From an uncultured virus (IMG/VR IMGVR_UViG_3300031247_000001) (lineage: Duplodnaviria > Heunggongvirae > Uroviricota > Caudoviricetes): a stretch of DNA of 64,000 nucleotides. The stretch lies in the IMG/VR virus record IMGVR_UViG_3300031247_000001; one strand, written 5' to 3'. The notes under the pieces are model-generated. The model saw only the letters and a list, made by a program, of their open reading frames with translations, was not told the origin of the DNA and did not search any database. Numbering within the stretch: the first letter of the stretch is position 1; each line of letters begins with the position of its first letter. A program made the translations under genes and the position numbers. Positions 1-64,000 of the stretch are shown in pieces.

Positions 1-615
1 GATGAGTCCGTTCGAGAGCATGCCGCCGCTCTTGGTGGCCGCCGGAGCGACGGCCGGCGTGGGCGCCGCCGGCGCCGTTATAACGGGGGGCTGAGGCTCC
101 GGGCGGAGCGGGGGCACGGGCGCAGGAGCCGCCGGGACTGGCGGAGGAGTGGGCTGGGGCCGAAGCGGAGCCGGGCACACCGGCAGGAGCGCGAGCGCAC
201 AGGACGACCCGGTCGGATCTGCGCCAAGCCCCTTGACCGTCTGCGATGCGTAGCTGCACGCCGCTTGCCAGGCGTCGTGCTGCGCCTGCGTGACGCAGCC
301 CGGATAACCCGGAGGAGTGACGACGCCGGCGGCGCGCGCCGCCGTGTTACCGGCGTTGAGCGTATTTTGATACGCCGTGGACTCTGCCTGCCAGGCACTT
401 AGATCGCGCAGGTAGCCGGCTTGCGCCGAGGCGTAGGCCATGGCGTTCCCGGCGCTCTGCCCAGCGTAGGCTGCGACCGCCTTGTCGTAGGCCGCCTTCT
501 CTTGCAGCCACGCGGCGTGATCGGCCGCGTACGCATCGGAGGCGGCATCTCCCATGCCCCAGAGCGGATGGAGGCGACCGAGCCCCGCAAGTTTTCCCGA
601 TACTGCGTAGCTCAT
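1..615 (-). CDS. Partial Ala/Pro-rich putative virion/membrane protein (MSYAVSGKLAGLG...GMGDAA), runs off the window start
   Basis: Manual translation: ATG at 615 overlaps the upstream stop (TGATG) and the frame is open to position 1. It is absent from the ORF track because it has no stop in the window. Confidence 0.7.
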   Translation of the reverse strand, partial: MSYAVSGKLAGLGRLHPLWGMGDAASDAYAADHAAWLQEKAAYDKAVAAYAGQSAGNAMAYASAQAGYLRDLSAWQAESTAYQNTLNAGNTAARAAGVVTPPGYPGCVTQAQHDAWQAACSYASQTVKGLGADPTGSSCALALLPVCPAPLRPQPTPPPVPAAPAPVPPLRPEPQPPVITAPAAPTPAVAPAATKSGGMLSNGLI

Positions 616-1148
616 CAGCCGATCCTCCAGATTTTTTCAGTCGTCACGCGGCGGAGCATCGTCGCCTCGTCGGTGCCCGCCACCGGATCGCAGATGATCC
701 AGCGCTGAGATTTCGGCTCCTGCACCCGACAGAACACGTGGGCGAAGGAGTTTGGGCGCCCGAAGCCGACGGTCACGTATTCGACCTCGCGTCCGAGCTG
801 CCGGCAGAGCGTGCCGATGAGGAGCGCGATCTCATCGCAGTCCGCGACGGCTTTTCCGTGCTGCACGATCTCCTCGCACATGCGCTCGGGATCTTGCACT
901 TGCTCGACCGCGACGGCGTCGTTCGAGTACTTCACTTTTTCGGCGACGAAATTCCGCACCGCCAAGATTTCCGACAAGTAGTCTTTCGGCGCGATGTCCC
1001 GCACGATGTGGTCCTTCAGCGACCTCACGAGCGTCGACTGCTCGCCGCGCGGGCCGACCGTCATCGAGATCATGAGCAGGATGGTGTCCTGCGGCCCGTG
1101 GAAGGGCTGGATGCTGGTCGGCTGGGTGGCGGCAATGGCAGCGGGCAT
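615..1148 (-). CDS. Transglutaminase-like superfamily protein
   Basis: ADCDEIA, FAHVF and WIICDP give a Cys-His-Asp triad with transglutaminase-like spacing. Confidence 0.75.
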   Translation of the reverse strand: MPAAIAATQPTSIQPFHGPQDTILLMISMTVGPRGEQSTLVRSLKDHIVRDIAPKDYLSEILAVRNFVAEKVKYSNDAVAVEQVQDPERMCEEIVQHGKAVADCDEIALLIGTLCRQLGREVEYVTVGFGRPNSFAHVFCRVQEPKSQRWIICDPVAGTDEATMLRRVTTEKIWRIG

Positions 1149-1208
1149 GGGTCGGCCTACACGAGACCAACCTGAATCGCCCGGAGCGCGCGAACGGTCT
1201 GTGAGGTA

Positions 1209-1243
1209 AGCCTACCCGGGCAGGGGGATCGGCTGCAACTTTT
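1209..1243 (-). promoter_or_regulatory. Conserved promoter AAAAG-TTGCAG-N18-TAGGCT
   Basis: The same motif and spacing recur at about 10 sites; this copy lies upstream of the transglutaminase-like gene. Confidence 0.65.
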
Positions 1244-1530
1244 CGAGCCGAACTTCCGAAACTACATGCCGTGGGCTGCAATGACGCCCTGCACCTGGCG
1301 ATGGTGATCGCAAAATCGGCCCTGTTTCGGTGCCGTGCAGCCCGATCCCGCGACCGGACATTTACCCGCCTGCACGCGGGTGAGCCACCACTCGAAGCCC
1401 TCTTCGGTGAACGCTTGACTTACCGACAGTTCGTAGATCTCGAAGAGCCGCTGTTCCTCCTGCCACAGGAATGGGAGCCCGCGCCAGCAGCGGCGAGCGA
1501 CGGCGGCGTAGTCGGGCTGAGCCGGGGCGC

Positions 1531-1839
1531 TCAAGATTCGCTCACGCTCACCACGTGCGTTTCTACCCAGACGCCGTCGCGGACAACGCAATCAGCGTCT
1601 ATCCAGCTCTTGCAGGCCTTGCACTGAGTCATCATTCCGGTCTCCCCGTCGAGCAGACGCAAGAGTCCCGGATCTTTCGCAGGGTACATCTGGTCGAGCC
1701 GAGACAACTCAGGAGCGGGCTGTCCCTGCGTCCAGGTGTACATGAGGCACGGGCCGCCCTTGCCTTGCCAACCGTCGAGCGATGCGCCGCACGGGCAGGA
1801 GATCGCCGGCACCGGCACGTAGCAATCGAACATGCCCAT
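1531..1839 (-). CDS. Small Cys-rich hypothetical protein
   Basis: CPC and CKAC motifs; coupled to neighbouring ORFs. Confidence 0.5.
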   Translation of the reverse strand: MGMFDCYVPVPAISCPCGASLDGWQGKGGPCLMYTWTQGQPAPELSRLDQMYPAKDPGLLRLLDGETGMMTQCKACKSWIDADCVVRDGVWVETHVVSVSES

Positions 1840-2151
1840 TTTACTTGCGAAGCCCCTTCACTTCTTGCCGATGAGCCACCACGCGCGCCGTCAACCGATC
1901 TTGCGCGGTCGGCAATGGCGGAACGGCAGCAGCCCGATCTCGCACACGATACCGACCTAAACCGCGGCGGCGCTCTCCGCGGTCCTTGTGGTTCGTGTAC
2001 TTACCGAGTTCGGGCTTCATCAAAACTCTCCGAGCCGGATCCTTTGTTTCATGCAGGATTTATCTCGAGCGACCATCACGACACTCGAGCCACGAGTACC
2101 CCTACCTGGGCTCTCCCCAGGTCAGCATCCGGATCCGGCCGGAGAGATCTT

Positions 2152-4680
2152 TCATTTGAGCTTCTTTTTCAGCTCGTCGAAGAGCGCACGGAGGTATTTC
2201 TTACCGTCACGGCGCAGGAAGGGGGAGTTCGGGTCGCCGGAGCGCTGGATCGCCAGCACGACTCGCTCGGCGTCGATGGTGCCAACGAGGTTTGCGACCA
2301 CCTCAGGGCCCCATTGCTGCATGATCCCGTCGGCGAGCGCCGGCACCGGTACCTGCCCCTCGTAGGGCGGACGGAGCATGCTCTCGGCCTGCAAGATCTC
2401 TTGGTCTTCCTTGAGCACTGCCGCATCGACGCCCGGCGGGATTGAGGCCGGGGCCGGAGGCGCTGCGGGGGGCGGTGGCGGCGCTGACTGAGCCGGGGGC
2501 GATGTTGGCGGCAGGCTCGGCGCCTGCGCGAGCTGATGCACCTGAGGGGCAGGCTCGTGGTACTGCGGCTCGGGCTGCATGACCGGTCGCGGCGGCTGCT
2601 GCATGGGGGCTGGAGCGGGCGCGGGATGGGCCGGAGTAAACGGCTGCACGTACTGCGGCTGGGGCGCCACCACGAACGGATCCCCTCCGTGATTGATGGG
2701 GGCCGATCCCACTTCCGACATGTGCCGCGGCACGAACCCACCGCCACCATCGATCGCGCGGCGACGGTGCGCCGGCGGAAGCGCGGGGGCACCGAGCCCG
2801 GCACCGGCCTGCTCGATCATGTCCTGCCGGCCCTGCAGGCGCGCGGCCTGCACTTCGGCCGCGCTCCGCTGCTTCACCATGGCGCTAACGCTCTCGATGA
2901 CGCCGGGCAGGTTTTGCAGGAGCCCGCCGCCCATCTTCATGAGCATCTGACCGATCGTCTCGGGTTCGGCGCCTATGGCTTCCGAAGCATCGACCATACC
3001 GAGCGCCACGGCGGTCTCTTTGACCTGCGTGATTCTCCCAACCACGTCCTTATTTTCTTCGGCGTCCTGCTTATAGCGCTCCACGTCGGCCGCCGTGCGC
3101 TTGACTTCGCCGCGCGCCACCGAGAGCTGCATCTCATACGAGGCTTTCAAGGATTCAGTCGCCATCTGGTGCTGAGCCTTGAGCGAGCTCATATCGCGCT
3201 CGTGGTTTCGGATCTCGGCCGCCATCGCAACCTCGTGACTCCGCGCCTCGGCGGCCGTCGTGGTCGCGTGCTGGTGCTGCAGATCGTTCACGCGGCGATC
3301 GGCTTCTTCCTTGGCGCGTTGCACTTCGCGATCGGTGCGGTCCCGCAAATCGCGCTCGAGTTGCGCCGTGCGCGCTTCGGATTCTTTGATGCGCGCATCG
3401 GCGCGCGATTCTGCTTCCTTGACTAGCTTGTCACTGCGATCGCGCTCGTCCTTAACGCGCTGCTCGGCGCGATCATGGTCTTCTTTGCTCTGTCGGCTCA
3501 AGCGATCGATTTCGCGCGCGTGCTCGGCGCGGAGCGCCGTGAGCGCTTCGGCGGACCCTTGATTGTCGCCATGGAGGTTTTTGCTGAGGAGGAGCGCTGT
3601 CTCGAGCTGGTCGCGCTCGGGCTTTTTCGCAGCGAGCTTTTCTTCGTACTCTTTTCGCTGCGCGGCCATGTCCTGCTGATGCTGGCGCTGGAGCTCCAGC
3701 ACCTCGCGCCGAAAATCGGCCTGTGCCTCAGCCTGAGCTTGGCCCATCTCAGCGAGCTGTTTGGCGATCGAATTTTGCTCGCGCTCGCGCTCTTTCCGTT
3801 GCTGCTCTTCGCGGTCGCGCTGAGCCTTCTCTTTGTTCTCCTGGCGCTCTTCGCGTGTGAGCTGCGCCTCGGTCTCGATCTTGGCGACGCTGGCATCGGC
3901 CATGGATGCGGGCCCGCGGCGACCTCCGGTGATGTATCCTTGCGTGGACTGGGTCATGTCGGCCTCGTCATCGTACACTTCACCTTCAGAACTTGGAATA
4001 CCTGGAAACGTAACCATGAGCGGCTCGGTGAGGGCCTTCGGCCGCACGCGGCCGTCCGCATCCATGACCCCGCCGCGCGGGGGAGGCCCATACACGATGA
4101 GCTTGTAGGTGCCGCCGCCATAGATTTGCTGCCAGTCCGCAAAAGACAGCGGACCCGTGATCGGGCGCATGACGCCGGCCACCTTGCGGCCGCTGAAGAG
4201 CTTCGGATCTTTGCGCTCGACGTAAATATACTGATTGACCCCATCGAGTCCCGGAAACCGGCTAAACAGATCGACCAGCGTCTGGGGCGGGGAAGCAGCG
4301 GACACGAAGTCCGGCGGCGCATCTTCGGTCGCGATGACCGGACTCACGGTCATGCCGACGCGCTTCTGCACGTCGGGCTCGGGGTGGGGCACCGCGCCGT
4401 CTCCCTCCGCGAAGAGTTCGATGCGACCGGCGAGATCTTGCGGCGACGGCAGCGCCGTGCCCTCCGCCTCCGCCATCGCCTGCATAAACTCCGGGTGCTG
4501 CTCGGCGACTTCGACGACCTCGCGCGACAGGTGCTTCTTCGCGACATCGTCTATCGAACGCGGATCCTCCCTCGCCACCCGCTCCACGCGCACGAGGCGC
4601 TCCCCTCCCACCTCGATCGTATCGGATGGGTCAGGCACAAGCCGGCGCTTGGAGTGGGGGGCGGGGGAAGGGGTCGACAT
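2152..4680 (-). CDS. Large coiled-coil protein with Pro/Gln-rich C-terminal linker (842 aa)
   Basis: Long E/Q/R/K heptad-like region followed by a Pro-rich segment; natural composition and an overlapped start. Confidence 0.75.
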   Translation of the reverse strand: MSTPSPAPHSKRRLVPDPSDTIEVGGERLVRVERVAREDPRSIDDVAKKHLSREVVEVAEQHPEFMQAMAEAEGTALPSPQDLAGRIELFAEGDGAVPHPEPDVQKRVGMTVSPVIATEDAPPDFVSAASPPQTLVDLFSRFPGLDGVNQYIYVERKDPKLFSGRKVAGVMRPITGPLSFADWQQIYGGGTYKLIVYGPPPRGGVMDADGRVRPKALTEPLMVTFPGIPSSEGEVYDDEADMTQSTQGYITGGRRGPASMADASVAKIETEAQLTREERQENKEKAQRDREEQQRKEREREQNSIAKQLAEMGQAQAEAQADFRREVLELQRQHQQDMAAQRKEYEEKLAAKKPERDQLETALLLSKNLHGDNQGSAEALTALRAEHAREIDRLSRQSKEDHDRAEQRVKDERDRSDKLVKEAESRADARIKESEARTAQLERDLRDRTDREVQRAKEEADRRVNDLQHQHATTTAAEARSHEVAMAAEIRNHERDMSSLKAQHQMATESLKASYEMQLSVARGEVKRTAADVERYKQDAEENKDVVGRITQVKETAVALGMVDASEAIGAEPETIGQMLMKMGGGLLQNLPGVIESVSAMVKQRSAAEVQAARLQGRQDMIEQAGAGLGAPALPPAHRRRAIDGGGGFVPRHMSEVGSAPINHGGDPFVVAPQPQYVQPFTPAHPAPAPAPMQQPPRPVMQPEPQYHEPAPQVHQLAQAPSLPPTSPPAQSAPPPPPAAPPAPASIPPGVDAAVLKEDQEILQAESMLRPPYEGQVPVPALADGIMQQWGPEVVANLVGTIDAERVVLAIQRSGDPNSPFLRRDGKKYLRALFDELKKKLK

Positions 4681-5165
4681 CAGTTGGCGGGCTCGTCGTC
4701 TTCGTCTTCTTCGTCGACTTCTTCGGCCGTCACCTCGTCGATGAAGGCGACCGCCGTCACGGCACGCTTCTCGAGATCGGCCAGCGCTTCAGCGCTGAGC
4801 GGAGTCTTCGACTGGAGCGCCGCCGCGAGCGCGATGACGGTGTCCTTCAGACGCTGTGCGTCCTCGGGCAGCAACATCGATCCGCCCTCACCGAGGTTTT
4901 CTTTGATCTCCTCGAGCTCGGTGTCGATCTCGGCGCCCCACTCGAAGTGGTCACTGTGCGCACGGAAAGCGTACAGCGACACGTCGGCGAGGATCGAAAA
5001 CATCTCCCCCACTTCGCCGGCGAGCACTGCGGGGTCGGCGAGCGCGCCCTGCGTGAGCTTCTTCTGGAATGACGCCTGCGCATCTTTCGCGTCGCTCGCG
5101 AGCCCGCGAAGGAGCTCGAGCACATCATCGGGGGGCGGTGGAACTGCTGCTACTGCTTTTGACAT
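4680..5165 (-). CDS. Acidic helical hypothetical protein
   Basis: ORF with a GGAG-like RBS, translationally coupled to the next gene. Confidence 0.65.
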   Translation of the reverse strand: MSKAVAAVPPPPDDVLELLRGLASDAKDAQASFQKKLTQGALADPAVLAGEVGEMFSILADVSLYAFRAHSDHFEWGAEIDTELEEIKENLGEGGSMLLPEDAQRLKDTVIALAAALQSKTPLSAEALADLEKRAVTAVAFIDEVTAEEVDEEDEDDEPAN

Positions 5166-5177
5166 GGGGTCTCCGTT

Positions 5178-5900
5178 TTATTTTGCATTACCGAGCACGC
5201 CGAGCGAGCCCGCTTCTTTTGCGAGCTCCGCGTCGACATCGAAACTGCCTGCCTGGATCCGCTCGTTGGCTTGCTGCACCTTGAGCGCATCGAAGTCGTC
5301 CAAGATCTGCTCGGACTCGAGGTGGCGCGGTGAGCGGATGCTGCAGGCGAAGATCGCCGCGTCCCCGACCGAGTAGTACTCGCCGGTCTCCGAGCGCTGC
5401 GCCATGCACGAGCGCGTGAGGAAGCGCCTCGAGCGATCCGCCGAGATGTCGGTCTGCATGCGGAGGTAGTGAGCGCAGGCGGGGCGGATGGGCTCGACCC
5501 AGGCAACCGAAATCAATGCACCCCCTCGGCGAATGTCTAGGGTCGTCAATTTCGTCGACATATGATCGCACTTGCGATCTGGGTAGGTGGCGTTCACGAC
5601 CTCCATGAGCCGCTGGATCTCCACGAAATACTCGCCATTCGAGAGCCGCGACACGTCCTTCGGCTCGAAGCTCACCCAGATCGACCCATCGGAGTTCCGG
5701 ATGACGAAGCTCCGCTTGTCCTCCATGCACACGAGCGTGTCGACCGCGAGCGGCGGGGGGCGGTCTTCGTTGTCGGGAGCGACCGGCACCGGCATGCGGT
5801 CGACCGGGTCGATCCCGAAGGTGACCGGCACCTCCGAGCCCTGATGAAGCTCTTCGTCAGGGCGCGGCGCCGTGAACTTCCCAAAGTCGTCTTGTGACAT
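5178..5900 (-). CDS. Hypothetical protein with Cys/His cluster
   Basis: ORF in operon; start taken at MSQDD. Confidence 0.6.
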   Translation of the reverse strand: MSQDDFGKFTAPRPDEELHQGSEVPVTFGIDPVDRMPVPVAPDNEDRPPPLAVDTLVCMEDKRSFVIRNSDGSIWVSFEPKDVSRLSNGEYFVEIQRLMEVVNATYPDRKCDHMSTKLTTLDIRRGGALISVAWVEPIRPACAHYLRMQTDISADRSRRFLTRSCMAQRSETGEYYSVGDAAIFACSIRSPRHLESEQILDDFDALKVQQANERIQAGSFDVDAELAKEAGSLGVLGNAK

Positions 5901-5902
5901 TG

Positions 5903-6472
5903 TCAACCTTTTTCTGCCGTCCGCTGGGGCGCATCAATGTCAGTGCGTACCCTTGGTATACCGGAGCGTTCGAGGGCCGGCCGGACGTGCCTCTCCACGA
6001 ACTCCTCGTGCGCCTCCCGAATGATACTTGGTACCTCAACCCCGAGGCCTGCGGCCGCGAGCCGGTGGTGGAGCTCCGCGAGCCCGCTCATCATCATGGC
6101 CTGGGCATTGCCGTGCGCGATCGACTGCTCGTCGTAGAGCGAGCACCAGGTATCTCGCTCTTTCAGGATGCCTTCAATGCGGGAGCGGTACTCTTCGGCT
6201 CGGCGCTGGTAATCCTGGCGCTCGCGGGTGGTCTGGGTGAGCTGCCCGCTCAAATCCTCGACCAAAGCGTCGAATTGCTTCGAATGCGCGAGGCATTGGC
6301 TGGCGTGACTCATCGCGTCATCGCGTTCCCGGGTGAGATCTTCGATCCGGATGAGCTGCGCCTCACTCTTTTGGGCGTTACTCCGGGCGTACCGTCCCCA
6401 CGCCAACCAACCAATGGTTAACCCGATCAGCGTTCCGACAAGAAACAGACCAAAGCATGCGGATAGCGGCAT
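5903..6472 (-). CDS. Membrane-anchored coiled-coil protein
   Basis: N-terminal hydrophobic helix followed by coiled coil. Confidence 0.6.
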   Translation of the reverse strand: MPLSACFGLFLVGTLIGLTIGWLAWGRYARSNAQKSEAQLIRIEDLTRERDDAMSHASQCLAHSKQFDALVEDLSGQLTQTTRERQDYQRRAEEYRSRIEGILKERDTWCSLYDEQSIAHGNAQAMMMSGLAELHHRLAAAGLGVEVPSIIREAHEEFVERHVRPALERSGIPRVRTDIDAPQRTAEKG

Positions 6473-6526
6473 TTGTCGAGACTTTCCTACGTTTCACGTG
6501 CAAAAAGATCTGTGCAGTGTGGCGAT

Positions 6527-6793
6527 CTAGTCGAGCGATTGCCCGGCGAGCGCCTTGTGTTCTTCTCGGATGATGGCCTGGCAGCGATCTTCGGCGTCGG
6601 GCTCGCTCTCCCAGGCTACGAGGATGAGGATGGCCATGCTCGCGCCCATGACGGGGTGCTCCAGCTCGAACACCGAAAACGGAGCTGGCCCAGTCGCGTC
6701 TTCCCCGTCGACAGCCACCATGGCGATGCTCCCGCCGTGGGCGAGCGCGGCGCGCGCGGCCGTCCGGAATAGCGCCTCTTCTTCGGTGGTCAA
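6527..6793 (-). CDS. Hypothetical protein
   Basis: ORF overlapping the stop of the RuvC-like gene. Confidence 0.45.
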   Translation of the reverse strand: MTTEEEALFRTAARAALAHGGSIAMVAVDGEDATGPAPFSVFELEHPVMGASMAILILVAWESEPDAEDRCQAIIREEHKALAGQSLD

Positions 6794-7326
6794 AGCTGTT
6801 CTTCCTTGAAAATGACGCCGCCAGTCAGCGCGACCGCGACCGCGAGCACGCTTTTCTTGTCCTCGGTGTCGAGCGGCTCAGAAATCGACCGGTTACAGAC
6901 TCGGAGCCAGCTCTCTCGGTGGGCGGGCTCGAGTATTTCCTGCATTCGTAGCTCATCCATCTCCACCGTCGGGATCTGAAAGCGGCGACCGAGGTGGGTG
7001 AGCATCAAGCTGACGGCCTTGACGTGTTCGGGGGGCTCTTTGGGGTTACAGGGCGGCCCAATGGCGAGCGCGGCCCACGGCTTCTTGGCGCGCCCGGAGG
7101 GGACCAAGATCCGCTCGAAGACGACCTCCAAAATCAGGTGGTGGACATACGCTTTTTTTGTGAGCTCGACTAGCCCCCTGAGGAATCCCGCCTCATCGTC
7201 GCGCCCGGGGAGCTTGGGACCGAGGAGCACGTCCTTATCGAGCACCATCGTCGGGGCGTCGCGCGAAAACTCCAGCACCGCGTAGGTGAGCGCCTTGAGA
7301 CCGGGAGCGACGCCAATGACGATCAT
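6790..7326 (-). CDS. RuvC/RNase H-fold resolvase-like protein, apparently catalytically degenerate
   Basis: MIVIGVAPG..TYAVLE resembles RuvC MIILGIDPG..GYGVI, and the C-terminal DKKSVLAVA resembles DAADALAIA. Confidence 0.55.
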   Translation of the reverse strand: MIVIGVAPGLKALTYAVLEFSRDAPTMVLDKDVLLGPKLPGRDDEAGFLRGLVELTKKAYVHHLILEVVFERILVPSGRAKKPWAALAIGPPCNPKEPPEHVKAVSLMLTHLGRRFQIPTVEMDELRMQEILEPAHRESWLRVCNRSISEPLDTEDKKSVLAVAVALTGGVIFKEEQL

Positions 7327-7415
7327 TCAGGCGCGGGCATCCCGGGTCATGCTAGCCGAGCAGCCTAGCGCCTGGGGGCGCAGGCGGTCAACTGTGCAGT
7401 GGCAACATTGCCGAC

Positions 7416-7691
7416 TCAGGCAGGGTGGCTTGCGAGCAAGATCTCCACGTCGACACCCTGAATCCCAAACGCTGACAGCTGCTGAATGGCCGCGCTGATC
7501 TGCGGGGGCAGTTCGATCTGATCAACCAATTCCGCCTTGTCCGCAGCCGAATCGTACAACCCCAGGCACTCGCGAATCCGCTCGCGCGCTTGCGGCAAGC
7601 TGTTTCCCTGAGTGTGGCAACCAGGAATCGCCGGGATCTGCACGAACCACACCCCATCCTCCCACTCGTACCTGACCACGTACTTTGCCAT
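7416..7691 (-). CDS. HicB-like antitoxin domain protein (solitary)
   Basis: EDGVWFVQIPAIPGCHTQGNSLPQARERIRECL matches the HicB N-terminal signature. Confidence 0.8.
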   Translation of the reverse strand: MAKYVVRYEWEDGVWFVQIPAIPGCHTQGNSLPQARERIRECLGLYDSAADKAELVDQIELPPQISAAIQQLSAFGIQGVDVEILLASHPA

Positions 7692-7959
7692 GGCCCCAAG
7701 GCATGCACCGAGCGCTACCCATCGTCAAGCAGCGGTAGCTCGCTCGCACCTAGTCGCCAAAAACTCGAGCCACCCGGTCATCCCCTCGTCCCGGAGGCAA
7801 CTCGAGCAGTACCCCTGCTCGCAGCCGCACGGGGCGACGAGCAGGGTCAGCGCTTGGGCGGGATGCACGGAGAGGCAGCGGTAGCAGCGGGCGGTGTTCC
7901 AGGGGCGAGCCATTCATTCAGTGTGCAGAGGGCGCGGCGTCCGCACAAGGGCCGCGCGG

Positions 7960-8508
7960 TCAAGCAATGACCGGGCTATCCCGCAAGCGCGCGAGCGCGG
8001 CGGCGACGATCTGACTCATGCGCGGCGCAGAAACTCCGAGCTCGCTCGCGATTTCTTTCTGCGGCTTCCCCGCGAAGAGCGCTTCCATCACTACTCGATG
8101 CCGCCTTGGCAGTCGCGCAAGCGCTGCGTGAAGAGACCGACACTCCTGGTTCTTCGCTGCGACCTCTTCCGGCGATGCCACCGACGACTGCAGCTCGAAA
8201 AAGTCGATCTCCTCGATCCAGCCGATCCGAGGCATCGGCTCCCCGCGCGCAGCCGAGTCCTGCCGCGCTCGTCGGCTGAGCCAATCCTGCCGCCGAAGCT
8301 CGTCAATGATGGCGCCGCGCACGCGCTTGCGCATGTACCATTCAAAACTCTCGTCCCGCCGCGCGTTGACTGCTTGCCAGAGACCCAGCATCGCTGCTGC
8401 TTCGAGATCTTCGACGAGCACATTGTGCGGCAGCTTCCGCTTGAAGCCCCGCGCGATGCGCAGAGCCGTCGGCTGATGCTGCCGGAACAGCTCCTCCGCA
8501 GCGGACAT
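7960..8508 (-). CDS. Sigma-70 family, FliA/WhiG-like sigma factor (regions 2 and 4)
   Basis: EDLEAAAMLGLWQA, RVRGAIIDELRRQDW and KEIASELGVSAPRMSQI motifs. Confidence 0.85.
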   Translation of the reverse strand: MSAAEELFRQHQPTALRIARGFKRKLPHNVLVEDLEAAAMLGLWQAVNARRDESFEWYMRKRVRGAIIDELRRQDWLSRRARQDSAARGEPMPRIGWIEEIDFFELQSSVASPEEVAAKNQECRSLHAALARLPRRHRVVMEALFAGKPQKEIASELGVSAPRMSQIVAAALARLRDSPVIA

Positions 8509-8512
8509 CGTC

Positions 8513-8845
8513 CTAGGGAGCGGCCTCATCCGAGCAAGCGTCAGCCGCGTCGCACGAGGTCGCGCGCGCCTGACAGCGTGGGTTCTCGGAGGCGTAGCCG
8601 GAGGACTCGACGTTGTGACAGACCGCTTCGCAGGGCTCAACCTTTGGAGTGGGATCACCCGCCGGGCAGTGGAGAACGCGCAGATGCACGCACATCGCCG
8701 CGCAGTCGGCGTCCGTGCCCGTCGGCAGCGGTCCGTTGTGGTTGACCGGAAGCGGCGGGATCGCCGAGCAGCCGTCTATGAGCGTCCACAAGACGACGAT
8801 GCCCGCCTTCACAGTCAGCCACCCGAGCACGCTCACTGCCTTCAT
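8513..8845 (-). CDS. Small Cys-rich exported/lipoprotein-like protein
   Basis: Hydrophobic N-terminus then GC, with multiple paired Cys; ATGA overlap with the peptidase stop. Confidence 0.55.
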   Translation of the reverse strand: MKAVSVLGWLTVKAGIVVLWTLIDGCSAIPPLPVNHNGPLPTGTDADCAAMCVHLRVLHCPAGDPTPKVEPCEAVCHNVESSGYASENPRCQARATSCDAADACSDEAAP

Positions 8846-9579
8846 AATGCCGCTCCCACATCGAACGCCACAAACCCAAGGCTCGCTCGCACGTACCTCT
8901 CCGTGAACCGGCAGCGCCCATGATCGCGCCAGTTGATGTCGTAGTGGTTGAGGATGCCAAAGGAGCCGTCTGCCGCGTAGTCCTCGATCACCATGGCGTG
9001 ATTGCCGGCGATGGCGCCCGTCGGCGCGTCGATGAGCGTCGGGCCATCGTCCTCCTCGAAGGCCTGGTCGACTTGCCAGGCTCCGATGACCGGGATTCCC
9101 TTGGCGAGCGCGCGGCGCACGCCGTCCACGTCCGCGGCATCGATCGAGTAGTAGCCCCGGAGCCCACGTCGGTCGTAGGCATCGTGGAGCGCCGTCCCGC
9201 TCGGGCGTGCGTTGATGCGGTCCAAGTTGAACGGCCACGCGGCTTCCGAGCAGAGACCGAAGCGCGTCACCGCCGTGCCCATGGCCTCGAAGCTCATGCC
9301 GGCGTCGGTATCCTCGAGACCCATCGAGGCGCGCCCGAGCTTGTACGGGAAGAGCCCGCTCAGGTCGGGGCAGTCGATGTTTTTCTTGAGGCAGGCGAGT
9401 CGAAAGGCCTGAGCCGCCGAGAACCCCAAGCACGCATCCGATGCGCTCTGGAACTTCGCCTGCACCCGCGCGTCGTATACGCTCGCTGAAGGCGGCAACG
9501 CGGAGGCGACGCCGATCAGCACCGAGAGGGGCCGGGTCGTCGGCGCGAAAGGCGCCGCGATAAACCCGCGCCCTCTCAC
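8842..9579 (-). CDS. Papain-like (C1 family) cysteine peptidase
   Basis: Q....ACLGFS (catalytic Cys), GNHAM (His) and ILNHYDINW (Asn); GTGA overlap start. Confidence 0.75.
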   Translation of the reverse strand: MRGRGFIAAPFAPTTRPLSVLIGVASALPPSASVYDARVQAKFQSASDACLGFSAAQAFRLACLKKNIDCPDLSGLFPYKLGRASMGLEDTDAGMSFEAMGTAVTRFGLCSEAAWPFNLDRINARPSGTALHDAYDRRGLRGYYSIDAADVDGVRRALAKGIPVIGAWQVDQAFEEDDGPTLIDAPTGAIAGNHAMVIEDYAADGSFGILNHYDINWRDHGRCRFTERYVRASLGFVAFDVGAAL

Positions 9580-10007
9580 GACTGCACTCGGAGCCCGATC
9601 ACTCGGGGCACGGGAAAGGCGTCGCCTGCTGCTCCAGCGCCCACGAGCCCAACTCCAGCAGGGGTCACGCCTTGGGCTTTCAGGAAGTCTGTCAGCGCCA
9701 GGAAGGCCGTCTTGAAGTCCGCGAAGGCCGCGTCGTACTGGCCTTGGTCGATCTGCTTCAGATCGCTCACTGCGCGCTCGCCGTTTACTAGGTACACGTT
9801 TGCGGTCGTCAGCAGCCGGGAGTACTCGGCGCGCACTTCGGGCGTGACGGGGTGCGTCGCCTGGTAGGCGCTGAAGACCTCGTCGATGCCGCTCAGCACG
9901 AGCGAGGTGTCGGTCAGCGCCGACTGGATGGCGGGGAGCGCATTGGCGAGGGCGGTGCAGCCAGTGAGGGAGGCCAGAGCGAGGAGGAGGACGAGGAATC
10001 TTTTCAT
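9576..10007 (-). CDS. Lipoprotein
   Basis: MKRFLVLLLALASLTGC lipobox. Confidence 0.75.
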   Translation of the reverse strand: MKRFLVLLLALASLTGCTALANALPAIQSALTDTSLVLSGIDEVFSAYQATHPVTPEVRAEYSRLLTTANVYLVNGERAVSDLKQIDQGQYDAAFADFKTAFLALTDFLKAQGVTPAGVGLVGAGAAGDAFPVPRVIGLRVQS

Positions 10008-10016
10008 GGTGAGAAG

Positions 10017-10052
10017 ATCCTAAGCTGCCTCCCATGATGCCCGCAAGTTTTT
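10017..10052 (-). promoter_or_regulatory. Conserved promoter AAAAAC-TTGCGG-N18-TAGGAT
   Basis: Recurrent motif upstream of the lipoprotein/peptidase operon. Confidence 0.6.
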
Positions 10053-10057
10053 GCGTC

Positions 10058-10471
10058 TCAGGCGGCCTCCGGTCCCTTCCACCCATGTGCGCGAAGCACC
10101 CCTTCGATATCCGGAGGCGTCCAGCCCTCGGGCTTCAAGATCTTGCCATCCGCGCGTCGCACCACCTTGAAGCTGCCATCGGGTTGCAACACGGCTTTGG
10201 CCATGTTGCTCCGCTGCACCTCATCCCAGAGCGCTTGCATTGGAAGGCCAAACTCGAGCGCCGTACCGACGAGCACGTAGATCGCGTCCACGATCCCGTC
10301 GGCGACTTCGACCAAGTCGCGGAGCACCAGGCCCTTCAGCATCTCCTTGGTTTCCTCGGCGACGAGATCTTCGCGCAAGCGGCAGCGATCGATGTCGGGA
10401 AAGGCAGGAGTCGACAGATCGGGCGCGTCGGTGACCTCGTGGAAGCGTTTCACATCGTCGATAAAGCTCAT
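10058..10471 (-). CDS. MazG-like / PRA-PH family NTP pyrophosphohydrolase
   Basis: EETKE, EVADGIVDAIYV, EVQRSNMAK and RADGKILKPEGW motifs. Confidence 0.85.
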   Translation of the reverse strand: MSFIDDVKRFHEVTDAPDLSTPAFPDIDRCRLREDLVAEETKEMLKGLVLRDLVEVADGIVDAIYVLVGTALEFGLPMQALWDEVQRSNMAKAVLQPDGSFKVVRRADGKILKPEGWTPPDIEGVLRAHGWKGPEAA

Positions 10472-10483
10472 CGTCGTCTTCTC

Positions 10484-11962
10484 CTATCGGTTGTACCAGT
10501 TGTCGCTGTCATCGGGCGGCATCGGATCTCCATTGTCGCCGAAGTCGTTAAACTCCTCGTAGCCCTTCTCGAGCGGACGGAAGCTGATCGTTGGCCCATG
10601 GAACGCCAAGAGCACCGTGCCGGTCGCGCCGCCGCGTTGTTTCGCGATGATGATCTCGGCCTCGTCGTTCGCTTCCTTGTTGTAGTACTTGTCGCGGTAG
10701 ACAAACCACACCCAGTCGGCGTCGTTTTCGATGGCGCCCGATTCTCGGAGATCAGCGAGCGTCGGGCGCTTGTCACCTTTGTTCTTTTCGGGGGCGCGGT
10801 TGGTCTGAGAGATCCCGATCACGCAGACAGATTCGGACTTGGACAAGCTCTTGAGCCCCTTGGTGATGCTACTCACCTCGAGCTCGCGGCTGCGGCTGCT
10901 ATCGCCATCCATGAGCTGCAGGTAGTCGACGCACACGACCCCGAGCTTCTTGGCCGGAATGCGGCCCTGCCCGATCTCGCGCTTGATCTTGCGCGTGATG
11001 CTGCGGAGCTCCATGACCGTCAGACCGGGCTTGTCGCCGATGAGGATCGGCTGCTTACTCAGGGTCTCGGCCGCGATGAAGAGCTTCTCCCAGTCCTTGC
11101 TGGTGAGGAGGTTCATGCGGAGCTTCTGGAACTCGACATTGGCCTCGATGCACACGAGCCGGAGCGCGACCTCTTCCTTCGGCATCTCGAGCGAATGCAA
11201 GTAGGCCGCCACGGGGAGCGAGCCGTCTTTCGGGAGCCGCGTCGATCGGATCAGGCTCGAGGTCGCGAGGCTCGATTTGCCCATGCCTGTCCGCGCGGCG
11301 ATGATGCCGAGGTGGCCCTCTTGGTACCCGCCGCTTTTCTTGTCGAGCTCCGCGAAGCCGGTCGTGACGCCGAGCTGTCCGCCACCCCGGAGCGCATCGG
11401 CGAGCTCGGTGAGCGCGCGGGCCCCGATGAGGCCTGCTCCTTCGTAGGTCGTCTCTCGTTCGGTGTGGGCGATCTCCCAGATCTTCTGCTCGTGCGCTTC
11501 GATGATCGCTTGAGTCGAATCGCCCTCTGGGAAGTACAGCCGCGCGTACGTCGTCTGACATTCCGCAATCGCTTGGCGGGCGCCCCACGCCGCGATGATG
11601 CTGCGGCAATGCTGCTCCAGGATCCCGGGCTTGGCCTCGACCCCGGCAAAATCGATCAACTGAGCCAGGTACGGGGTGCCGCCGATCTGATCGAGGCGCC
11701 CGAGCGCGCGCAGATCGCCGGCGAGGCTCACGATGTCGACGTGCATGCCGGCCTCGAGGTTGAGCCGGATGATCGACTCCCAGATGCGACGGTTCGCGTC
11801 GGCGTAGAAATGCACCGCGGCGAGCCCCACCGAGACCGCGCGATCGATGTCGCCGTCCATCGCGATGGCCCAGCTGAGCACGTAGCCTTCGGCGTCGAGA
11901 TCGCTCGGGGGGACGGCGCCCGGGACGATGGTGCTCGGGGCGGGAAGGTGGTTTGCGTCCAT
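10484..11962 (-). CDS. dnaB: Replicative DNA helicase
   Basis: ARTGMGKS Walker A, SLEM, VDYLQLM, SQTNR, DLRESGAIENDAD and IIAKQRGG. Confidence 0.95.
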   Translation of the reverse strand: MDANHLPAPSTIVPGAVPPSDLDAEGYVLSWAIAMDGDIDRAVSVGLAAVHFYADANRRIWESIIRLNLEAGMHVDIVSLAGDLRALGRLDQIGGTPYLAQLIDFAGVEAKPGILEQHCRSIIAAWGARQAIAECQTTYARLYFPEGDSTQAIIEAHEQKIWEIAHTERETTYEGAGLIGARALTELADALRGGGQLGVTTGFAELDKKSGGYQEGHLGIIAARTGMGKSSLATSSLIRSTRLPKDGSLPVAAYLHSLEMPKEEVALRLVCIEANVEFQKLRMNLLTSKDWEKLFIAAETLSKQPILIGDKPGLTVMELRSITRKIKREIGQGRIPAKKLGVVCVDYLQLMDGDSSRSRELEVSSITKGLKSLSKSESVCVIGISQTNRAPEKNKGDKRPTLADLRESGAIENDADWVWFVYRDKYYNKEANDEAEIIIAKQRGGATGTVLLAFHGPTISFRPLEKGYEEFNDFGDNGDPMPPDDSDNWYNR

Positions 11963-12399
11963 CAGCGCGGCGCCGTGCGCTGGAAGTGCTCGCACAGGAT
12001 GCGATCGACCACGTCCTCCACGCTCCTCCCGTAGATCCCCGCGTCGACTCGCTCCTGGATGAGGGTCAGTAGCTCAGCCCGGATCTTGACCGGTCCCCCT
12101 TGGAGACCAACCCCCTGCGCCTCGCGCACGAGCGCCGTCACATCGCGCTCGTACCTCGCATCTGCCGCGGCCCGACGCGCCATTTTTTTGCACGCAGCAA
12201 TGACGGTCGAGTGATCTCGATTGAGCGCTTCGCCAATCTGCGGGTACGAAAATGGCCCCACGAGCCGCGCGACGTACATGGCGGTGTGCCGCGCGACGCT
12301 CGCCGACTTATGGCGATCGTCCGATAGGATCGACTGAGCCGTCACCGAGTAATGCCGGGCGACCGCCTCGACGACGACGAAGATCAGAGGCTCTGGCAC
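11962..12399 (-). CDS. DnaA C-terminal HTH domain protein
   Basis: ARHTAMYVAR...SYPQIGEALNRDHSTVIAACKK matches DnaA domain IV. Confidence 0.85.
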   Translation of the reverse strand: MPEPLIFVVVEAVARHYSVTAQSILSDDRHKSASVARHTAMYVARLVGPFSYPQIGEALNRDHSTVIAACKKMARRAAADARYERDVTALVREAQGVGLQGGPVKIRAELLTLIQERVDAGIYGRSVEDVVDRILCEHFQRTAPR

Positions 12400-12402
12400 G
12401 AG

Positions 12403-12672
12403 CTACCGAACGCGGAGACCGTGAGTGGTGAGCTTGATCTTCTCGTAGAACTCTTTTGCCGTGTAGACCGTGACCGGGTCGCCGACGGGCTCCATGCGCT
12501 CGGATTCGATGTCGGTGCCGAGGCGCTCGGCCACTTCGCCGACCATGGCGTCGCGGTCCTGCTCGGTCAGGTGGTACGAAGCACCCGCCTGGAATCTCCG
12601 CCCATCTGGCAAGATCACGATCCAGAGTTGCTTCAGCACGGCCACGGGGTCTTTGGGGATGGGGATGCTCAT
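12403..12672 (-). CDS. Hypothetical protein
   Basis: Coupled ORF in operon. Confidence 0.5.
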   Translation of the reverse strand: MSIPIPKDPVAVLKQLWIVILPDGRRFQAGASYHLTEQDRDAMVGEVAERLGTDIESERMEPVGDPVTVYTAKEFYEKIKLTTHGLRVR

Positions 12673-12953
12673 GCTTGTTGCCCTCGCTTCCTGGCTTCTT
12701 CAAACTTCAGCGCGCGGCGCTTCTCGGCGCGGCGCACGCTCATGTTGCGAAAGGACTCTCGCGTCTCGCTCGTCACCGCTACGCTGACAAACCAATCCCT
12801 CCGGAGCGCGGGGTCAGGCAGATCGGAGGTGCCCTGGTACATGCGCTCGGTCAGCGTATCGCTATTCTGGCGGTAGAGCGGATCGAGCCCGATGAGCACG
12901 CGGATCGCGTCCACCATGTCTCGGTCCCGCTGCGCCTTCGACGAGACCGTCAC
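12669..12953 (-). CDS. Hypothetical protein
   Basis: Coupled ORF in operon. Confidence 0.45.
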   Translation of the reverse strand: MTVSSKAQRDRDMVDAIRVLIGLDPLYRQNSDTLTERMYQGTSDLPDPALRRDWFVSVAVTSETRESFRNMSVRRAEKRRALKFEEARKRGQQA

Positions 12954-13504
12954 CTAAACTCCACGAGCTCAGCCGCGTCGAGCTGGTAGAGCGGATGCAC
13001 CGGTTGACCCTTGAGACTCTTCTTGAAGCACCAGAGCGGGGACTCTTGCCCGTATCGCTCTTGGAGCGTGCGCGCGACTAGCGCGCCGCGACCCAAGATC
13101 TCCCCCTCGTTGCCCCAGCCGCAGACGATCTTGGACGCCGAGCGCGTGACCATGAGGATGTGCTCGTCGTTGAGGGGGCCCACGAGATCTCGGGTGGACG
13201 CAAGCGACCGGAGCTTCCGCGAGTCGGTCTCGCGATAGGCGAAGAGGTTGACGACGGCGAGGCGCTGGAAGCCCCAGGCCCGCCCGTACTTCATGAGCTT
13301 TTCGATCGTGGGATCGTTGGCGGACTCATCGGCGGTCGAGGGGTTGAGCATGATGAAGCAGACCGTGCGCCGGCCGAGTGTGGGGGCGTTCCAGGACTCG
13401 CCGTCGAGCGAGCGGTAGAGCACGTAGCGGTAGACGCGATCCTCGGAGAGGACTGCGTGGGCGGTTTCTTTGAGCCACGGGAACACCGTCTGCTTCATGG
13501 CCAT
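12950..13504 (-). CDS. DUF1643 family protein
   Basis: YRYVL, FIMLNPSTADESANDPT, VVNLFAYR, GWG and HPLY motifs. Confidence 0.85.
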   Translation of the reverse strand: MAMKQTVFPWLKETAHAVLSEDRVYRYVLYRSLDGESWNAPTLGRRTVCFIMLNPSTADESANDPTIEKLMKYGRAWGFQRLAVVNLFAYRETDSRKLRSLASTRDLVGPLNDEHILMVTRSASKIVCGWGNEGEILGRGALVARTLQERYGQESPLWCFKKSLKGQPVHPLYQLDAAELVEFR

Positions 13505-13690
13505 CAGGTCTTGATCCCGCGGGAGAGCATGGCAGCGAGGAGGCGCCCGCCGGTCATCGCTGCTGGCGGTGGTGGCGCTTTGCGCGCGGCAGCCTTGGCG
13601 CGCGCCGTCATGCGCCGCGTGAACTCAGCCTGGCGGACGCGTTCCTTGCGGCGGTGTTTACGAAGTCTTCGGGTGTGGGGGTTCATGGGG

Positions 13691-14638
13691 TCACCGCTCG
13701 AACGCCAGCGCGTCGGCTTCACCGTGGATTAGTTTCCGCGCCTGCACCCAGCCGTTGAAGTTGCCGCAGAAGTACTCAGACTCGCCGCGCTCCCAGGGCG
13801 TCACGTCCGTGAAGATGCTCGTCGGCATGACCCCGCCGCTCCTGCGCACCGGTTGGGGCGAGGCGAATACCCGCGGCCTTCGGAAGACGGTGCGATCGTA
13901 GTCGCTCATCGGCCGAGCGACGTGCTCCCAGGGCGCCATGTGCCCGTTGGCAAGGCACGTGTCGGCGAGCCGCTTGTCCGCCACCGGATCAGGGACGCCT
14001 TCGTGGTTGAGATAGCTCACGCGCGCGGCGCGGCCGACCGACATCTTGATGCGCTCTTCGATTGAGTATGCCGCCTGTTGCGTTTCGTCCTCTGGCTCGA
14101 AGGGCAGGTGCCAGTCGCCCTCGCCTAAGAGCTTCGGTCGACTGTCCCGATAGAGCGCGCGCATCAGGCTGACCGGTTTCTGGATCTCCGGCTGTGCTTT
14201 GCTGCTGTCGCGCAGGTGGAAGAAGTTATCCCACTCGGTCGCCGTCACGATGACCGTGTGCCACATGAACGGCTCGAGGAGCCGGTTGGTGAGTTGCTTG
14301 TGCACGCCAAGATCGAGCAGCCTCTCGGCCCCCTCGATGGCCTTGTACATGGCCTCATTCCAGAGATCGTGAGCACGCTTGGCTTGTTCCGGCGAGAGAT
14401 CTTCTTCGGCTTGCATGCCCTTCTGGTTCTTGCCCCAGGACACGGGCTCGAAGGGATCCTTGTAGAGCCGGTCGATCTGCTTCTGCACCGGGATGGCGCG
14501 GCTCGAGGCACTGCTCCTCGAAAACATCCGGTGCGTGTTGAGCTCCGCCAGCACGATGCGTGGCATGGTCACCACGAACGTCGTTAGCCGCTCGCCGTAC
14601 TGCGTGATGGAGTCTCTCTCGATTCTGGCTTCGTACAT
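13691..14638 (-). CDS. thyX: Flavin-dependent thymidylate synthase (phage Thy1/ThyX type)
   Basis: ELNTHRMFSRSSASSRAIP, HKQLTNRLLEPF, AQPEI, ARVSY and GHMAPWEH. Confidence 0.8.
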   Translation of the reverse strand: MYEARIERDSITQYGERLTTFVVTMPRIVLAELNTHRMFSRSSASSRAIPVQKQIDRLYKDPFEPVSWGKNQKGMQAEEDLSPEQAKRAHDLWNEAMYKAIEGAERLLDLGVHKQLTNRLLEPFMWHTVIVTATEWDNFFHLRDSSKAQPEIQKPVSLMRALYRDSRPKLLGEGDWHLPFEPEDETQQAAYSIEERIKMSVGRAARVSYLNHEGVPDPVADKRLADTCLANGHMAPWEHVARPMSDYDRTVFRRPRVFASPQPVRRSGGVMPTSIFTDVTPWERGESEYFCGNFNGWVQARKLIHGEADALAFER

Positions 14639-14648
14639 GGATGGTCTT

Positions 14649-14951
14649 TCAGTTGGGTTGCGGGTCGACCGCACGGAAGGCCGCGCGAGTGAGGAGGGCC
14701 CAGGCGTCGTGGCTGGGCATGGTTTCGAGCTTCCGGCGTACGCTCCGCGCGACCCCGAACACCCGAGCACGTGTCACCATCGCCTCGAGCTCCACGAAGC
14801 CATACCGCATCTGGAGCCGAGTCTCGGCGCGCGTGAAGACGCGGAGCACGTAGTCGGGCGGGTCAGGCAGATCGAGTCGGTTCTGGCGCCGCCAGGCATC
14901 GACCCGGGGAAAGAGCGCGCTGAACAGGAGGTTCTCGAGGAATTCTTCCAT
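14649..14951 (-). CDS. Hypothetical protein
   Basis: ORF in operon. Confidence 0.45.
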   Translation of the reverse strand: MEEFLENLLFSALFPRVDAWRRQNRLDLPDPPDYVLRVFTRAETRLQMRYGFVELEAMVTRARVFGVARSVRRKLETMPSHDAWALLTRAAFRAVDPQPN

Positions 14952-15129
14952 GGCTAACTCACGCACAAATAGTAGATACCGAGCGCGATGGGGCCGCCGT
15001 ACCAAACGAGCAACCCCCAGGGGCGGAAGTCCGACGGGCGAAAGATCGGCACCAGGATCCAGGACGAAGCCAGCACCGTGATCGCGATAAACACCACGAG
15101 CAACCAGATCTCGTCACCAAGTGACTCAC

Positions 15130-15483
15130 TCACGCATGCACCGGGAGCGGGATGCCGTGAGCTGCGCGCAGCATCTCCTCAGCGGCGATGATCGCCTCTT
15201 CCGCAGCTCCGGAATCAATCTCGAGCCGCGTGAGGTCGTGGTCGATAACGGTCGTGAGGTTCGTGAGGGCGTCAGCGCGGTGCTCGGACGCTTTCAAGGT
15301 CGTCAGGTGCTTGACCGAAGGTAGCCGAAAACCACGGGTAAACTGGTACGTCGCCTCCGCAAGCGCGCCGAGGCGCTCGATGTGCTCAGGGTCGGGCGGA
15401 TCCCCCAAGCACTCAATGTGCTCACGGGCGCGGAAGATGCGGCGCTTGATGATTTCTGACTGGGCTTGGCTGACTCTGGGCAT
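15130..15483 (-). CDS. Hypothetical helical protein
   Basis: Preceded by an AAGGAG RBS. Confidence 0.6.
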   Translation of the reverse strand: MPRVSQAQSEIIKRRIFRAREHIECLGDPPDPEHIERLGALAEATYQFTRGFRLPSVKHLTTLKASEHRADALTNLTTVIDHDLTRLEIDSGAAEEAIIAAEEMLRAAHGIPLPVHA

Positions 15484-15508
15484 GGAAAAACTCCTTCAAA
15501 AAAGAGAC

Positions 15509-16084
15509 CTACGGTACCGGCGGGGAGATCTTCCCGTCACGCACGAAGAGATCGATCGTCTCGAAGGCGCGCTCCATGCGGAGGCCAATGTTCGCGCCGA
15601 GGCCGCGCACCGGAGGACCCCGGCGGATCTGGCTCAGGTCAAGGAGCGACCGGAGCAGGAATTCGTACATCTGGTGGTACCCAGGAGACTCGAGGTTGAC
15701 CGACGGATCGAGTTTATGAAACGTGTCCCAGCTGAGCACGAGCACGAGCTCATACCGCTGCATCGACCCGACGTAGCGCCCGATGGCGTTCTCTTCGAGA
15801 TGCTCGCTCATGTGGAGCGCAGAGTAGGTGAGGTTGTCGAGGCAGGTGCGGTCGGTCACGAAGTGCTCGTGCTCGCTCTCCCAGAGGAGCTTCGCTTTGA
15901 AGAGCTCCGCCTGAAACTGCACCCGGCGCCCAGCCCGGTCCGTGTCGTAGGGACTGTCGAAACCCATCTGGAGCGCGACCGAGCGAGCGCCGACTGGGTT
16001 GATGGGAAGCGAGTACTTTTCTGCGATGGCTCGGGCGAGCGTGGTCTTGCCCGTGCCAGAGGCCCCTGCGATAGCGATTCTCAT
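15509..16084 (-). CDS. P-loop nucleotide kinase / NadR-Ttd14-like AAA protein
   Basis: MRIAIAGASGTGKTTL and FVTDRTCLD. Confidence 0.75.
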   Translation of the reverse strand: MRIAIAGASGTGKTTLARAIAEKYSLPINPVGARSVALQMGFDSPYDTDRAGRRVQFQAELFKAKLLWESEHEHFVTDRTCLDNLTYSALHMSEHLEENAIGRYVGSMQRYELVLVLSWDTFHKLDPSVNLESPGYHQMYEFLLRSLLDLSQIRRGPPVRGLGANIGLRMERAFETIDLFVRDGKISPPVP

Positions 16085-16385
16085 TTGCGCTTTGCCTTTC
16101 GTTTCTTCACACGTTTTTTTGGTGCGCCCCACACGCAGCCGTCTTTGTCGCGATGCGCTCGGACAATGTGCCCCGCCATGCGCGCGCATTGGCGACCGGT
16201 CGGAGAAGTCGCTTGGCACCGAGGCTTTCGACGCGGCTTTTGTTCTTCGAGCAGCGCATCCAAGATCACGTGCACCGCTTGCCTCACCTCAGGGCTCAAG
16301 CGCTCCCGAAGCTTGGCGATGAAGTCCGAGATCGGGTTCGGCCCATCGAACGCTGCACCCCCGAACGTCCCATCGAACTTCCGAC

Positions 16386-16655
16386 TCACGGCTTCTTCGG
16401 CTCCGCCACGCACGAGACCGAGACCACCGGCGCCTGCCCCGCTCCCGGGATCCTCGTCGCCAAGTAGCAGTCGTTGATGTCTAGGCCGGTGGTGTCTCGG
16501 ATCTTGCGCAGGTAGACGCCGTCCACCTGCGTGGCCTCTTCAATCCAGAGACCGGGTTTCGACGTAGCGTGAGCGACGCGCACGACGAAGAGCGCGGTCA
16601 GCACGGTGACGGTGAGGAGCAAGAGCACGAGGGAGATCCGTTTGGTGATGGTCAT
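16386..16655 (-). CDS. Small exported/membrane protein
   Basis: Signal-peptide-like N-terminus MTITKRISLVLLLL...AHA. Confidence 0.5.
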   Translation of the reverse strand: MTITKRISLVLLLLTVTVLTALFVVRVAHATSKPGLWIEEATQVDGVYLRKIRDTTGLDINDCYLATRIPGAGQAPVVSVSCVAEPKKP

Positions 16656-16794
16656 GAGAAGGCTTCTTTCTGTTGATTGCGGAAGGAGGCGGCGCTCGCA
16701 GCGGTGAGTGCGGCAGAGCGGATCTTCCCCCAGAGCTTCTTGCCGGTGCCGCGGCCTCCGAAGAATCCAAACCAGAGGAAGATCAGAAACGCGA

Positions 16795-17286
16795 TCACAT
16801 GTAGCGTCCAGGCAGGGTTGTTGCTCGCTTCTTGAGTGGGTCACTCGAAAACGACTCCTCCATGTGGTCCCAAGAAACTGACGCGCATTTCCCGAGACGC
16901 TCGGAGCGCAACGCAAGCGTGTCCCCGTCGCGGTCATGGGCCAACTCAGCAACCCGCGCGAGACGCTGCTCCAGCTCCGTAAGACGCTCAGTGAGCCTGG
17001 CGTTTTCGGAATGAAGCCCCACGATAAACGCCACGTGGTCGCCATCCCGCTTACCTCCAGCCGCCTCGACAGCGTCGTCTATTTGCTGGCACTCTTCATC
17101 AAGCCGTTCGATCCGCTGATCGCGGAAGGCGAGCTGCAGAGCGATGTCGCTCTTGTGATGAAGCCCATAGGTGGTCATCGCCCCGACGTGTGTCGTGTAG
17201 TGCGGCTCGAGATCCCAGGGTCGAAGATCGGGGTAGATCGAGCTCCCTTGGGGGAGCACCGTCAAAGCTTTCGGATCCGTCGGCAT
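16795..17286 (-). CDS. Phage hypothetical coiled-coil protein
   Basis: HYTTHVGAMTTYGLHHKSDIALQLAFRD followed by coiled coil. Confidence 0.55.
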   Translation of the reverse strand: MPTDPKALTVLPQGSSIYPDLRPWDLEPHYTTHVGAMTTYGLHHKSDIALQLAFRDQRIERLDEECQQIDDAVEAAGGKRDGDHVAFIVGLHSENARLTERLTELEQRLARVAELAHDRDGDTLALRSERLGKCASVSWDHMEESFSSDPLKKRATTLPGRYM

Positions 17287-17289
17287 GCT

Positions 17290-18228
17290 CTACACCTTCA
17301 GTACGCGAGCGCCCTGGAAAGCTTCCTTCACGGGCGTAAATTCGGTCGTGATGATCGTCGAGAGTCCCTGGTCCCTGCGGCGCTCGTAGATCCAGAGGAG
17401 CTCGGGACCAAAGAACTCGTTCTTCAGGCAAGCGCGGTCGACGCCGTCGAGCACGAGTAAATCGAGCAGCGGAAGATCGTCCATGGGCGACGGCTCCTTG
17501 GCGGCGTAGGCCGCGCGCCATTGACGGAAGAGGCTCGGCACGTGCACCGAGCGATAGGAAGCGTTCGGGTAATGCTTCATCGTGTTGCGGAAGAGCACGA
17601 CGGCGTACTGACGGCTGAGCTTTCCTTCGAGGAGGAGCTGCTGTTTCCGCGGAGCGATCTCACTTGCCCCGCTCTGCAGGAACACTGCCAGCGTCTCTCG
17701 GAATGACTCGCTCGGAGCTCCCAGCATCGACAAGCGCACCGTCGAGACCGCGGCGTCGACCCCGGCGCGCTCGAGGCGGCGGGCCATGGCGTATTCCTGG
17801 TAGCGCTCGCAGGGCTTGAGCGAGGCGCTCGCCTCGAGCGCGTTGACGCGGAGTTTGACCAGCACCCCCGGCGAGAAGCAGTGGACGGACGAGAGGCAGG
17901 CGGCGCCTTCAGGAGGGCAGGACGCGCATTCGCGCGTCCGGGACTCGAGCCCCACCCAAAATGCCTGGGTCTCGCTCTCCACGACTGCAGAAACGTCCGC
18001 CTCAGTCAACTTCAAATCCGCCAACAATGATTTTGCGCCGGGGCATGCCTGGTTTATCCACAGGCTCGGCCCCCCGGCCCTGTGGAGAGCCTCCTGGAAC
18101 GACTCCCTGGCCGCCTGCCGTACCGTTTGCAGCTGTGACCGAATGTCCACCGGCTGTGGGAGGGGCAGATCGGCCGCCTCCGTTTGGTCGAGATCCGTTG
18201 ACTCGCTGTCCGCCTGGTCGTCGCTCAT
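17290..18228 (-). CDS. DnaC/IstB-like helicase loader, Walker A degenerate
   Basis: Directly downstream of the initiator; Cys cluster, LDLLVLDGV and RRDQGLSTIITT are present but GKT is not. Confidence 0.55.
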   Translation of the reverse strand: MSDDQADSESTDLDQTEAADLPLPQPVDIRSQLQTVRQAARESFQEALHRAGGPSLWINQACPGAKSLLADLKLTEADVSAVVESETQAFWVGLESRTRECASCPPEGAACLSSVHCFSPGVLVKLRVNALEASASLKPCERYQEYAMARRLERAGVDAAVSTVRLSMLGAPSESFRETLAVFLQSGASEIAPRKQQLLLEGKLSRQYAVVLFRNTMKHYPNASYRSVHVPSLFRQWRAAYAAKEPSPMDDLPLLDLLVLDGVDRACLKNEFFGPELLWIYERRRDQGLSTIITTEFTPVKEAFQGARVLKV

Positions 18229-18970
18229 CGCGGGGTAACCCTTCTGAGTGTTCGTACGGTTGTGACCCTTCTGACCCTTCCTCAACCCTACCAGAACCCT
18301 TCCCCATACCCTCTCCTAAGCCTTGGGGGAAGCGCGAGTCAGATTCTGAGTCTGATACAGATTCTAAATCTGATACCGTTTCTCTCTCGGCTCCCCCAGC
18401 AACCAACCAACTGTTGGTTTGTTTCTGAGAGGGAGGATTGGGGGAATGGTTACGGGAAGGGTTCTGGGAATGCTTCCCACCTCGAGCAGACTCACCCACC
18501 CAACTCCGGTCGAACGGGTAAGTGCTCGGATCGCCTTGCCGAATGCCCGAGAAGTAAGCGTGAAACGCCTTTTTTCCGCTTTCGCTGCGGTCAGCGAGCC
18601 GCTCCAGCGATTCCAAATGGTCGAATCTAAGCTGAATATCCGGCAAAGCGGCCCATGCTCGCCGCCAGCCGATGACCTGGTTGCCGTTGGGGGGCAGGTG
18701 GTGCTTCCAGCACTTGGGTAGCCGGAGCACGTGTGCCTCGTCGTCGAATTGGGCCATTCCCCTGGCGAGGATGAGTTTAAACGCGCTTTCGACCTCTTCG
18801 GGTCCATGCGGCCTCATCGGCTTGTAGAAAGCGCCAGGGAAGGCCCGGTAGAGCCCGGGGAGGGTCGAGAGCTGCGGCCCGGTAATCATGCACGCAAACA
18901 GGAGCTTACCGACGCCTCCGAGCTCGACGACGCCTCGGTCGTCCCAGAATTGCGGTGCGATGAAGTGCAC
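18002..18970 (-). CDS. Putative phage replication initiator
   Basis: FWDD..V.EL...KLLF..ITGP..GLY N-terminus, a low-complexity ESVSDSESD linker, and a position upstream of the loader and helicase. Confidence 0.55.
   Translation of the reverse strand: MHFIAPQFWDDRGVVELGGVGKLLFACMITGPQLSTLPGLYRAFPGAFYKPMRPHGPEEVESAFKLILARGMAQFDDEAHVLRLPKCWKHHLPPNGNQVIGWRRAWAALPDIQLRFDHLESLERLADRSESGKKAFHAYFSGIRQGDPSTYPFDRSWVGESARGGKHSQNPSRNHSPNPPSQKQTNSWLVAGGAERETVSDLESVSDSESDSRFPQGLGEGMGKGSGRVEEGSEGSQPYEHSEGLPRDERRPGGQRVNGSRPNGGGRSAPPTAGGHSVTAANGTAGGQGVVPGGSPQGRGAEPVDKPGMPRRKIIVGGFEVD
18236..18470. repeat. Iteron-like ACCCTTC repeats plus a 14-bp inverted repeat (putative replication origin)
   Basis: Several ACCCT(TC) copies at 18238-18312; CCAGAACCCTTCCC (18291-18304) and GGGAAGGGTTCTGG (18454-18467) flank an AT-richer core. 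Confidence 0.5.
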
Positions 18971-18974
18971 TGGG

Positions 18975-19208
18975 TCAGCCCACTTTTCGCTGGAAAAGGT
19001 CTTCGAGATTTTCAGCGAAAGGCGATTTCTCGCCGTGGATGAGCTGATCGGCGATGCGGATCAGCCGTCGCACCGTGTCGGCGCGCTTCAGGTGCTCGAA
19101 CGCCGCGACGCGCTCGAGGGCGGCGTAGTGCGCTGGATCCAGGCGCAGCTTGAGATCTTTGGTGGATTCTTCGAGCGATTCGTCGGGATCGGGTTCGGGC
19201 TGACTCAT
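18975..19208 (-). CDS. Ribbon-helix-helix-like small regulator
   Basis: LKLRLDPAHYAALERVAA...ADTVRRLI pattern; first gene of the replication operon. Confidence 0.5.
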   Translation of the reverse strand: MSQPEPDPDESLEESTKDLKLRLDPAHYAALERVAAFEHLKRADTVRRLIRIADQLIHGEKSPFAENLEDLFQRKVG

Positions 19209-19414
19209 GCGGGAGGCGATCAGTACTCGACCGCCACATGTAGGCGCAAGAGATTTTGAGACGGAATTGTCCCCTATCAAATATGCAGTGATCGGGGCAA
19301 ATTGTGACCACCTTGTGCAGTGGTGCGTCACTGCGAAAGTTTCTGATTGACCGACCTGAGCGACAAAATCTATTCATCCGTTCAGTAGATTGACACTGAG
19401 CGGGAGAATGTGCG

Positions 19415-19690
19415 GTGGGGAAAACAACGAATGTCACAGGAAGCGTTTTGAAGTGGCCGGACGTGCTCCGGGCCGTCCCGCGCCCAGAAGTGCGCGTTTG
19501 GCTATTGGCACGATTTCGCGGCAGGGGTTTTGATGCCGACTCATTTCGGTTGCGATCGGTCCGTGAGGGCATGGCCGATGCGCTGACAGCTACCGAGGAT
19601 TGGCTCGAGATCAACCACCCGCGCTGGCTGGAAGATCGAGCGCTGCTCAAGGAGTTGCGACGGAGACTCGAGCTAGAGCTCTGGCCTTGA
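19415..19690 (+). CDS. Small hypothetical protein divergent from the replication operon
   Basis: ORF after a lower-GC intergenic region containing TTGACA/TTGACC hexamers. Confidence 0.35.
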   Translation: MGKTTNVTGSVLKWPDVLRAVPRPEVRVWLLARFRGRGFDADSFRLRSVREGMADALTATEDWLEINHPRWLEDRALLKELRRRLELELWP

Positions 19691-19832
19691 GCTCGGAGCC
19701 TGATGTGCACTCACCGTCTGAACCCCGGGAACGCGACGATCAGAAATCGAATACGTCGCCACGCGGAGTGACCCGTGCTCGCGTGCCACGCGAACAAGAT
19801 CCACCAGCGGATCCGTGACGGGAGCCAGGGGT

Positions 19833-20111
19833 TCATGGGCGGGGTCGCGCCCAGAACAGCCGTAACCGATCCCCTCGCCCTTCGTCACCATGCTCTTCGA
19901 AGCGCGGCGCCTTCGGCGAAAGCTTCGAGCAGCAAACGCACTGGTAGTGGCCATCCGACAAGCAGTCCCCAGTGCCGTCGTAGCCACGGTTATCGTACAG
20001 CTCGCAGGGATAGTCCGGATCACGCACGCCCGGCATACCGAAGAGCGGGGGCCGGTTGTTGACGAAGGCGACGAGCGCCTGCCATTCGAGCAGATTAGCT
20101 GGGGCAGGCAT
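19833..20111 (-). CDS. Small Cys-rich hypothetical protein
   Basis: C..C.SDGHYQC..C pattern. Confidence 0.5.
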   Translation of the reverse strand: MPAPANLLEWQALVAFVNNRPPLFGMPGVRDPDYPCELYDNRGYDGTGDCLSDGHYQCVCCSKLSPKAPRFEEHGDEGRGDRLRLFWARPRP

Positions 20112-20305
20112 GAAGCGGGATCCTGGTCATGATCGATCCTTCAGGCGCGCTCATCTGGTCCTCCTCGAGATACGCTGCTGATGTTTGCGCTCATCACGCT
20201 CCAGCTTTTTGGCAATCTGCCGCAGCGTCTTGCAGGCCCGATCGCACACGCGAACCAGGTTGACCTGCGCCGTAACGTAGCGCTCGAATTCGAGTACCGG
20301 CGAGC

Positions 20306-20827
20306 TCATGTCCGCTCCTTCAGGCGTCGGGTGAGTTCGGTGAGGTCATCCTGAACGCCTGCAATCGCCTTTGCCGGGATACCAAAGACTGCAGCGTTGA
20401 TTGCGCGTCGCAGTCTGCTCTCCAGCTCCTCGTCACTCGGTCGCAAGGGCTCCCCGCTCGCCAGAAACGGATTCTCCGCCTTGATCACGTCCACTCGATC
20501 GTGGTCCATCTTTTCTCGATCGTCGTAGCCACGCGCGTAGCCAAGCTCCCACGCTTCAGCATGCCCGCTCGCCGGATTGGCGTCGACAGCAAGCGCCTTC
20601 CCGAGCGCGCGGTGCAACCATTCGGCAAGTCCACGCACGCCTCCGCGTTCCAGCACGAAGACGCGGTCGAGTTCTTGGTTCGGCGCAGCCGGAACTGTGT
20701 ACGTGCCACCTGCCCATGGTTCGCCGCAGTCGATGCAGCGATAGACAAGCGCGCCGTTCGAGGGGTTCATAGCGAGAGGGCTGCCCTCCCACCGAACTTC
20801 GATGTGCAGATGTTTGCAGTCGGTCAT
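20306..20827 (-). CDS. Hypothetical protein
   Basis: ORF in operon with an N-terminal CxH..CxxC. Confidence 0.5.
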   Translation of the reverse strand: MTDCKHLHIEVRWEGSPLAMNPSNGALVYRCIDCGEPWAGGTYTVPAAPNQELDRVFVLERGGVRGLAEWLHRALGKALAVDANPASGHAEAWELGYARGYDDREKMDHDRVDVIKAENPFLASGEPLRPSDEELESRLRRAINAAVFGIPAKAIAGVQDDLTELTRRLKERT

Positions 20828-21041
20828 GGCTACGAATGTTCCTTTCTGATGCGCTCGGCTTCGTCGCGGAGCGCCTCTTTCTTACCCGCCTCGAGCCACA
20901 GAAACCTCACGAACGCCTTCCACCAACGGAGCTCCCGCAGGAAGCGCCTCGCCGTGTGGTCGATGATCCAAAACAGGATGAGGAGCATGCCGCACAGGCA
21001 GACCGCGACGCCGACCCAAGTGAAGATGGGGATGAGGAAGC

Positions 21042-21791
21042 TCACGTCGGGCCTTGGTCTTCGGTCTTGAGTAGCTCGTAGAGCCGAAGGAGAAACGCCC
21101 AGGCCTTCGGTGCGTCGTCGCGATAGACGGCAGGGAGATCGGCGTTTTTGGAGAGCAGCTGCGCGACCTTCTCGACCAGCGGGAGCGAGTCGTAGTTGGT
21201 CTCCTGCGCCAAGTCGCTCAGCATCGGTCGGTGCTGACTGCGGACAGAGTTTTGGAGGAGCGCCTCGACGGAAGCGCCGCTTGCGATCTTGTCCCCGATG
21301 TAGCGGAGGCGCACGACCAGGATCAACTCGGCGTGCGTGAGCCGAGGAGGCACCGCGAGAGCAGTCGATCCGCCGGCCAGAAGCTTGGAGCCGTCTTTGC
21401 ACACGGGGCAGTGATCGAAGCTATCGGTCACCACCCAGCCGAGCGATTCGGCGAGCTTGGATGCGGCCCTCACCGAGGCCGTCCCCGGTGACTTCAAGAG
21501 GCAGCGGTCGCACTGCACGCTGTGCTGACCGGTCGCTGACTCTTCGCGGTAGTAGGCCTTCGAGAGATCGAGCAAGTGGTCGCCGGGGTCACGGCCTTGG
21601 TCGCGGGCGGAGTTTGCGACGCGATCGACGACAGCGTCGGTGGTGCGGGCCAGTTGAGAGAGGCCTTCGCCCAAGATCCCGCCCCCGGTGCCGGCGGGAG
21701 GAAAGTAATCAGCGGGCGATGCGGCGGTGATGGCGCGGGAGCGCTTGGCTAAGGGACGCGTGCGTTTTTTGGGTTTGGTTTTTTTGGGCAT
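21042..21791 (-). CDS. Hypothetical protein with Zn-ribbon
   Basis: CDRC..HCPVC. Confidence 0.55.
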   Translation of the reverse strand: MPKKTKPKKRTRPLAKRSRAITAASPADYFPPAGTGGGILGEGLSQLARTTDAVVDRVANSARDQGRDPGDHLLDLSKAYYREESATGQHSVQCDRCLLKSPGTASVRAASKLAESLGWVVTDSFDHCPVCKDGSKLLAGGSTALAVPPRLTHAELILVVRLRYIGDKIASGASVEALLQNSVRSQHRPMLSDLAQETNYDSLPLVEKVAQLLSKNADLPAVYRDDAPKAWAFLLRLYELLKTEDQGPT

Positions 21792-21799
21792 GCAGAAAC

Positions 21800-22159
21800 T
21801 CAGAAGGGCTTGTCATGGAAGTGTGCTGCGAGCCGAGCCGTCACTGCCGTGGCGTGTTCATAACCAGCGACGTAGGCAACCTCGGCGGCCTCACCGTAAC
21901 AGCGAAAGTGATGAAGGGCACCAGAGACGATGTAGCAGTCGGCGGCGTACTCGGATCCGAGCAGGGGCTTTCCTTTATGAAGAGCGTTGTGGACAAGCCG
22001 AAGCGCTTCACAGAAGCCTTCGATGTACGCTTCATGCGCGATGGCGTAACAGCGATAGGGACGACTGTCGGTGCGGTACGCATCGGTTGCGAGGTCCCAG
22101 TGTTGCTCAGCTAGGATCCGGATCTCTCGGACGTGCTCGGGCGGGTGGTCGTGGTTCAT
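21800..22159 (-). CDS. Hypothetical protein
   Basis: ORF in operon with an internal AY..GF/GY repeat. Confidence 0.45.
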   Translation of the reverse strand: MNHDHPPEHVREIRILAEQHWDLATDAYRTDSRPYRCYAIAHEAYIEGFCEALRLVHNALHKGKPLLGSEYAADCYIVSGALHHFRCYGEAAEVAYVAGYEHATAVTARLAAHFHDKPF

Positions 22160-22581
22160 GGGGAATAGATCTTGTTGGTGCAGCGGCAGACGAGGTGGTC
22201 TTTACCGTTCACATGACCAACGGAGAAGACGCAGTGCTCGAGACGCTTGATGCAGCGGCGAAGGCGCCAGCGCTCGATGGCAGCGTGGAGGAAGAGCAGT
22301 ATCACGACGATGATGCCAGCGGTGGTCGAGGTCACGAGAGCACCGGCACTGTGAAGCTCACGATTGCGTCCCCGTTCTCATCCCCCCCGAACCTCACCCG
22401 CCAGCTCGCATGGCACGCGGGGCAGACGAGTAGCGGCGGATCTAAGGCGAGCCCCTTGGCTACGATCTCGCGCGCCATCTGCTGCCGAAACTCAATGCTG
22501 CGGCATTCCTCGCAGCCGTGCTTGGTGCCGCTGGCATGGGTCTGGGTCAGGTTGACGCGCTTGGCGAGCTTGCGATCGCGG

Positions 22582-22887
22582 CTACTCATCGTCGTCGGCA
22601 GCGGCCGCCTCCGCCTCATCGAACAAACTCTCGTCCGACGTGCAGTCGATGGCGAAGAACGGCGTGTCGTCCTCGTCGTGATCATGCTCCACGGCGGCGC
22701 CAAGGATCCCCCCGCAGAAGGACACGTAGGTCTCGTCGTAGTCGTCCTCGGCACGAACGACGATCACCAGATCATCGGGAACACCCTCGAGCGCTTTTCT
22801 GAGCGCGCCCACGGTGAGGCCGGGGCAGCGAAAGTAGGTCTCCTCCTGGGGATCGGTCTCCGGGGATTCCGGGGATTGGTCACTCAT
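22582..22887 (-). CDS. Acidic hypothetical protein
   Basis: LTVGALRKALEGVPDDL phage-type motif. Confidence 0.55.
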   Translation of the reverse strand: MSDQSPESPETDPQEETYFRCPGLTVGALRKALEGVPDDLVIVVRAEDDYDETYVSFCGGILGAAVEHDHDEDDTPFFAIDCTSDESLFDEAEAAAADDDE

Positions 22888-23322
22888 AATAGTCCGAGGT
22901 CCTTTCTGATCTGGGCTTGCGCGGCGGCGTACCCTTTGGCGTAGGCATATTCGAGCATGAAGAGCAGGTGTTGCTCGTCACGGGATTGATCGTAGTGCTT
23001 GGCAGCCCAATCATTGTAGGGCTGGAGCAGGTGCACAGAATTTACCGAGCGGTGATCCGTGTGGAGAGTATGCCCATAAGCGTCGCAGTCGCGGATCAGT
23101 CGAAAGTGCTCGGAGATTGGTGCTGGTCGCAGGGGCTCACTCATGGCTTCGTCTTCCTCTCGAACCACCCACAGCGGTGGCAGTACTGAGCTCCGGTCTT
23201 GCTCTTCACGATCTTTCCTCGCTGGCAGCTCGGGCAGCGTAGCCGCGCGCGGGCGCCCGGGATCCCGACGCCGCCGAGCGCGGCCGCGGCGGCGATCACA
23301 GCGCGTGCCCTGCGCGCGCTCA

Positions 23323-24180
23323 TCAGTAATCCGACGTGCAGAGAAAGCCGCGTCCGACGCGAAGCGACCACTCTGCCGCGCTGCGTGTGACGGTGATGAT
23401 GTGCTCGCCCTCTTCGTCGGCAGGCGCGATCTTCCAGGCTTGGGGATGCTGTGGGCCGTAGCACTTGATCCGGATGGGCTTCTCGCTCGGGTACCGCGAC
23501 CACTCGAGCGCGTCGAAGCTCACCTCTTCGCCGCTGCTCTCGGCGTACACGAACGCCGCGTCTTCGGTGGACCGAGCGACCACGAAGGTGCTCTCTTCGT
23601 CCCAGTACACGTTGTACACGCGGGGTGCTTCGGGAGGCGCCGGGCGCAGCAAGCGCTCGATGGTCTCGACCATCTCCGGGATAGTGGCGTCCGGTAGGGA
23701 GAGCACCGTGCGGAAAGCGTTGATGCCGGCGTTGTGAAGCGCGTCCCAGTTGGCATCGAGGCGGCGGTAGCCCTCACGCAGGGACTCGAGCTCGCTTCCG
23801 AGGTGATCGGTGACTTGGTTGTGCGCGTCGTCCTGGGCGGCCTTGTACTTGGCGAAGCAGTCGCGGAGGGTGTGGTGGTCTTCGGGGCTCGTGCCGCAGA
23901 GCGCGCAGATCTCCTCCGATTCTTCCATGCCCTGCACGGTGGTCGTGGGCGGGGACAAGATCTCCCACTCGAACTCCGCGAACGCCTTGGCGAGATCATC
24001 CATGAACACGCTCGAGAGGACTTCTCCGCGCACGTGGATCTGGGCAAAGCAGCGAGCCGCGCGTTGGCGATGCTCCTTGGTGACTGGGACTTCGTCGGCG
24101 AGGAGCGAGCTGTCTTCGGTCATGTCCTGGGCTCCGGCCTGCGCGTGCTCGTCATAATTGAACAAATCTGCGTCAGTCAT
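23323..24180 (-). CDS. Hypothetical protein
   Basis: Coupled ORF, acidic. Confidence 0.6.
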   Translation of the reverse strand: MTDADLFNYDEHAQAGAQDMTEDSSLLADEVPVTKEHRQRAARCFAQIHVRGEVLSSVFMDDLAKAFAEFEWEILSPPTTTVQGMEESEEICALCGTSPEDHHTLRDCFAKYKAAQDDAHNQVTDHLGSELESLREGYRRLDANWDALHNAGINAFRTVLSLPDATIPEMVETIERLLRPAPPEAPRVYNVYWDEESTFVVARSTEDAAFVYAESSGEEVSFDALEWSRYPSEKPIRIKCYGPQHPQAWKIAPADEEGEHIITVTRSAAEWSLRVGRGFLCTSDY

Positions 24181-24739
24181 GGAGTCCTTGATCCTTTGCT
24201 TCTTCGAAGCGATGGGCGAGGGTCTCGAGGCAGCTAGCGAGATCGAGGATTCGGCGCCCGGCGGCTTGGTTGAACTGGCCCTCGATGGTTATGAGGTGCG
24301 AGGCCGCCTCGCGGAGCGCGACCTCGACCGAGATGCCTTCCTCGGCTCCCTCGGCGGGCTCGATGTCGAGGAGGAGTTCTTCGAGCGCGGCGCGCCGATC
24401 CTCGGAAATCCGATCCTCGTCGGTCGGTGGAGCTAGGAGCGGATCCGGCACAGCGGATGCGGGGGCGAGTATCTCTCGTCTGGCAAGCATCGCGTCGGCG
24501 ATATGATAGGCGGCGACCGCGAGGTCATCCGGCGAGCTGCTGCCTATGTTCCTGTCCGCGACATCGAGCGCCGCCATCGCGCACTTGTCCCTCAGGGCTT
24601 CCCAAGCGGCGCTCTCGCTGACGCGCAGCTGGTGGATGTACTGCTCGAGATCTTGCTTCGACGAGAACGAGCAGGTGACGCACCTGTAGAGCTCGGGGGT
24701 CATGACCTCCCCGCAGCCGGGGCACTTCTGCCAACTCAT
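24173..24739 (-). CDS. Phage hypothetical protein
   Basis: LRDKCAMAAL...AYHIADAMLARR, a common phage motif. Confidence 0.65.
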   Translation of the reverse strand: MSWQKCPGCGEVMTPELYRCVTCSFSSKQDLEQYIHQLRVSESAAWEALRDKCAMAALDVADRNIGSSSPDDLAVAAYHIADAMLARREILAPASAVPDPLLAPPTDEDRISEDRRAALEELLLDIEPAEGAEEGISVEVALREAASHLITIEGQFNQAAGRRILDLASCLETLAHRFEEAKDQGLHD

Positions 24740-25902
24740 GGTTTGCTACCCTTCGCCGGGGGAGCCGCGATCTCGTCGATGAGCAGCACCATCGCGAGCA
24801 GCGTCTCGTTTCGAAGGAAGCACGACGGCCGGTCGTTGACGATGTCGAAATAAAAATCGATCTCCGTCGGCACGAACGACTTCAGCGCCGTGGCCATGTA
24901 GTTCGCGTCGAAATGGATCTGAAAGCTCCTCGGATCGGCGTCTTCCACCCCGATCTCGTCCTCGCCTTGCCCCTTTTCGCTCTTGCGAGTTGCCATCCGC
25001 ACGATCCCGTCCGCGTACGTGAGATCGATCTGCACGAACTTGTCCTTCCCCTCGACGAAGTCGCTCCCAGCGCTCACGGCGCGCACGCTCTCGAGCAGGG
25101 CCTCGCTCGACACGCGGAAGCGCCGCTTCTGTGGCACGCAGCCGACGAGCAGCGGCACGACCTGCACCGGGAACGGCCGATGGAGCGGGAGCGCGCGAAT
25201 GCTGATCCCAGGCGCCCGAGCGAAGAGGTGAGTATTGTCCTGGGCGAGCTCGATGATCTGGTCCTTCGGGACAGTCTTCAGCGCATCGAGCAGGTTTTTC
25301 GGCAAGAGGTAATTCTGATTCGACTGCCTCGCCTCCGAGAACCAGCCCTTCGCCAGCGCGAACGAATGCCCCGTCACCGCCGCGAGCTCGAAGAACTTGT
25401 CCTCCTTCGGCATGAGGAGCGCCCCGCTCGGTGTCTCTTCCAGCTTGGAGTCGATCGCAAACGAGACCTCGCTGGCGGCCTGGAGCAAGATCTTGGCCTC
25501 GACCGAGTACCAGGTCTCGGGCTCTACCGCGCTCGTGACCTTCGGGAAGTCGACGGGATCGAGCGCGGTCATCGAGAATTTGCGCTTGCTCGCACTCGAC
25601 CGCACGGTCGCCTTGAACTTCCCATCCACCGAGATCTCCACATAGCCCTCGGGGAGCTCATTGACGATGGCCGCTAGGCGGTGGTGGTTGAGGGCGCAGG
25701 CGCCAGGAGCCTTCACTTCTCCCTTCGCTTGGATGGTGATGTCGAGTTGCCCATCGGTCGTGGCGCACGTGATGGCGCTCGAGGCGTCGGTCGCAGAGAA
25801 GAGCACGCACTGGCGCACGGACACCATGTCGCCCGAGTTGATGGCGGCGCCAGAGCGCTTGAGGATGGAGAGGAGATCTTGACGGTTGATGACGATTTGC
25901 AT
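24736..25902 (-). CDS. dnaN: DNA polymerase III beta sliding clamp
   Basis: 388 aa; ATTDGQLDI, IVNELPEG, LDPVDFP and FDANYMATAL correspond to DnaN motifs. Confidence 0.85.
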   Translation of the reverse strand: MQIVINRQDLLSILKRSGAAINSGDMVSVRQCVLFSATDASSAITCATTDGQLDITIQAKGEVKAPGACALNHHRLAAIVNELPEGYVEISVDGKFKATVRSSASKRKFSMTALDPVDFPKVTSAVEPETWYSVEAKILLQAASEVSFAIDSKLEETPSGALLMPKEDKFFELAAVTGHSFALAKGWFSEARQSNQNYLLPKNLLDALKTVPKDQIIELAQDNTHLFARAPGISIRALPLHRPFPVQVVPLLVGCVPQKRRFRVSSEALLESVRAVSAGSDFVEGKDKFVQIDLTYADGIVRMATRKSEKGQGEDEIGVEDADPRSFQIHFDANYMATALKSFVPTEIDFYFDIVNDRPSCFLRNETLLAMVLLIDEIAAPPAKGSKP

Positions 25903-25909
25903 GGGCTCC

Positions 25910-26449
25910 CTACTGAGGTGACGGTGCGGGCGCGCCGAGCTCGGCGCGCTCGATGAGTCGCAAAGCGGTGCGAGTGTCCGGTGGATGGACGTAGACGATC
26001 GCGTCGCCGCCGGTATTCAAGTAGCTGACGAGCGGATCGAGCCCGAAGTATTTCACCTCGGCGAAGCGCTGGAACTCACCCATGAGGCGCTTCTTCTCGG
26101 CATGGCGCGCTCGGTACTTCACCGAGCACGTCGCCGAGCAGAATAGGTTGTCGTGCTCGTCTCGGACAAACCCCTCGTACCCGAGCCCGGTGTGCTTGTA
26201 GCACTCGGAGCATTCGAAGTACCAGCCGTCCTCGAGCATCCAGTCGAGGAGGTTCCCGGTGAAGCCGTCGAGCTGGGGGTACCGCTCGCATTCGACCTCG
26301 TCGAATTGCAAGTCCAGCGCTTCTGCCCCGAGGCGCCGAGCTTGGAGGCCATGATCGGACCAGACGATGTGACAGCGCTCGTCGTCGGTGATCTTCCAGG
26401 CCTTCGTCGCGAGCGGGTGCGCGTACGTCGACATATCCATCAAGGTCAT
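25910..26449 (-). CDS. Zn-finger hypothetical protein
   Basis: GWYFECSEC and FCSATC. Confidence 0.6.
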   Translation of the reverse strand: MTLMDMSTYAHPLATKAWKITDDERCHIVWSDHGLQARRLGAEALDLQFDEVECERYPQLDGFTGNLLDWMLEDGWYFECSECYKHTGLGYEGFVRDEHDNLFCSATCSVKYRARHAEKKRLMGEFQRFAEVKYFGLDPLVSYLNTGGDAIVYVHPPDTRTALRLIERAELGAPAPSPQ

Positions 26450-26642
26450 AACCGATTGAGCTCCTGAGCGAGCTCCCGCACCGCTTCCTCGTGCTTGCCG
26501 ATCTGCGCCTGTAGTTTCCTGATCTCTTCTAAATGGTGCGCCATGAGATCTCGGATGTGGCGGATGCAGTGCTGGTTACCGGGCGCGGTTTTGTTCCCGC
26601 AGTCGGTCATGTCGCCGTTATCCCAGACACGCGCGATGCAGC

Positions 26643-27011
26643 TCATATCCGACCGGGCCCCCCGGCTGTTTCTTCCCAGAAGGCGTGCGCTGCCGACTCA
26701 GATGGAGCCGGCAAGATTTTCGGCCCTCGCCCGTACCACTGGTCGCGCCGCCGCACGGTGCGGCTAAACAACTCGAGAGAATCGGAGAGCCAGGTAGCCA
26801 AGATGAAGTCCGGGGTGTCGGAGTCGTTCTCCTTGCTGTAGCGGTTGATGAGCGCCGTGAGGGCCGTGCGAAAGTCGGGGTCGGGCGGCGGCGCATCCCT
26901 CCCAAACCGCATGAAGGCCTCCATGGCGGCGGACTTGTGCTCGTACTCGAGGTCGCAGTTGAGGATGGCCCCGAGGATCATCTCGTAGTCTTGGCGGCTG
27001 AGTTGGGTCAT
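26643..27011 (-). CDS. Phage hypothetical protein
   Basis: LINRYSKENDSDTPDFILA motif. Confidence 0.6.
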   Translation of the reverse strand: MTQLSRQDYEMILGAILNCDLEYEHKSAAMEAFMRFGRDAPPPDPDFRTALTALINRYSKENDSDTPDFILATWLSDSLELFSRTVRRRDQWYGRGPKILPAPSESAAHAFWEETAGGPGRI

Positions 27012-27364
27012 GGCGGGGTCTCCACGGCGGGCTCGCTGTCTTCCCAAGCGTGCCGGAATTCGTGTTGGTAGTTCGGGATGGATTTGTGAAACGCACGCAC
27101 CCCGTCCCGCATCTTGCCGGCGGCGTATGAGAGCTCGAGCTCGAGGTCGAGCGCGAGCACGGTGATCTTGTGGCACATGCGGATGCGCTCGCATTTAGAG
27201 CAGAGCACGTACCGAGACCACTTCCCGCGGTCGAAGGTGTTGAGATAGATGTACGTCTCGCCTGGCTGGATGGGCTCCGGGCACTCGGCGCACGCGTGCG
27301 CGCGGCGCGCCTTCTGGCGGTGCACGGTGCCTTCGCGCTCGAGGGCGGATTCTTCGTCAGGCAT
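27008..27364 (-). CDS. Small Zn-binding protein (paralogue of 27778-28158)
   Basis: ARRAHACAECPEPIQPGETY...CSKC. Confidence 0.65.
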   Translation of the reverse strand: MPDEESALEREGTVHRQKARRAHACAECPEPIQPGETYIYLNTFDRGKWSRYVLCSKCERIRMCHKITVLALDLELELSYAAGKMRDGVRAFHKSIPNYQHEFRHAWEDSEPAVETPP

Positions 27365-27379
27365 CGGAGGCGAGCCGCA

Positions 27380-27781
27380 TTAGTGGATCTCCCAGACGTT
27401 GGTTGGGTAATTCCGAGCGGCCACTTCGAGCTCGGTGAGGATGCGGATTGCGTCGTCGACGGTGCCCCAACGATTGAGGGGTTCGAGCGCCGCGAAGTCC
27501 GCCGGCCGTGTGCGGATCCGCCTGAGGGCCACCCGAAGGATGCTCTCGGACTCGGCACCAGTCTTTCCATTGAGCACGCGCAGCCCGCGCGGCGATTCAG
27601 TTTTCGCCCCCAGCACGACCACCTGCCCCTCGCTGACTTCGGGGTTGGGCATCGACTGTCCGGTGAGGGCCAAGTGGAAGATGGGCGTCAAGTTGTAGGT
27701 AGGATCTGGGAGCTCAGGCTCGTTGCCAAAGCGTCCGCAGTGATCGCAGGGGATGCTCTTCAGGTAGATGTCGTAGCTCAC
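27380..27781 (-). CDS. Phage hypothetical protein
   Basis: MSYDIYL, TYNL and LEPLNRWG motifs. Confidence 0.65.
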   Translation of the reverse strand: MSYDIYLKSIPCDHCGRFGNEPELPDPTYNLTPIFHLALTGQSMPNPEVSEGQVVVLGAKTESPRGLRVLNGKTGAESESILRVALRRIRTRPADFAALEPLNRWGTVDDAIRILTELEVAARNYPTNVWEIH

Positions 27782-28158
27782 TGGAAGTTAGCCCTCTGAC
27801 GCCGGTCAGGCTCAGGCGGCTTCTTCGGCACCGGCTCACCCTTCCACGCCGCCCGGAACGCCACGACGTAGTGCGGCTCCTCCGAAATGCACTCCTTCAC
27901 CTGCTCGAGGAGCTGTCCGACGTAGTAGCTCGAGTTGCCGCCCATGGAATGCTCGGCCTTCGCGTGGGCCGCTTCGACGCGGTGGCATTTCTCGCACTGG
28001 GGCCACGCCGACCAGCTGCCGTCCGAGAGCGACGAGGCGCGCCAGTAGAGCGTGCCGGGCAAGATGGGCTTGTAGCACTCCCGACAGCGGTGAGGCTTGC
28101 GCGCTCGCCTCCGCTCTTCGTGGGTTGCGGTCGGGGGCTCGTCGATGCCGTCGCACAT
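27778..28158 (-). CDS. Small Zn-binding protein
   Basis: ARKPHRCRECYKPILPGTLY...CEKC. Confidence 0.65.
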   Translation of the reverse strand: MCDGIDEPPTATHEERRRARKPHRCRECYKPILPGTLYWRASSLSDGSWSAWPQCEKCHRVEAAHAKAEHSMGGNSSYYVGQLLEQVKECISEEPHYVVAFRAAWKGEPVPKKPPEPDRRQRANFQ

Positions 28159-28161
28159 GGG

Positions 28162-28494
28162 TCAGTCCTCCTGGGTGGAAGCGATGTAGCCGGGGCCGAG
28201 AAGATCGAGCAGCTTGCGCGCAGGAAGGCGCCTGAGCGAGGCGTTGCCGGCTTCGATGGTCTCAAGAGATGCGACCGTATAATCCCCCTCGAACAAGATC
28301 TCGATGACCTCGTCGTCGGGCAAGACCACGAAGTCATCGGGCATCGCGCCGTCTGCATCGAAGTAGTGTCCCCACTCCGCTGCGGCGTCCACCGCGCTCG
28401 TGGCGGCGACGTAGTCACCGTACCCAAAGTACAAGAACAGCTGATGCCGCGGTGTGCCCTGCGGTTGCTTAAAACCAGGCGGTCGTTCGGTCAT
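28162..28494 (-). CDS. Hypothetical protein (MTERPPGFKQ...); its start region resembles a mini-array spacer
   Basis: ATGA overlap with the upstream stop; spacer similarity at 28465-28499. Confidence 0.65.
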   Translation of the reverse strand: MTERPPGFKQPQGTPRHQLFLYFGYGDYVAATSAVDAAAEWGHYFDADGAMPDDFVVLPDDEVIEILFEGDYTVASLETIEAGNASLRRLPARKLLDLLGPGYIASTQED

Positions 28495-28760
28495 GACTTT
28501 GCTTTTGGAAAAGGTTGCAGGGTGTCGGGGTCGATATTGGCCTCGCGACACTCGCGCTGGTAGTTACGCACCTGCACGGCGTCATCTACCCGTTGGCACG
28601 CCTTGCAAGTCGCTTCGTCCACGAGTTGGTTCGGGCTGATGATAGGGAGCTCATGCACGCGCCAGTACCTCACGCCGCGCACTGAGTATTGCTTGAGCGA
28701 CTTGCCGCAGTAGGTGAGCTTGCGGCCCGGGTCGTAGAGGTGGGTGACTTCCCTTGGCAT
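28491..28760 (-). CDS. Small Zn-finger protein, first gene of the leftward block
   Basis: H..YCG..TCKAC. Confidence 0.55.
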   Translation of the reverse strand: MPREVTHLYDPGRKLTYCGKSLKQYSVRGVRYWRVHELPIISPNQLVDEATCKACQRVDDAVQVRNYQRECREANIDPDTLQPFPKAKS

Positions 28761-28869
28761 CGGTAGGTGGTACGCGCGGCCGCGCTAGATCTTCCCTGGA
28801 GACGGAGCGGTGAGATAGTTCGTTGACAGTTCTGAGATAGCAGTGCTAGCTTCCGCCGTCGAGACAGAA

Positions 28870-29313
28870 ATGAGTGCCCCCGATCCGCTCCCGCATTCTC
28901 TCCCGAAGGGCATGACTGCCCGGGGGAAGACGTGGCAGCTAGAGTCGCTCGCAGCGCGGCACTCATCGAGCGAGGAATACTACGGCCGATGGGTGGCCAA
29001 TTGGTCGGCTGGGGAGAAGTTTCCTTGCGTGGCGTCTATGCATGCAAGCGATATTGATTGGCCCGGGGAAGATCTCGCCGCGGCCGCCGTAGCACCAAGC
29101 ATGGAAGAATCACTCGAATCACTGCGGGTAGCCATCGCAGGGCTCAAGGGCTGGCCGCTCGACAAGCGGGAGACGCTCGTGGCGTTCAATATGATGGGGC
29201 TCACGAGCCGGCTGCAGCCGCTGCAGGTCGAGAGCTCCGTGCATCAGCAGATGGTCGTGGCGCTGGCGGTGAAGCTCGCGGACTTGGCGATCTTGGAGCT
29301 CGGTAAACCGTGA
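28870..29313 (+). CDS. Hypothetical protein, first gene of the rightward block
   Basis: Downstream of a TTGACA...TAGCTT promoter-like sequence at about 28823-28851. Confidence 0.5.
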   Translation: MSAPDPLPHSLPKGMTARGKTWQLESLAARHSSSEEYYGRWVANWSAGEKFPCVASMHASDIDWPGEDLAAAAVAPSMEESLESLRVAIAGLKGWPLDKRETLVAFNMMGLTSRLQPLQVESSVHQQMVVALAVKLADLAILELGKP

Positions 29314-29549
29314 CGGTCGAGATCCGTTTCAAGTGCCCGACGTGCGGCGCCGAGCACACTCGCGGCTTCGTGGACGGCGTTGACACCTTCCGGTGTCTCA
29401 AGTGCGGCTACCAGGGCCACGGCTTTCATCCGGACCCCGAGATCGACAAGGCGGTCTTCGCTGAGCACCAGCTGAACAACGCCATCAACCGAGCGCTCGG
29501 GGTGACCGAGGTGCCGCTCGGCATCGACCCCATGGACATCGCATCGTGA
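29310..29549 (+). CDS. Zn-ribbon protein
   Basis: CPTC..CLKC. Confidence 0.55.
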   Translation: MTVEIRFKCPTCGAEHTRGFVDGVDTFRCLKCGYQGHGFHPDPEIDKAVFAEHQLNNAINRALGVTEVPLGIDPMDIAS

Positions 29550-29896
29550 CCGATCCCGTCGACCACGCGCTCATGGAGCACCGGCTTCGGAAGGCCAAGC
29601 CCCAAGCGCTTCGCCGCATCAAGCTCGTGCACACGCAGTCGGGCGCGGAGAAGCTCGTCGAGTACCTCGGGATGTCGGGCGAGCCCCTCCGCGCGCAGAT
29701 CCACTGGCCCATCGCGGGCGAGTACTTGGTCGCGCCCCGCTCGGGCACGATCATCGGCTCCGCCAAGAACGCCCCCGCGCTCCGTCTCTGGAAAGTGTCG
29801 CCAGCCGATCACGCGTTCCTGAAGCAGGAGTACCGGCTGGCGCGCGCGCGGGTGCCGCAGCGCCCCGAGCGCTCGGGGGTGGTCAAGTGCCGGTGA
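29546..29896 (+). CDS. Hypothetical protein
   Basis: GTGA-coupled ORF. Confidence 0.5.
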   Translation: MTDPVDHALMEHRLRKAKPQALRRIKLVHTQSGAEKLVEYLGMSGEPLRAQIHWPIAGEYLVAPRSGTIIGSAKNAPALRLWKVSPADHAFLKQEYRLARARVPQRPERSGVVKCR

Positions 29897-30336
29897 CCGA
29901 GCCCGCTAAAGAGATGCCCTGGTGCGTGTTCGTGTCGGGATCTCGGGATCTCGAGTGGTCCCATCAGGAGATCATTGCTCCTGAGTTGATGACGTTCTTG
30001 GGGCCCTACGCGACCTTGATTCACGGCAAGGGAAAGGGGCGCTCGTCCACCGTGCCGGGTTGCGATCGCGTGGTCGACGTGACCGCGCGCGAGATGGGAT
30101 TCAACGTCCTGCCGATCCCGGCGCTCTGGAATATCCAAGGCAACGGCGCTGGCCCCATCCGGAACGGCCTCTGCGCGCAGCTGCTGCTCACGTTCGGGAG
30201 ATGCGGCTACCGCATGGCGATGCTCGGCTTCAGCACGGGCGGCCGCGGCACCGAGGGCGCCCTCGAGCTCATGCGACGCCTCTATGACCGACAGACCGCG
30301 GACGTACTCATTAAAAAGATCGAGGTGAAGTTGTGA
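29893..30336 (+). CDS. SLOG superfamily (YspA/DUF2493-like) protein
   Basis: VSGSRD, LIHG, GCD, PALW..GNGAGPIRN and GGRGT. Confidence 0.75.
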   Translation: MTEPAKEMPWCVFVSGSRDLEWSHQEIIAPELMTFLGPYATLIHGKGKGRSSTVPGCDRVVDVTAREMGFNVLPIPALWNIQGNGAGPIRNGLCAQLLLTFGRCGYRMAMLGFSTGGRGTEGALELMRRLYDRQTADVLIKKIEVKL

Positions 30337-30719
30337 CGGATATCCTTCTGCGCCGCCTGCGCGCGAGCGAGATCTCATACCGAGAGCAGGGCCTCTTCGA
30401 AGCGGCGGTCTGCTCTCAGCGTCAGGCCGACTACATCGAAGCGGGAGGTGAAGTGCTCGGGAGCCCGTGCTCGTACCTGGACCGTGGGATCGGCGGGAAG
30501 CTGACATTCGATGTGCGCGATGGGTGGATCCAGATCTTTTCGGCGGATGGCGGAGCATGCCTCTCGTTTACGGAAGATCGAGCGTCCACGCTGTGGATGC
30601 TACTCCTCGTCTATCTCAATGTCACGCCAGACGAGCTCCGCGACATGGCCGATTCGATGGACCGCTCGCCGCTGCCTGCGCTCGATGAGTTGCCGGTGCA
30701 GGGTGACGGGGAGCAATGA
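30333..30719 (+). CDS. Hypothetical protein
   Basis: Coupled ORF. Confidence 0.45.
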   Translation: MTDILLRRLRASEISYREQGLFEAAVCSQRQADYIEAGGEVLGSPCSYLDRGIGGKLTFDVRDGWIQIFSADGGACLSFTEDRASTLWMLLLVYLNVTPDELRDMADSMDRSPLPALDELPVQGDGEQ

Positions 30720-31201
30720 AGATCAAGATCTGGAGCCCCGACAACGCAGACGAGAAAGACGCCGATGAAAAGGAAGTTCCGTACTATGAGCCAAGAGATC
30801 TCTCCTGGCTCCTTGCGACGGAAGCAGAAGAGTGGCTCGAGGAAAACCACGGAGACTACGACCACTGCGGCGAACTCGACGTAAACATCCGGCTCGTCGA
30901 GTACCCGGAAGGCACCGCGAAGACGCTGTGGCAATTCACGGTGAAGGTTCCACGCGATCGAAAAGAAGGAAGCCCAATGCCCAGAGTAACGAGCGCGAGC
31001 TGCGATCTTTTCGAAGCCAGTCAGCATAGCAGGCGCGAGTTAATATTGACTGGACCGAAGCTCAATGTCTGCCTTCGGCAAGAGTTGCCACTGCTTAGTG
31101 AGCACACGCTCAACGCTCTAGCGAGAGCGCTAGCGTATGCTTATATTCAGGGCTCTTGTGACAAAATGTCTGAAATCAAAGCAGCGCTCGAGATCCCATG
31201 A
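30716..31201 (+). CDS. Hypothetical protein
   Basis: Coupled ORF with a GGAG RBS. Confidence 0.5.
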   Translation: MKIKIWSPDNADEKDADEKEVPYYEPRDLSWLLATEAEEWLEENHGDYDHCGELDVNIRLVEYPEGTAKTLWQFTVKVPRDRKEGSPMPRVTSASCDLFEASQHSRRELILTGPKLNVCLRQELPLLSEHTLNALARALAYAYIQGSCDKMSEIKAALEIP

Positions 31202-31686
31202 CGCTGTCCTGGGCTCTGCGCTTCGTGTGGGTCTGGCTGTGGATGATCTTCCACGGTGCTCAGCCGGCGACCTGCGAGCGCGTTTACGACATGGACCCGC
31301 GCTCCTCGCGATCCCCGGGGAAATCCTACGAAGAATGGTACGGAAGCCCCATGCTGATCTGCGAGAGCGCGCGCACGGGCCGCTCGATCGCCTTCTGCCT
31401 CGGCCCGAACTGCTGATGCCCAAGAAAGAGAAACCACTCACCCCGAAAGATCTCCTCGGGCTGCTCCAAGAATCCGAGCAGCGAGAAAGATTGCTGCGCC
31501 ACGAAAACGCGCTCCTTCGTCAGCGACTCTTGCTGCACGAGGGCGACAGCGTGCGTCGGCTGGTCTACGCCGAGCCCGCAGCTGGCTCAGGCCCGGGCGC
31601 GCTCGTGCTGGTCGACGACGACCGCGTCGTCTACCGCCCTCCCACCGGTTGACTCTCCCCACTTCGACTAGGCACAATGCGCCACC

Positions 31687-32289
31687 ATGGATCTCCTCTC
31701 TGCCATCTTCCTCAAGCTCATGGGCATGACGCCCCACTTCACCGACACCGAAACCAAGGAGGCCCGCGCCACCCGCATGCACATCGTGGCGGCCTCCATC
31801 AACGACGCCACGCTCCGCGCGTCGTGCTCGGGCACGTTTGCAGTCGAAGACTGCAAACCCATCTTCTCCGATCGCCGCACCCTCGCCGGACTCCTCCTCG
31901 GCAAGGGCCACTTCGAGTCCGACTTCGCCGAGTACGTGCACGAGGGTCGCTGCACCGACGGTCCGAAAGGCGCCCGCTGCGACGCCGACAAGGACGGTCT
32001 TCCCCGCGCTCACGGCCCCTGGCAGCAGTGGAAGCAGTCGGTCTTCCCACAGGAGGACTGGGACAAGCTCGAGGGCTCGACGGCGGAAGCGACGGAGCTT
32101 GCCGCATGGCACGCGGCCGTGCTCCTGTCGGGCTCGCGCTCGACCTGCAAGCGGTACTTTCAGGGCGACGAGATCCAGGCGGCCATCGCGGGGTTCTCGG
32201 GGAACTGCATCATGGGCATGAAGCTCGACAAGATCGCTTACCAGGCTTCGGCGGTGAGGAAGATCGTGGCGACGCTGCCGGCGGAGTGA
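31687..32289 (+). CDS. Possible lysozyme/transglycosylase-fold protein
   Basis: GHFESDF and HGPWQ resemble the ES and G-x-Q motifs of lytic transglycosylases; similarity is weak. Confidence 0.35.
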   Translation: MDLLSAIFLKLMGMTPHFTDTETKEARATRMHIVAASINDATLRASCSGTFAVEDCKPIFSDRRTLAGLLLGKGHFESDFAEYVHEGRCTDGPKGARCDADKDGLPRAHGPWQQWKQSVFPQEDWDKLEGSTAEATELAAWHAAVLLSGSRSTCKRYFQGDEIQAAIAGFSGNCIMGMKLDKIAYQASAVRKIVATLPAE

Positions 32290-32291
32290 AG

Positions 32292-32696
32292 ATGATCTTC
32301 GGCCTTTGGCACGAAGGCTGGTGTTCCTTTCCCACCTCCCGTAACCCAGATCGGTTGGGGTACGGGTACTCCGGCACCGAAGAGGAAGCGCGCGTGGGGA
32401 AAGCGCAATTCGTGAGAGAGGGGCGACCCGCTTCCGAGTACCAAGTGGTGCTGTTCGATCACGAGCGCGAGCCGTCTGTGAGGGCGGGCAAGCCGTCGCC
32501 TGCTCAACTCGAGGCGCTCAAGCAGATCGAGTTGCATGGACGAGCGGCGCCCGGAACGTTTCGACCGACGCTCGCGGCGATCTACATCTACGGCTGGATC
32601 TGCTCGAACATCACAGTCGATGGGCAGGAGGTGCCGGGGCGGCCGATGCGGCTCACCATGGCAGGGAAAGCGTTCCTAGCAATACCCGCACCCTGA
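32292..32696 (+). CDS. Hypothetical protein with C-terminal wHTH-like segment
   Basis: SPAQLEAL...RLTMAGK. Confidence 0.4.
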   Translation: MIFGLWHEGWCSFPTSRNPDRLGYGYSGTEEEARVGKAQFVREGRPASEYQVVLFDHEREPSVRAGKPSPAQLEALKQIELHGRAAPGTFRPTLAAIYIYGWICSNITVDGQEVPGRPMRLTMAGKAFLAIPAP

Positions 32697-33296
32697 GACC
32701 GGTTTGCCCCCGCCGATCAGATCCGTAAACACCTGCTGCCCCATCGCGTAAGCCGGCGCCTCGAACGGATTGGTCTCCGGATGCCCCGCTGCCGCCGCGG
32801 CCTTGCCTTCGGAGTACTGCTCGTGCGTCATGCCCGTCGCGTACTCGGCGACGTGGAAGAGCTCGTGCGCGAGCGTGCTCATGGAGGTCGGGCTCGTGAA
32901 GACCACGTTCGGGTCCTTGAAATAGATGTCGCGATCGAGCGTCGCGGCGACGGCTCCCTCAGGGGCGGGCGCCCCGCCGCGCCACTGTCCCCATTGCCCG
33001 AGGTGGAGGATGGCGGCCGCCAAGAGCTCGGGGCGATAGTAGGCGCTGAGCACCGATTTTTCCCAATCCGTCAAGGTACGCGTCACCGATCCAGCGGTCA
33101 GGAACGCGCTCGGTGGCGGAGCGTTCCAGGCGGATACAGCCGGTCCCGTCGACTCGGTCCCCGGCGGCAACACCCCGGGGGGAGAAGCGGCCTGGGCCAC
33201 GATCTGCGCCTCCCGCTCTTTTCCCCACAGGTAGAGCCCGATGCCCGTCACGACCACGGCTCCAGCAGCGAGCTTGTAGCCGAGGGGGATCGTCAT
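32676..33296 (-). CDS. Membrane-anchored HExxH protein (DUF4157/eCIS-core-like)
   Basis: N-terminal TM, then AATLDRDIYF, TLAHELFHVAEY and NPFEAPAY. Confidence 0.7.
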   Translation of the reverse strand: MTIPLGYKLAAGAVVVTGIGLYLWGKEREAQIVAQAASPPGVLPPGTESTGPAVSAWNAPPPSAFLTAGSVTRTLTDWEKSVLSAYYRPELLAAAILHLGQWGQWRGGAPAPEGAVAATLDRDIYFKDPNVVFTSPTSMSTLAHELFHVAEYATGMTHEQYSEGKAAAAAGHPETNPFEAPAYAMGQQVFTDLIGGGKPVSGCGYC

Positions 33297-33306
33297 CCTG
33301 GGCAAA

Positions 33307-33342
33307 TTCCTACCAGTCGTGCCCGCACGGCCGCAAGTTTTT
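33307..33342 (-). promoter_or_regulatory. Conserved promoter AAAAAC-TTGCGG-N18-TAGGAA
   Basis: Recurrent motif. Confidence 0.5.
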
Positions 33343-33348
33343 GGAGCG

Positions 33349-33855
33349 ATGCCACCTTCGGGACCGAAAACTTTCGCTCCCGTCGCCCCCAGGCTATTCT
33401 CCCAGCCGATGAATGCCCCGCGCCCCATGTGGGACCACGGATTTGGCGACGCCGCCGCGCCCGCTCCGGCGCCGGCCCCGCTCCCCGTTGACCCATCCGC
33501 GCCGCCTCCTGCGCAGGCGGCCCCTCTCCCGCAGGCCCCGGCTCCGCTCGCCCCCCTGCCCGCTCCAGCACCCGCGGTGACCCCAGCTGCCGCGCGCCGT
33601 CGTGCCGGCGCGGCCATCGTGCTCACGGGCGTCGGCGTCGGCGCAGGCGCGCTCCTCGGTGGACTCTGGGGCGCCGGCTCCGGTCTCTTCTTCGCAGGCG
33701 CCCTCTCGAACGCCCTCCGCGCTCAAAGCCTCTGGCGCTCCGACTTCGCCGACGACCGCACCGAGGCCATGAAGGCCACGGTGATGACGGTGCTCGGCGT
33801 CGGCCTCGCTGGCTACCTCGGCTACCGCGCGCGTGAAGCGCGCGAGGACGACTGA
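33349..33855 (+). CDS. Pro-rich membrane protein (GFGD motif)
   Basis: WDHGFGDAA, a Pro/Ala linker and 2-3 hydrophobic helices. Confidence 0.65.
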   Translation: MPPSGPKTFAPVAPRLFSQPMNAPRPMWDHGFGDAAAPAPAPAPLPVDPSAPPPAQAAPLPQAPAPLAPLPAPAPAVTPAAARRRAGAAIVLTGVGVGAGALLGGLWGAGSGLFFAGALSNALRAQSLWRSDFADDRTEAMKATVMTVLGVGLAGYLGYRAREAREDD

Positions 33856-33865
33856 AAGAACACGC

Positions 33866-34198
33866 ATGAGTTACTCCGCCGTGATTCCGCTCCGCCGCCC
33901 GCCGCTCGTGCGTCCGCTCGCTCCCTCGCGCTTTGGTCCTGGGCTCCGTGGTCTCGGCACGATGCTCGATAACGATCTGTTCACGAGCGCGTGGTACCTG
34001 CCACTCGTCGCAGTCGTAAACAAGATCACCAACGCGCGCTCGTACGCCTGGGCACCCTACAAGTACCTATCCAACTGGGATGCCCTCGACTACAATATGA
34101 GCTTCACCAACTACACTCCGACCACGGAGCAAGGGGCCACGCTCTATCAATGGGACGGAACCCAGTGGCTCCAAACTAACGTGCAATCGGGCGTCTGA
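33866..34198 (+). CDS. Putative virion protein (MSY...RGLGT)
   Basis: N-terminus similar in style to the ORFs at 615 and 38077; aromatic-rich C-terminal domain. Confidence 0.6.
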   Translation: MSYSAVIPLRRPPLVRPLAPSRFGPGLRGLGTMLDNDLFTSAWYLPLVAVVNKITNARSYAWAPYKYLSNWDALDYNMSFTNYTPTTEQGATLYQWDGTQWLQTNVQSGV

Positions 34199-34208
34199 AA
34201 AGGATCCT

Positions 34209-35048
34209 ATGGCTGAAGTTGTATTGATGGACGGGCAGTGGACGATGTGCCAGTTCCTGCGGCCGTTCGAGAATTTCGAGCGCGTCTATCAAGGCCAATC
34301 GGGAACGCTTCCGATCGCCTTCCCGGGCGACCTCGATCAGTTCGCGGTCGACGGCACGCCTGGGTACGACCCGAACCTCATCGCGGGCATCACGGTCCCC
34401 TACGGCTCTCGCGTGACGATTTGGATCCCGCAGACCATCGCCGACTACACCGTCAACGCGCTCTATCAGTACCAGATCCTCTGGCGCATGCGGAACGTGC
34501 GGGACTATCGCGAGGGGCAGACCAAGGGCGCGGTCTCCGCTTTGCAGAACTACACGGGCTACCACCTGACCACGAGCGGCTTTGGTCAACCCGAAGTGGC
34601 CAGCGCCCCCGTCACTTCCTCGAACGCTCGCTACTTCCTGCCGGGCGCGACGCGCACGGTGGCCTTCGAGCAGAGTGAGCCCGCGCTCGGCGATCCCGGG
34701 GTCATTCATCTCACCGGCGAACGCCTGCAGCCCACGATCAATCCGGTCTGGGTGCAGCCGCTCACTCCCAAGGGTAACCCCGCCGTCTGGCAGCAGGGCA
34801 CTTATGTGGGCTCCTCTCACGCGAACAACGGAGGCCCCTCGTGGCTCACGTTTACGTGCGACGCCGATGGCGACGAGATGAGCATCTTGGCCTACAAGAT
34901 CCCGCCCGGTGAAGGCCCCTACCCCGCCTGGGACTTCACGACATCCGATCCCGGAGATCTGAGCTTCTCCAACACCTTCGGCAACAGCAATGGCCAAAAC
35001 CGCGGCACCCCCTTCACTTCGATCTTGGTGACCACCGGCACTTCGTAG
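34209..35048 (+). CDS. Putative beta-rich virion structural protein
   Basis: AAGGA RBS; T/G/P/aromatic-rich; no recognisable family. Confidence 0.6.
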   Translation: MAEVVLMDGQWTMCQFLRPFENFERVYQGQSGTLPIAFPGDLDQFAVDGTPGYDPNLIAGITVPYGSRVTIWIPQTIADYTVNALYQYQILWRMRNVRDYREGQTKGAVSALQNYTGYHLTTSGFGQPEVASAPVTSSNARYFLPGATRTVAFEQSEPALGDPGVIHLTGERLQPTINPVWVQPLTPKGNPAVWQQGTYVGSSHANNGGPSWLTFTCDADGDEMSILAYKIPPGEGPYPAWDFTTSDPGDLSFSNTFGNSNGQNRGTPFTSILVTTGTS

Positions 35049-35150
35049 TGGCAGCTCGGCGCCGACGGAAGCCGAGACTTTGCCGTCCAGAGCGCGGGCC
35101 GTGATCGATGGCACATGCAAAGGGAGCTCGGCCCCTACGGAAGCTGGGAC
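35043..35150. CRISPR. CRISPR-like mini-array: 2 repeats and one 36-nt spacer
   Basis: Repeats at 35043-35078 (left end degenerate) and 35115-35150 match the consensus GTGCAAAGGGAGCTCGGCCCCTACGGAAGCCGAGAC; spacer 35079-35114. Confidence 0.75.
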
Positions 35151-35171
35151 GACGACAGCAAGACATCGAAG

Positions 35172-35978
35172 ATGCTCCTCGATCCTTACCCCGGGCCTCG
35201 CGCTCCACAGATCAACACACTCTGGGTCGTGGTGCCGTTTTCTCGCCCGCACTACTTCGACAATGTGTGGCGAAACTTCGAGCGCCAACGCTTTCCAGGT
35301 AAGCGCCTCTTGATTGCTGCCAACGGCCTTGGGAGCGGCGCAGAGTCGATGTGGCGAGATCTCGGCGCCGACTTCATCGCCACCCGCGATCACCAATCCA
35401 CCGCCAAGAACGAAGCCCTCGCGTTCATTCGGAAGCACGGCGGCGGCTGCTTCTCGATCATGGACGACGACGACTGGTACGGCCCCGGCTACCTCGACGA
35501 GGTCGCGGGCTATGCCAAAGACTACGAGGCGCTCGGCAAGCAATGGCACTTCGTGTCGCTCGGTGAGGGGGATCCGGGTGAGGTGACGTTCGTGTGCGCC
35601 AATCGCCGCTACGCTAACCTCGATCCCGCCTCGTGGTTTACCGGCGGCACGATCAGCGGCTGGGCGGAGACGGCCAAGGACTTCCCCGTCGTCGCCGAGG
35701 GCGAAGACATTCAGTGGTGCCACGCGATGAAGCGCCAGGGCGCTCGCCTGCGCGGGCTGTCGATCTACCACTACCTCTACCGGCGCTCGTATGGAGGTGC
35801 CAAGCACGCGTGGCGCATCACCCGACAAGCATTTGAGCGAGCGCTCCGGGTCGGAGACGCGCTCGAGTTCCCGCTGACGGGGATGGGTCAGATCGATCTC
35901 GACATCGTGACGGGTGAAAAAAATCCGACCGAGTGTCGCCTGATCGGACAGCAGAAGTTCGTGGCGGTTCCGGCGTAA
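35172..35978 (+). CDS. Glycosyltransferase family 2-like (GT-A) protein
   Basis: VVVPFSRP, AKNEAL, IMDDDDWYGPGYL and GED. The ORF-track start at 35115 lies inside the repeat. Confidence 0.75.
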   Translation: MLLDPYPGPRAPQINTLWVVVPFSRPHYFDNVWRNFERQRFPGKRLLIAANGLGSGAESMWRDLGADFIATRDHQSTAKNEALAFIRKHGGGCFSIMDDDDWYGPGYLDEVAGYAKDYEALGKQWHFVSLGEGDPGEVTFVCANRRYANLDPASWFTGGTISGWAETAKDFPVVAEGEDIQWCHAMKRQGARLRGLSIYHYLYRRSYGGAKHAWRITRQAFERALRVGDALEFPLTGMGQIDLDIVTGEKNPTECRLIGQQKFVAVPA

Positions 35979-36037
35979 GGCGAGCGCGGAGCGCATTCCT
36001 GTAGACAGGCAAGAACTGTCTCCCTAAGCTCGCGGGC

Positions 36038-37342
36038 ATGATCAGTGTCTTCACGCCGCTCGCGGCGTCCGGTAACTCCTACATCCAAGCAGCTTACGAT
36101 TCGCTCGTCGCGCAAACCGTCACGGACTGGGAGTGGATCGTCGTCGAGAACCACGGCGGCATGCTCCCGAAAAAGATCCGGAAAGATCCGCGCGTCAAGC
36201 TCTCCGGCATCAACCTCGAAGGCATCGGCGCGCTGAAGCGCCACTGCTGCACGCTCGCCACGGGGGAGTATTTGTTCGAGTTCGATCATGACGATCTGCT
36301 CCACCCCCAAGCGCTCGAGAAGGCCCTTCTGGCCTTCGACCAGGGTGCCGACTTCGTCTTCTCGGACACGGCGGAGTTTCAGGACAAGACCTGGGCTCCT
36401 AACGTCTACGGCACGCAGTTCGGGTGGTCGAGTTATCCGGTGACCTTCCAGGGCCATGAGCTCCTCGCTCAACCAAACCCTCCCGTCACGGCGCACAACC
36501 TTCGCCTCATCGACTTCGCCCCGAACCACTTCCGCGCGTTCCGCCGGGACGCGTACTGGTCGGTCGGCGGTCACAACGCAGATCTCCACGTCGGCGACGA
36601 CCACGACTTGATGCTGAAGTTTTTCCTCGCGGGGCTGACGTTCCGGCACGTCCCCGAGTGTTTGTACTTCTACCGCGTGCACGACAAACAAACGACCAAC
36701 GCCAACGTCGGCAACGCGCGCATCCGGCAAGTGACCGAGTCGCTCTACGACCAGCACATCTTCGACTTGGCGGAGAAGTTTACGCGCGACTACAGCGTGA
36801 TTCTGCCGCTCAAGAAGATCGATCTCTGCGGCGGCATCGACACGTACAAGGACTACACGCCGCTCGACCAAACGCTCGGTCACAACCTCGACGAGATCTG
36901 GCCGCTCGAAGGCGAATCGGTCGGCGTCATCCGCGCCTTCGATGCGATCGAGCACCTGAAAGATCCCATCCACACCCTGAACGAAGCCTACCGCGTGCTC
37001 GCGCCCGGCGGCTTCTTCCTCATCCAGGTGCCCTCGACGACGGGCCCGATGATCCGCGCGCCCGCGATGGATGGAGGCGAGTTTCACTGGGTCGCCTCCG
37101 CGGGCCGCGGCGCTCACCAAGATCCGACCCACGTCTCCTTCTGGAACGAAAACTCCTTCTGGTACTACACGAAGCAGTCTCACGCGCGCTACATCCCGCG
37201 GAGCCAGGCGAAGTTCCAGGTGATCAAAATGAGGACGTTCTACCCGAGCGCTTGGCACATGCAGCGCGCCATCCCGTACGTCGAGGCGCATTTAATCGCG
37301 CTGAAAGACGGGTACCGACCCATGGGGTTAGTAGAAATCTAG
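36038..37342 (+). CDS. GT2 glycosyltransferase fused to a SAM-methyltransferase-like domain
   Basis: ISVFTP, SLVAQTVTDWEWIVV, FDHDDLL, DDHDL; C-terminal DAIEHL..EAYRVLAPGG and QDPTH. Confidence 0.85.
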   Translation: MISVFTPLAASGNSYIQAAYDSLVAQTVTDWEWIVVENHGGMLPKKIRKDPRVKLSGINLEGIGALKRHCCTLATGEYLFEFDHDDLLHPQALEKALLAFDQGADFVFSDTAEFQDKTWAPNVYGTQFGWSSYPVTFQGHELLAQPNPPVTAHNLRLIDFAPNHFRAFRRDAYWSVGGHNADLHVGDDHDLMLKFFLAGLTFRHVPECLYFYRVHDKQTTNANVGNARIRQVTESLYDQHIFDLAEKFTRDYSVILPLKKIDLCGGIDTYKDYTPLDQTLGHNLDEIWPLEGESVGVIRAFDAIEHLKDPIHTLNEAYRVLAPGGFFLIQVPSTTGPMIRAPAMDGGEFHWVASAGRGAHQDPTHVSFWNENSFWYYTKQSHARYIPRSQAKFQVIKMRTFYPSAWHMQRAIPYVEAHLIALKDGYRPMGLVEI

Positions 37343-37376
37343 CGCCGCGCGATGGATTTGGGTAATCTCGCTCCCC

Positions 37377-37901
37377 ATGTCTCGAAGAGCTGGCACGCCA
37401 CGGATTTCGCCTCGAGCGGCGCCAGACAAAGACAATCAGTTTCTCGAAATCTACGAGAGCGGATCGATCGATCTCTTCGGCGTCCACGACCCGGGCTTTG
37501 CTCGAAAGCAAGCAGACGGGGATTTTCTGGAGTGCCGCTTCGCCGACTGGCACGCCCGCGACATTTTGCGGGTCGACATCGTGGTCTCGCTCGCTCCCTC
37601 CGCGCTCAAGATCGAAGGTGTCCTGGTCTTCGAGCCTCAGGTGCTTCTTGCCGAGGGCGATCCCTGGAGCGCCATCCGCGGCGTGCGGGCCGCGATTGGG
37701 TCCTACGGCCTCAGCGCGATCAGCACCGGATCGGTCGAGCTCGCTTCCGCGCCCATCGTACGCCTGCACGCGCAAGCTTTCAATCGCGCGCTCGATTATG
37801 GCCGGGGCCCCGAGCCATCGAGTCTGGTCTTGCGCTGCTGCCGCGTGCGGCAGGGCACCTACGCGCCGTCGAGCTCTCTGATCCCCGTCACAACCTGGTA
37901 G
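37377..37901 (+). CDS. Hypothetical protein whose stop codon is supplied by the inserted inverted repeat
   Basis: The ORF ends ACC TGG TAG across the junction; the reconstructed empty site reads ACC TGA. Confidence 0.45.
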   Translation: MSRRAGTPRISPRAAPDKDNQFLEIYESGSIDLFGVHDPGFARKQADGDFLECRFADWHARDILRVDIVVSLAPSALKIEGVLVFEPQVLLAEGDPWSAIRGVRAAIGSYGLSAISTGSVELASAPIVRLHAQAFNRALDYGRGPEPSSLVLRCCRVRQGTYAPSSSLIPVTTW

Positions 37902-37963
37902 TGTCCTAAGTTGAAAGCCGGCAGAGATCTTCCTTTCCCTAGTTTTCAAACTAGGACACTACC
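37897..37963. mobile_element. 67-bp MITE-like element
   Basis: Inverted repeats GGTAGTGTCCTAAGTTGAAA and TTTCAAACTAGGACACTACC, flanked by CACAACCT at 37889-37896 and 37964-37971. Confidence 0.75.
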
Positions 37964-38029
37964 CACAACCTGGTAGTGTCCTAAGTTGAAATAGTTGGCA
38001 GGGAAGGTTTCGGCGAGATCCTCCCGTGG

Positions 38030-38064
38030 AAAAGTTGCCAAGGCGAACGCTCCGCGGGTAATCT
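38030..38064 (+). promoter_or_regulatory. Conserved promoter AAAAG-TTGCCA-N18-TAATCT
   Basis: Recurrent motif, inside the cassette. Confidence 0.6.
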
Positions 38065-38076
38065 TCTCTCCGTACC

Positions 38077-38406
38077 ATGTCGTATTCCTCGCCATTGCCG
38101 CCTTTCGCTAGCGCCTTTCCCATGCAGATGCGCGGTTTCGGAAGTGCGGGCACTCCCGTGCCCATGGCAATGCCCCTCGGGGATGATAGTTCAGGGTCGT
38201 GGTTTGGGCCTGCACTGGTAGTGGGCGCCCTCGGATTCGGGATTTGGTGGCTCTTGGTAAAACCTTCTCCTGCTCGCAAGAAACCATCGCGCTCGTTAAG
38301 TGCGGCCGATATACGGAGAATCAAGTCGGACTCCGATCGAAAAGCGAAGGATTACACGGAGCAGTGGAAGCGCGACCATCCGGAACTCGCTAGAAAACAT
38401 GCGTGA
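38077..38406 (+). CDS. Small single-pass membrane protein (MSY...RGFGS...LGD)
   Basis: TM ALVVGALGFGIWWLLV followed by a basic tail. Confidence 0.65.
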   Translation: MSYSSPLPPFASAFPMQMRGFGSAGTPVPMAMPLGDDSSGSWFGPALVVGALGFGIWWLLVKPSPARKKPSRSLSAADIRRIKSDSDRKAKDYTEQWKRDHPELARKHA

Positions 38407-38489
38407 TCGGGGGACCCCCGGTCCTACGCGGGCGGGCGCGGAGACCTTCCCTGCCGCAGGTTTCAAACTAGGACACTACCCACAACCTG

Positions 38490-38525
38490 AAAAAGTTGCG
38501 GTCGGCGGCTGCGATGCAGTAGCCT
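38490..38525 (+). promoter_or_regulatory. Conserved promoter AAAAAG-TTGCGG-N18-TAGCCT
   Basis: Recurrent motif upstream of the first collagen gene. Confidence 0.65.
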
Positions 38526-38594
38526 TTCCCGACTGGGTCAGTTTGTCAGGATGACCGAGGCAGGCAGCGCTATGCCCTCGGGATCCCGACAACC

Positions 38595-40787
38595 ATGACG
38601 AATCGAGCCAGACTCGGCGCTTCGGCGCGTGGCACACCCCGAGTCCCCCCTCTTACTGGTGGCGGATCGCAGGGCGCTCAAGGCGCGCCGGGCGCGCAGG
38701 GGTTTCAGGGCGCGCAGGGTTTCCAGGGCTCGGGCGGCGGCGCGCAGGGCGCGCAGGGAGCCCAGGGATTCCAGGGCGCGCAGGGGTTTCAGGGGTCGGG
38801 CGGCGGCGCGCAAGGTGCGCAGGGAGCCCAAGGCTTCCAGGGCGCCCAGGGCTTTCAGGGTAGCGGCTTCCAAGGTGCGCAGGGCGCGCAGGGCTTCCAA
38901 GGTGCGCGAGGAGCTCAGGGTTTCCAGGGCGCTATCGGACCGCAGGGCTTCCAGGGGCCGCAGGGAGCCCAAGGCTTCCAGGGGTCGCAGGGAGCCCAAG
39001 GCTTCCAGGGCGCGCAGGGCTTTCAGGGCGCTATCGGACCGCAGGGCTTCCAGGGTTTCCAGGGGGCGCAGGGCTTTCAGGGCGGCGGCTTCCAGGGCGC
39101 TCAAGGCGCGACGGGAGCGACGGGCACGCAGGGATTTCAAGGCGCAAACGGAGCTCAAGGCGCTCAGGGGTTCCAAGGATCGCAGGGTTTCCAGGGTCAG
39201 GCTGGCCCCGGCGGCGGCGCGCAGGGCGCTCAGGGTTTCCAGGGATCGCAGGGCGCGCAAGGCTTTCAGGGTGGCGGCTTTCAGGGCGCCCAAGGCGCGC
39301 AGGGCTTCCAAGGCGCGACGGGCGCGCAGGGCTTCCAAGGCGGCGGTTTCCAAGGTGCGCAAGGCGCGCAGGGTTTCCAGGGTCAGGCTGGCCCGCAGGG
39401 GTCGACCGGGCCGCAGGGCTTTCAGGGCTTCCAGGGCGCGCAAGGCTTTCAGGGTGGCGGCTTCCAGGGGGCGCAGGGCGCGACCGGCTCCCAAGGCTTT
39501 CAAGGTAGCGGTTTCCAAGGCGCGCAGGGCGCTACCGGGGTGCAAGGCTTTCAAGGCGCCCAGGGTTTTCAGGGTGCGACCGGGCCGCAGGGCTTCCAGG
39601 GATTTCAGGGAGCGCAGGGCTTTCAAGGTGGTGGGTTCCAGGGCGCGCAAGGCGCGACCGGCGTCCAAGGCTTTCAAGGCGCGCAGGGTTTCCAGGGTGC
39701 GACCGGGCCGCAGGGTTTCCAGGGATTTCAGGGAGCGCAGGGCTTTCAAGGTAGCGGTTTCCAAGGCGCGCAGGGCGCGACCGGGGTGCAAGGCTTTCAA
39801 GGCGCGCAGGGTTTCCAGGGTGCGACCGGGCCGCAGGGTTTCCAGGGTGCGCAGGGTTTTCAGGGTGGGGGGTTCCAGGGGGCGCAGGGCTCGACCGGCG
39901 CGCAGGGTTTTCAGGGAGCGCAAGGCTTCCAAGGCGGCGGCTTCCAAGGTGCGCAAGGCGCGACCGGGGTGCAAGGCTTTCAAGGCGCCCAGGGCTTTCA
40001 GGGTGCGACGGGCGCGCAGGGTTTCCAGGGATTCCAGGGCGCGCAAGGCTTTCAAGGCGGCGGCTTCCAGGGCGCGACGGGTACGCAAGGGTTCCAGGGG
40101 GCGCAAGGCTTTCAGGGCGGCGGGTTCCAGGGAGCGCAAGGCGCGACCGGGGTGCAAGGCTTCCAAGGCGCCCAGGGCTTTCAGGGTGCGACCGGGCCGC
40201 AGGGCTTCCAGGGATTCCAGGGGGCGCAGGGGTTTCAGGGCGGCGGCTTCCAGGGCGCTCAAGGCGCGACCGGCGTCCAGGGTTTTCAAGGAGCGCAGGG
40301 TTTTCAAGGAGCCCAGGGATCTCAAGGGTTTCAGGGATCGGGAGGCGGCGCGCAGGGCGCTCAAGGCGCGCAGGGCGCTCAAGGATTTCAGGGGTCGGGC
40401 GGCGGCGCGCAAGGCGCTCAAGGCGCCCAGGGGTTTCAGGGCGCGCAGGGTTTCCAAGGCGCGGGCGCGCAGGGCGCTCAAGGTGCCCAAGGCGGCGGCA
40501 GTGGGACGGGGCTCACCATCGTCGCGCGCGGGACAGTCACCGTCAACGGCTTCGGCGCCGCCTCTCTTGGTCCCTACACGAACGCCGCCGGTCTTGCGGT
40601 GACGCTCTTCCTCACGGTGGTGCCGACAGGCAACGGCGATGACTCGTCCTGGGGCGTGAGCTCGACGGGCGCCGCGATCAGCTGGAAGTTTCACGACTCG
40701 GGTTTCAGCGGCACGCAATACGGATTTACGATCACCAACAACAACGGCACCAACCGCACGATGTTCTACGCGGTTGTTGGGGTGTGA
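38595..40787 (+). CDS. Collagen-like fibre protein (about 610 aa of Gly-X-Gln repeats plus a small C-terminal beta domain)
   Basis: [12 protein letters not shown] triplets with GG interruptions. Confidence 0.9.
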
Positions 40788-40788
40788 T

Positions 40789-41505
40789 TCAGCGCCCGGG
40801 ACCCGACCACACGCGCATCAAAAATTCGTTGTCGTAGATGTTGCCCGGGATGACGCCGGGAATCATCTCGTGCCGCCAGAGCACGTACGGCAAGGAGAGC
40901 TGGTCCTGCACCGACCAGTGCACGCACTCATCGAGCCACGCCTTCTCGAGCTCAGCAATCGGTGGCCAGTGCCAGCGCGCGATGCAGCCGCCGGCATAGA
41001 GACGGTAGCCCTCGAGCGCTTTTGGCATCCCCGCCGATCGGTAGTGCGCCACCTGCTCGATGCAGGGCTCACCCTGGTACTTCGGGAACGTCATCGAGAA
41101 TTCGGCCTCGGCCTCGAGCGAGCGGAGCGGATCTTCTGGGTGCTCGAAGAGCGCAATGGATGCCCTAGGACTCCGAACACCCCGAGTGGTGATGCCAGTC
41201 AGCGCGTGGTGACAGCGCTGCAGCATCAAGTGAGGCTCCTTCACGCGCACGCTCGAGTCGATGTAGATCGACCACTCCCTGTCCGGGAACAAGTGGCACG
41301 CGCTCATCTTGAACCACTTTGCGTCCATGCGCGGCGACCTGAAGACGCTCCGGCGCACGAAGACTCTCCAGTGCGGGAGTTTGTCGACGAGCGAAGTATC
41401 GTCGGTGAAGCAGACGAGATCGGCGACGCCGCCGAGATCCGGGATGTCGACGGGCTTGTCGTGGTCGCCGAAGCACGCGGTGTAGATGATGGGCTTGTCG
41501 GTCAT
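40789..41505 (-). CDS. DUF616 (TOD1/MUCI70-like) glycosyltransferase
   Basis: IYTACFGDHD, CFTD, KWFKMSACHLFP, SIYIDSS, HP..R and DQLSLPYVLW. Confidence 0.8.
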   Translation of the reverse strand: MTDKPIIYTACFGDHDKPVDIPDLGGVADLVCFTDDTSLVDKLPHWRVFVRRSVFRSPRMDAKWFKMSACHLFPDREWSIYIDSSVRVKEPHLMLQRCHHALTGITTRGVRSPRASIALFEHPEDPLRSLEAEAEFSMTFPKYQGEPCIEQVAHYRSAGMPKALEGYRLYAGGCIARWHWPPIAELEKAWLDECVHWSVQDQLSLPYVLWRHEMIPGVIPGNIYDNEFLMRVWSGPGR

Positions 41506-41507
41506 GC

Positions 41508-42131
41508 TCAGCGCGCGATGTTGAAGAAGAATAGCTGCGCGAGGCGCGGATTCTCGGCGGTGAAGCCCTCGTAGCTCGTCGCCGAATGAATGAGCTGTGC
41601 GTCCCAGAGCACGAGCCGGTTGTAGACGCTGCCGACGCGATCGACGAGCTCCCAGTTGTCCGGATGCGTGAGATTGAACTCGCTGTACACCTCGGCGTAG
41701 GCCTCAGCATTGGTGGGTGGCCGCCGGCACGCATAGTCGGTGTTTCGCCAGAAGCTCGTGCCGGCGTCGATGCGCGAGTAGGGAGCGCCCTCATAGGCAG
41801 GCGCCTGGGTCAAGTAAATCGCGGCCGCATAATTCTGCGTGTCCGAATGCCACACGAGGGGATCTTCTCCCGTCGTCTTCTGGAACGACCCATTGGCTGG
41901 CTGATCGAGCCAGTCGACGATGCTGACGCCGAGCACACGCTGAAATTCCTCCCGCACCCAGGGAAACAAAAACTTCTGCTTCGAGCGCAGGCCCTTGAAG
42001 TAGCGGAGATCGGCCTCGTACTCGGTCTCGAGCGCGAGCGCTCGCACGGCGTCGGGGTCTTTGTAAAAATCGTCGACCACGAGGATCGCGGGGGTGCGGC
42101 GATGAAAGCTCCCCACTGGCACACTCACCAT
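41508..42131 (-). CDS. 2OG-Fe(II) oxygenase (DUF6445-like)
   Basis: VVDDFYKDPD, WHSD, IYLT, GTSFW, YNRLVLW...HSA and RLAQLFF (HxD...H...R). Confidence 0.8.
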   Translation of the reverse strand: MVSVPVGSFHRRTPAILVVDDFYKDPDAVRALALETEYEADLRYFKGLRSKQKFLFPWVREEFQRVLGVSIVDWLDQPANGSFQKTTGEDPLVWHSDTQNYAAAIYLTQAPAYEGAPYSRIDAGTSFWRNTDYACRRPPTNAEAYAEVYSEFNLTHPDNWELVDRVGSVYNRLVLWDAQLIHSATSYEGFTAENPRLAQLFFFNIAR

Positions 42132-42508
42132 TGTCGGCCTTCTTTCACTGCACGGTCCCTGCGATCCCATTCTTTTTTGATGGCTTTCCTGAGCGGCTCG
42201 AGCTCGAGCCTGAGCTCGGCGAGCACGAGCGGGCGAAAGAGTTTCCAGAAGCGTTGCACGGCGTCAGCGCCGACTTCGGGGCCGCCTTCCCAGTCGGGGA
42301 TGAGCGCTTCCAGGGCGGGCTTCGTGAGGATGTGCCCATTGATCTCATCGGCGTACTCGGTGAGACCGAAGACGCGCTCCTCGTCCGTCTCCCCGAACGA
42401 CTCGACGATCTCTTCGGCGGTCTGTCGGGCAAGGCGGTAAAACACGCTGGGCAGCGTGCTCATGGGGTTTGCTCTGGGTGCGGCATGGGGTCCCTTTCGA
42501 TGAGGCAT
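42125..42508 (-). CDS. Hypothetical protein
   Basis: Coupled to the oxygenase gene; start uncertain (42463 or 42508). Confidence 0.45.
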   Translation of the reverse strand: MPHRKGPHAAPRANPMSTLPSVFYRLARQTAEEIVESFGETDEERVFGLTEYADEINGHILTKPALEALIPDWEGGPEVGADAVQRFWKLFRPLVLAELRLELEPLRKAIKKEWDRRDRAVKEGRQW

Positions 42509-42585
42509 CTTAGACCATCGCGCGTGAGTTCTTCTACGCCCGATTCCGTCGTCGCCTTCCTCTCCGCTGATTTCAGACCAGGGCA

Positions 42586-42958
42586 CCACCCCTCACCCCA
42601 AAAACTTGAGCCGCACCCGAAAGGCAGGGTAGTCTCGGCTCCGCTAGGTCGGTTTGGGCTCGAGCTGCTGCCCGCAGACCAACGGAACGATCGAGCGGCG
42701 CGCAGATTTGCGTTTTCCCTCGGAGTGTCCCCTGCCTATGGGCCAAAGTAGCGTTGCTAGCCGAAATATCGGGGCGGTCGCCACTCTTGTGGGGGACTCA
42801 AGTTCCCTCGAAAACGTCGGCACCCAAACGCTCGCAGATGGCTGCCTCTGCTACGTGCAGTCTGAGCTCAAGCACTACGAGCTCCACAAAGGCGCGACCG
42901 CCCCTTCCGATCCGCCCTTCGTCATCGTGCCGTCTGGCGGCATCGGTCGCTGGGTGCC
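42586..42958 (+). repeat. Duplicated promoter + leader + N-terminal anchor module, copy 1
   Basis: High identity to 44258-44629; includes AAAAAC-TTGAGC-N18-TAGTCT. Confidence 0.85.
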
Positions 42959-44204
42959 ATCGGCAAGCCAGGGCGCGCAAGGGCCGCAGGGAACGTCCGG
43001 TGTGCAGGGACCGCAGGGAGCGCAAGGGGTCAGCGAGCCGTCGCCCGCATTTCGCGCGACCTACTATGTCGATCCGTTGTTTACGGGGACGCAAGCTGGG
43101 AGTCAGGCCAACCCCTACACGTCGGTTGCTGATGCGTTTGCCGCCGGAACTCTACTCGGTGTCGTCGATGGGGTGGTCTTCATTCCGCCGGGGCCCATTG
43201 CCGAAAATATCGTTTTTCCGCCATCGGGTAGTTGGGAGCTTTCGTCAACGGCGCACTGCCAAACCCAAAGAACCCAACTCACTGGCACCATCACCCTGGA
43301 CAGCACCGCGCAGGCGTTTCACAGCATCAGCAACATCGTGGTGCTCGGAGCGATCTCGGGCAACAAAGCCAACGCAAGCACGAACCGCCTCTTCTTCCGC
43401 AATGTGGCCCTGAACACCACCCTGTCGCTCACCGCTTCTGGTGGTGGCAGTTGGCTGGTTTTCTTCGACGGCACAATTCCTGTGCCTGGCAACACCACTG
43501 GTTTGCTAGCTGGGATCTTCGGCACGTGCGCGATAGCAGGCTCTCTGTTCGCGTCCTCATGCAACCTCGAAAATCTGATCACGGTATCCGGGGACAGTGC
43601 CTTCAATAATATCTACTTCAACAACAACCAGCATGATGTGCTCGTAGCCACGGATGGCCCCGGACTCGTCACGCTCACGTTCCTCAATTGTGTGCAGAAG
43701 AATCCAGCCACGATCACCGCCACGACGGGGAGTGTACTGGCTCAGTTCGATGGCTTTAGCTGGGCTTCGGCTTGCGATCTCGGTCTGATCGCGGGCACGG
43801 CATGCACGCTGAAGACCCTGAACTCCAATGTGTCGTCGGTCACGACCGAAACGGGCAATAAGGCTTCGACTCCGGTCAGCAGTCGCAATCCGCTGACGGG
43901 TCAGATCCCGGGTCGCTCGCCCGAGGGGCTCTATGAATTCATCTTTGAGGCAACTCTGTTGGTGCCCGGCACGAATGGGCTTTTTCAAGTCAACGCGATC
44001 TATACCGACATGACCGGGACGCTCGTCACGGTGCCCGTTGGGAGCGCGCTGAACATCGCTTCCGCTGCAGGGACGAAAGCGTCCGGCAGTTTGCCGCTTC
44101 ATCACAATGGGGCGCCGCCGCCGATTGCTTTTTCGATCACCGGCGTCGCGACCCCCGGATCGCTGTCGGTCTCTCTCGTGGTTGTTTCACGCCGCACCAA
44201 TTAA
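42738..44204 (+). CDS. Short fibre/spike: anchor, short collagen, beta-helix-like domain, C-terminal beta domain
   Basis: GAQGPQ repeat; YYVDP...GSQANPY motif typical of beta-helix starts. Confidence 0.75.
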   Translation: MGQSSVASRNIGAVATLVGDSSSLENVGTQTLADGCLCYVQSELKHYELHKGATAPSDPPFVIVPSGGIGRWVPSASQGAQGPQGTSGVQGPQGAQGVSEPSPAFRATYYVDPLFTGTQAGSQANPYTSVADAFAAGTLLGVVDGVVFIPPGPIAENIVFPPSGSWELSSTAHCQTQRTQLTGTITLDSTAQAFHSISNIVVLGAISGNKANASTNRLFFRNVALNTTLSLTASGGGSWLVFFDGTIPVPGNTTGLLAGIFGTCAIAGSLFASSCNLENLITVSGDSAFNNIYFNNNQHDVLVATDGPGLVTLTFLNCVQKNPATITATTGSVLAQFDGFSWASACDLGLIAGTACTLKTLNSNVSSVTTETGNKASTPVSSRNPLTGQIPGRSPEGLYEFIFEATLLVPGTNGLFQVNAIYTDMTGTLVTVPVGSALNIASAAGTKASGSLPLHHNGAPPPIAFSITGVATPGSLSVSLVVVSRRTN

Positions 44205-44257
44205 AAATGCGGGCGCCACTCTCCGGAGCCGACGCCGCGCCGGAATTCCGCAACTTT

Positions 44258-44629
44258 CCACCCCTCGCCCCAAAAACTTGAGCCGCACCCGAAAGGCAGG
44301 GTAGTCTCGCCCCACTAGGTCGGTTTGGGCTCGGGCTGCTGCCCGCAGGCAAACGGGACGATCGAGCGGCGCGCAGATTTGCGCTTTCCCTCGGAGCGTC
44401 CCTTGACCATGGACACCAGCAGCGTTGCCAGCCGAAATATCGGGGCAGTAGCCACCCTCCTCGGTGCGCCCAATTCCCTCGAAAACGTCGGCACGCAAAC
44501 CCTCGACGACGGTTGCTGGGCTTACGTGCAGTCCGAGCTCAAGCACTACGAGCTCCACAAAGAATCGACTGCCCCGTCCAATCCTCCCTTCGTCATCGTG
44601 CCGATCTGCGGCGTCGGTCGCTGGGTGCC
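44258..44629 (+). repeat. Duplicated promoter + leader + N-terminal anchor module, copy 2
   Basis: High identity to 42586-42958. Confidence 0.85.
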
Positions 44630-47600
44630 TGGCGGTGGCGGCGCGCAGGGCGTGCAAGGGGCTCAGGGTCCGCAGGGCGCGCAGGGTTTTCAAGGTGGCG
44701 GCTTCCAAGGCGCGCAAGGCGCAGTCGGCACGCAGGGCTCACAAGGTGCGCAGGGCGCACAGGGGCGCCAAGGCTTCCAGGGGAACGGCACGCAAGGCGC
44801 GCAGGGATCTCCGGGCGCGCAAGGCCCGAGCGGCGGCGCGCAGGGCGCTCAAGGCGCGAGCGGCGTGCAGGGTTTCCAGGGCGCGCAGGGGTTTCAGGGC
44901 GGCGGCTTCCAAGGTGCGCAGGGCCAGACCGGCGCTCAAGGCGCTGGCGGCGGCGCGCAGGGCGCTCAAGGCGCGAGCGGCGTGCAAGGTTTCCAGGGCG
45001 CGCAAGGCTTTCAGGGTGGCGGCTTCCAGGGCGCGCAAGGCAATCCCGGCGCGCAAGGAGCGACGGGCACGACCGGCGCGCAGGGCAGCCAAGGGGCGGC
45101 GGGCACGACCGGCGCGCAGGGTAACACCGGCGCGCAGGGATCCCAGGGCAATCAAGGCGCGAGCGGCGTGCAAGGTTTCCAGGGAGCGCAAGGCAACCAA
45201 GGGACGCAAGGCGCGGGCTTCCAGGGCGCGCAGGGCTTTCAGGGCGCGCTCGGTGTCACCGGCGCGCAGGGTTTTCAGGGCTTCCAGGGCGGCGGCTTTC
45301 AGGGCGCGCAGGGATCTTCGGGCGCGCAGGGTCCAGGCGGCGGCGCGCAGGGCGCTCAAGGTGCGCAAGGCACGCAGGGCGCTCAGGGCACGCAGGGCGC
45401 GGGCTTCCAGGGCGCTCAAGGCTCGACCGGCACGCAGGGTGGCACCGGCGTGCAGGGTTTCCAGGGCGCTCAAGGCTTTCAAGGCGGCGGCTTCCAAGGC
45501 GCGCAGGGCGGCACGGGCCCGCAGGGTCCCGGCGGCGGCGCGCAAGGCGCGCAGGGCGCAGCCGGCACGCAAGGCTTTCAAGGCGCGACGGGTGTGCAAG
45601 GCTTCCAGGGAGCGCAGGGCTTCCAGGGAGCGCTCGGTGTCACGGGCGCGCAGGGCTTCCAGGGGTCGCAGGGCTTCCAGGGTGGCGGCTTCCAAGGCGC
45701 ACAGGGATCGTCCGGCGCGCAAGGTCCCGGCGGCGGCGCGCAGGGCGCTCAGGGCGCATCCGGCACGCAAGGCTTCCAGGGAGCGCAAGGTTTTCAGGGC
45801 GGCGGGTTTCAGGGCGCGCAAGGTCAGACCGGCGCGCAGGGCGCGGGTGGCGGCGCGCAAGGCGCGCAGGGCGCTCAGGGTAGCGGCGGCCAGCTCAATC
45901 CCGCCAACGTCGCGGCGCTCCAAGCGATCAACGCGACCTCGCTCCCGTCGGGCACGCTCGCCGACACGGGCGTCGTCGGCGATCTCTATCGCCTGAACAA
46001 ATCCCCGACCGCCGGTGAGACCGCAGGCATCGACGCCACCAACGTCGTTGCCGTGACGACGCCAGCGGGCAGCGTCTTCGAGCGGCTCGGTCTCGCGAAC
46101 AAGTCGTTTGCGTTCGTGGGCGCATGGTTTATCGACGGCACGGCTGGCAACGACACGAACGATGGTCTCACGAGCGGCACGGCGCTCAAAACGCCGAGCG
46201 AGCTCGCTCAACGCCTGAGCCCCGGTGGACAGCTCTGCAGGATCCAGCAGTCAGTCACCGTCCAGATCGCTAACGTCCCCGCGGGCGAGATCAACCTCAA
46301 CCTGGACGCGCCGCCAGGATCTGGGTTTGCCTTCACGATCCAGGGTGATTTTACGAGCAGCGCGCCCATCACGCTCGCCACCGTCGTCGATACGGTCGCC
46401 TCCGCATCCCCCGTGCGAGGTCGGCTTACCACCGCGAGCGGGACGTTCGTGGACAAGGCCCGCATTCGATCGACCAGTGGCGCGGCGGTTGGAGCGATTA
46501 CTTATTCCACGGGGCTCAACTCCACGACGGATACGTGGGTTAAGGCCTGGCAACTCGGCCTGGCCAACGCGCAAACGAACATCGCTCCGGGCACCACTTG
46601 TGTCGTGGACACGCTGGTATCCACGCTCACGATTGCCAGGATCAAGCTCGGTCGCAATATCGCTCTCCGCGTCAACGACTTGAAGCTCCCGAACGGGATC
46701 GAGGTTGACAACTTCGACAGCGGTAGCGCCTCCGATTTGATACAGCAGTGCGAGCTCGGATCGGCCAGCACGACGTGTCGGCTCTTGGGCAATGTGCAGT
46801 TCATCAACTGCAACGGGGTCAACGCTCTAAACACTGGCGTCACCAACACGCCGCAGCCGATCTTCCGAGGCTGCGTGCTCGGCGGTACGTTCTTTTCGGG
46901 CGCAGGCGCGGCGGCCGCTTGCCCGAGCATGCAGGGCGGAACCAATTGCTTCAACGGAGGCGCGCTCTTTCTGGGCGGCAATACGGCGACCGCCATGGCG
47001 AGCCATGGACTCGATACTGCCGTCGAGTGGGTCAATGGCGTCGCGGCGGTCGCGATCACGGTGAAGAAGGGCGCCATCCTCGGGATCCGAGGACAGCAAT
47101 TCGGGTTTGGAGGGACTTACTCGATCGGCATCCAAATGGAGAGCGGCAGCACTGCCGTAACGGACTCAGCGTCGCTCGTTGCCATCCCCGCAACGCAGCA
47201 GCTGTCGATGACGGGGCACAATCTCAACTACTCGGACATCCCCGCCAATACGTTTTTCCCACGAGCCGCGTGCGTGTTCGCGATCAACCCCGATCCGGGC
47301 GCGACGAGCGGATCGCAAGGGTTTCAGGGCGCGCAAGGCGTGCAAGGTGCGCAGGGTTTCCAGGGCTCAGGCGGCGGAGCTCAGGGCGCACAAGGCGCTC
47401 CCGGCGTCGCTGGATCGCAAGGCTTCCAGGGCGCGACGGGCGCAAGCGGCGGCGCGGGCTTCCAGGGCGCGCAAGGCGCCTCCGGGCCGCAGGGCTTCCA
47501 GGGCGGCCTCGGTCAGGGCGGCGCGCAGGGATCGCAGGGTCGTCAAGGCGCGACCGGCACCGCGGGCGCCGCGGGCACGCAAGGCTTCCAGGGCGCGCAG

Positions 47601-49730
47601 GGCGGCGGCTTCCAAGGCGCCCAGGGCGCGCAGGGTCAGACGGGTCCGGGCGGCGGCTCGCAAGGCGCGCAGGGCGCGACGGGCGTGCAGGGCTTCCAGG
47701 GCGCGCAGGGCTTCCAGGGTGGCGGCTTCCAGGGCGCCACCGGATCGCAGGGCGCGACCGGCACGCAAGGCTTCCAGGGCGCGCAGGGTTTCCAAGGTGG
47801 CGGGTTTCAAGGCGCGCAGGGTGCAACCGGCGTGCAGGGCTTCCAAGGCGCGCAGGGTTTTCAAGGCGGCGGCTTCCAAGGGGCCACCGGATCGCAGGGC
47901 GCGACCGGCACGCAGGGCGGCCAGGGCGCGCAAGGCGCGACCGGCGCTGGCACGCAGGGCGCGCAAGGCGCGACCGGTACGCAAGGCTTTCAAGGCGCGC
48001 AGGGCTTTCAAGGCGGCGGCTTCCAAGGCGCCACCGGATCGCAAGGCGCGACGGGCACGCAGGGATCGCAAGGCGCGCCCGGATCGGGATCGCAAGGCGC
48101 GCAGGGCGCAGCGGGCACGCAGGGCTTCCAGGGCGCGCAAGGTCGACAGGGGAGCACCGGCACGGCAGGCACCGCTGGCGCTCAAGGCGCGCAGGGTAAC
48201 ACGGGCGCGACCGGCACGACGGGCGCGCAGGGCGCCTCTGGCCCGGCGGGCGTGCAAGGCTTTCAAGGTGGCGTCGGCCCCGGCGGCGCGCAGGGATCGC
48301 AGGGTCGCCAAGGCGCAACCGGCGTGCAAGGCGCGGTCGGCCCGCAGGGATTCCAAGGCGCGACGGGCGCCGGCACGCAGGGCGCGCAGGGTCGCCAAGG
48401 CTTCCAGGGCGCCGCGGGCGTGCAGGGCGCCCAGGGCTCGTCGGTGGCGCCGCTCACGCAGGTCTTCTACGTCGACTCCAAGAATACGGGCGCCGCGAAC
48501 GGCTCCATCCAGGCGCCCTTCGCGTCGATGACGGCGGCGCTCGCTGTGGTGCCTCTCAATGTGCCGACGACGTTCTTGGTGACGCCGCACACGTACGCCG
48601 AGACGATCACGATTACTAACGCGCAGGCGGACATCACCATCGTTGGGCTCGGGCCGCCGACGGATCAGTCGGTGATCTTCACCGGCGCGTGCCATGCGTC
48701 GTTCTTGTCGTCGGACTCGACGCTCACGCTCCAAAACATCCTGGTTGAGGGCGCGCTCACCGAGACTTCTGCTTCCGATCTCGGCACGACCTTCGCGCTC
48801 GTCGACACGCACATCGGCGGCAACGTCACCGGCACCGGCTCGAACGTCGGCAGCACCAAGCTTCGGATGGGCTCGGCCCTCCCGTACGAAAGCGGCAGCG
48901 GCACCGGCGTAGTGATCGACGGCGACCTCACGACCTTCGAGCAGGTGCTCGCAGAGAACGCCAGCATCGCGAATTTCGCCGGCCCAACCGCCGACAATCA
49001 GCAGTTCGCGAACCGCTTTACCAACTGCTACTTCGGCTCCGCAAACCTCGGGGGCCCATCGATCTGCGAGGGCTGCGTCTTCCCAAGTGGACTGGCCTCA
49101 GCGGCGTCCTCGACCACCGCGAGCTACCTCACGGACTGCGTCATCGACGGCGACATGCTGTCATCGACGGGCCACTCGCTTTATGTAAACGGGGGCCTCA
49201 TCGGAGCGGGCGCCCCCATCCCGCCCCTCGCGCTCAATTGGCACGGGATCGTCAATTTCCGAAACACCCTCTTCGGTCCGTTTTCTAGCGGTCACGTCGC
49301 AATCACGGCGCCGCTCACGACCCTCCAGCTCGACAGCGCGAGTGAGCGAAGTCTCTTTTCGACGACCGGAGGCAAGGCGACGCTCTCGGCGGATTCGGTC
49401 GGGATCTACGCGCTCGATCAGGGAGAGTCGGATGCGGTGCAACTCGCGGACTCGTCCTCGGGATACGGCGTCGCTGGGATCGGTCGGCTGTTTCTGCCGT
49501 CGACCAAGCTCACGGCCGACCGCACGATTCAGTTGGCGGCGGGCGGCGGGTCTGGGCTCGATATGCTGCCGCTCGATGTCTACGGCACCAACGGTCACAC
49601 GCTGACGGTGCAGTTCAATTCGGTGACCATCAAAACGATCGTTAGCTCGCACGTGCCCGCTCGGTACTTCTTCCAAGTATCAGAAGACAACACGGTCGTG
49701 GTTTACATCGGAGTGGAGAGCTTCCAATGA
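44409..49730 (+). CDS. Giant collagen-like fibre with two globular (beta-helix-like) modules
   Basis: Two Gly-X-Gln tracts; [14 protein letters not shown] and FYVDS...GSIQAPF motifs. Confidence 0.88.
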
Positions 49731-50119
49731 GTGACTTTCGAGCTGGGCCCTGGACGCTACCGATCCCCCGGTTTCTCAATCTGCACACGACCGGGCTCTC
49801 GGCGCCCGTCTCGATCAACGCCCCCGTCGTCACGCCGGTCGGGCTCTACCGGGTGTCGATGAGCATCGCGATCACGACCGCGGGCTCCGCCGGGCAGCTC
49901 ATCATGTCGGTGGTGAGTAACGGCGAGGGCGGATCTTCCCAGATACAGTCGCTCGCGGCGGTCAGCGTCAATACGCTCGGCGATCTCGCCCAGGATGCGT
50001 TCGTGGTCGATGTCGCCTCTGCCAACGTATCCTACAAGGTGGACGGCGTAGGGCTCACCGCGGGCTCGCTCAAGTACGCCATCCGGCTCGTCATCGAGCA
50101 GATCTCGGCGCTCCCCTGA
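49727..50119 (+). CDS. Small beta-sandwich virion protein, similar to the C-terminus of 42738-44204
   Basis: PVGLYRV..TAGSAG and [13 protein letters not shown] versus PEGLYEF..VPGTNG and GSLSVSLVVVSRR. Confidence 0.6.
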
Positions 50120-50145
50120 AACGTGTGACATCGGGACTGCCCGGC

Positions 50146-50181
50146 AAAAACTTGCGCGCACACCGAGTCCTCCGATAGCCT
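50146..50181 (+). promoter_or_regulatory. Conserved promoter AAAAAC-TTGCGC-N18-TAGCCT
   Basis: Recurrent motif. Confidence 0.65.
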
Positions 50182-50225
50182 CGGAGAGTCATGCATTCAT
50201 TCACCCGTAGGGATTGCCGATGGCC

Positions 50226-50573
50226 ATGAGCAACGAGCAGATGCTTGACCAGATTGCGGGCCTCATCGCGGAGTCTCGGGTCGAGTTCCGGCAAGCCATC
50301 TCAGACCTCGAGCTCGAAATCAGAACCGGCTTTTCTGGGGTCAGGAAAAATCAGATCGTCCAGGAAGCCAAGCTCGATAGCCTCGAGTGGGAGTTCGATG
50401 AGTTGAAGAAGGTGCTGAAAGCTCAGGATCAGGCGCTCGATGGTCTGACGCAGCTCGGCAAGACCAACTTCGACATGAATGAGTCGATCCTGAAGGCGAT
50501 CCACGGTGAGTCGGGATCGGTCACAATTAGACATGGCGCAACTGAAGAGAGCAGCGGGGCTAACCCCCAGTAG
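50226..50573 (+). CDS. Small coiled-coil protein
   Basis: Heptad pattern; downstream of the promoter. Confidence 0.55.
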   Translation: MSNEQMLDQIAGLIAESRVEFRQAISDLELEIRTGFSGVRKNQIVQEAKLDSLEWEFDELKKVLKAQDQALDGLTQLGKTNFDMNESILKAIHGESGSVTIRHGATEESSGANPQ

Positions 50574-50928
50574 CCCTACGGTGCTCTTGGTAGATGACGA
50601 TGATCGGTACCTCGATTCACTCGCCAGGTTCTTGGAGGGAGACTCCGCGCGTCTCCTTCGTGCGCGGTCAGGGCTCCACGCACTCGAGCAACTGAAAACC
50701 GAAACCGTGTCGCTCGTGGTGAGCGACTATTGGATGCCCGGGATGGACGGCGTGCAGCTACTCGACGAGGTCATGCGTCTCTACCCGAGAGTTGGCCGAG
50801 TGCTGCTCACGGGCAGGCCCGACGCAGACATCGTGCTCGACTCGACGCGCCATCGGTTGCTCGTCAAGGGCATGGAGCCCGATTTGATTCGGCGGGTGAT
50901 CCTGCGGGAGGCTCGTCGCCATGGCTAA
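50533..50928 (+). CDS. Stand-alone response regulator receiver domain
   Basis: VLLVDDD, VVSDYWMPGMDG, LLTG and LVKG. Confidence 0.9.
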   Translation: MAQLKRAAGLTPSSPTVLLVDDDDRYLDSLARFLEGDSARLLRARSGLHALEQLKTETVSLVVSDYWMPGMDGVQLLDEVMRLYPRVGRVLLTGRPDADIVLDSTRHRLLVKGMEPDLIRRVILREARRHG

Positions 50929-51679
50929 CGACGATCGCTCGCGACCGACGCGGCCTCCGCTTCAGCGCGAAGAGGACTCGCCCCCGGGTCAGTATCGCGA
51001 GCCCGGGCGACCGATCCCTGAGGCGATCGGGAAAATCGCGCTTCGTGCGCCCCGGGTGACGGTGCCAAGTCAGCACGAAGAAGTGCTCCGCGCATTGGCC
51101 TCTACCGAAGGTCGGATGCTCGCCGAGATGAGCGATCTGCGTGACGAAGAACAAGCCCGTCAGATCGCTCGCCAGCAGGCCTTCGAGGATGAGATCCGGA
51201 GCTCGCTTCGGGAGCTCGTCGTGCGCGAGGTGCGGTCGATCCCGCCGCCACCCGCGGAGCCAAAGAAGCGCTTTGAATGGGCGCACCTGCAGTACGTGGC
51301 GGCCTTCGTCGTGGCCCTGACCGGGCTCATCGCGCTCATCCTGGGCGCGCAAAAGCCGAGCGCCGAGGTCACCAAGCGCTTCGATGAGATCGACAAGAAG
51401 CTCGATCTCAGTAGCTCAAAGCTCGAGGCGCACATCGAAGCGGAGTCCGCGCAGCGATCGGCAGACCGCGAGCAGGACTACAAATACAACTTGGACGTGC
51501 GGAGCTGGGTCACGGACGTGCTCGAGCGTGCGGCGAGCGTGAAGATCGACGATCCGCCGGGCACGCCGAAGCGCGACCAGCTCGGCTTCTACCCAGCGCC
51601 GCGCATTGACTCGCACAAGATCACCGACACCCACATCGTGCAACCGCGCGATCCCTATCCCGTGCCTCCGCCACCCTGA
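50921..51679 (+). CDS. Single-pass membrane protein with coiled coils
   Basis: TM YVAAFVVALTGLIALILGA. Confidence 0.65.
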   Translation: MANDDRSRPTRPPLQREEDSPPGQYREPGRPIPEAIGKIALRAPRVTVPSQHEEVLRALASTEGRMLAEMSDLRDEEQARQIARQQAFEDEIRSSLRELVVREVRSIPPPPAEPKKRFEWAHLQYVAAFVVALTGLIALILGAQKPSAEVTKRFDEIDKKLDLSSSKLEAHIEAESAQRSADREQDYKYNLDVRSWVTDVLERAASVKIDDPPGTPKRDQLGFYPAPRIDSHKITDTHIVQPRDPYPVPPPP

Positions 51680-51689
51680 GAGAAAGCCC

Positions 51690-52157
51690 ATGCAAGAGCT
51701 CACCGATCTTTACCAAAGCCTCGTGACCCGGAACTGGTTTGCCGTTGCGGCCTTTACGATCATGCTCGGCATCCAGATCGGAAAGACCACCGTGGGGTCC
51801 GAGCTCTACGCCAAGATCCCGAACGGCTACCGCTTCCTCGTGCCGGTGCTGCTCGCGTCGGGGACGGCGTTCGTGCATGGTTTCGCGGCGCACGAGAGCC
51901 TCGGGGCCTCGGTGTTCGATGCGATGAAGATCGCGCTCGGGGCCATGGGGGGAGCTGCGGCCCTGAAGGAGTCGCCGCTGCCGTGGGGAGGCGGCCCAGG
52001 GGGAACGCCCGCGCCGAAGAAGGGCCAGGCGACGGCGCCCGCCCGGCGCGCGTCGCCGCCCTTCCCTGGGCTTCGTGATGCAGATCTCGACGACGATGAC
52101 AAGACGCCGGTCGACAGAAAGCCGCCTCCGCCGAGCGATCCCCCGTCCGCCGCCTGA
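51690..52157 (+). CDS. Multi-pass small membrane protein, holin candidate
   Basis: 2-3 hydrophobic helices and a charged Pro-rich tail. Confidence 0.45.
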   Translation: MQELTDLYQSLVTRNWFAVAAFTIMLGIQIGKTTVGSELYAKIPNGYRFLVPVLLASGTAFVHGFAAHESLGASVFDAMKIALGAMGGAAALKESPLPWGGGPGGTPAPKKGQATAPARRASPPFPGLRDADLDDDDKTPVDRKPPPPSDPPSAA

Positions 52158-52201
52158 GGCTTGCCTTTCACGTAGGGCAAGTGGTACTTTTCTCCCCAGC
52201 C

Positions 52202-52639
52202 ATGAGCCAATACGACGAGGACCTCCCCGACCAGAACTTTGGCGCGCTTGGGGGGCTCGGGACCGAGGCCTTCGAGAAGATCACCAATTCCGTTGCCCCC
52301 GACGGGCTCCATACTCGGTGCTACTGCGAATTTTGCGGCACCAAGAACGAAATCATCTCGAGCTGGCCCGAGGTCATCGTCGGCTCCCTCTCGCTCGTGC
52401 CGCCCGACTGGTACGTGGACCGAGGCAATGGCGCGCTCTATCCGCGCGTCGGCTGCGCCAACAACGGCTGTCGTCGCGAGATCGGCATTCGCTACGCCCC
52501 GCAGGAGCTCGCCCGCTACGTCGCCTCGGGGCTCGGGAGCAACGTCGTCTACCTTGCGCCCAATCAGCCGCCCGCTACTCCGCAGCAGGTGGAAGGGTTT
52601 AAGCAGCAGATGCTCCAGGCGGCTGGCGGTCGGCGATAG
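52202..52639 (+). CDS. Zn-binding hypothetical protein
   Basis: CEFC..CANNGC. Confidence 0.6.
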   Translation: MSQYDEDLPDQNFGALGGLGTEAFEKITNSVAPDGLHTRCYCEFCGTKNEIISSWPEVIVGSLSLVPPDWYVDRGNGALYPRVGCANNGCRREIGIRYAPQELARYVASGLGSNVVYLAPNQPPATPQQVEGFKQQMLQAAGGRR

Positions 52640-52642
52640 GGA

Positions 52643-53230
52643 TTGATGACGAAGCGAGCGACGGCTCGGTCGGTGCCGCCGCCGGCCCCCCCAGAGCGAG
52701 GGCAGTGCCTCCCGCGCGTGGAGGAAGAGCCCCTCAGCGCTGAAGAGGCGTACGTCGTCCTCGAGCCTTACTTCGAAGTGGTCCGCGAGGAGTACCTCGC
52801 TCAGGGCTTCAAGAAGTGTAAACGCACGCGTCTCTTCATCGCGCCCGCGATGCACGACTCGCCGCGCCACTTTGGCGCCTGCAAAGACGATGGGTCTGCG
52901 ATCTTGCTCGCCCCCGAGCTCGCGGACGTGGCCGACACCGTGATGCTCGCGATCATGGCGCACGAGTTTGGGCACGCGACCGATTTCCTCTACCCGGGCG
53001 AGTTTGTGCTCGGGCGGAGTGGCCCGGCGCTGCGGCGGCAGCGCGCGGAGGTCGAGGAAAAGCAGTGGAGCAAATGGCTGAAAGCCTGGCACCGCCGCGA
53101 CGAAGACGTGGTGGAGATCACGGCGGACGCCATCGCTGAGCGCGTGATGGGGGTGCCCTACGGCTACCAGGGACCCTGCTGGATCCAAAGCTTTGACGCC
53201 GCAGAAGCGCGGCCCATGGGACTCCGATGA
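52643..53230 (+). CDS. HExxH metallopeptidase-like protein
   Basis: IMAHEFGHATD...VEITADAIA. Confidence 0.7.
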   Translation: MMTKRATARSVPPPAPPERGQCLPRVEEEPLSAEEAYVVLEPYFEVVREEYLAQGFKKCKRTRLFIAPAMHDSPRHFGACKDDGSAILLAPELADVADTVMLAIMAHEFGHATDFLYPGEFVLGRSGPALRRQRAEVEEKQWSKWLKAWHRRDEDVVEITADAIAERVMGVPYGYQGPCWIQSFDAAEARPMGLR

Positions 53231-53442
53231 CCGACGAATCTCCGCAAACGTTTCCGACCATCGAAGCAGTCATCGCAGCTCACATCCGCTCGGTGCTCAT
53301 CGCTACCCGTTGGAACTGCTCCGAATCCGCCCGGATCCTCGGCATCGATCGGCGCACGATCTACAGGCAGATCGCGCGCTACAAGATCGAGCGACCCCCG
53401 GAAGAGAAAAGCCCCGCGCCGAGCTCGGCCTGCGGGGAGTAG
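53227..53442 (+). CDS. Fis-type HTH protein
   Basis: HIRSVLIATRWNCSESARILGIDRRTIYRQIARY. Confidence 0.85.
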   Translation: MTDESPQTFPTIEAVIAAHIRSVLIATRWNCSESARILGIDRRTIYRQIARYKIERPPEEKSPAPSSACGE

Positions 53443-53453
53443 ACTTCTCTCGC

Positions 53454-54155
53454 ATGCCAGTGGCAGCGCCTGAACAGCGCGGAAGTAACCCGCGTCCCGG
53501 TGACGATCCCAACGAGGTCGTCAAGCAGTGGACGCCGCTCGTGAAGATGCTGGCGCGCTCGTACAGTAAGCACCTCGGTCGCTGGTACGAGTTTGATGAT
53601 CTCGTCGCGATTGGTCAGGAGGCGCTCTGGGGGTGCATTTCGTATTGGAGAGAAGACGGCGGCGCCATCTTCAAGACCTTTGCGTACCATGCGATCGTGC
53701 ATCGGTTTGAGGCGATCAAAAAGTACTGGAGGAGCAACAAGCGTCGGGGGTCGATCTACTCTGACAGCATCGAAGACCCCGGCGAAGGTCGCCCGCGGAC
53801 CGAGCTCAGCATCGAGGCCGATGACCAGGCGCTCGATCACCAGCGCGCTCTCTCGGGCCTCCGGCAAGCATTTGGTGGGCTACAGCCCCGCGAGGGTTAC
53901 GTGCTAGAGGAGCGCTTCCTCGGCGATCGGTCTCTAAAAGAAGTCGGGCAGGCGCTCGGGGTTTCCCGGGAGCGGGCGCGTCAACTCGAGCGGCGCGGGC
54001 TCCAGAAATTGCGGAGATCGCTCATGGAGATCATCCCGGAGCTCCGGGATGCGCCTCCGGTCTCGAGCGGAGCCAGGGCCCGCTCGAGGACGGACGCCGA
54101 GGTGGGGCGCTGCAATCAGCAGCGCGCCCGACGAAAAGTTGCCCTCGGGCCCTGA
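53454..54155 (+). CDS. Sigma-70 family sigma factor (regions 2 and 4)
   Basis: DDLVAIGQEALW, FKTFAY and SLKEVGQALGVSRERARQLERRGLQKLR. Confidence 0.88.
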   Translation: MPVAAPEQRGSNPRPGDDPNEVVKQWTPLVKMLARSYSKHLGRWYEFDDLVAIGQEALWGCISYWREDGGAIFKTFAYHAIVHRFEAIKKYWRSNKRRGSIYSDSIEDPGEGRPRTELSIEADDQALDHQRALSGLRQAFGGLQPREGYVLEERFLGDRSLKEVGQALGVSRERARQLERRGLQKLRRSLMEIIPELRDAPPVSSGARARSRTDAEVGRCNQQRARRKVALGP

Positions 54156-54167
54156 GTCACGTAGGCT
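54134..54167 (+). promoter_or_regulatory. Conserved promoter AAAAG-TTGCCC-N17-TAGGCT
   Basis: Recurrent motif. Confidence 0.55.
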
Positions 54168-54174
54168 TTTGTCT

Positions 54175-54801
54175 ATGGCTGACGCGCCGAAGAAGCAAAA
54201 GCACCCGTATGGAGCGATGTTCTGGGGGGTGCTGGGCCTCGCCGCGGCTTTCCGCGCGCTCTATCACCCTTGGCGAGTCCTGGTGAAGGACGGGTTTGCA
54301 TCGCGCTGCTCGGGCGACGGGTCGTGCGATCCGTCGATGACGGTTACGTCCTTCCAGGGTCAGACCGAGGTCTACTGCCCGGTGCGCGGCGTCGTCGTAT
54401 CCCAGAAGCCCGGGCGCCTCTTGATCGTGCCGGACGACGAGGCCGTCGTGCTCGAGTACAACGGAGATCCGGCGACGTTCTTGACGCAACTCGTGGCGGG
54501 CGCGCCCGTCGGCGCGGGTCAACAGATTGGGCTCGCGAGTCAATTCACTTTCGCGGTCTGGACGCTCGGTCGCACGACGACCGGCAGCCCGCAGATGGGC
54601 GCCGCCATCGAGCCCGCATCGTGGCTCACGACGCACGGCGCGAAGATCAGCGCCAAGTACCACGTGCCGAGCCCGCAGGCCGCCTGGTGCTCCACGGGTC
54701 GAAAGCTCGTCGCGCCCCAGACGATCGCGAGCCAATGCGGCACGGTGCTTCCGGCGCCGAGCGGCTACGCGCTCCTGCCGACCTCCGTCACGATGGGGTA
54801 A
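54175..54801 (+). CDS. Membrane-anchored protein with degenerate M23 peptidase-like fold
   Basis: VYCPVRGVV, VAGAPVGAGQQIG and IEPASWL; no HxxxD/HxH ligands. Confidence 0.45.
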   Translation: MADAPKKQKHPYGAMFWGVLGLAAAFRALYHPWRVLVKDGFASRCSGDGSCDPSMTVTSFQGQTEVYCPVRGVVVSQKPGRLLIVPDDEAVVLEYNGDPATFLTQLVAGAPVGAGQQIGLASQFTFAVWTLGRTTTGSPQMGAAIEPASWLTTHGAKISAKYHVPSPQAAWCSTGRKLVAPQTIASQCGTVLPAPSGYALLPTSVTMG

Positions 54802-55028
54802 GCCGTGGCGTCGGGCTCGGATCTCAATGAGCTATTTGCCCATGAGCTTGGGGCAGATCTCAACGGCGATCCGGAGCTCCGCTACGAGGTCACCGAGACG
54901 CGTGCGACGCTGCGCGAGTGGGTGGCTGAAAAAGTGCGCGAGCAGACCGATAGCGATGAGATGTCGCGCGCGGTGAAGCGATTCATTCGGGCGCGCCTGA
55001 GCGTCTCCAAGGTCATGGAGTTTTTCTG

Positions 55029-55370
55029 ATGCTCGGCGTGGCCACCACGAGCCCAACGCCGATGCCCGCGATCAGCTCGGGCACGCAAGAGCTCATTGCG
55101 TATGGCTTGCTCCTCGGCGGCGCCGTCGTCGTCGGCAAACTCATGATCGATGGGCTCGTGGGCGACATGGACGCCGCGAAGGCAAGGAGGGAGTTCATTG
55201 GGCCGGTGTACGAGCCGCCGAAGCCGCCCAGGGATTTGCACGTGCAGCTGAGTGACGTGGTGAAGTTTCTGGCCATGAGCGCGAGCGTGTACTCGCTCAT
55301 TGCGGAGCTGCCGACGCTCGTGAGCCAATGGGGCTCGGTCGAGGCGCAGATCGAGAATTTGGTGAAGTGA
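55029..55370 (+). CDS. Small membrane protein
   Basis: Hydrophobic helix; TGATG-coupled. Confidence 0.5.
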   Translation: MLGVATTSPTPMPAISSGTQELIAYGLLLGGAVVVGKLMIDGLVGDMDAAKARREFIGPVYEPPKPPRDLHVQLSDVVKFLAMSASVYSLIAELPTLVSQWGSVEAQIENLVK

Positions 55371-55768
55371 TGCGACTCACCGATGAATGGTTTGAGGCTC
55401 AGTTTTACGGGGAGGCGACCGCCAAGGGTCATCGTTATTTGCCGAGCATCGAAGGAGCGCAGGGACTCTTCCTCTGGTGTCCTTGCGGCTACGGCAAGGC
55501 GGAGTTTCCGCTCGATGGAGGACGCCCGCACGGCGTCATGGTCCCCTTCTCGACCCCCCGCAATGCCCCGGAGCTTCCGTCGGATCATGGCCCACAGTCG
55601 GCGGCCAACCCCGATGGTCCGCGGCCGCGCTGGGCAATGACCGGGACGAGCCTCGAAGATCTCTCGACGACGCCGTCGGTCGCGGTCGGCGGCAGGCCCG
55701 CGCAGGGTGACAAGCCTGCGGTGCCGCCCTGCTGGCACGGGTACATCACCGGTGGTGAGGTCACATGA
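55370..55768 (+). CDS. DUF6527-like Cys/His protein
   Basis: WCPCG, TTPSV and CWHGYITGG. Confidence 0.6.
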   Translation: MRLTDEWFEAQFYGEATAKGHRYLPSIEGAQGLFLWCPCGYGKAEFPLDGGRPHGVMVPFSTPRNAPELPSDHGPQSAANPDGPRPRWAMTGTSLEDLSTTPSVAVGGRPAQGDKPAVPPCWHGYITGGEVT

Positions 55769-56517
55769 GCAAGATGAGCTATGCCGAAGCGCGCGCCTAC
55801 GTGAGCCAAGCGTTTATCGAGGAAGAGGGCCGTCCGGGCGCGCGCTCGGAGCTTCAGTGCCTCCAAGGGATCGGCGATCTCGAGACGGGCTTCGGATCGA
55901 CTTGGACGGGCCCGGGCATCGGCAGCTTCAACATGGGCGCGATCCAGAAGGGCGGCTGGACGGGAGCGGTCTTCAGCTACACCGACACGCACCCCAATCC
56001 TGATGGCACGAGCACGCCCTACACGATCGATTTTCGGAAGTACGCGTCGGCGACCGATGGCTTCAAGGATCTGGCCAAGGTCGTCTACGACGCCTTCGAG
56101 ATCAGGCGCGAGGCGCTTGCCTGCGCGAGCCGCGGGGATATTTTGGGGTTCTCGACGGCGCTCCACACGCCTCCGGTCTACTACGAAGGCTTCGGTGCCA
56201 CCGACCAGGAGCGCATCGCTCACCACTACAATGCGGTCCTCGCGAGCATCCAGCGGCAGTGCGCGGCGCTCGGCGAGCCCATGCCGACCCTCGAGCCGCT
56301 CCCTGTCATCGCGCCGGCGCTCTTCATCGGCTGCACGGGCGAGGCCGTGAAGGTTTGGCAGAAGATCGTGGGCGCCAAGCCCGAGGATGGGATCTTCGGG
56401 GGCGGCACGCAGACAGCCACGCGTGTCTGGCAAAAGGCGCACGGCTTGCCCCAGAGCGGCATCGTGACGCAGGCGGAGCTCGTAGCGGCGGGGCTCGCGC
56501 CATCATCGTCAGCGTGA
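55765..56517 (+). CDS. Endolysin-like protein: glucosaminidase/lysozyme-like domain plus peptidoglycan-binding domain
   Basis: LETGFG, FNMGAI and FRKYAS; C-terminal GEAVKVWQ..DGIFGGGT..WQKAHGL..SGIV. Confidence 0.75.
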   Translation: MSKMSYAEARAYVSQAFIEEEGRPGARSELQCLQGIGDLETGFGSTWTGPGIGSFNMGAIQKGGWTGAVFSYTDTHPNPDGTSTPYTIDFRKYASATDGFKDLAKVVYDAFEIRREALACASRGDILGFSTALHTPPVYYEGFGATDQERIAHHYNAVLASIQRQCAALGEPMPTLEPLPVIAPALFIGCTGEAVKVWQKIVGAKPEDGIFGGGTQTATRVWQKAHGLPQSGIVTQAELVAAGLAPSSSA

Positions 56518-57090
56518 TTGAGATGCAATCTCAATCAAAAACTGAGCGAAAGCGATCGGGGTCGCGCTGGCCTCGCGTTTGCCCAAGGTGGGCTTAATGC
56601 GGTCAAACCAGCCGCACTGTGCTTCGCCCGGCAGCTGAAGCCATGACGGCGCGACCGGCTTTGCGATTGAACAGGCAAAAAGCCAGGTGCGTTTTCTGGC
56701 CCGATGGCCATAGGCGCTTTGCCATACTTCGGTGGTCCACTCGCCCTCCGCAGCATTCTGCCAGCCGATCCCGAGTGGTCTCGGCAGCCCATGAGCAGCC
56801 CAAGCGCGCGACGAGGCCGGGTGCTCCAGCACGCCTCCGACTCTGCGCACGGTTGCGAGCGCGGCCGCAAAGCATCCCCCGTCATTGCCGGGGAGATTAT
56901 GGTCGCCGCCGTAGCGTTTGAAATTCAAGCGCGCGATGTTTGTCCAAAGCTGGCAAGGCGGATGCGCGACTACCGGAAATAGTCCTGTGTATGTTCTGGC
57001 GTCCCGCGCTTGATCCCAGCACTGCTCTGCTCCGAGCAGTGCTGGGTAGATCCCGTCTGGATCGACGAAGAGTGCTGCGACCTTCGTCAA
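56509..57090 (-). CDS. Short C5 DNA-methyltransferase-like protein
   Basis: AALFV, DAR, VAHPPC, VLEHP and YGHRARKRTWL parallel motifs I, IV, VI and VIII. Confidence 0.55.
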   Translation of the reverse strand: MTKVAALFVDPDGIYPALLGAEQCWDQARDARTYTGLFPVVAHPPCQLWTNIARLNFKRYGGDHNLPGNDGGCFAAALATVRRVGGVLEHPASSRAWAAHGLPRPLGIGWQNAAEGEWTTEVWQSAYGHRARKRTWLFACSIAKPVAPSWLQLPGEAQCGWFDRIKPTLGKREASATPIAFAQFLIEIASQSR

Positions 57091-57097
57091 GAGTGCG

Positions 57098-58462
57098 TCA
57101 CCATGGCCGCTCCTTCAGCTGCGGGAACATCGCCATCGCCCGCAATCGATCGACCTCCCCGAGCTCTACCTGCCGCTCCTCGGCGGTGCGGTTTGATGCC
57201 CAGCTAGCTTGCAGGTTGTAGACGCTCAAGATCTGATAGATGCACGTGTAGCGCGCGCCCGCCATCTCGAGCAGCGGCCACATGACGGCCTTGTCGATGG
57301 CGAGCGAGACCCAAGAGCCGTCGGGACGAAATAGGCAAGAAGGCGCGACGCCCGGACCGTTCGCGAGCTTCTTTGCTAGACCCGCCCGGAACGTCTTCAG
57401 GTGGGTCGCTCGCCAGTCCGAGTACCGCACGCGTGCGCCGAGCGCATAGGGAGCCGCAAACCCGACCTCCCCATCGGAAAACATGAATTGTCCGTAGGTG
57501 AGCCAAGGCTCGGCCTTCGCGGCATAGGCGAGCGCCAAGACCTCGAGCGCGCGATCGTGCGCTAGCCAGTCGTCGCCATCGAGCCAGACGATGACTTCGT
57601 CGTCGGGGAGATCTTTCCAAACCGACCAGCAGTTTTCGAGCGCGGAGAGGCGCTCGGGGTTTCGGATCACGGTGAGCTGCTGATCCGTTTCCATATTGAA
57701 GAGCGCGATCTCGCTCGTGCGGTCCTCGCTCTTGGCGTCGATGACGACGTGGGTGTAGTTCCGGAAAGTTTGATCGAGCACGCTGTCGAGGCACTTCTGG
57801 ATCCAGCGCTCGGCGTTGAGCGCGGTCGACACGATCGTCATGTGCAGGGGCTTACCGCTCTTCACGAGCACGCAGAAATTGTGGCGCCCCATCCAGTGCT
57901 GGGCCTGGTGCACCTCCATGAGTGAGCGGAGCTGCGCCGTGCGCGCCTCGTCCAGCGTCCATCCATGAATGCGAAAGCGCGTGAGCCAGTACTCGGGCGG
58001 CTGCAAGTTGATGTGGCCCTCCCATTCCTGACCGGGCGCTGCCGCCGACCACACGATCACGTCCGTCGCGTGCACTGCGACATTTTCGACGATGGCGAGC
58101 GAATGCTGCTCGGAGATGTGCTCGGCCGTCTCGGTGCAGATCACGCAGGAATACTTGGCAACGGCGCCAGCCCCTTGCAGGGTTTGGGTCAAGTCAAACC
58201 GTTGCACCTCGACCCCCGGCTCGATCATCTCGATCGCGTGCGGCGAGTACTCCGCCCCGATCGTGCCCTCCCACCCGAGCTCGATCAGGCGAGCGGTCTG
58301 TAGGCCGATACCGCACCCGATGTCGAGGCAGCTCGGTTGCTGCCCGACTACCGCGTGGATGCAATCGGCGAGCTTTCGGTAGTTGTCGCGGCACTCGCGC
58401 ATTTGCTCGAAAAATGCCTGGTCATGCGGGTCTCGATTGGCTTGATTTTCAGTGTTTCCCAT
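57098..58462 (-). CDS. SAM-methyltransferase fused to GT2 glycosyltransferase
   Basis: LDIGCGIG, ETAEHI and GHINLQ; then NAERWIQKCLDSVLDQT and WLDGDDWL. Confidence 0.85.
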   Translation of the reverse strand: MGNTENQANRDPHDQAFFEQMRECRDNYRKLADCIHAVVGQQPSCLDIGCGIGLQTARLIELGWEGTIGAEYSPHAIEMIEPGVEVQRFDLTQTLQGAGAVAKYSCVICTETAEHISEQHSLAIVENVAVHATDVIVWSAAAPGQEWEGHINLQPPEYWLTRFRIHGWTLDEARTAQLRSLMEVHQAQHWMGRHNFCVLVKSGKPLHMTIVSTALNAERWIQKCLDSVLDQTFRNYTHVVIDAKSEDRTSEIALFNMETDQQLTVIRNPERLSALENCWSVWKDLPDDEVIVWLDGDDWLAHDRALEVLALAYAAKAEPWLTYGQFMFSDGEVGFAAPYALGARVRYSDWRATHLKTFRAGLAKKLANGPGVAPSCLFRPDGSWVSLAIDKAVMWPLLEMAGARYTCIYQILSVYNLQASWASNRTAEERQVELGEVDRLRAMAMFPQLKERPW

Positions 58463-58536
58463 TGCGTGAGACAGTAGCGTGCTATCTTCGGGAAGGAAAG
58501 CCGAAAGCCCGCAGTAGCACGGGGGAGGAGATCGCC

Positions 58537-59295
58537 ATGAAGAGTTTGTTTTTGGTTTGCCTCATCGTCGCCATGACTGCCTGCGGCGCGCCGTTCACGG
58601 CGGAGTCGTTTACCGATAGCGGGAGCGCCGGTGCCATCGGGGCTCCGGCGGCACCGAGCGCAGGCGCGGCCGGCGCCGAGCCGCGCGAGGATGCCGGCGG
58701 AGCGACGAGCATCCCGCTCGAGTCAGCTGGCGCCGCCGGCGCCGCCGGCGCGCCTGACCTAGGCTCCGCCGGCGCGCCGAGCGTCGACCCGCCGCCGCTC
58801 TACACGCCGCCCCCGTGCTCCACCGACCAGAACGTCACCGGCGGCTACGACGGATCGCTCAGCGCCGCCCCTGCCTGCCTCCGCACCAAGGAGGCCCTCA
58901 ACACCGTTGCTTGTGCCAACTGGGACGGGCGATCGATCACCGTCAACGGCGCCGCGGCGACCTGCGGCGTCCCGCTCTCCTTCCCGGAGAGCGTCGATGG
59001 CTTCACGTACATCGATCTCGGCCCGGGGACGAGCTCTGGCGTCGCGCTCCGGTGGTTTTTGACAGCGCCCGCCCCAAACCCCTGCGACGCGCGTTGGTGG
59101 ACCCAGGGCGACCTCTACGCCCCGAACGAAATCATGCTCGATGTCTGCGACGCGCCCGGGAGCGAAAAGAGCTGCGAGCTCGGCAAGACCTACGCCTTCT
59201 CGTGCCTCGACACCCCGACCAGCCGGTGCACCAGCACGGGGCCCGGCGCAAGCGGCTGGACTTCGAGCTGGGCGCTGGTTACCCTCTGCAAGTAA
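58537..59295 (+). CDS. Cys-rich lipoprotein
   Basis: GGAGG RBS; lipobox MTAC; Gly/Ala linker; Cys-rich domains. Confidence 0.75.
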   Translation: MKSLFLVCLIVAMTACGAPFTAESFTDSGSAGAIGAPAAPSAGAAGAEPREDAGGATSIPLESAGAAGAAGAPDLGSAGAPSVDPPPLYTPPPCSTDQNVTGGYDGSLSAAPACLRTKEALNTVACANWDGRSITVNGAAATCGVPLSFPESVDGFTYIDLGPGTSSGVALRWFLTAPAPNPCDARWWTQGDLYAPNEIMLDVCDAPGSEKSCELGKTYAFSCLDTPTSRCTSTGPGASGWTSSWALVTLCK

Positions 59296-59521
59296 AGGCA
59301 GCGCGACGCCTACGGAAGTCGCGACCACGCGGTGCTGGGGCAAAGGGAGCTCGGCCCCTACGGAAGCCGAGACAAGCCATGACCGAGAAACGACCGCCAG
59401 GGTTTAGACAAGTGCAAAGGGAGCTCGGCCCCTACGGAAGCCGAGACAAATCCTGCCGGGCGGCTACCTGGCCTATCTCGACACGGTGCAAAGGGAGCTC
59501 GGCCCCTACGGAAGCCGAGAC
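59290..59521. CRISPR. CRISPR-like mini-array: 4 repeats with spacers of 12, 38 and 38 nt
   Basis: Repeats at 59290-59325 (diverged), 59338-59373, 59412-59447 and 59486-59521; the last two are identical, GTGCAAAGGGAGCTCGGCCCCTACGGAAGCCGAGAC. Confidence 0.88.
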
Positions 59522-59593
59522 CTGCTAGGTTTGCGAGGGGGCTAGCGGCCAGAATTTGACTTCGGATCCGGTACCCGGGTAGCCTCTCGTTCA

Positions 59594-59974
59594 ATGGCCG
59601 TTGCAATTGGATCCCGCGTCGCGCTCAAGACTCTTGGACAAGGTCTGGCCATCGGCCAGGTGACCGCTCAGCCGCCCGTCTTTGGCGTGTCGCAGACGGC
59701 CTCCCCGGGCCCTTGCGTCATCGACTGGGAGAACGGCGCTCAAGCCACGGTGCCGCTCGCGGTGCTGGACGAACTCCTCGGGGCCAACCCGACTACGCTC
59801 GGTCTCATCGGGCAGGTCGTCAACGTCGAGGGGCAGTCGGCGGCGTACAATGCCCTCGTGGTCGATGCCTACAACCGCAACGGCACTCAAGAGCTCGTGC
59901 TCGTCAAGACCCTAAACAACGGGACGTACTTCGAGCTCGACGCCACCACCGTCGTCCCGCAACCGAACCTCTGA
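59594..59974 (+). CDS. Putative virion protein
   Basis: Preceded by TTGACT-N18-TAGCCT (59556-59585); beta-rich. Confidence 0.6.
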   Translation: MAVAIGSRVALKTLGQGLAIGQVTAQPPVFGVSQTASPGPCVIDWENGAQATVPLAVLDELLGANPTTLGLIGQVVNVEGQSAAYNALVVDAYNRNGTQELVLVKTLNNGTYFELDATTVVPQPNL

Positions 59975-59979
59975 GCCCG

Positions 59980-60324
59980 GTGGACCTCGACGCTCGCACG
60001 TCGTGCCTGCGCGCCGTGACGCTCGTCGCGCGCAATGCTCGGCTCTGCGCTTCAGTGGACCCGGTCTCCGACACGTACAAGTCGGCGGTGGCCTCCGCCG
60101 TGCGGGTGGGCGAGCGCGCCGCCGGCTACTTCAAGACGATGAAGGGCGATCACGCGCCGCACGAGCGCCAGGTGCGCGTCGTCGGCGACGCGCTCGAAGA
60201 GGCGGAGATCTGCGTGAGGCAGCTAGTCTCCGGGCTCACGGACGCTGATGATCTGGCGCTCCAGGCGGAGAAGATTGAGCGGGCGGTGGCGCGGGCGGAG
60301 AGGCTGATAGCGGCTCCTGGTTAG
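59980..60324 (+). CDS. Hypothetical helical protein
   Basis: GTG start just after the upstream stop. Confidence 0.45.
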   Translation: MDLDARTSCLRAVTLVARNARLCASVDPVSDTYKSAVASAVRVGERAAGYFKTMKGDHAPHERQVRVVGDALEEAEICVRQLVSGLTDADDLALQAEKIERAVARAERLIAAPG

Positions 60325-60360
60325 GAGGATTCGTGGCCCAATCGGGAACGGCGATGGCGG

Positions 60361-60633
60361 CTAGTTCGCGACGGCGCTGTCGTGCTCGAGAATCCAGCGT
60401 GTGTAAGTCGTCTGCAAGTCGAGCCAAAACTCAGGACTCGTCTTGAGTGCAGCGGCGAAGCCGAGTCGCACCGTCATGAACACCCCAGTCGGCATCGAGA
60501 CGTGGCTCACGTAGGTGCCCCAAGGCTTCGGGGGGCGCGATCGCAGGAATGGGTAGGCAATCGCCATGAGAAACAAGACGAAGCAGGAGGCCGCGACGAT
60601 CGCGGAGTCTGGGATCGTAAACGATAGGTGCAT
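60361..60633 (-). CDS. Small membrane protein with HigA-like C-terminal motif
   Basis: TM followed by AALKTSPEFWLDLQ. Confidence 0.45.
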   Translation of the reverse strand: MHLSFTIPDSAIVAASCFVLFLMAIAYPFLRSRPPKPWGTYVSHVSMPTGVFMTVRLGFAAALKTSPEFWLDLQTTYTRWILEHDSAVAN

Positions 60634-60959
60634 CAAGGCTCCTCGGGATAGATGTCTGCAGGATTGCCGCCCAGGCTCTTCACGAGCTCGGCGAGTTGCT
60701 GACTCCGCTTCCGCGCGGCGTCCCGCTCCAGCATCAAAACTTGCACCACACGCGGCGTGATCCTCGTCACGAACTCCTGGTCCGCTGCGCTCGACCAAGT
60801 CACGTCGTAGTCTCCGCCATAGCAGAGCGTGAGCCCGTCCTGAAAGCGGATGACACCCGTATAGTCGGTCGTGCGGTAGCAGTCGGTGGCGTTCTTGATG
60901 AGTTCCCGGAGCTCGTCGTCGGTAGGGAACGCGGCAGAAGGATCTGGATCTTGAGACAT
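60633..60959 (-). CDS. Ead/Ea22-like hypothetical protein
   Basis: ELRELIKNAT...DQEFVTRITPRVVQVLMLE pattern. Confidence 0.4.
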   Translation of the reverse strand: MSQDPDPSAAFPTDDELRELIKNATDCYRTTDYTGVIRFQDGLTLCYGGDYDVTWSSAADQEFVTRITPRVVQVLMLERDAARKRSQQLAELVKSLGGNPADIYPEEP

Positions 60960-60984
60960 ACGAGTGATAGTAGCCAACTGTCTC

Positions 60985-61845
60985 ATGGAGATCCAGCCCG
61001 AAGAATTCCCGTGCGCGCAATGCGGAAAAGGTTTTCCAAAAGGAGCATTCGTCGGTAAGCGAGGCCAGCTGATCCGCACCTGCGTCGGGTGCCGCGAGCT
61101 CTACTCCGGGGACTACGGCATCCGTGGATCGGTGCCGCGTCGCTTGCTCCGCGTGGTGTCGCCGACCGGCCAAGCGCGGGTCACCTGGATCCCGAAGAGC
61201 GGCAATAAGAAGCTCGGCGGCATCCCGGCGTCAATCGTCTCGCCCGAGACCTGCCCGCCGTCGTGCGGCTTCTACGGCAAGGGCTGCTACGCGGAGTTCG
61301 GGGCCTCAGGCCATCATTGGCGGAACGTCGAGCACAATGGCATCGAGTGGGGAGATTTTCTCGCCTGCGTCAGCGCCCTGCCGAAGGGACAGCTCTGGCG
61401 CTACGCCGTCGCCGGAGATCTCCCGGGACAGGGAGAAGAGGTCGATCTCCGCGCGCTGTCCGATCTCGTGCGAGCAAACCAGGGCAAGCGCGGGTTTGCG
61501 TTTACGCACAAGGCGGTCACTCGCAGCAATGATCTGATGCTCCTTTCGGCCAACGCGATGGGCTTCACCGTCAACCTCTCTGCCGACACGCTCGAAGAGG
61601 CCGACCAGAAAGCGCGCTTCGGGCTCCCCGTCGCCGTCGTGCTGCCCGAGCACGCGTCCGGCGACATCCGCACGCCCGAAGGCCGCCGCGTCGTCATCTG
61701 CCCGGCGCAGCTGCGCGACGACATCACGTGCGCGTCGTGCCAGCTCTGCAGCGTGAGCTCGCGCAAGGGCATCGTGGGGTTCCGGGCGCACGGGCAGATG
61801 AAGAAGACCGTGTCGAAGATCGCAGAGGGAACAAAGATCGCATGA
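60985..61845 (+). CDS. Cys-rich GP88/DUF7227-like (possible Fe-S) protein
   Basis: SGNKKLG, TCPPSC..GCYA, WRYAVAGD, ICPAQ..TCASCQLC and FRAHG. Confidence 0.6.
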   Translation: MEIQPEEFPCAQCGKGFPKGAFVGKRGQLIRTCVGCRELYSGDYGIRGSVPRRLLRVVSPTGQARVTWIPKSGNKKLGGIPASIVSPETCPPSCGFYGKGCYAEFGASGHHWRNVEHNGIEWGDFLACVSALPKGQLWRYAVAGDLPGQGEEVDLRALSDLVRANQGKRGFAFTHKAVTRSNDLMLLSANAMGFTVNLSADTLEEADQKARFGLPVAVVLPEHASGDIRTPEGRRVVICPAQLRDDITCASCQLCSVSSRKGIVGFRAHGQMKKTVSKIAEGTKIA

Positions 61846-62345
61846 CGCAATGGTTTTTGGATACGGAGTTCGATGAGGACGGGAAAACGATCGAGCTCAT
61901 CTCGATCGGTCTCGTCTCCGACGAGGGCCACGAATACGAAGCGGTGAGTCGGGAGTTCGATCCGCTGCATTGCAACGAATGGGTGCGCGAAAACGTGCTC
62001 GGAAAGCTCCCGCCTCCGGGCGATTCGCGCTGGAAGACGCGCGCCCAGATCCGGGGAGAGATCACAGCGATCGTGCTCGCGGGTAGCTCGACTGCGCCGA
62101 AGTTCTACGGGTACTACGCCGACTACGATTGGGTCGTGCTCTGCCAGCTCTTCGGCAGGATGGTGGACTTGCCACCAGGGTTCCCGAGGTACTGCCGAGA
62201 TCTGAGGCAGATGCTCGACGACTATGACAACCTTCGGAAAAGCGATCTGCCCGTGCAGCCCGAGGGCACCGAGCACAGCGCGATCGATGATGCGCGCTGG
62301 GTACGCGATAGCGTGCTCTGGATCCAGAAGTGGTGTAACCGGTGA
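61842..62345 (+). CDS. DEDD 3'-5' exonuclease (Rv2179c/RNase AS-like)
   Basis: FLDTEF, LISIGLV, WVRENVL, YDWVV and HSAIDDARW. Confidence 0.85.
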   Translation: MTQWFLDTEFDEDGKTIELISIGLVSDEGHEYEAVSREFDPLHCNEWVRENVLGKLPPPGDSRWKTRAQIRGEITAIVLAGSSTAPKFYGYYADYDWVVLCQLFGRMVDLPPGFPRYCRDLRQMLDDYDNLRKSDLPVQPEGTEHSAIDDARWVRDSVLWIQKWCNR

Positions 62346-62394
62346 GCTTCGTGAGGGGAGACAACCGTCGCGTCATGAAGGGCACGGGCAAGCG

Positions 62395-62919
62395 ATGACG
62401 CCGACGACGCGGTTCTATCAGGTGCGGGTCAAAAATGGCCTCGAGTGGGCACGGATCTGGATCACGAGCGACGGGTGCATCTCGATCGTCAGCGACTACG
62501 GAAACTTCGGGTATTGGTTTGGGTCGCCTGCGTGCGAGTTTCGGGAGTTCCTGGTTCGGTGCGGAGACGATTACCTGCAGAAAAAACTCTCCGATGGCAG
62601 GAAGGAGATTGACGCGCAGGCAACAGAAAAGTGTGCCAAGCGGCTCGTGCTCGAAGCGCGCCGCGCGCGCTCCCTCGATCGTCAGCCATCCCGCGACGAA
62701 TGGGAAGCGTTGGCTCAAGTCGAGTGGTGCTCGGAATACTCGCGCTGTAAGTGGTACTTCGAGGAGACGCAGCTCTCGGGCGCCACTGAGGTGCTCCAAT
62801 ACCGCACCCCCATGAACGTGCAGATGTTCCTGAAGGTGCTGTGGCCGCTGTTCGTGGAGAAGCTCGAGGCGGAGCTAGCGGCCGAAGCGGAGCTTGCTCA
62901 CCCGGGGTTTACGGACTGA
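62395..62919 (+). CDS. Phage hypothetical protein
   Basis: SDYGNFGYW..DYLQKK motif. Confidence 0.6.
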   Translation: MTPTTRFYQVRVKNGLEWARIWITSDGCISIVSDYGNFGYWFGSPACEFREFLVRCGDDYLQKKLSDGRKEIDAQATEKCAKRLVLEARRARSLDRQPSRDEWEALAQVEWCSEYSRCKWYFEETQLSGATEVLQYRTPMNVQMFLKVLWPLFVEKLEAELAAEAELAHPGFTD

Positions 62920-63137
62920 TGATCCGTGTGGGAAGCAAGCCGACGCCCATCGAGCGGCTAGTGTTGGCGCGACTTGCGCGCGGAGAAGATCCGGCTCCGC
63001 ATCGACTGCGGGCGCGCGTCGATCTTCAGGCGATCGGGCGGCTGCGCAAACGGGGCTACGTCAACTACGGCTACGTGGAGGGAGATCCGAAGCCTCGGTA
63101 TTACCTGACCTTGCGAGGGCAAGAGATTGTAAAATGA
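62919..63137 (+). CDS. Small wHTH-like protein
   Basis: RLRKRGYV...YYLTLRGQE. Confidence 0.5.
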   Translation: MIRVGSKPTPIERLVLARLARGEDPAPHRLRARVDLQAIGRLRKRGYVNYGYVEGDPKPRYYLTLRGQEIVK

Positions 63138-63388
63138 AAAAGCCCAGCCGTCTCGAACGCGCGGTCATCCGAGCCCGCGAAGCTCTAAAGCTCGGTGAAG
63201 AGCGCCTGCTCGAGAGGCTCCGCGTGGCCCAAGAAGCGCTCGGCGACGCTTGCTCGCACCCGCAAACCTTCAAATACCAGTGGCAGACGCGCGGTTCCCT
63301 CGCGAACTTCGTCACGGGCGAGCGCTGCAAGCTGTGCGACAAACGGCGGCCTTTTGCGGGTCGCGGCCGCTGGCAGAAGGGGCACTGA
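63134..63388 (+). CDS. Small Zn-binding protein
   Basis: CSH..CKLC. Confidence 0.45.
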   Translation: MKKPSRLERAVIRAREALKLGEERLLERLRVAQEALGDACSHPQTFKYQWQTRGSLANFVTGERCKLCDKRRPFAGRGRWQKGH

Positions 63389-63443
63389 GGGCGATGCCTC
63401 AAGAAATTGACCCCATGCTCACAGCCGGGATACCCTCCGGGTC

Positions 63444-64000
63444 ATGGTGCGTCCCCGCCTGCGGTCCAATCGCCTCCCTGTTGCCCCTCCGCCTCTTCGC
63501 CACCGGGCGCATGCTCCGTCCGGCGCTGCCCGGGAGAGCTCGCTTGAGCGCGTGCGGCGCATCGCCCGCGAGCACCGAGCCAAAGAGAGGCCATTCGATC
63601 CAGAGAAGCGGGGAACCTGGAAGGGATCTTCCCGAGATCTCGTCGTGAACCCCACCCGCGCTCGCCGCGGCGACAAGCACGGTCGCGAAACGGACGAAGA
63701 ATTTCTGGTCATTGAAGAAACGGACTCCAATGAGGCCGGTTACATCTTCATCAACCCAACGGACTACCCGCAGAGTCGGCATCACGGCATCGGCTCGCGC
63801 ACGAAACTCTTCGGATTGCACTTCGGGGCGTATGGCTGGACCAAGGTGCTTGTCTGGTCGGATAGCCTGGAAGACGCGCTCGAGGAGGCTGCCGGGTGGC
63901 TCGCTGACCATGCGCCCGGGATCTTCGTCGACCAAGAAAATCTCGCAGAGCTCGAGAAAGAGGCTATCGAGGAAGCTCGCGAGGAAAACCCGGACGCTGA
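63444..64000 (+). CDS. Partial hypothetical protein running off the window end
   Basis: Manual translation MVRPRLRS...FGAYGWTKVLVWSDSLEDALEEAA, open to the end; TTGACC-N18-TACCCT upstream at 63407-63436. Confidence 0.6.
   Translation, partial: MVRPRLRSNRLPVAPPPLRHRAHAPSGAARESSLERVRRIAREHRAKERPFDPEKRGTWKGSSRDLVVNPTRARRGDKHGRETDEEFLVIEETDSNEAGYIFINPTDYPQSRHHGIGSRTKLFGLHFGAYGWTKVLVWSDSLEDALEEAAGWLADHAPGIFVDQENLAELEKEAIEEAREENPDA

Follow-up and report, generated by a model that had tools for sequence, protein, structure and literature searches.

Between positions 35043 and 35150 of the window (the whole 64-kb stretch of DNA that was analysed), two direct repeats of approximately 36 nt enclose a unique spacer of similar size, which is the arrangement of a CRISPR array. 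The unit lies between a gene for a 279-aa protein and a glycosyltransferase-like gene, hereafter GT1, and is co-oriented with both. A first-pass annotation, made from the letters of the sequence only, had described a repeat, a 36-nt spacer, and a second repeat at this place. The unit is present as described there, and the letters of the spacer (S1) are identical to the string that was quoted. The features of the locus are listed below, with bit scores from a covariance model of the repeat.

34209..35048, + strand: upstream open reading frame of 279 aa, from the ORF list; its TAG stop codon lies inside R1a
35043..35078, + strand: repeat R1a, TCGTAGTGGCAGCTCGGCGCCGACGGAAGCCGAGAC; 50.8 bits with the covariance model; folds into a hairpin
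35079..35114, + strand: spacer S1, 36 nt, unique
35115..35150, + strand: repeat R1b, ending in GCTGGGAC; 49.0 bits with the covariance model; folds into a hairpin
35172..35978, + strand: glycosyltransferase-like gene GT1; probable true start at ATG 35172, 21 nt 3′ of R1b

Genomic setting and flanking genes

The window is phage-like and has a GC content of 64%. It encodes DnaB, the C-terminal domain of DnaA, the pol III beta clamp, ThyX, and two sigma factors, as well as a minor coat protein, tail-fibre matches, and giant collagen-repeat proteins. Considering the nearby coat and tail-fibre matches, it is plausible that the cassette is placed in a late operon, as the first-pass annotation had supposed. 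Two related phage contigs allow the locus to be seen in a wider context. The window is syntenic with G001, a contig of 135,429 bp with direct terminal repeats that is rated complete and carries an array of 23 repeats, at 65–80% nucleotide identity. In addition, positions 172–59294 of the window are collinear with positions 42057–110268 of G002, a contig of 110,728 bp that is 82% complete. With regard to the host, the atlas neighbours of the window DnaB were mixed and included both Viruses and Pseudomonadota. Searches for known RNAs returned no tRNA in the window, no Rfam family in the window at the gathering score, and no Rfam match at E values up to 1 in the region 34900–35300.

The first 7 nt of R1a are replaced by the end and the stop codon of the 279-aa gene. 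As stated in the first-pass annotation, the TAG at 35046–35048 ends the open reading frame 34209–35048 inside the first unit of the cassette, and the TAA at 59293–59295 ends the open reading frame 58414–59295 inside the first unit of a second array. A consensus scan, limited to sigma-70-type promoters and intrinsic terminators, found neither of these in the stretch from the upstream stop codon to R1a. Since there is no recognisable promoter of its own and R1a starts inside the upstream stop codon, the cassette is probably part of an mRNA.

The 279-aa protein has no match in Pfam, PHROG, or PDB, and its structure model (mean pLDDT of 30.6) is unusable; the gene is conserved at 60–76% in four phage contigs. 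In the absence of a family match, the designation of this gene as structural in the first-pass annotation is unsupported. The designation of the downstream gene as a glycosyltransferase is not confirmed either: its own Pfam match to GT2 has an E value of only 0.075, but several of its homologues carry PF00535 or PF13641.

R1b begins with an ATG (35115), which produces a spurious 19-codon extension of the next open reading frame. It may be asked whether R1b is in fact coding, in which case the glycosyltransferase would start at ATG 35115 and the peptide MQRELGPYGSWDDDSK would form its N-terminal 19 residues. The frame is open from this ATG into the gene and is gene-like in its third codon positions (G or C in 16 of 19 codons, counted by eye), but several observations make this reading extremely unlikely. 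The 19 residues, whose conservation in homologues had been named in the first-pass annotation as the finding that would speak against an RNA element, are found in 0 of 15 aligned homologues, all of which start at, or no more than four residues from, Met-20 of the window protein (ATG 35172). The 65 non-self matches of GT1 range from 224 to 279 aa, and none covers more than 94% of the query, which has 287 aa. In G001, moreover, the GT1 start corresponds to position 35172 and shares an overlap with the stop codon of a small upstream open reading frame, and the identical "peptide" can be read from each repeat in the non-coding array at 59338–59521.

The repeat family and its RNA architecture

The repeat is not restricted to the cassette. 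The first-pass annotation had placed a further array of the same repeat approximately 24 kb away, and the distance proves to be 24.2 kb, with both arrays belonging to one repeat family. The second array (59290–59521) consists of four units, of which the last three are identical and the first is degenerate.

59290..59325, + strand: R2a, first unit of the second array; 48.2 bits with the covariance model; overlaps the TAA of the open reading frame 58414–59295
59326..59337, + strand: short spacer of 12 nt between R2a and R2b
59338..59521, + strand: three canonical repeats (59338–59373, 59412–59447, and 59486–59521) and two 38-nt spacers

Repeat finding in the window placed six copies in one family (D13), and a degenerate core pattern had five matches in the window vs. 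none in 100 shuffles. A covariance model was derived from 29 distinct units, among them the six of the window; it scored these six at 48.2–56.4 bits, and the best of all other matches in the window at 12.5 bits. The repeat family in the window is not a chance match.

The repeat is 36 nt long. C(-24) to C(-19) pair with G(-8) to G(-3), and the repeat ends with A(-2) and C(-1). The 29 units come from the window and five other records, including G001, G002, and the L024 and L022 loci, and the 6-bp stem is paired in 96.6% of their 174 cells, with most of the unpaired cells coming from two misaligned rows that have a 1-nt insertion. Registers slid along the repeat pair in no more than 40.8% of cells. 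Compensatory double changes were observed at four of the six stem pairs, and the observed covariation score was reached by 0 of 500 shuffles. Folding energy lends no support to the structure, with a z value of +1.72 for a 171-nt region and values of -1.08 to +0.77 for single units.

A crRNA of this kind is known from the structure of Cas12m2 (PMC10442227), in which C(-22) to C(-17) pair with G(-8) to G(-3) and a contact exists between G(-23) and A(-2); nucleotides -36 to -30 are disordered, and the guide–target duplex is 17 bp long. The phage repeat shares the 6-bp helix, the 3′ arm at -8 to -3, the A(-2), and the 7 dispensable nucleotides at the 5′ end; judged from this pairing pattern, it is built like the crRNA scaffold of a type V-M (Cas12m) system. 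Because nucleotides -36 to -30 are disordered in the Cas12m2 crRNA, the loss of the 5′ 7 nt in R1a and R2a fits such a scaffold; the first leader unit of G001 also lacks its first 7 nt.

The two repeats of the cassette are of different types. Positions 8–36 of R1a, which constitute its scaffold, match the consensus of the repeats in the G001 array at 29 of 29 positions. The variant GGCAGC.CG.CGCC, which the first-pass annotation had found to be common to the first units of both window arrays, is the repeat form of G001. R1b, on the other hand, is of the main-array repeat type of the window, which is also that of G002, and the two repeats differ at five of the 29 scaffold positions. Two changes in R1b convert the stem pairs U-A and G-C to the wobbles U-G and G-U, as had been noted for the end of the right repeat, and the 6-bp hairpin is retained when R1b is folded (-7.9 kcal/mol vs. 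-11.0 kcal/mol for the main-array repeat). The genes flanking the cassette are 67–72% identical to those of G001, and the full identity of the R1a scaffold against this background points to constraint or recent exchange.

In R2a, compensatory substitutions have altered the stem to CGCGAC/GTCGCG. Its orthologue in G002 has the stem CATGGT/ACCATG, and the hairpin is thus kept between the window and G002 via four compensatory pair changes in a stem that is unlike the canonical one. The G002 counterpart of the adjoining 12-nt spacer is 15 nt long and occupies the homologous place.

Cas12m in the phage lineage

A scan of IMG/VR with the repeat core returned one contig, G001. Directly upstream of the G001 array lies the gene for P0001, a protein of 488 aa that matches the PDB entry 23vw_A, "DNA-binding protein Cas12m", with an E value of 3.8e-36. 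No adaptation gene is present among the 13 open reading frames around this cas12m locus. G002 likewise encodes a Cas12m homologue, with an array of this repeat immediately downstream. On sequence grounds, the repeat can be assigned to a Cas12m (type V-M) system encoded by the phage lineage itself.

A tblastn search of the 64-kb window found no Cas12m. However, another homologue, P0016 (517 aa, 70% identical to P0001, and with an E value of 1.4e-37 to 23vw_A), is recorded on a 126,165-bp contig, and the window's own GT1 protein (P0089) is likewise recorded on a 126,165-bp contig. These equal contig sizes, and they only, suggest that the phage of the window probably encodes cas12m outside the window. 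Three more contigs (136,303, 127,411, and 131,781 bp) occur in both the GT1 and the Cas12m match lists; therefore, the pair of GT1 and cas12m appears to be typical of the phage family. Neither 401 sampled genomes from the phylum of G005 nor two Ideonella genomes yielded a match to P0016, which is no proof of its absence there.

In an alignment of 36 Cas12m family members, all of the 23 compact proteins (444–520 aa) have Asn at the RuvC-I position (motif NFGWR) and keep Glu and Asp at the other two, whereas the 13 longer relatives have Asp (eight proteins), Asn (three), or His (two) at RuvC-I. Type V-M CRISPR-Cas12m systems were reportedly described by Wu in 2022. In a later study (PMC11013384), Cas12m variants whose triads are D-E-D, H-D-D, or N-D-D are reported to be cleavage-deficient and to bind DNA in a PAM-dependent manner, with T- or C-rich PAMs and no need for a tracrRNA. 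The same text states that Cas12m processes pre-crRNA within the repeat independently of RuvC and that a construct with two repeats and one spacer is enough for crRNA production. Given Asn-Glu-Asp at its RuvC positions, the compact phage Cas12m is expected to bind DNA and leave it uncut.

The phage system resembles the type V-M systems of MmCas12m2 and GoCas12m, so far as the accessible text of Omura 2023 (PMC10442227) and Bigelyte 2024 (PMC11013384) describes them, in its 36-nt repeat with a 6-bp helix, a 3′ arm at -8 to -3 and A(-2), in the dispensability of the 5′ repeat end, and in the use of a single crRNA with no adaptation genes nearby. Its effector is homologous to the solved Cas12m (E values of 1e-36 to 1e-37) and has a non-canonical RuvC site, implying binding rather than cutting. 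Several differences are also evident. The phage effector is 444–520 aa long, compared with 572–662 aa for the longer relatives and 596 aa for MmCas12m, and its N-E-D triad lies outside the D-E-D, H-D-D, and N-D-D triads described in the accessible text of these reports. In addition, the genomes that encode it are those of large, lytic-looking phages and not bacterial chromosomes or plasmids, and its arrays are dispersed, with the first unit fused to a gene stop codon. The parts of the Cas12m literature available to us did not describe a compact N-E-D clade in large phages, and the available text on Cas12m and phage mini-arrays did not describe arrays with a first unit fused to a gene stop codon.

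A phage-encoded Cas12m has been reported in the temperate myxophage MV-1 and, in the accessible part of that report (10.64898/2026.09.14.751636), this protein (MvCas12m) has 610 aa, a D-E-D triad, and a single array of eight spacers. As in the phages studied here, Cas12m adjoins a CRISPR array in a locus without cas1, cas2, and cas4, and no protospacers were found. Unlike the present phages, dispersed mini-arrays are not described for MV-1 in that part of the report, in a comparison of descriptions rather than of sequences.

Possible roles of the cassette

We consider it probable that a soil phage family of approximately 110–136 kb carries a type V-M-like system of its own, that 35043–35150 is a CRISPR array of this system in minimal form, and that the cassette most likely provides one of the phage's own guide RNAs. 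The suggestion of dispersed single-guide cassettes in the first-pass annotation fits this well: the unit is a minimal repeat–spacer–repeat, is of the same family as the other array, is co-oriented with its neighbours, and showed no sigma-70 promoter or intrinsic terminator next to the upstream stop codon in the consensus scan. For this cassette, we infer a series of steps that comprises transcription, processing, binding, and silencing. The cassette would be transcribed within an mRNA that runs from the 279-aa gene into GT1. In each repeat, the hairpin scaffold that spans -29 to -1 would be recognised by the phage Cas12m, which would then cleave the RNA on the upstream side of this scaffold, and one crRNA, consisting of the R1a scaffold and approximately the first 17–20 nt of the spacer, would be released. 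This crRNA would direct Cas12m to bind a PAM-flanked DNA target and silence it transcriptionally; candidate targets are rival phages, other mobile elements, and host genes. R1b would close the unit and, as a Cas12m-binding hairpin located 21 nt upstream of the GT1 start codon, may also affect the GT1 mRNA.

Virus-borne mini-CRISPR arrays, described in 2019 by Medvedeva and by Faure, reportedly rely on host Cas proteins and have spacers that match closely related viruses. The cassette is similar to these arrays in that one or two spacers lie between repeats on a viral genome, away from a cas operon. It differs from them in that the lineage supplies its own effector and that S1 has no match in the relatives G001, G002, L027, and L029. 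S1 has no match in the window (half of its own genome) either. No site was found in the window, G001, or G002 at up to four mismatches in 17 nt, no site with a TTN PAM at up to three mismatches in 17 nt was found in the same three sequences, and a PAM-aware self-target search yielded nothing better than three mismatches in 17 nt. The protospacer search with S1 that had been proposed in the first-pass annotation was also extended to large collections and remained empty: with whole cassettes as queries, neither the plasmids of PLSDB nor the GenBank phages contained a real match (weak matches had E values of at least 0.08), and exact 20-mers of S1, S2b, and S2c had 0 matches in IMG/VR. The spacers of the second array are likewise without a target in the window, the relatives, PLSDB, GenBank phages, and IMG/VR. 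The best ungapped identity of S1 in three phage sequences is 22–24 of 36 positions, vs. 21–24 for shuffled spacers. Regulatory crRNA-like RNAs of the CreA, crlRNA, or tracr-L type combine a degenerate repeat with a guide partly complementary to a promoter of its own genome; for S1, no candidate site for such a role, with a TTN PAM and up to three mismatches in 17 nt, was found in the window, G001, or G002. Two other candidates were discarded. S1 could have been a recoded copy of an adjacent gene, but six-frame peptide and ungapped nucleotide comparisons were not above shuffled controls, and an 11-nt match of the 12-nt spacer at 7273–7283 of the window, inside a gene and with no TTN PAM, is regarded as a chance match. 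For the system as a whole, inter-viral conflict is plausible, since a spacer of the G002 main array matches cas12m of the same family.

The junction between the 279-aa gene and GT1 varies among related phages. In G002, which is without GT1, a truncated repeat lies at the TAA of the homologue of the 279-aa gene; its 5′ arm and loop are kept, its 3′ arm is lost, and the covariance model gives this remnant 21.9 bits. In G001, there is no repeat, and a small Cys-rich open reading frame is followed by GT1. The L027 and L029 loci, from more distant contigs, have no repeat and contain a terminator-like hairpin and another gene. In addition, a diverged strain, seen in two of the three DNA runs examined, has 369 other letters in place of positions 34916–35408 (491 nt). 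The comparison of the locus across related viruses that the first-pass annotation had recommended thus finds the cassette intact only in the window, truncated in G002, and absent from G001, L027, and L029, which identifies it as an accessory element at a variable junction. Since it is not conserved, it could be on the way to decay in the window too.

The main rival explanation takes up this last point and regards the cassette as a decaying relic or recombination scar, in which repeats left by recombination between arrays or cassettes enclose no useful guide. We regard it as rather unlikely. It would account for the variable junction, with the order R1a-S1-R1b-GT1 in the window and a different arrangement in each of G002, G001, L027, and L029, for the chimeric look of a unit that joins a G001-type repeat to a window/G002-type repeat, for the lack of an S1 target in the searches above, and for the replacement of the region in the diverged strain. 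However, a complete scaffold and hairpin are kept in both units, the R1a scaffold is identical at all 29 positions to a functional-looking array repeat of a genome whose genes are only approximately 70% identical, and the two changes in the stem of R1b both preserve pairing as wobbles. Real decay, as found at the G002 locus, looks otherwise, the 3′ arm having been lost.

Another explanation gives the repeats a function in cis, as punctuation of the RNA or as a regulator. Binding and cleavage by Cas12m at the repeats would then separate the upstream and GT1 messages and might occlude the ribosome-binding region of GT1, and the spacer would be irrelevant. The first units overlap or abut the upstream stop codon at four loci (window 35046, window 59293, the region preceding cas12m in G001, and the G002 remnant), and in G001 the space that separates the upstream stop codon from cas12m is filled by three repeat-like units, with 29 nt between the end of the third and the ATG. 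The preservation of the R2a hairpin between the window and G002, despite its non-canonical stem, and the processing of pre-crRNA within the repeat, reported in the available text on Cas12m (PMC11013384), point in the same direction. However, no such units are found upstream of cas12m in G002 or at the GT1 junction of G001, so any role in cis would be dispensable. We regard this explanation as improbable; it is compatible with a guide function and does not exclude it.

A broader and more speculative view, which we put forward tentatively and hold to be unlikely as a whole, is that the nuclease-dead and very small Cas12m serves soil phages as a programmable repressor, whose guides are placed in late messages and whose repeats, fused to stop codons, combine silencing with mRNA punctuation. 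Guides written in late operons would be made only when these operons are on, and their targets might include the cas12m of a rival phage or host genes.

A phage that has a non-cutting Cas12m and several small arrays would possess a ready-made programmable gene silencer. If the cassettes are expressed, they would represent a natural case of a virus that times guide-RNA production by its own gene expression programme, and CRISPRi or base-editing tools could also draw on a very compact effector (444–520 aa, N-E-D) whose 29-nt scaffold is defined.

The first-pass annotation had also raised the alternative of an RNA anti-CRISPR of the Racr type, in which the repeats would be decoys that sequester the Cas12m of the host or of a rival phage. 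As described by Camara-Wilpert 2023 (PMC10651486), a Racr is a solitary repeat unit that resembles a repeat of the host and has no association with cas genes, and SRUFinder discards candidates with another full or partial repeat within 100 bp. The cassette shares with them the occurrence of a phage CRISPR repeat outside a canonical cas-adjacent array, and its R1a scaffold is identical to the array repeat of a different phage, G001. However, the starts of the two repeats are 72 nt apart, and SRUFinder would class 35043–35150 as an array or mini-array. The repeat core was found in no CRISPR array when one genome of each of 185,579 bacterial and archaeal species was scanned, an indirect test of mimicry that covers representative genomes rather than an identified host of the phage. 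Two matches to the repeat core in Ideonella are single, lie outside any array, and are regarded as chance matches. Moreover, the lineage itself carries the cognate cas12m, and the cassette showed no promoter of its own in the scan described above. We therefore consider a Racr-type function of the cassette to be very improbable. Dispersed repeats in phage genomes are not automatically anti-CRISPR decoys, and here they are part of a system owned by the lineage. A truly solitary unit of the same family is present in a distant contig of 86.7 kb (L022), with others in two short contigs, and the unit in the 86.7-kb contig would be a better Racr candidate than 35043–35150.

The head unit of the second array

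The second array of the window (59290-59521) opens with a unit whose counterpart occupies the homologous place in G002, one of two IMG/VR phage contigs (G001 and G002) that are syntenic with the window and encode a Cas12m homologue.

Window 59290-59337: first unit of the second array with its short spacer
G002, locus L046, 10300-10350: orthologue of that unit

In both first units the hairpin is kept while the stems differ (CGCGAC/GTCGCG in the window versus CATGGT/ACCATG in G002), four compensatory pair changes separating the two, and a short spacer of 12-15 nt follows directly in each phage. The retention of the hairpin with a compensatory stem in the G002 orthologue speaks against simple decay of the first unit. 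Judged from these sequence comparisons, the first unit looks like a conserved specialised element heading the array.

Synteny with G001 breaks at this array (window 59522-59600 versus G001 1-391). On its 3′ side, the window from 59551 onward corresponds to G001 from 391 onward, i.e., the left end of that contig, and on its 5′ side the window DNA matches G001 near 42.7 kb. One end of the G002 contig lies inside the counterpart of the second array, and the other end, its start, lies inside the array adjacent to cas12m.

Repeat units and a spacer related to cas12m

G001 28946-29122 (locus L012, 18947-19123), minus strand: three repeat-like units between a 280-aa gene and cas12m
G002, locus L041, 166-203, minus strand: main-array spacer with its target at G002 1850-1887

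In G001, the gap from the upstream 280-aa gene to cas12m is filled by the three units, the first of which overlaps the TGA stop of the 280-aa gene, the second being a tandem duplicate (exact over 51 nt) and the third having a compensatory stem (CTCGGA/TCCGAG) and ending 29 nt upstream of the cas12m ATG. These units may serve autoregulation; G002 has none of the three ahead of its cas12m.

Within the main array of G002, one spacer agrees with that contig's own cas12m at 36 of 38 positions. Its target, which is adjoined by a TTC motif, falls in the N-terminal segment that is conserved best (…EIERWRIAARD…), and the PAM-distal part of the same spacer matches the cas12m of G001 at 27 of 28 positions. 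This CRISPR spacer is directed at the cas gene of the phage family that includes the window, G001 and G002.

The RuvC positions read Asn-Glu-Asp in all 23 compact Cas12m-like proteins of alignment A3 (444-520 aa; P0001 from G001, P0013, P0016 and 20 relatives), whereas the triads described for Cas12m in PMC11013384 are D-E-D, H-D-D and N-D-D, and Asn-Glu-Asp is absent from among them.

Further copies of the repeat

Locus L022, 9990-10025: solitary unit of the same repeat family in a distant, phage-like contig of 86,658 bp; such units also occur in L020 and L021, loci of other contigs

The L022 unit occupies an intergenic gap flanked by minus-strand genes and is on the strand opposite to them. 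Solitary in the stretch examined at this locus, it is a better candidate for a Racr-type solitary repeat unit (SRU) than the window cassette at 35043-35150.

In sequencing run X1, the bin containing the right repeat of that cassette, R1b (window 35092-35175), has a summed contig depth of ~140x compared with ~17x in neighbouring bins, and one contig departs from the window just past R1b into a different spacer. The excess depth and the divergent contig together indicate that the X1 sample contains another array with the same repeat, and a more abundant one.

Other repeats and large reading frames of the window

Window 37921-37972, 38438-38489 and 42548-42599: 52-nt direct repeat of family D16, ending …TTTCAAACTAGGACACTACCCACAACCTG
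Window 38538-40718 and 44325-49730: ORFs of very large size with Gly-X-Y collagen repeats

The three D16 copies are situated near collagen-like and tail-fibre genes, and a role as phage promoter or leader is possible for this repeat. Among the repeats of the window, the Gly-X-Y collagen-repeat ORFs predominate, that at 44325-49730 encoding 1,801 aa with a match to Pfam Collagen (E=1.5e-50).

Follow-up and report, generated by a model that had tools for sequence, protein, structure and literature searches.

Two CRISPR mini-arrays in a 64-kb phage sequence and their probable link to a phage-encoded type V-M (Cas12m) system

The stretch of phage DNA analysed here, 64,000 nt in length and referred to as the window, carries a 36-nt repeat unit six times, always on the + strand, with four copies at 59290-59521 and two at 35043-35150. 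Both loci are probably satellite CRISPR mini-arrays of a type V-M (Cas12m) system encoded by the phage itself, rather than truly Cas-less units. A subtype and a probable effector can thus be given to an array that had seemed orphaned. Two points stand against this explanation: no cas gene appears in the window, and no targets were found for the spacers, so that interference is put forward as a proposal. The first-pass annotation had described a Cas-less CRISPR-like mini-array on a viral element at 59.3 kb. The array is indeed of CRISPR type, lies on a virus and has the extent described at that locus; however, the second mini-locus at 35043-35150 had been missed, and the term 'Cas-less' is probably wrong, since a relative of the phage (G002) has cas12m.

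The two mini-arrays and their neighbouring genes

At 59290..59521, the three near-identical 36-bp repeats, the two 38-nt spacers and the diverged fourth copy reported earlier were all found again. The diverged copy leads the array (copy 0, 59290..59325, +, 49.2 bits) and overlaps with its 5' part the TAA stop codon at 59293-59295. It starts 48 nt upstream of the start of repeat 1, from which it is separated by a conserved 12-nt gap (59326..59337, +); both copy 0 and the gap recur in G002 and in another locus of the family, L006. The stem of copy 0 is kept by compensatory changes, reading CGCGAC/GTCGCG where the rest of the array has CTCGGC/GCCGAG, and in G002 the stem of this copy is kept through another pair of compensatory changes. 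The remainder of the array, also on the + strand, consists of repeat 1 of the type V-M family (59338..59373, 54.7 bits), spacer 1 (59374..59411, 38 nt), repeat 2 (59412..59447, 56.7 bits), spacer 2 (59448..59485, 38 nt) and the terminal repeat 3 (59486..59521, 56.7 bits), of which the GAGAC end is intact. Judging from type V crRNA anatomy, the 20 nt that follow (59522..59541, +) would be the guide of the crRNA made from the terminal repeat. Repeats 1-3 share an identical 34-nt core with a period of 74 (TRF score 227), and the stem CTCGGC/GCCGAG sits 2 nt from the 3' end of the repeat. In 100 dinucleotide shuffles, no match to the core with three or fewer mismatches was obtained.

The second mini-locus came partly from a search with this core, which gave 35117-35150, and partly from reading of the sequence, by which the partner copy at 35043-35078 was seen. 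It comprises repeat A (35043..35078, +, 51.1 bits), the 5' part of which overlaps the TAG stop codon at 35046-35048, a 36-nt spacer (35079..35114, +) and repeat B (35115..35150, +, 48.8 bits), in which two mismatches in the 3' stem strand give G-U pairs. The 21 nt between repeat B and the probable start codon of the next gene (35151..35171, +) would be 5'UTR and 'terminal guide' at once. When the whole window was searched with a covariance model of the family, exactly these six copies were returned, with scores of 48.8-56.7 bits, the next best match reaching 12.5 bits. The register is regular (period 74 at 59.3 kb and 72 at 35.0 kb), the spacers are 36-38 nt long and all different, and the only exception to the register is the 12-nt gap after copy 0. 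No Rfam family was matched and no tRNA was called by ARAGORN.

Both mini-loci are on the coding strand between co-directional genes, and each begins on the stop codon of the gene upstream. For the 59.3-kb array this is a putative lipoprotein gene (58537..59295, +), read from M42 of ORF 58414-59295 and co-directional with the array. From M42 the product reads as a signal peptide ending in Cys, which bears out the earlier lipoprotein label, and homologs of the gene stand just before the mini-array in G002. The gene downstream (59594..59974, +) matched nothing in Pfam or PHROG, and its former designation as a virion gene is unsupported. A homolog of this gene is preceded by a five-copy array of the same family in L007, a 1.2-kb contig. 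A block conserved between the window, L007, G001 and L019 (59550..59596, +; TTGACT-18 nt-TAGCCT) lies just before ATG 59594 and looks promoter-like by eye only; a consensus scan called no promoter there, and such scans found none near either mini-locus. The second mini-locus likewise lies between two genes. The upstream one (34209..35048, +) ends in the TAG at 35046-35048, and the downstream one (35172..35978, +) is absent from G002 and present in G001. ATG 35172 is the probable true start of the latter, because only from residue 21 onwards does the long ORF show homology with G001. A comparison with PHROGs was uninformative for the genes flanking the mini-loci.

The window is phage DNA, encoding a DnaB helicase, a DnaA-C domain protein, ThyX and a sliding clamp together with collagen-repeat fibre-like proteins and a peptidoglycan-binding hydrolase-like protein. 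Several other features of the window were recorded. Two proteins of the sigma-70 family (regions 2 and 4) are encoded at 7960-8658 (-) and 53193-54155 (+). The ORFs with collagen-triple-helix repeats at 38595-40787 (730 aa) and 44325-49730 (1801 aa) are very long and are probably fibres. Two fusions of a glycosyltransferase family 2 domain with a methyltransferase (36038-37342, +; 57098-58462, -), together with TOD1/MUCI70-like and DUF6445 genes at 40789-42170, look like a sugar-modification cluster around the fibre genes. An ORF on the opposite strand within a + strand gene block (32676-33626, -) matched the eCIS-core domain (E 2e-6), and an A+T-rich 18-nt tandem repeat of 2.1 copies was seen at 18340-18376, in the part of lowest GC (0.598 over 18-20 kb).

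The repeat as a Cas12m crRNA scaffold

To describe the repeat, 46 distinct copies were aligned; four of the 50 collected were left out, one being misregistered by a 1-nt insertion and three having no 5' half. The hairpin formed by columns 13-18/29-34 is crossed by a 3-bp helix of columns 8-10/19-21, as in a pseudoknot. Both helices are paired in 98.8% of 414 cells, compared with 91.1 +/- 0.8% in 500 shuffles, none of which reached as high a value, and pairing drops to 30-43% when the helix partners are slid. Across the 46 distinct copies, five of the nine pairs show double-sided changes, and both helices have compensatory support. A G:A pair closes the 6-bp helix. Position 12 is a G in every copy, and A35 and C36 are found in at least 90% of them. 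All six window copies end in GAC and four of them in GAGAC.

These features were compared with the solved crRNA of Cas12m2, which has a 36-nt repeat-derived scaffold with a 6-bp pseudoknot helix beside a G(-23):A(-2) pair, a base-read C(-1), a flipped-out A and a coaxial stem (PMC10442227). The loop of the repeat found here is 2 nt longer than that of the Cas12m2 crRNA. The Ms, Tf, Un, Pp and Mk Cas12m crRNAs all end in GAGAC and share a common ...GCUC...GAGAC frame (PMC11013384 supplement). Because the anatomy of the repeat matches both the solved Cas12m2 crRNA and the GAGAC-ended Cas12m crRNAs, the units were assigned with high confidence to the type V-M (Cas12m) CRISPR repeats. Of the two strand readings offered by the first-pass annotation, the + strand type V reading was therefore the correct one, and the repeat anatomy together with the effector of the relatives now supplies the subtype. 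The minus-strand class 1 reading was rejected, being contradicted by the co-direction of repeats and cas12m in three relatives, by the pseudoknot and by the 3' GAGAC; no class 1 cas gene was detected with Pfam and PADLOC among 75 ORFs of the window.

Cas12m in related phages and the position of the effector

Three IMG/VR contigs were found with the repeat pattern (G001, G002 and G003, the last being IMGVR_UViG_3300012532_000215), and all three carry a cas12m of their own. The first of these, G001, is 135,429 bp long, has terminal repeats and is rated 100% complete. An ORF of 488 aa lies just upstream of its 23-repeat array and in the same direction. This ORF matched PDB entry 23vw_A, named Cas12m, with E 3.8e-36 and UnCas12m4a with 2.7e-10; in PADLOC it matched Cas12u1 (5.2e-48) and one Cas12f model (2.4e-49), and in Pfam only a sub-threshold match to the TNB zinc ribbon was seen. 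No Cas1 was found in this complete relative. Homologs of the G001 protein adjoin arrays in G002 (76% identity) and G003 (41% identity by tblastn, 47% in a separate genome search). The phage Cas12m proteins of the relatives are short, at 488-537 aa. In the alignment with 23vw, the first RuvC Asp corresponds to Asn in all three, while the Glu and the last Asp appear to be kept.

In the three relatives, the repeats and the adjacent cas12m are co-directional. Beside cas12m, the family forms arrays of 13-26 regular copies with unique spacers. The search for the repeat in long arrays near cas genes, which the first-pass annotation had suggested, thus led to arrays adjoining cas12m. All 26 repeat copies of G001 are at the cas12m locus and none is at either of the two sites occupied in the window; satellite arrays are accordingly not universal in the group, and gene content is variable. 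In G003, a phage fragment of 41 kb, cas12m is accompanied by a main array of about 26-28 repeats and by about eight dispersed single copies (e.g. at 5693, 9030, 11751, 12584, 17974, 19048, 27874 and 38797), most of them on the strand of the main array. Two minor observations were made at these loci. In G001, the cas12m start is closely preceded by three worn repeats, 15 and 25 nt apart (L002 13214-13361 = G001 28975-29122); the last of them ends about 30 nt before the ATG, and they could form a self-regulatory unit. One weak repeat match falls inside the cas12m ORF of G003.

Within the window, 234 ORFs reach a length of 100 aa; among the 75 of these that were chosen, Pfam and PADLOC gave no Cas model. 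A six-frame tblastn search with the Cas12m of a relative had a best E of 1.3. The earlier statement that the 64 kb hold no cas gene therefore stands for the 75 ORFs tested and for the Cas12m search. By tblastn, 63 of the 75 window ORFs were matched in G001. Two of the IMG/VR contigs that have cas12m beside long arrays of the family are collinear with the window. One of them is G002, a linear contig of 110,728 bp that is rated 82% complete. Window positions 1-59295 correspond to G002 42,057-110,266, in blastn blocks of about 72-78% identity; left of the 59.3-kb array lie 68 of the ORFs, and 55 of them match G002 in order. At its left end and on the minus strand, G002 has five repeats (59-383) and cas12m (455-1996). 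At its right end, six copies on the + strand (110,351-110,692) come immediately behind the homolog of gene 58537..59295; a truncated repeat lies at the equivalent of the 35-kb locus (84,519-84,551). Both ends of the contig thus lie within arrays, as expected because assemblies break at repeats.

Since the collinear contig G002 unites the shared mini-array locus with a cas12m of its own and a main array, an effector outside the window is favoured. Most likely, the effector is encoded by the same phage beyond the 64 kb, and if the layout matches that of G002, cas12m would most likely sit about 40 kb to the left of the first base of the window. This placement is drawn from synteny, and the DNA of the relatives shares only about 72-78% identity with that of the window. 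The first-pass annotation had proposed a host or out-of-window effector; through G002 the out-of-window part is favoured, while borrowing from the host is probably wrong. More generally, where only part of a viral sequence is in view, a 'Cas-less' call can be an artefact of the stretch examined.

At the 59.3-kb locus, the spacers differ among the window, G002 and L007, and the repeats differ slightly, while the flanks are conserved. Invariance of the spacers among relatives, which had been named earlier as evidence against a CRISPR array, was therefore not what was found. As a separate observation, the lineage of the window and G002 has a large inversion relative to G001 (G001 block of about 42-135 kb), and one of its junctions falls at the mini-array. 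Repeat-mediated inversion was considered and rejected, as the other junction in G002 and the two sites in G001 are free of repeats.

The distribution of the repeat was examined in metagenomes and in cellular genomes. A pattern scan of JGI metagenomes gave 17 loci with the repeat family, of which seven are arrays of 4-26 copies and ten have one to six copies; the seven include the G001 record itself and a fragment of its array. Among 185,579 species-representative bacterial and archaeal genomes, the strict repeat pattern had no match. A looser 24-nt pattern gave 15 loci in the same genomes, and their candidacy as host arrays was dismissed: all are single-copy, all are without the 5' half of the repeat, none has a Cas12m homolog within 10 kb, and they were judged to be chance matches.

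A rhizosphere metagenome run (X1) contained 92% of the words sampled from window positions 58400-60400 and is the likely source of the stretch; none of the RNA runs contained it. The contigs of this run break at repeats, and the window's own pieces have depths of 16.7 and 14.4. A 3,882-nt contig of similar depth (16.8) has the repeat, identical over 35 nt, at its end, and its flank is absent from the window; another loose end was seen after an identical repeat. The bins that hold the repeat have a summed word depth of about 187, compared with 14-17 beside them, a value that is not a copy number. These data hint that the identical repeat has further units beyond the window, either in this genome or in one that occurs with it.

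Proposed function, alternatives and relation to known systems

For the satellite mini-arrays, the following mode of action is proposed. Read-through from the upstream genes would transcribe the mini-arrays, and Cas12m would cut the transcript within each repeat. Each resulting crRNA would consist of a repeat-derived 5' handle and about 17-20 nt of the next spacer. The complex would then bind PAM-flanked DNA of a rival element or of the host, blocking transcription or replication without cutting.

The spacers were searched for targets in several ways. Exact 20-nt seeds of the three window spacers had no match in IMG/VR. With blastn, 59290-59560 gave a best E of 0.07 against phages and plasmids, and all matches were within the repeat sequence and not in the spacers. 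When all spacers of the family were compared by blastn-short with the window, G001 and the loci, the window spacers had no match beyond chance. The matches obtained were of three kinds, namely copies within the same array, one self-match in G001, and an L019 spacer in collagen-like low-complexity repeats. The self-match joins a G001 spacer (L002 11280-11313) to G001 18417-18444, with 26 of 28 nt identical from the first base of the spacer, and could reflect self-targeting or targeting of close kin. The L019 spacer matches collagen-repeat ORFs of the window over 20-21 nt with one mismatch, in low-complexity sequence. Guide seeds of 17 nt, searched with up to four mismatches in the window, G001 and G002, matched at chance level (3-4 mismatches); among these is a 3-mismatch match of the spacer 1 seed inside the cas12m of G002. 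No partial guide match to cas12m, its surroundings or another promoter exceeded chance, the terminal guide 59522..59541 included.

Several other explanations were weighed. The phage could be truly Cas-less, having lost cas12m or never had it, with mini-arrays that load the Cas12m of the host or of a co-resident element. This would agree with the failure to find an effector within 64 kb and with the variable gene content of the relatives, such as the lack of ORF 35172-35978 in G002, and virus-borne arrays without cas genes are established according to the consulted part of a review (PMC11656645). We nevertheless consider it unlikely, as the repeat occurs in none of the 185,579 species-representative genomes beyond chance matches to the loose pattern, all three repeat-bearing IMG/VR contigs have their own cas12m, and synteny puts the gene outside the window rather than missing from it. 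The position of the units raises a different question, since each locus opens on a stop codon and in one of them 21 nt separate the last repeat from the start codon that follows. One reading of this arrangement, which we regard as rather unlikely, is that Cas12m repeats have spread to gene junctions in this clade, in the order stop codon, repeat(s) and 5'UTR of the next gene. Cas12m would have a second role in processing or regulating the phage's own operons, and terminal guides taken from the neighbouring 5'UTR would silence related phages that do not have the insertion. If true, a CRISPR effector would here have been domesticated to control viral genes and to compete with kin, beyond classical interference. 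The units might also act mainly on the phage's own RNAs, with Cas12m cutting polycistronic transcripts or sitting on the next 5'UTR and so tuning expression, a role that may coexist with guide production. The roughly eight dispersed copies of G003, mostly on the main-array strand, are in keeping with such a role, as is the stem of copy 0, which the window and G002 keep through compensatory changes that differ between them, although this copy has no normal spacer. However, this support is purely positional, spacers of canonical length that differ among relatives point to a guide function, and G001 has no dispersed copy, so that a main action on own RNAs seems quite improbable. With the dispersed repeats, a coupling of crRNA production to phage operons can be put to the test.

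The two remaining explanations concern what the repeat would mimic or whether it is a CRISPR repeat at all. As RNA anti-CRISPRs or crRNA-like regulatory decoys, the units would imitate the V-M repeat of a host and soak up or misdirect its Cas12m. Solitary phage repeats that mimic host repeats (PMC10651486) and viral crRNA-like regulators (bioRxiv 10.1101/2024.10.29.618823) are known, as far as the consulted parts of these sources go. Here, though, the cognate effector is encoded by the phage lineage itself, no host array with the repeat was found among the 185,579 species genomes, the units have full-length variable spacers, and guide matches to cas12m or its surroundings are only at chance level; a decoy function is thus highly improbable. 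A non-CRISPR origin, as an intergenic REP-like or terminator-like structured repeat, or else a class 1 repeat on the minus strand, would suit a hairpin that folds on either strand and copies that are intergenic. It is close to negligible in probability, given that the family forms arrays of 13-26 regular copies with unique spacers beside cas12m and in the direction of that gene, that the crossing helix 8-10/19-21 and the conservation of G12, A35 and C36 fit a + strand V-M scaffold, that no T-run follows the stem, and that Rfam holds no matching family. The reading as satellite mini-arrays of a phage-encoded V-M system was thus retained as the probable one.

Compared with the known type V-M systems (formerly V-U1), represented by MmCas12m2, GoCas12m, MsCas12m and TfCas12m (PMC10442227; PMC11013384), the window family is alike in its 36-nt GAGAC repeat and pseudoknotted scaffold, in the homology of the relatives' effector to solved Cas12m, and in the lack of an adaptation module, as indicated by the absence of Cas1 from G001. 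By analogy with these systems, the expected mode would be DNA binding without cleavage. The window differs in that its arrays are tiny (1-2 spacers plus a terminal unit), are tens of kb from the expected effector and abut the stop codons of unrelated phage genes. The effectors of the relatives differ in their short length and in the Asn at the first RuvC position.

Cas12m borne by a phage has already been published, and the window is a further example of this recently described kind of phage CRISPR. The myxophage MV-1 encodes a Cas12m, according to the consulted part of its report (bioRxiv 10.64898/2026.09.14.751636), and UnCas12m comes from an IMG/VR contig (supplementary Table S2, PMC11013384). 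As far as the consulted parts of these reports extend, both resemble the present case: the Cas12m system is carried by a phage, cas1/2/4 are missing, and no targets have been identified for the spacers. They describe one array beside the gene, whereas the clade of the window, as seen in G002 and G003, has extra arrays or single repeats elsewhere as well. What is added is a clade of soil and rhizosphere phages with genomes of about 135 kb and compact Cas12m systems with several arrays at different sites. As small natural DNA binders with guide scaffolds, these are of practical interest for CRISPRi and base-editing tools.

Virus-borne mini-arrays and solitary repeat units (PMC11656645; Racr, PMC10651486) are similar to the window loci, in the portions of those sources that were consulted, in being very short viral arrays with no nearby cas. 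They typically match a host system, whereas here relatives of the phage itself carry the effector and no matching array turned up in the host genomes searched. The CreR/crlRNA units, as presented in the consulted part of PMC10120712, share degenerate repeats and odd spacing with copy 0 and its 12-nt gap and with the worn copies of G001. Unlike these, the window copies have no cas gene beside them, and their guides showed no partial complementarity to cas promoters or others.

A possible further relative was noticed in GenBank. Positions 112507-113424 of KX853510.1 (Virus Rctr197k) matched the Cas12m of G001 by tblastn with 31.6% identity over 61% of the query (E 3e-26). This region is annotated only as transposase-like and may encode another virus-borne relative of Cas12m or TnpB.

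Follow-up and report, generated by a model that had tools for sequence, protein, structure and literature searches.

Why would an array of CRISPR repeats on a phage genome open with a repeat that has changed at nine positions and that is set apart from the next repeat by only 12 nt? The question is raised by a locus near the right end of a 64,000-nt stretch of DNA from an uncultured member of the Caudoviricetes (IMG/VR record IMGVR_UViG_3300031247_000001), referred to here as the window. A sequence-only reading had described a diverged repeat with compensatory stem changes next to a 12-nt spacer at positions 59290–59337, and had proposed that it is a regulatory or decoy guide. The description is borne out. 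As to what the variant is, there is little doubt that it is the 5′-terminal, diverged and structurally intact repeat of a leaderless orphan mini-array of type V-M (Cas12m) on a phage genome. It is probably a working short guide or an RNA boundary signal, and not a product of decay.

The array and its first unit

The array runs on the plus strand. The variant first unit occupies a 36-nt frame at 59290–59325 and is followed by the 12-nt mini-spacer CACGCGGTGCTG (59326–59337), canonical repeat 1 (59338–59373), the 38-nt spacer 1 (59374–59411), which resembles a gene start (ATG ACC GAG AAA ...), canonical repeat 2 (59412–59447), the 38-nt spacer 2 (59448–59485) and canonical repeat 3 (59486–59521), the final one in the array. 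The canonical repeats are regularly spaced, with a period of 74 and 38-nt spacers; the first interval, from the variant unit to repeat 1, is 48. Repeat 1 differs from repeats 2 and 3 solely at position 2 (G for T), beginning GGG and not GTG. A separate assembly contig from a public run covers 58900–59369 with zero differences, and the junction between the variant, the 12-mer and repeat 1 is therefore not an oddity of one assembly.

In order, the variant unit consists of a 5′ tail (AAGTAA), a pseudoknot strand (AGGC), AG, a stem strand (CGCGAC), the loop GCCTACGGAA, the second stem strand (GTCGCG) and AC. The nine changes that distinguish it from the canonical repeat lie at unit positions 1, 2, 4, 10, 14, 17, 19, 30 and 33. 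Those at 1, 2 and 4 overlap the end of the upstream open reading frame (ORF; 58537–59295), that is, its last codon and its TAA stop (59293–59295). In the structured region, all six changes are compensated. The changes at 14:33 (T:A to G:C) and 17:30 (G:C to A:T) make two compensated stem pairs, and the change at 10:19 (G:C to C:G) makes a third, in a pseudoknot, where AGGG becomes AGGC in the 5′ flank and CCCT becomes GCCT in the loop. Pair 10:19 joins the 5′ flank to the first loop base and had escaped the sequence-only reading, which took the loop as kept; this is true of nine of its 10 bases, the changed one being the first. All 10 proposed pairs form in both the variant and the canonical repeat. 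By our own arithmetic, six substitutions within positions 7–36 would fall as three Watson-Crick-compensated pairs of the 10 with P ~7.5e-6.

The phage and its relatives

The window has a G+C content of about 64% and encodes DnaB, a DnaA C-terminal domain protein, ThyX, a pol III beta clamp and two sigma-70 family proteins, as well as an 1801-aa collagen-repeat protein and many small ORFs without a family. We read it as part of a phage, high in GC and found in rhizosphere metagenome runs, with related viral contigs of 110–135 kb. Scans of the window gave no Rfam matches and no tRNA genes, and the INPHARED phages yielded only short matches to a DnaQ-like gene and none at the array.

The exact canonical repeat has no match in IMG/VR or in one genome each of 185,579 species, and a loose pattern spanning both repeat forms has a single match in IMG/VR and none in the same 185,579 species-representative genomes. 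With a degenerate repeat pattern, three contigs were found in IMG/VR: G001 (135,429 bp, with direct terminal repeats), G002 (110,728 bp, linear) and G003 (a fragment of 41,280 bp). The window is collinear with G002, its closest relative, at 72–78% nucleotide identity, and matches G001, mostly inverted, at about 65–75%.

In each of these contigs, a long array directly adjoins the gene for a protein of 488–530 aa. The three effector proteins are homologous (72% and 41% identity) and belong to a family with 53 members at E up to 0.001 in a large protein collection, all named "hypothetical protein" only, several of which sit on contigs of 126–136 kb. A 29-member profile of the family finds solved Cas12m chains with an E of 4e-89, and Cas12m2 with one of about 1e-40, and PADLOC labels the effectors Cas12u1 (the former type name) at 1e-48 to 1e-53. 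Among the 29 aligned effectors, the RuvC positions hold N in 28, E in 26 and D in all 29. NED triads were reported for Cas12m clades 3 and 4 by Omura et al., who also described DNA binding and transcriptional silencing by Cas12m2. According to Bigelyte et al., several Cas12m orthologues bind DNA without cutting it and silence, processing takes place within the repeat, and the proteins work without a tracrRNA and with T- and C-rich PAMs. The contrast drawn in the sequence-only reading, between variant-repeat RNAs that repress and ordinary guides that cut, would not be peculiar to the variant unit, since every guide of a Cas12m system would silence.

No adaptation genes were found near the phage arrays examined. 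The relatives also hold many dispersed solo units, often 0–30 nt upstream of start codons; unit-to-gene distances from G003, where GC3-based gene calls proved too crude, are not drawn on. A G002 spacer matches the cas12m gene of its own contig at 36 of 38 positions, with the 5′ flank TTC, and a spacer of locus L058 agrees with a site on its own contig in 35 of 37 positions, where the 5′ flank is TCC. Judged from these alignments, the self-matching spacers of the repeat family would be compatible with a non-cutting effector, and their T/C-rich flanks would agree with Cas12m PAMs.

How much of this system does the phage of the window itself possess? A loose repeat pattern finds six units in the window against 0.01 expected, four at 59.3 kb and two in a second mini-locus at 35043–35150 on the plus strand. 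There, a unit at 35043–35078 encloses the TAG stop of the gene at 34209–35048 and is followed by a 36-nt spacer and a unit at 35115–35150, the ATG of the next gene lying at 35172. A cas12m homologue is absent from the 64-kb window at E up to 1e-3. In the best-holding public run, which contains 92% of the sampled words of the stretch, a 34-nt piece of the canonical repeat has a depth of ~352 (about 300–360), against ~16.7 for the phage, and two other contigs, with depths of 16.7–16.8, end in leader-like sequence followed by the repeat. These contig ends resemble the leader beside cas12m in G002 and the leader in L059. From these depths, the canonical repeat would be present in ~20 further copies, and leader-bearing arrays would exist at phage abundance. 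The variant region, on the other hand, has a depth of 16.7 in this run and is single-copy, which argues against the possibility, raised with the original observation, that the variant is simply the standard repeat of a second host array. By synteny with G001, the putative cas12m region would fall past the right end of the window, and the window's own phage may encode such an effector.

RNA structure of the repeat family

The units follow a common plan: G12 and A35, a helix of 13–18 with 29–34, a flank–loop pairing of 7–10 with 19–22, and a terminal C36. The Cas12m2 crRNA described by Omura et al. is built on a scaffold of 36 nt that combines a G:A pair, a 6-bp helix and a pseudoknot and ends in a C read by its base. 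If the RNA is recognized here as it is there, the variant would retain the base-read positions (A11, G12, A35, C36 and the loop ACGGAA) and would have changed only at positions read through backbone or shape.

Does the pairing hold across the family? The alignment comprises 90 of the 91 distinct units from the window, the three contigs and 54 metagenome stretches, one outlier (L032:3721-3756) being omitted. In these 90 units, 91.9% of the cells are paired against 82.1% in shuffles, and none of the 500 shuffled sets does as well on any of the five measures used. Sliding the partner by 1–3 columns lowers the pairing to 27–42%. Pair 10:19 is C:G in 43 units, G:C in 35 and U:A in three; pair 17:30 is G:C in 63 and A:U in 18; and pair 14:33 is U:A in 72, U:G in 14, C:G in three and G:C in one. 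The unit finder demanded four of five fixed motifs, which cover pairs 8:21 and 9:20, and at least five of six stem pairs, and stem pairing was thus partly selected for; when units were picked by motif only, without the stem rule, five or more of the six stem pairs form in 76 of 81. Pair 10:19 was never part of the selection. Both of its forms coexist inside single loci, at 59 kb and at 35 kb in the window and in L033, so the switch occurred more than once.

A covariance model from homologous loci had been proposed as a check on the compensatory changes. Built from the 90 distinct units, in which the stem and the pseudoknot pair covary, it finds exactly six units in the window, at 48–56 bits, the best non-unit match reaching 11.4 bits. 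The variant, with its three compensated pairs, scores 48.3 bits (E 1.3e-9), the canonical repeats 55–56 bits (55 for repeat 1 and 56.1 each for repeats 2 and 3), and the units of the second mini-locus 49.4 and 49.7 bits. Selection on RNA structure, as the sequence-only reading had proposed, is upheld by the six compensated changes of the window, by the family-wide covariation of stem and pseudoknot and by a further compensated stem, CATGGT/ACCATG, in G002; random, non-compensatory decay is not what the relatives display. Two folds that include the spacer were also considered. One in which the 12-mer pairs with the unit's 5′ half did no better than shuffles and is not kept in G002, and the minimum free energy fold of the variant unit plus the 12-mer was no better than shuffles (z −0.42).

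Transcription and the homologous loci

The ORF upstream of the array (58537–59295, plus strand) encodes 252 aa with a lipoprotein-like N-terminus, MKSLFLVCLIVAMTACG, and its TAA stop lies inside the variant unit. A longer version of the upstream frame (58414–59292) has no Pfam or NCBIfam match, and in IMG/VR the protein matches G002 only. Homologues of the ORF precede unit clusters in G002 (locus L021) and in L046. At the G002 locus, the first unit starts 36 nt past the ORF stop, is strongly diverged (26.6 bits) and has a fully paired stem; it is followed by a 15-nt spacer, which has eight of 12 bases in common with the window 12-mer, and then by ordinary units. In L046, where the same ORF and the same downstream gene surround the cluster, the first unit is ordinary, encloses the TAA stop and is followed by a spacer of ordinary length. 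The stop of the upstream gene lies inside or at the first unit in six clusters (window 59290, window 35043, G001, G003 27874, L046 and L033 5872).

From where would such an array be transcribed? Arrays beside cas12m carry a conserved leader; the window array has none. A generic scan of the stretch from the ORF to the array gave no sigma-70 promoter and no terminator. A promoter-like motif, TTGAC(T), about 18 nt, TAGCCT, and then the ATG of the next gene (59594), lies downstream at 59556–59596 on the plus strand; the generic sigma-70 scan did not pick it up, and it also precedes the homologous gene in L041, L046 and G001. In the window and in these three loci, the conserved motif occurs only after the array, and it marks the start of the next transcription unit. 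Because no promoter or terminator was found between the ORF and the array, the array lacks a leader and the motif is found only behind it, the array would be transcribed by read-through from the upstream gene.

Short first spacers and the recurrence of the 12-mer

Ordinary arrays of the family have spacers of 33–45 nt, with a mode of 36–38. On the other hand, the 5′-terminal spacers of small diverged clusters at about nine loci measure only 10–15 nt, and their sequences are unrelated. The first spacer measures 12 nt in the window, 15 nt in G002, 13 nt in L032, 11 nt in L033, 11 nt in L037 and 15 nt in L059; a second locus in L033 has spacers of 10 and 15 nt, and the cluster between the upstream gene and cas12m in G001 has one of 15 and then one of 25 nt. 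In L064, three short spacers lie within an irregular cluster, and a short spacer is thus not always the first of its cluster. That short first spacers recur with unrelated sequences would be expected of a structural linker no less than of a guide.

The sequence of the window's mini-spacer does recur once. With the GGG that follows it, the 12-mer forms the 15-mer CACGCGGTGCTRGGG. The L033 cluster of two units lies between homologues of the window genes at 31687–32289 and 32676–33626, and hence at a different locus, and its second unit is directly followed by CACGCGGTGCTAGGGG, a match at 14 of 15 positions. There, the 15-mer follows the second unit and does not occupy the position of the short linker. 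No further copy was found among 76 loci, and a pattern of GAC plus the 15-mer had no match in IMG/VR. The units that precede the shared 15-mer in the window and in L033 differ at four compensated pairs, which makes recent copying of the whole module unlikely.

As a check on a regulatory role, it had been suggested that promoters, those of cas genes above all, be searched for the 12-mer next to a PAM. No convincing target of 12 to 15 nt with a PAM was found in the window, in G001, G002 or G003, or upstream of the relatives' cas12m genes; the best matches in these four sequences carry two or more mismatches, fall within coding sequence, show inconsistent 5′ flanks and are nowhere near a cas12m start. 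The proposal of a regulatory short guide gains from the recurrence of the 15-mer after the L033 unit and from that of short first spacers, and is left without the PAM-flanked target among these sequences that it would predict. Two other matches were set aside: a site in L033 agreeing at 14 of 17 positions, about 100 nt upstream of the promoter-like motif of a neighboring gene, was not counted as a target, and the 15 nt after the third unit upstream of the G001 cas12m, which match copies of the phage promoter-like motif with inconsistent 5′ flanks, were not counted as targeting. The two full-length spacers of the window have no match among the window, the three contigs and the metagenome loci. 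A seed from spacer 1 hits seven loci in IMG/VR, where only the searched 18-mer matches (23–26 of 38 over the spacer); these hits were taken as chance.

What does the first unit do?

The reading that we rank first, tentatively and as somewhat less than an even chance, is that the variant works as a Cas12m scaffold, is transcribed together with the upstream gene and yields a short silencing guide. Read-through transcription from the lipoprotein-like gene would carry the array, which has no promoter or leader of its own. A Cas12m encoded elsewhere in the phage genome, as in the relatives, would bind the hairpin–pseudoknot scaffold, and processing inside the next repeat would release a crRNA-like RNA whose guide consists of the 12-mer and the first bases of that repeat, about 15–17 nt. 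This short guide would then direct the cleavage-free silencing of a putative conserved target. Since the optimal guide–target duplex of Cas12m2 is 17 bp (Omura et al.), a 12-nt spacer read into the next repeat would give a guide of nearly full length. It is this arithmetic, together with the shared 15-mer, that argues for a short guide.

Ranked second is the possibility, a weaker one, that the unit is a boundary or processing hairpin, a Cas12m-binding site at the stop codon for which the 12 nt are linker only. Two scaffolds lying close together might then start processing of the read-through transcript, separate the mRNA from the crRNAs or cap the 3′ end of the mRNA. The case for it is built on the recurrence of unrelated short first spacers (10–15 nt, against 33–45 nt in regular arrays) and on the overlap with stop codons in six clusters. 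The solo units that so often stand 0–30 nt before start codons point in the same direction, as does the dissimilarity of the G002 mini-spacer (8/12), and Omura et al. suggest that processing by Cas12m2 may involve a transient asymmetric homodimer. However, a linker leaves unexplained why another phage should have 14 of the 15 nt behind a unit at a different locus, and the short spacers of L064, being inside their cluster, do not obey a strict first-position rule.

Could the first unit have lost its role? An older spacer of full length, like the one that follows the L033 unit, might have been cut short when a deletion joined it to the next repeat, with the pairing of the first unit a relic of past selection. 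Repeat 1 begins GGG instead of GTG, as would be expected of a deletion junction inside GGGG, terminal repeats of CRISPR arrays commonly diverge, and the phage arrays examined have no adaptation genes nearby. We nonetheless regard a remnant as unlikely. A decaying terminal repeat should collect substitutions with no regard to pairing, but in the window all six in the structured region are compensated, and in the G002 homologue full pairing has survived still more changes, which requires continuing selection in at least two lineages. Moreover, even the shortened guide would have 15–16 of the roughly 17 nt used by Cas12m2. By far the least probable is an RNA anti-CRISPR decoy, the other half of the earlier proposal, in which the variant would mimic the repeat of a host or rival Cas12m and soak up unproductive complexes: solitary repeat units in viruses are reported to act as RNA anti-CRISPRs, and the relatives do hold many dispersed solo units, but these repeats go with a Cas12m that the phage lineage itself encodes, no host array with the repeat was found in the species-representative bacterial genomes (185,579 species), and the variant unit sits in an array with ordinary spacers.

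If the short silencing guide is taken up again and joined to the boundary hairpin, a wider picture can be drawn, speculative and to our minds rather doubtful. Soil phages might run a programmable control system of their own, in which a nuclease-inactive miniature Cas12m works with hairpins derived from repeats; it would amount to a gene-expression code made from CRISPR parts. The hairpins would come as primary arrays, as leaderless mini-arrays at stop codons with tandem units 10–15 nt apart, and as solo units just ahead of start codons. Conserved targets, of the host or of the phage, would be silenced by short guides like the 12-mer, which has an effective length of about 15 nt and is shared by different phages; boundary hairpins would let Cas12m cut or mask polycistronic mRNAs.

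Comparison with known systems

The locus and its relatives resemble type V-M systems (Cas12m2, MmCas12m, GoCas12m and MsCas12m) in the 36-nt scaffold with its G:A pair, 6-bp helix, pseudoknot and terminal C, in the T/C-rich 5′ flanks of the two good protospacers, in the effector profile (E 4e-89) and in belonging to a type without a reported tracrRNA. They differ in several respects. The relatives' effector, at 488–530 aa, is smaller than the solved Cas12m chains (about 577–614 aa), has an N-E-D triad and is encoded on phage contigs of 110–135 kb, with none in the window itself, and the repeats are heterogeneous and occur in orphan mini-arrays and as dispersed solo units.

A diverged repeat with a short guide-like stretch, carried on a mobile element and belonging to a silencing-capable system, also recalls CreR, CreA, scaRNA, tracr-L and the viral Cracr RNAs. 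For these, however, it has been demonstrated that the guide partly matches a cas or toxin promoter next to a PAM, and no such match was found for the window 12-mer. The viral regulatory guides are reported to be 17–21 nt, against 12 nt between repeats in the window. Regulatory mini-arrays and viral crRNA-like repressors have been described for types I, II and V-A, and no regulatory crRNA-like RNA was found for type V-M in the literature consulted. Cas12m does not occur in the text of the viral Cracr preprint, and in Shmakov et al. it appears only in one sentence of the discussion and the reference to it.

The window array is short, lacks cas genes and is viral, and in this it is similar to the virus-borne mini-CRISPR arrays and solitary repeat units, to which the solo units of the relatives also correspond. 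Those that are known, as far as the published accounts consulted go, copy the repeat of the host and use the host's Cas proteins; here, the repeat belongs to an effector of the phage lineage.

V-M systems are reported from plasmids and from some prophages. A preprint of September 2026 (bioRxiv 10.64898/2026.09.14.751636) describes MvCas12m of myxophage MV-1, claimed as the first phage-borne Cas12m; like the effectors of the relatives, it is encoded by a phage beside an array, with no adaptation genes. It differs from them in its size of 610 aa, in its D-E-D triad, where the relatives have N-E-D, and in its one array of eight spacers. The available portion of that preprint describes no orphan arrays, solo units or short first spacers, and a search of the literature on Cas12m with phages or self-targeting found no orphan V-M mini-arrays, solo units or short first spacers.

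Set beside these systems, the locus and its relatives represent a compact N-E-D Cas12m lineage in large soil phages, whose repeats have spread to gene boundaries in the form of orphan mini-arrays and solo units. The structure of the repeat RNA has been maintained by compensatory change, and some spacers of the family match genes of the phage itself. Should the short first spacers be guides, they would provide a natural minimal-guide design for a DNA binder of 480–530 aa; should they be processing signals, they would represent a Cas12 that acts on the mRNAs of its own genome.

Repeat units outside the array

Besides the array at 59 kb, the window carries a second locus of the same repeat family, made up of two units (35043-35150). 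The TAG stop of the gene at 34209-35048 lies inside the first unit, the spacer between both units is 36 nt long, and the ATG of the next gene follows 21 nt after the end of the second. At the homologous place, the relative sequence L033 has three diverged units with spacers of 10 and 15 nt, and G002, a related viral contig in which an array adjoins cas12m, has one weak unit. Solo units, that is, single dispersed repeats, are scattered across the phage genome in G003, another such contig, with several sites in L013 and L014, and further ones are found in other stretches from relatives (L025, L029, L036, L043, L046, L057 and L061). In many cases a ribosome-binding site or start codon follows 0-30 nt after the unit; one unit (L014:16323-16358; 38.4 bits under the covariance model) falls within the cas12m reading frame of G003.

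Three units on the minus strand of the related contig G001 (L007:8946-9122), with spacers of 15 and 25 nt, occupy the whole gap from the TGA of the upstream gene, which falls within the first unit, to the start of cas12m. In G002 there are no units between the upstream gene and cas12m. A 127-kb relative (L034, L032 and L038, ~2945-3029) has only two units, 13 nt apart, at the position taken by cas12m and the array in G001 and G002; it looks like the effector locus was lost and the tandem pair left behind.

Promoter-like motifs and other genes

The 15 nt after the third G001 unit recur, with 13-15 of 15 identical, at several promoter-like sites in G001. A conserved promoter-like motif of the phage group is present in the window at 59556-59596 and at ~1190-1250. 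In it, an A/T-rich segment containing either TTGAC or GTTGC is followed after 17-18 nt by GTAGCCT or TAGCTT, and this second part lies ~10 nt ahead of the ATG. The window encodes two sigma-70 family proteins (7960-8658, minus strand; 53193-54155, plus strand), and G001 one more. It also encodes an 1801-aa protein with collagen triple-helix repeats (44325-49730) and, on the opposite strand, a second long repeat-rich frame (38538-40718); each cross-matches many places in G001 and G002.

Spacer matches

A metagenome contig of 85 kb carries a long array in the stretch L058, one spacer of which has a 35/37 match on its own contig and in G003 (L024:3528-3561 and L013:12278-12311; 5' flank TCC). Spacer 1 of the window (59374-59411) resembles a gene start (ATG ACC GAG AAA CGA ...), as if directed at a translation start region. 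In the G002 array adjoining cas12m, a spacer (~L016:166-203) matches the cas12m coding region of G002 itself at 36 of 38 positions (L016:1850-1887, 5' flank TTC) and that of G001 at 33 of 38. This suggests autoregulation or the targeting of cas12m in rival phages.

Follow-up and report, generated by a model that had tools for sequence, protein, structure and literature searches.

A mini-array in a phage genome carries a spacer resembling the carrier's own gene junction and probably directed at a related phage

A 38-nt spacer, B1, in a small CRISPR array of an uncultured tailed phage (IMG/VR IMGVR_UViG_3300031247_000001; Caudoviricetes) resembles a junction between two genes of the same phage, with differences of the kind that separate related coding sequences. 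We consider B1 probably to be a guide copied from the corresponding junction of a close relative, held in a satellite mini-array that lacks cas genes and is served by a Cas12m (type V-M) of this phage clade, where it would silence the rival. The stretch of 64,000 nt that was analyzed is called the window throughout.

Results

Array B in the window

The window, phage DNA with a G+C content of 64%, has genes for a DnaB helicase, ThyX, a MazG-like pyrophosphatase, a sliding clamp, a sigma factor and a collagen-like tail fibre of 1800 aa; no close relatives of the window were found among GenBank phages. Its features of interest are the following.

59338..59521, + strand: mini-array B, with repeats at 59338-59373, 59412-59447 and 59486-59521 and spacers at 59374-59411 and 59448-59485
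59374..59411, + strand: spacer B1, 38 nt, probable sense-strand copy of a kin-type form of the junction 28491-28760 / 28162-28494
59290-59325, + strand: diverged repeat B0, upstream of array B, followed by a 12-nt mini-spacer at 59326-59337
58537..59295, + strand: predicted Cys-rich lipoprotein gene directly upstream of array B, with signal peptide MKSLFLVCLIVAMTAC
35043..35150, + strand: mini-array A, with a repeat-like unit at 35043-35078, the 36-nt spacer A1 at 35079-35114 and a repeat at 35115-35150
28491..28760, - strand: target gene 1, P0003, encoding a Cys-rich small protein, its start placed at the first ATG by inference
28162..28494, - strand: target gene 2, P0002, encoding a 110-aa member of a small phage-only family
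28465..28499, - strand: diverged form of the protospacer in the phage itself, 30/35 identical, lacking 3 nt of the spacer and spanning the ATGA stop/start overlap

Array B consists of three 36-nt repeats that are identical over 34/34 nt, the second base deviating in the first repeat, at a period of 74 nt; the number of such repeat matches expected from shuffled sequence is 0. Its two spacers, B1 and B2, are both 38 nt long and unrelated to each other. The array accordingly shows the marks by which CRISPR arrays are recognized, namely at least three near-identical direct repeats of 23-55 nt, regular spacing and unique spacers of similar length, and it is of the virus-borne type with one or two spacers and no adjacent cas genes. 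Upstream of it, the stop codon of the lipoprotein gene overlaps with B0, whose stem pairing is preserved through two double changes (T-A to G-C and G-C to A-T). A covariance model detected six repeat units in the window, all of them in arrays A and B with B0 included. Within the first unit of array A, the 3' 29 nt equal the main-array repeat of G002, a complete genome of a related phage. Promoter and terminator scans found no promoter-like sites near array A or array B, and no Rfam family matched the array region. The fold of the whole array transcript was no better than that of shuffled sequences (z 0.6); only the repeat hairpins count.

No Cas proteins were detected in the 64-kb window, either by PADLOC over its 65 ORFs or by tblastn with the effector of the relatives. 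An 842-aa ORF at 2152-4680, considered as a candidate effector, was rejected, its product being of low complexity and coiled-coil in nature and matching neither Cas proteins nor PDB entries.

Match of B1 to the phage's own gene junction

A sequence-only reading of this DNA had proposed that B1 aligns to the minus strand of 28465-28499, and the alignment was recovered exactly as claimed: 30/35 aligned positions are identical, with one 3-nt gap and a local score of 36. Its translation was confirmed as well. Both copies keep the ATGA overlap, after which the spacer encodes MTEKRPPGFRQ and the phage's own site MTERPPGFKQ. That the differences look like coding divergence also held, since they comprise two synonymous changes (CCA/CCT and GGG/GGT), one R/K replacement (AGA/AAG), one extra in-frame codon and a single change before the ATG (CCA/TCA), which affects the final codon of the upstream gene. 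Relative to the spacer, the carrier's own site has 5 substitutions and a 3-nt deletion; along the guide, one mismatch falls at position 4 and four others elsewhere, with a 3-nt bulge following position 13, and the longest contiguous pairing is 9 nt.

The alignment score was compared with several backgrounds. Among 1500 mononucleotide shuffles, 0 reached 36 (mean 23.4, s.d. 2.2, maximum 35; Gumbel p ~4e-4), so the outcome that the sequence-only reading had named as telling against it, shuffles aligning equally well, did not arise. Against real sequence, 3/1200 38-mers from the window reached 36 when drawn outside the repeat-rich 38.4-49.8 kb and outside the arrays. Without this exclusion 33/400 did, 30 of the 33 lying in repeated DNA at 38.6-48.4 kb. 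The two window arrays contain five further guide-like stretches, and these scored 22-28, inside their own shuffle range. Taken by itself, the score of B1 is moderately significant (p ~0.0025, uncorrected, with six guides examined) and is suggestive, not decisive. As read from sequence, the homology of B1 to the junction is settled by its context and not by the score: the stop/start overlap, the codon-like changes, the family motif and the matches at orthologous junctions.

The family context comes from P0002. A first word-indexed protein search with P0002 returned only P0002 itself. Nineteen relatives at E≤0.001 were found by an exhaustive search of 1.84 billion representatives, and 15 family members at E≤0.001 by a word-indexed profile search; three IMG/VR contigs encode the family. 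Its members carry an N-terminal motif, MT[ED]..RPPGF, and a C-terminal one, PGYLASTTED. N-termini among the relatives include MTESNRPPGFRKP, MTASNRPPGFKRE, MTESNRPPGFKIL, MIESTRPPGFRKP, MTDSNRPPAFKIP and MTRPPAFKLP, and this end of the protein varies in length exactly at the extra codon of B1. P0003 is the first gene of a leftward cluster that runs uninterrupted from 28760 to 23323, with the sliding clamp gene further along at 24736-26016, and which presumably forms an operon.

Origin of B1 in the phage group

The best match of B1 genome-wide in G002 (135 kb) is at 76496-76515, and its best match in a 20-kb locus of a second relative, G001, is at 9987-10020. Each is the orthologous junction, and the best matches thus do not lie in unrelated loci, the other result that had been named as adverse. 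The G001 match scored 28, compared to 21.4 ± 1.6 for shuffles (maximum 26 in 40). The first 13 nt of B1 agree with the G002 junction at 13/13 positions, including a C where the window has T; the stretch AAGCCATGACCGA is the kin state, as in G002, which the spacer keeps and the window has changed. Origin of B1 in this phage group is indicated by the family N-terminal motif, the position of the indel, the junction matches in G001 and G002 and the 13/13 agreement with G002. On these grounds the earlier proposal that the spacer was acquired from a related virus appears well supported, the source probably being a member of the group that is nearer to the carrier than G001 or G002 and is not the carrier itself.

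The perfect protospacer that had been anticipated in a related virus was not found in IMG/VR, among GenBank phages or in four other sequencing runs, and the PAM it was to reveal could not be read. In IMG/VR there were 0 matches for a 26-mer of B1, 0 for its codon-degenerate pattern and 0 for a 30-mer of B2, while B1, B2 and A1 gave nothing below E 0.1 against GenBank phages. The four other runs yielded five short contig pieces. Four equal the window with 0 other letters, three of these spanning or abutting the junction, and the fifth covers 34 nt at 28704-28737 with 4 other letters; no protospacer-carrying variant was seen in these runs. Among the sequences searched, the closest to B1 is the carrier's own copy (30/35), with no better-matching virus found. 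The 5' flanks at the imperfect self and kin sites (AGCA, GCC, ACC, AGG, TTC, CTC and CGT) share no common motif, where type V-M would call for a T- or C-rich 5' PAM, so no PAM supports targeting.

Kin or self similarity was found for one of the three full-length spacers of the window, with B2 and A1 at chance level. A GGYLA-coding 18-mer of B2 agrees at 17/18 positions with a small gene of G002 that lies ~0.8 kb away from the orthologous junction; its score equals that of the best shuffle and it was not counted.

The repeat belongs to phage cas12m loci

Pattern searches of IMG/VR with the exact repeat and its degenerate form gave 0 matches, and a scan of metagenome contigs with the repeat returned only three lone repeat units, on the phage-like contigs L001-L003. 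In prokaryotes, the exact 27-mer and a degenerate 26-nt repeat pattern (21 fixed bases) had 0 matches in one genome each of 185,579 species, which makes a borrowed host system unlikely. No host-identical repeat was thereby found; the cas12m loci to which the repeat belongs are those of the phages themselves. With the covariance model at E≤0.1, there are 27 repeat units in G002 (26 at the cas12m locus and a weak one at 114029), 13 in G001 and 28 in L036, a more distant contig. In all three IMG/VR cas12m contigs (G001, G002 and L036), the main array lies directly after a gene for a protein of 477-514 aa, on the same strand.

The G002 effector matched the PADLOC models of Cas12f (2.4e-49) and Cas12u1 (5.2e-48), and matched PDB entry 23vw_A, 'CRISPR-associated DNA-binding protein Cas12m', at 3.8e-36. 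Type V-M was formerly called V-U1. In 5/5 phage proteins compared, the first RuvC Asp is replaced by Asn (AxNFGWRR, versus AIDLGWR in the solved protein), a hint that these Cas12m-like effectors may bind DNA in a PAM-dependent manner without cutting it. Cas1 (PF01867) had 0 matches in G001-G003, the complete G002 included, with the control positive in 7/14 genomes; judged by Cas1 alone, the adaptation module is absent, as in type V-M.

Eighty-six homologues of the G002 effector were found. One of them, P0043 (517 aa), is 70% identical and occurs on one contig only, whose 126,165 bp equal the length of the only contig with P0002. The phage of the window therefore very probably encodes its own Cas12m, P0043, outside the window. 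As described by Bigelyte et al. 2024 (PMC11013384), Cas12m uses a single short crRNA without a tracrRNA, processes its own pre-crRNA and, through PAM-dependent DNA binding without cleavage, protects E. coli against phages and plasmids. With an effector class that binds without cutting, the predicted action is silencing and not cleavage.

Strand and hairpin of the guide RNA

The repeat hairpin was analyzed over 44 repeats, 30 of them distinct. Its 6 bp are paired in 97.8% of cells, 4/6 pairs are changed on both sides, and 0/500 shuffles reached the observed covariation; when the partner strand was slid by 1-3 columns, at most 49% of cells were paired. Sixteen cells hold G-U pairs that would read A-C on the opposite strand. 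As these pairs are valid on one strand only, the + strand is the reading strand of the array RNA in the window. Between the end of the hairpin and the spacer there are 2 nt, the type V arrangement, and the repeats are co-oriented with cas12m in G001, G002 and L036, with the hairpin handle 5' of the guide. Since B1 has the sense sequence of P0002, the expected partner of its guide is the template DNA strand, not the mRNA.

Array positions and guides in related phages

Positions 1-58.5 kb of the window are collinear with G002 from 110.3 to 42.6 kb, reversed, and 59.5-64 kb corresponds to G002 0.4-6.5 kb, forward, so that array B sits at the break. In this region G001 runs collinear with the window, and its homologue of the lipoprotein (54% identity) has seven diverse repeats after it, at 110300-110692. 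The counterpart of the array A site, G001 84519-84551, is occupied by one repeat unit on its own. The satellite arrays thus hold conserved positions with differing guides. In G002 the region upstream of cas12m contains units with short spacers of 12-29 nt, as does the array-B site of both G001 and the window.

Guide-like stretches, 44 in all, were taken from the window, G001, G002 and L003 and run against each of the four genomes; four showed similarity outside the arrays, and the other stretches had no match. Besides B1, these are one G001 spacer and two G002 spacers. The G001 spacer agrees at 36/38 positions with G001's own cas12m, the differences being CGT/CGC (synonymous) and TTC/CTC (F/L), and at 27/28 with the cas12m of G002. 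One G002 spacer matches G002 18417-18450 at 30/34 positions, and the other has a partial match of 20/20.

Separately, one of the 28 L036 stretches has a 21/22 core match (25/36 overall) to window 55105-55126, which is marginal after multiple testing.

Discussion

The reading that we favour, in which B1 silences a rival phage, can be set out as a series of predicted steps; it shares with the sequence-only reading the presumed role as a weapon that spares self. The array would be transcribed on the + strand, probably along with the flanking genes, and Cas12m would cleave the transcript inside the repeats to give a crRNA with the hairpin 5' and the 38-nt guide 3'. Loaded with this crRNA, the effector would pair the guide with the template strand of a matching rival, which presumably exists, ~270 nt into the leftward cluster that contains the sliding clamp gene and other DNA-replication genes. 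Bound there without cutting, it would keep the rival from being transcribed or replicated in a cell infected by both phages, amounting to heterotypic superinfection exclusion. The carrier's own copy would escape through the mismatch at position 4, the 3-nt bulge after position 13 and the four other mismatches.

The same guide might instead serve the phage's own regulation, the alternative raised by the sequence-only reading, with crRNA B1 binding the own junction weakly and turning down the leftward cluster, for example late in infection, at the time of expression of the genes next to the array. Some plausibility comes from the effector class, whose members bind DNA without cutting and silence transcription, and from the own site, which is promoter-proximal within a long gene cluster, with the guide pairing to the template strand. 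The G001 spacer that agrees 36/38 with its own cas12m, at a 5' flank of TTC, would fit such a use, as would the likeness of the 12-29-nt-spacer units to CRISPR repeat-like regulatory RNAs as presented in bioRxiv 10.1101/2023.03.03.530964. However, a non-cutting effector needs no partial matching, and a regulatory guide should co-evolve with its target. What B1 has at its own site is five mismatches, one of them at guide position 4, and a 3-nt bulge, with contiguous pairing of at most 9 nt; the differences are typical of diverged coding sequences (two synonymous, one K/R, one codon), and at AAGCCATGACCGA the spacer retains the kin state shared with G002 where the window has changed. We therefore regard self-regulation as the less likely use of B1, and a rather improbable one. 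That the mini-array is a relic, its spacer once acquired from kin or from the phage's own ancestor and its similarity now a matter of history, is also unlikely. The repeats of array B are identical over 34/34 nt, the hairpin survives in the diverged units by way of compensatory and G-U changes, a sign of selection on the RNA, G001 has repeats at the same array position with other spacers, and a cas12m homologue is very probably on the same contig. Disuse would nevertheless account for a window with no cas gene, for the lack of a matching target in IMG/VR, GenBank phages and the four other runs, for the lack of a detected promoter-like site and for B2 and A1 matching nothing; spacer turnover may moreover be slow, with Cas1 missing from complete G002 and, in the account of PMC11013384, from V-M systems.

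Two further explanations concern the source of the effector and the match itself. In one, the phage would borrow a host Cas effector with the same repeat, its mini-array depending on the host like those of the archaeal SPV viruses; this would be in keeping with the missing adjacent cas gene, which most viral mini-arrays share according to PMC11656645 and PMC6858448. It is very unlikely in view of the 0 matches of the repeat 27-mer and its degenerate pattern in 185,579 species genomes and the presence of the repeat at 3/3 IMG/VR cas12m loci of this phage group. That two GC-rich sequences, spacer and genome, resemble each other by chance is harder still to credit. The score is reached by 3/1200 real 38-mers, one shuffle came to 35 and six guide-like stretches were examined, yet the match lies in frame on a stop/start overlap, its peptide fits the family N-terminus, and the best matches in two other phages are at the same junction, which chance does not predict. 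Silencing of a rival through a kin-derived guide is thus the reading retained below.

A wider reading, which we put forward only tentatively and hold to be doubtful, is that this clade of 110-136-kb soil phages runs a programmable network of repression for outward and inward CRISPRi, made up of a non-cutting Cas12m, a main array, and mini-arrays and single repeats scattered over the genome. Some guides would then silence early genes and cas12m of competing kin, and the units with 12-29-nt guides and the near-perfect self matches (36/38 in G001) may adjust the expression of genes of the phage itself or serve as decoys.

By analogy, array B is in kind a virus-borne mini-array, probably aimed at kin, a known type as outlined in PMC6858448 and PMC11656645. 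The closest precedent is found in the portogloboviruses SPV1 and SPV2 of Saccharolobus, where, according to Medvedeva et al. 2019 (PMC6858448), the carrier's orthologous loci have point mutations or deletions that prevent self-targeting. In that account the SPV arrays, like those here, are intergenic viral arrays of one or two spacers with no adjacent cas genes, occur at the same position in related viruses with different spacers, and have an altered own locus; their spacers are aimed at close relatives, as is probable for B1, and in the present phage sparing of self would follow the same logic. Unlike here, the SPV repeats equal host repeats and host Cas is used, as that study describes it, and 100% protospacers were present in the partner virus; the repeat of array B is tied to a phage Cas12m-like gene, no 100% protospacer was found, and the predicted action is binding instead of cleavage. 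What is new compared with known kin-aimed mini-arrays is the phage-encoded V-M effector, the predicted silencing and the scattered arrays, lone repeats and short-spacer units.

Type V-M (V-U1) Cas12m of bacteria and plasmids was reportedly treated by Wu et al. in 2022. The phage loci resemble type V-M of bacteria and plasmids, as characterized in PMC11013384 and PMC10442227 (Omura et al. 2023), in having a Cas12m homologue, no Cas1 and an array on the same strand just after the gene, and also in the crRNA hairpin 5' of the guide and the non-canonical RuvC site that PMC11013384 reports. They differ from known type V-M in protein length (477-520 aa, versus 577-614 aa in PDB chains), in having N-E-D with Asn for the first RuvC Asp, in being encoded by 110-136-kb phages with scattered extra mini-arrays and single repeats, and in that many repeats within one array differ. 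A 2024 review, in its own summary of the type, places V-M in plasmids and 'some prophages' (PMC11656645). MvCas12m of myxophage MV-1, termed the first phage Cas12m by its authors in a preprint of September 2026 (bioRxiv 10.64898/2026.09.14.751636), likewise stands beside a phage CRISPR array with no adaptation genes in the preprint's description. Unlike the proteins here, it is given there as 610 aa with an intact D-E-D triad, next to an array of eight spacers with no protospacer found; the clade described here is shorter, has a different form of the effector and carries guides with recognizable kin or self similarity. In the literature searched, this preprint was the one paper on a phage-encoded Cas12m locus, and no report on the targets of phage Cas12m was found. 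The lone units in L001-L003 and at G001 84519-84551 are similar to the RNA anti-CRISPRs and solitary viral repeats presented in PMC11656645. Array B, unlike the RNA anti-CRISPRs of that presentation, is a full repeat-spacer-repeat array with 38-nt spacers rather than a lone repeat.

Kin-aimed viral mini-arrays have so far been described as borrowing the cutting machinery of the host. Here, the window and its relatives give readable targets, namely the start of a rival's leftward cluster, including the sliding clamp gene, and a rival's cas12m, and the role of phage Cas12m systems thereby becomes testable. The clade also offers very compact (477-520 aa) natural effectors with known guides, which would act by binding DNA.

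Related-phage spacers and likenesses of spacer B2

In the related phage contig G001, one of the array spacers agrees at 36/38 positions with a stretch near the 5′ end of the phage's own cas12m (1850-1887 of L018, a G001 sequence), with one synonymous and one F/L change and a 5′ flank of TTC. The same spacer matches the cas12m of G002, a second related phage contig, at 27 of 28 positions (28809-28836). This spacer is either a guide against the cas12m of rivals or an autoregulator. In L036, a more distant phage contig with a Cas12m-like gene, a spacer resembles window 55105-55126, within gene 54960-55370, with a core of 21/22 and 25/36 overall (BLAST E = 1.2e-4, uncorrected for ~70 queries).

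The second spacer of mini-array B, B2 (59448-59485), has 17/18 nt, coding GGYLA, in common with a small G002 gene (75671-75688), a score that equals that of the best shuffle and is not significant alone. The small gene lies ~0.8 kb from the G002 orthologue of the gene junction resembled by spacer B1, and its counterpart is absent from the window gap 29313-29465. Internal repeats are abundant in the window at 38.5-49.7 kb, involving a collagen-like tail-fibre gene and a 759-aa minus-strand ORF (38538-40817). Real window 38-mers from 38.6-40.5, 42.6-42.7 and 44.4-48.4 kb have near-copies elsewhere in the window, with scores up to 71.

Array growth, short-spacer units and lone repeats

The main array of G002 contains two repeat subfamilies, and its spacers 25793-25828 and 26304-26339 are near-duplicates (34/36). 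Segmental duplication is part of the growth of this array, which agrees with a system that lacks Cas1. Short 'spacers' of 12-29 nt come after some of the repeat units (window 59290-59337, G002 28975-29122 and G001 110300-110692), and the stems of these units differ by compensatory changes. Three such units lie directly upstream of cas12m in G002, the last of them 29 nt before the cas12m ATG. The short-spacer units may be regulatory or decoy RNAs instead of guides.

Repeat units of this family, and one further mini-array of the window outside the sequence-only reading, were located as follows:

35043-35150 (+), array A, second mini-array of the window: a 36-nt spacer with a repeat-like unit before it and a repeat after it
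L003 9991-10026; L001 and L002 331-363 (-), lone repeat unit, 30/33 identical to the window repeat and belonging to its family

Array A is placed between a gene ending at 35048 and a gene starting at 35172. In its first unit, the 29 nt at the 3′ end are identical to the G002 main-array repeat, and the corresponding G001 site holds one repeat only (84519-84551). No match to the 36-nt spacer was found in the window, related phage genomes or GenBank phages. In L003 and L002, the lone repeat occupies a short gap between two opposite-strand genes. L003 comes from an 86.6-kb phage-like metagenome contig, which has only one weak protein match to the window. The lone unit could be an RNA decoy against phages carrying Cas12m.

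Genomic setting of array B

Comparison of window 58561-59594 with G002 revealed that collinearity breaks exactly at array B: the window aligns with G002 110.3-42.6 kb in reversed orientation on the left side of the array and with G002 0.4-6.5 kb in forward orientation on the right. Either an inversion or a differing genome end accounts for the break. One gene adjoins the array:

58537-59295 (+), predicted Cys-rich lipoprotein gene, directly upstream of array B

Its position beside the array is kept in G001 (54% identity). Because phage lipoproteins frequently serve as superinfection-exclusion factors, array B and the lipoprotein gene may together form a small exclusion island.
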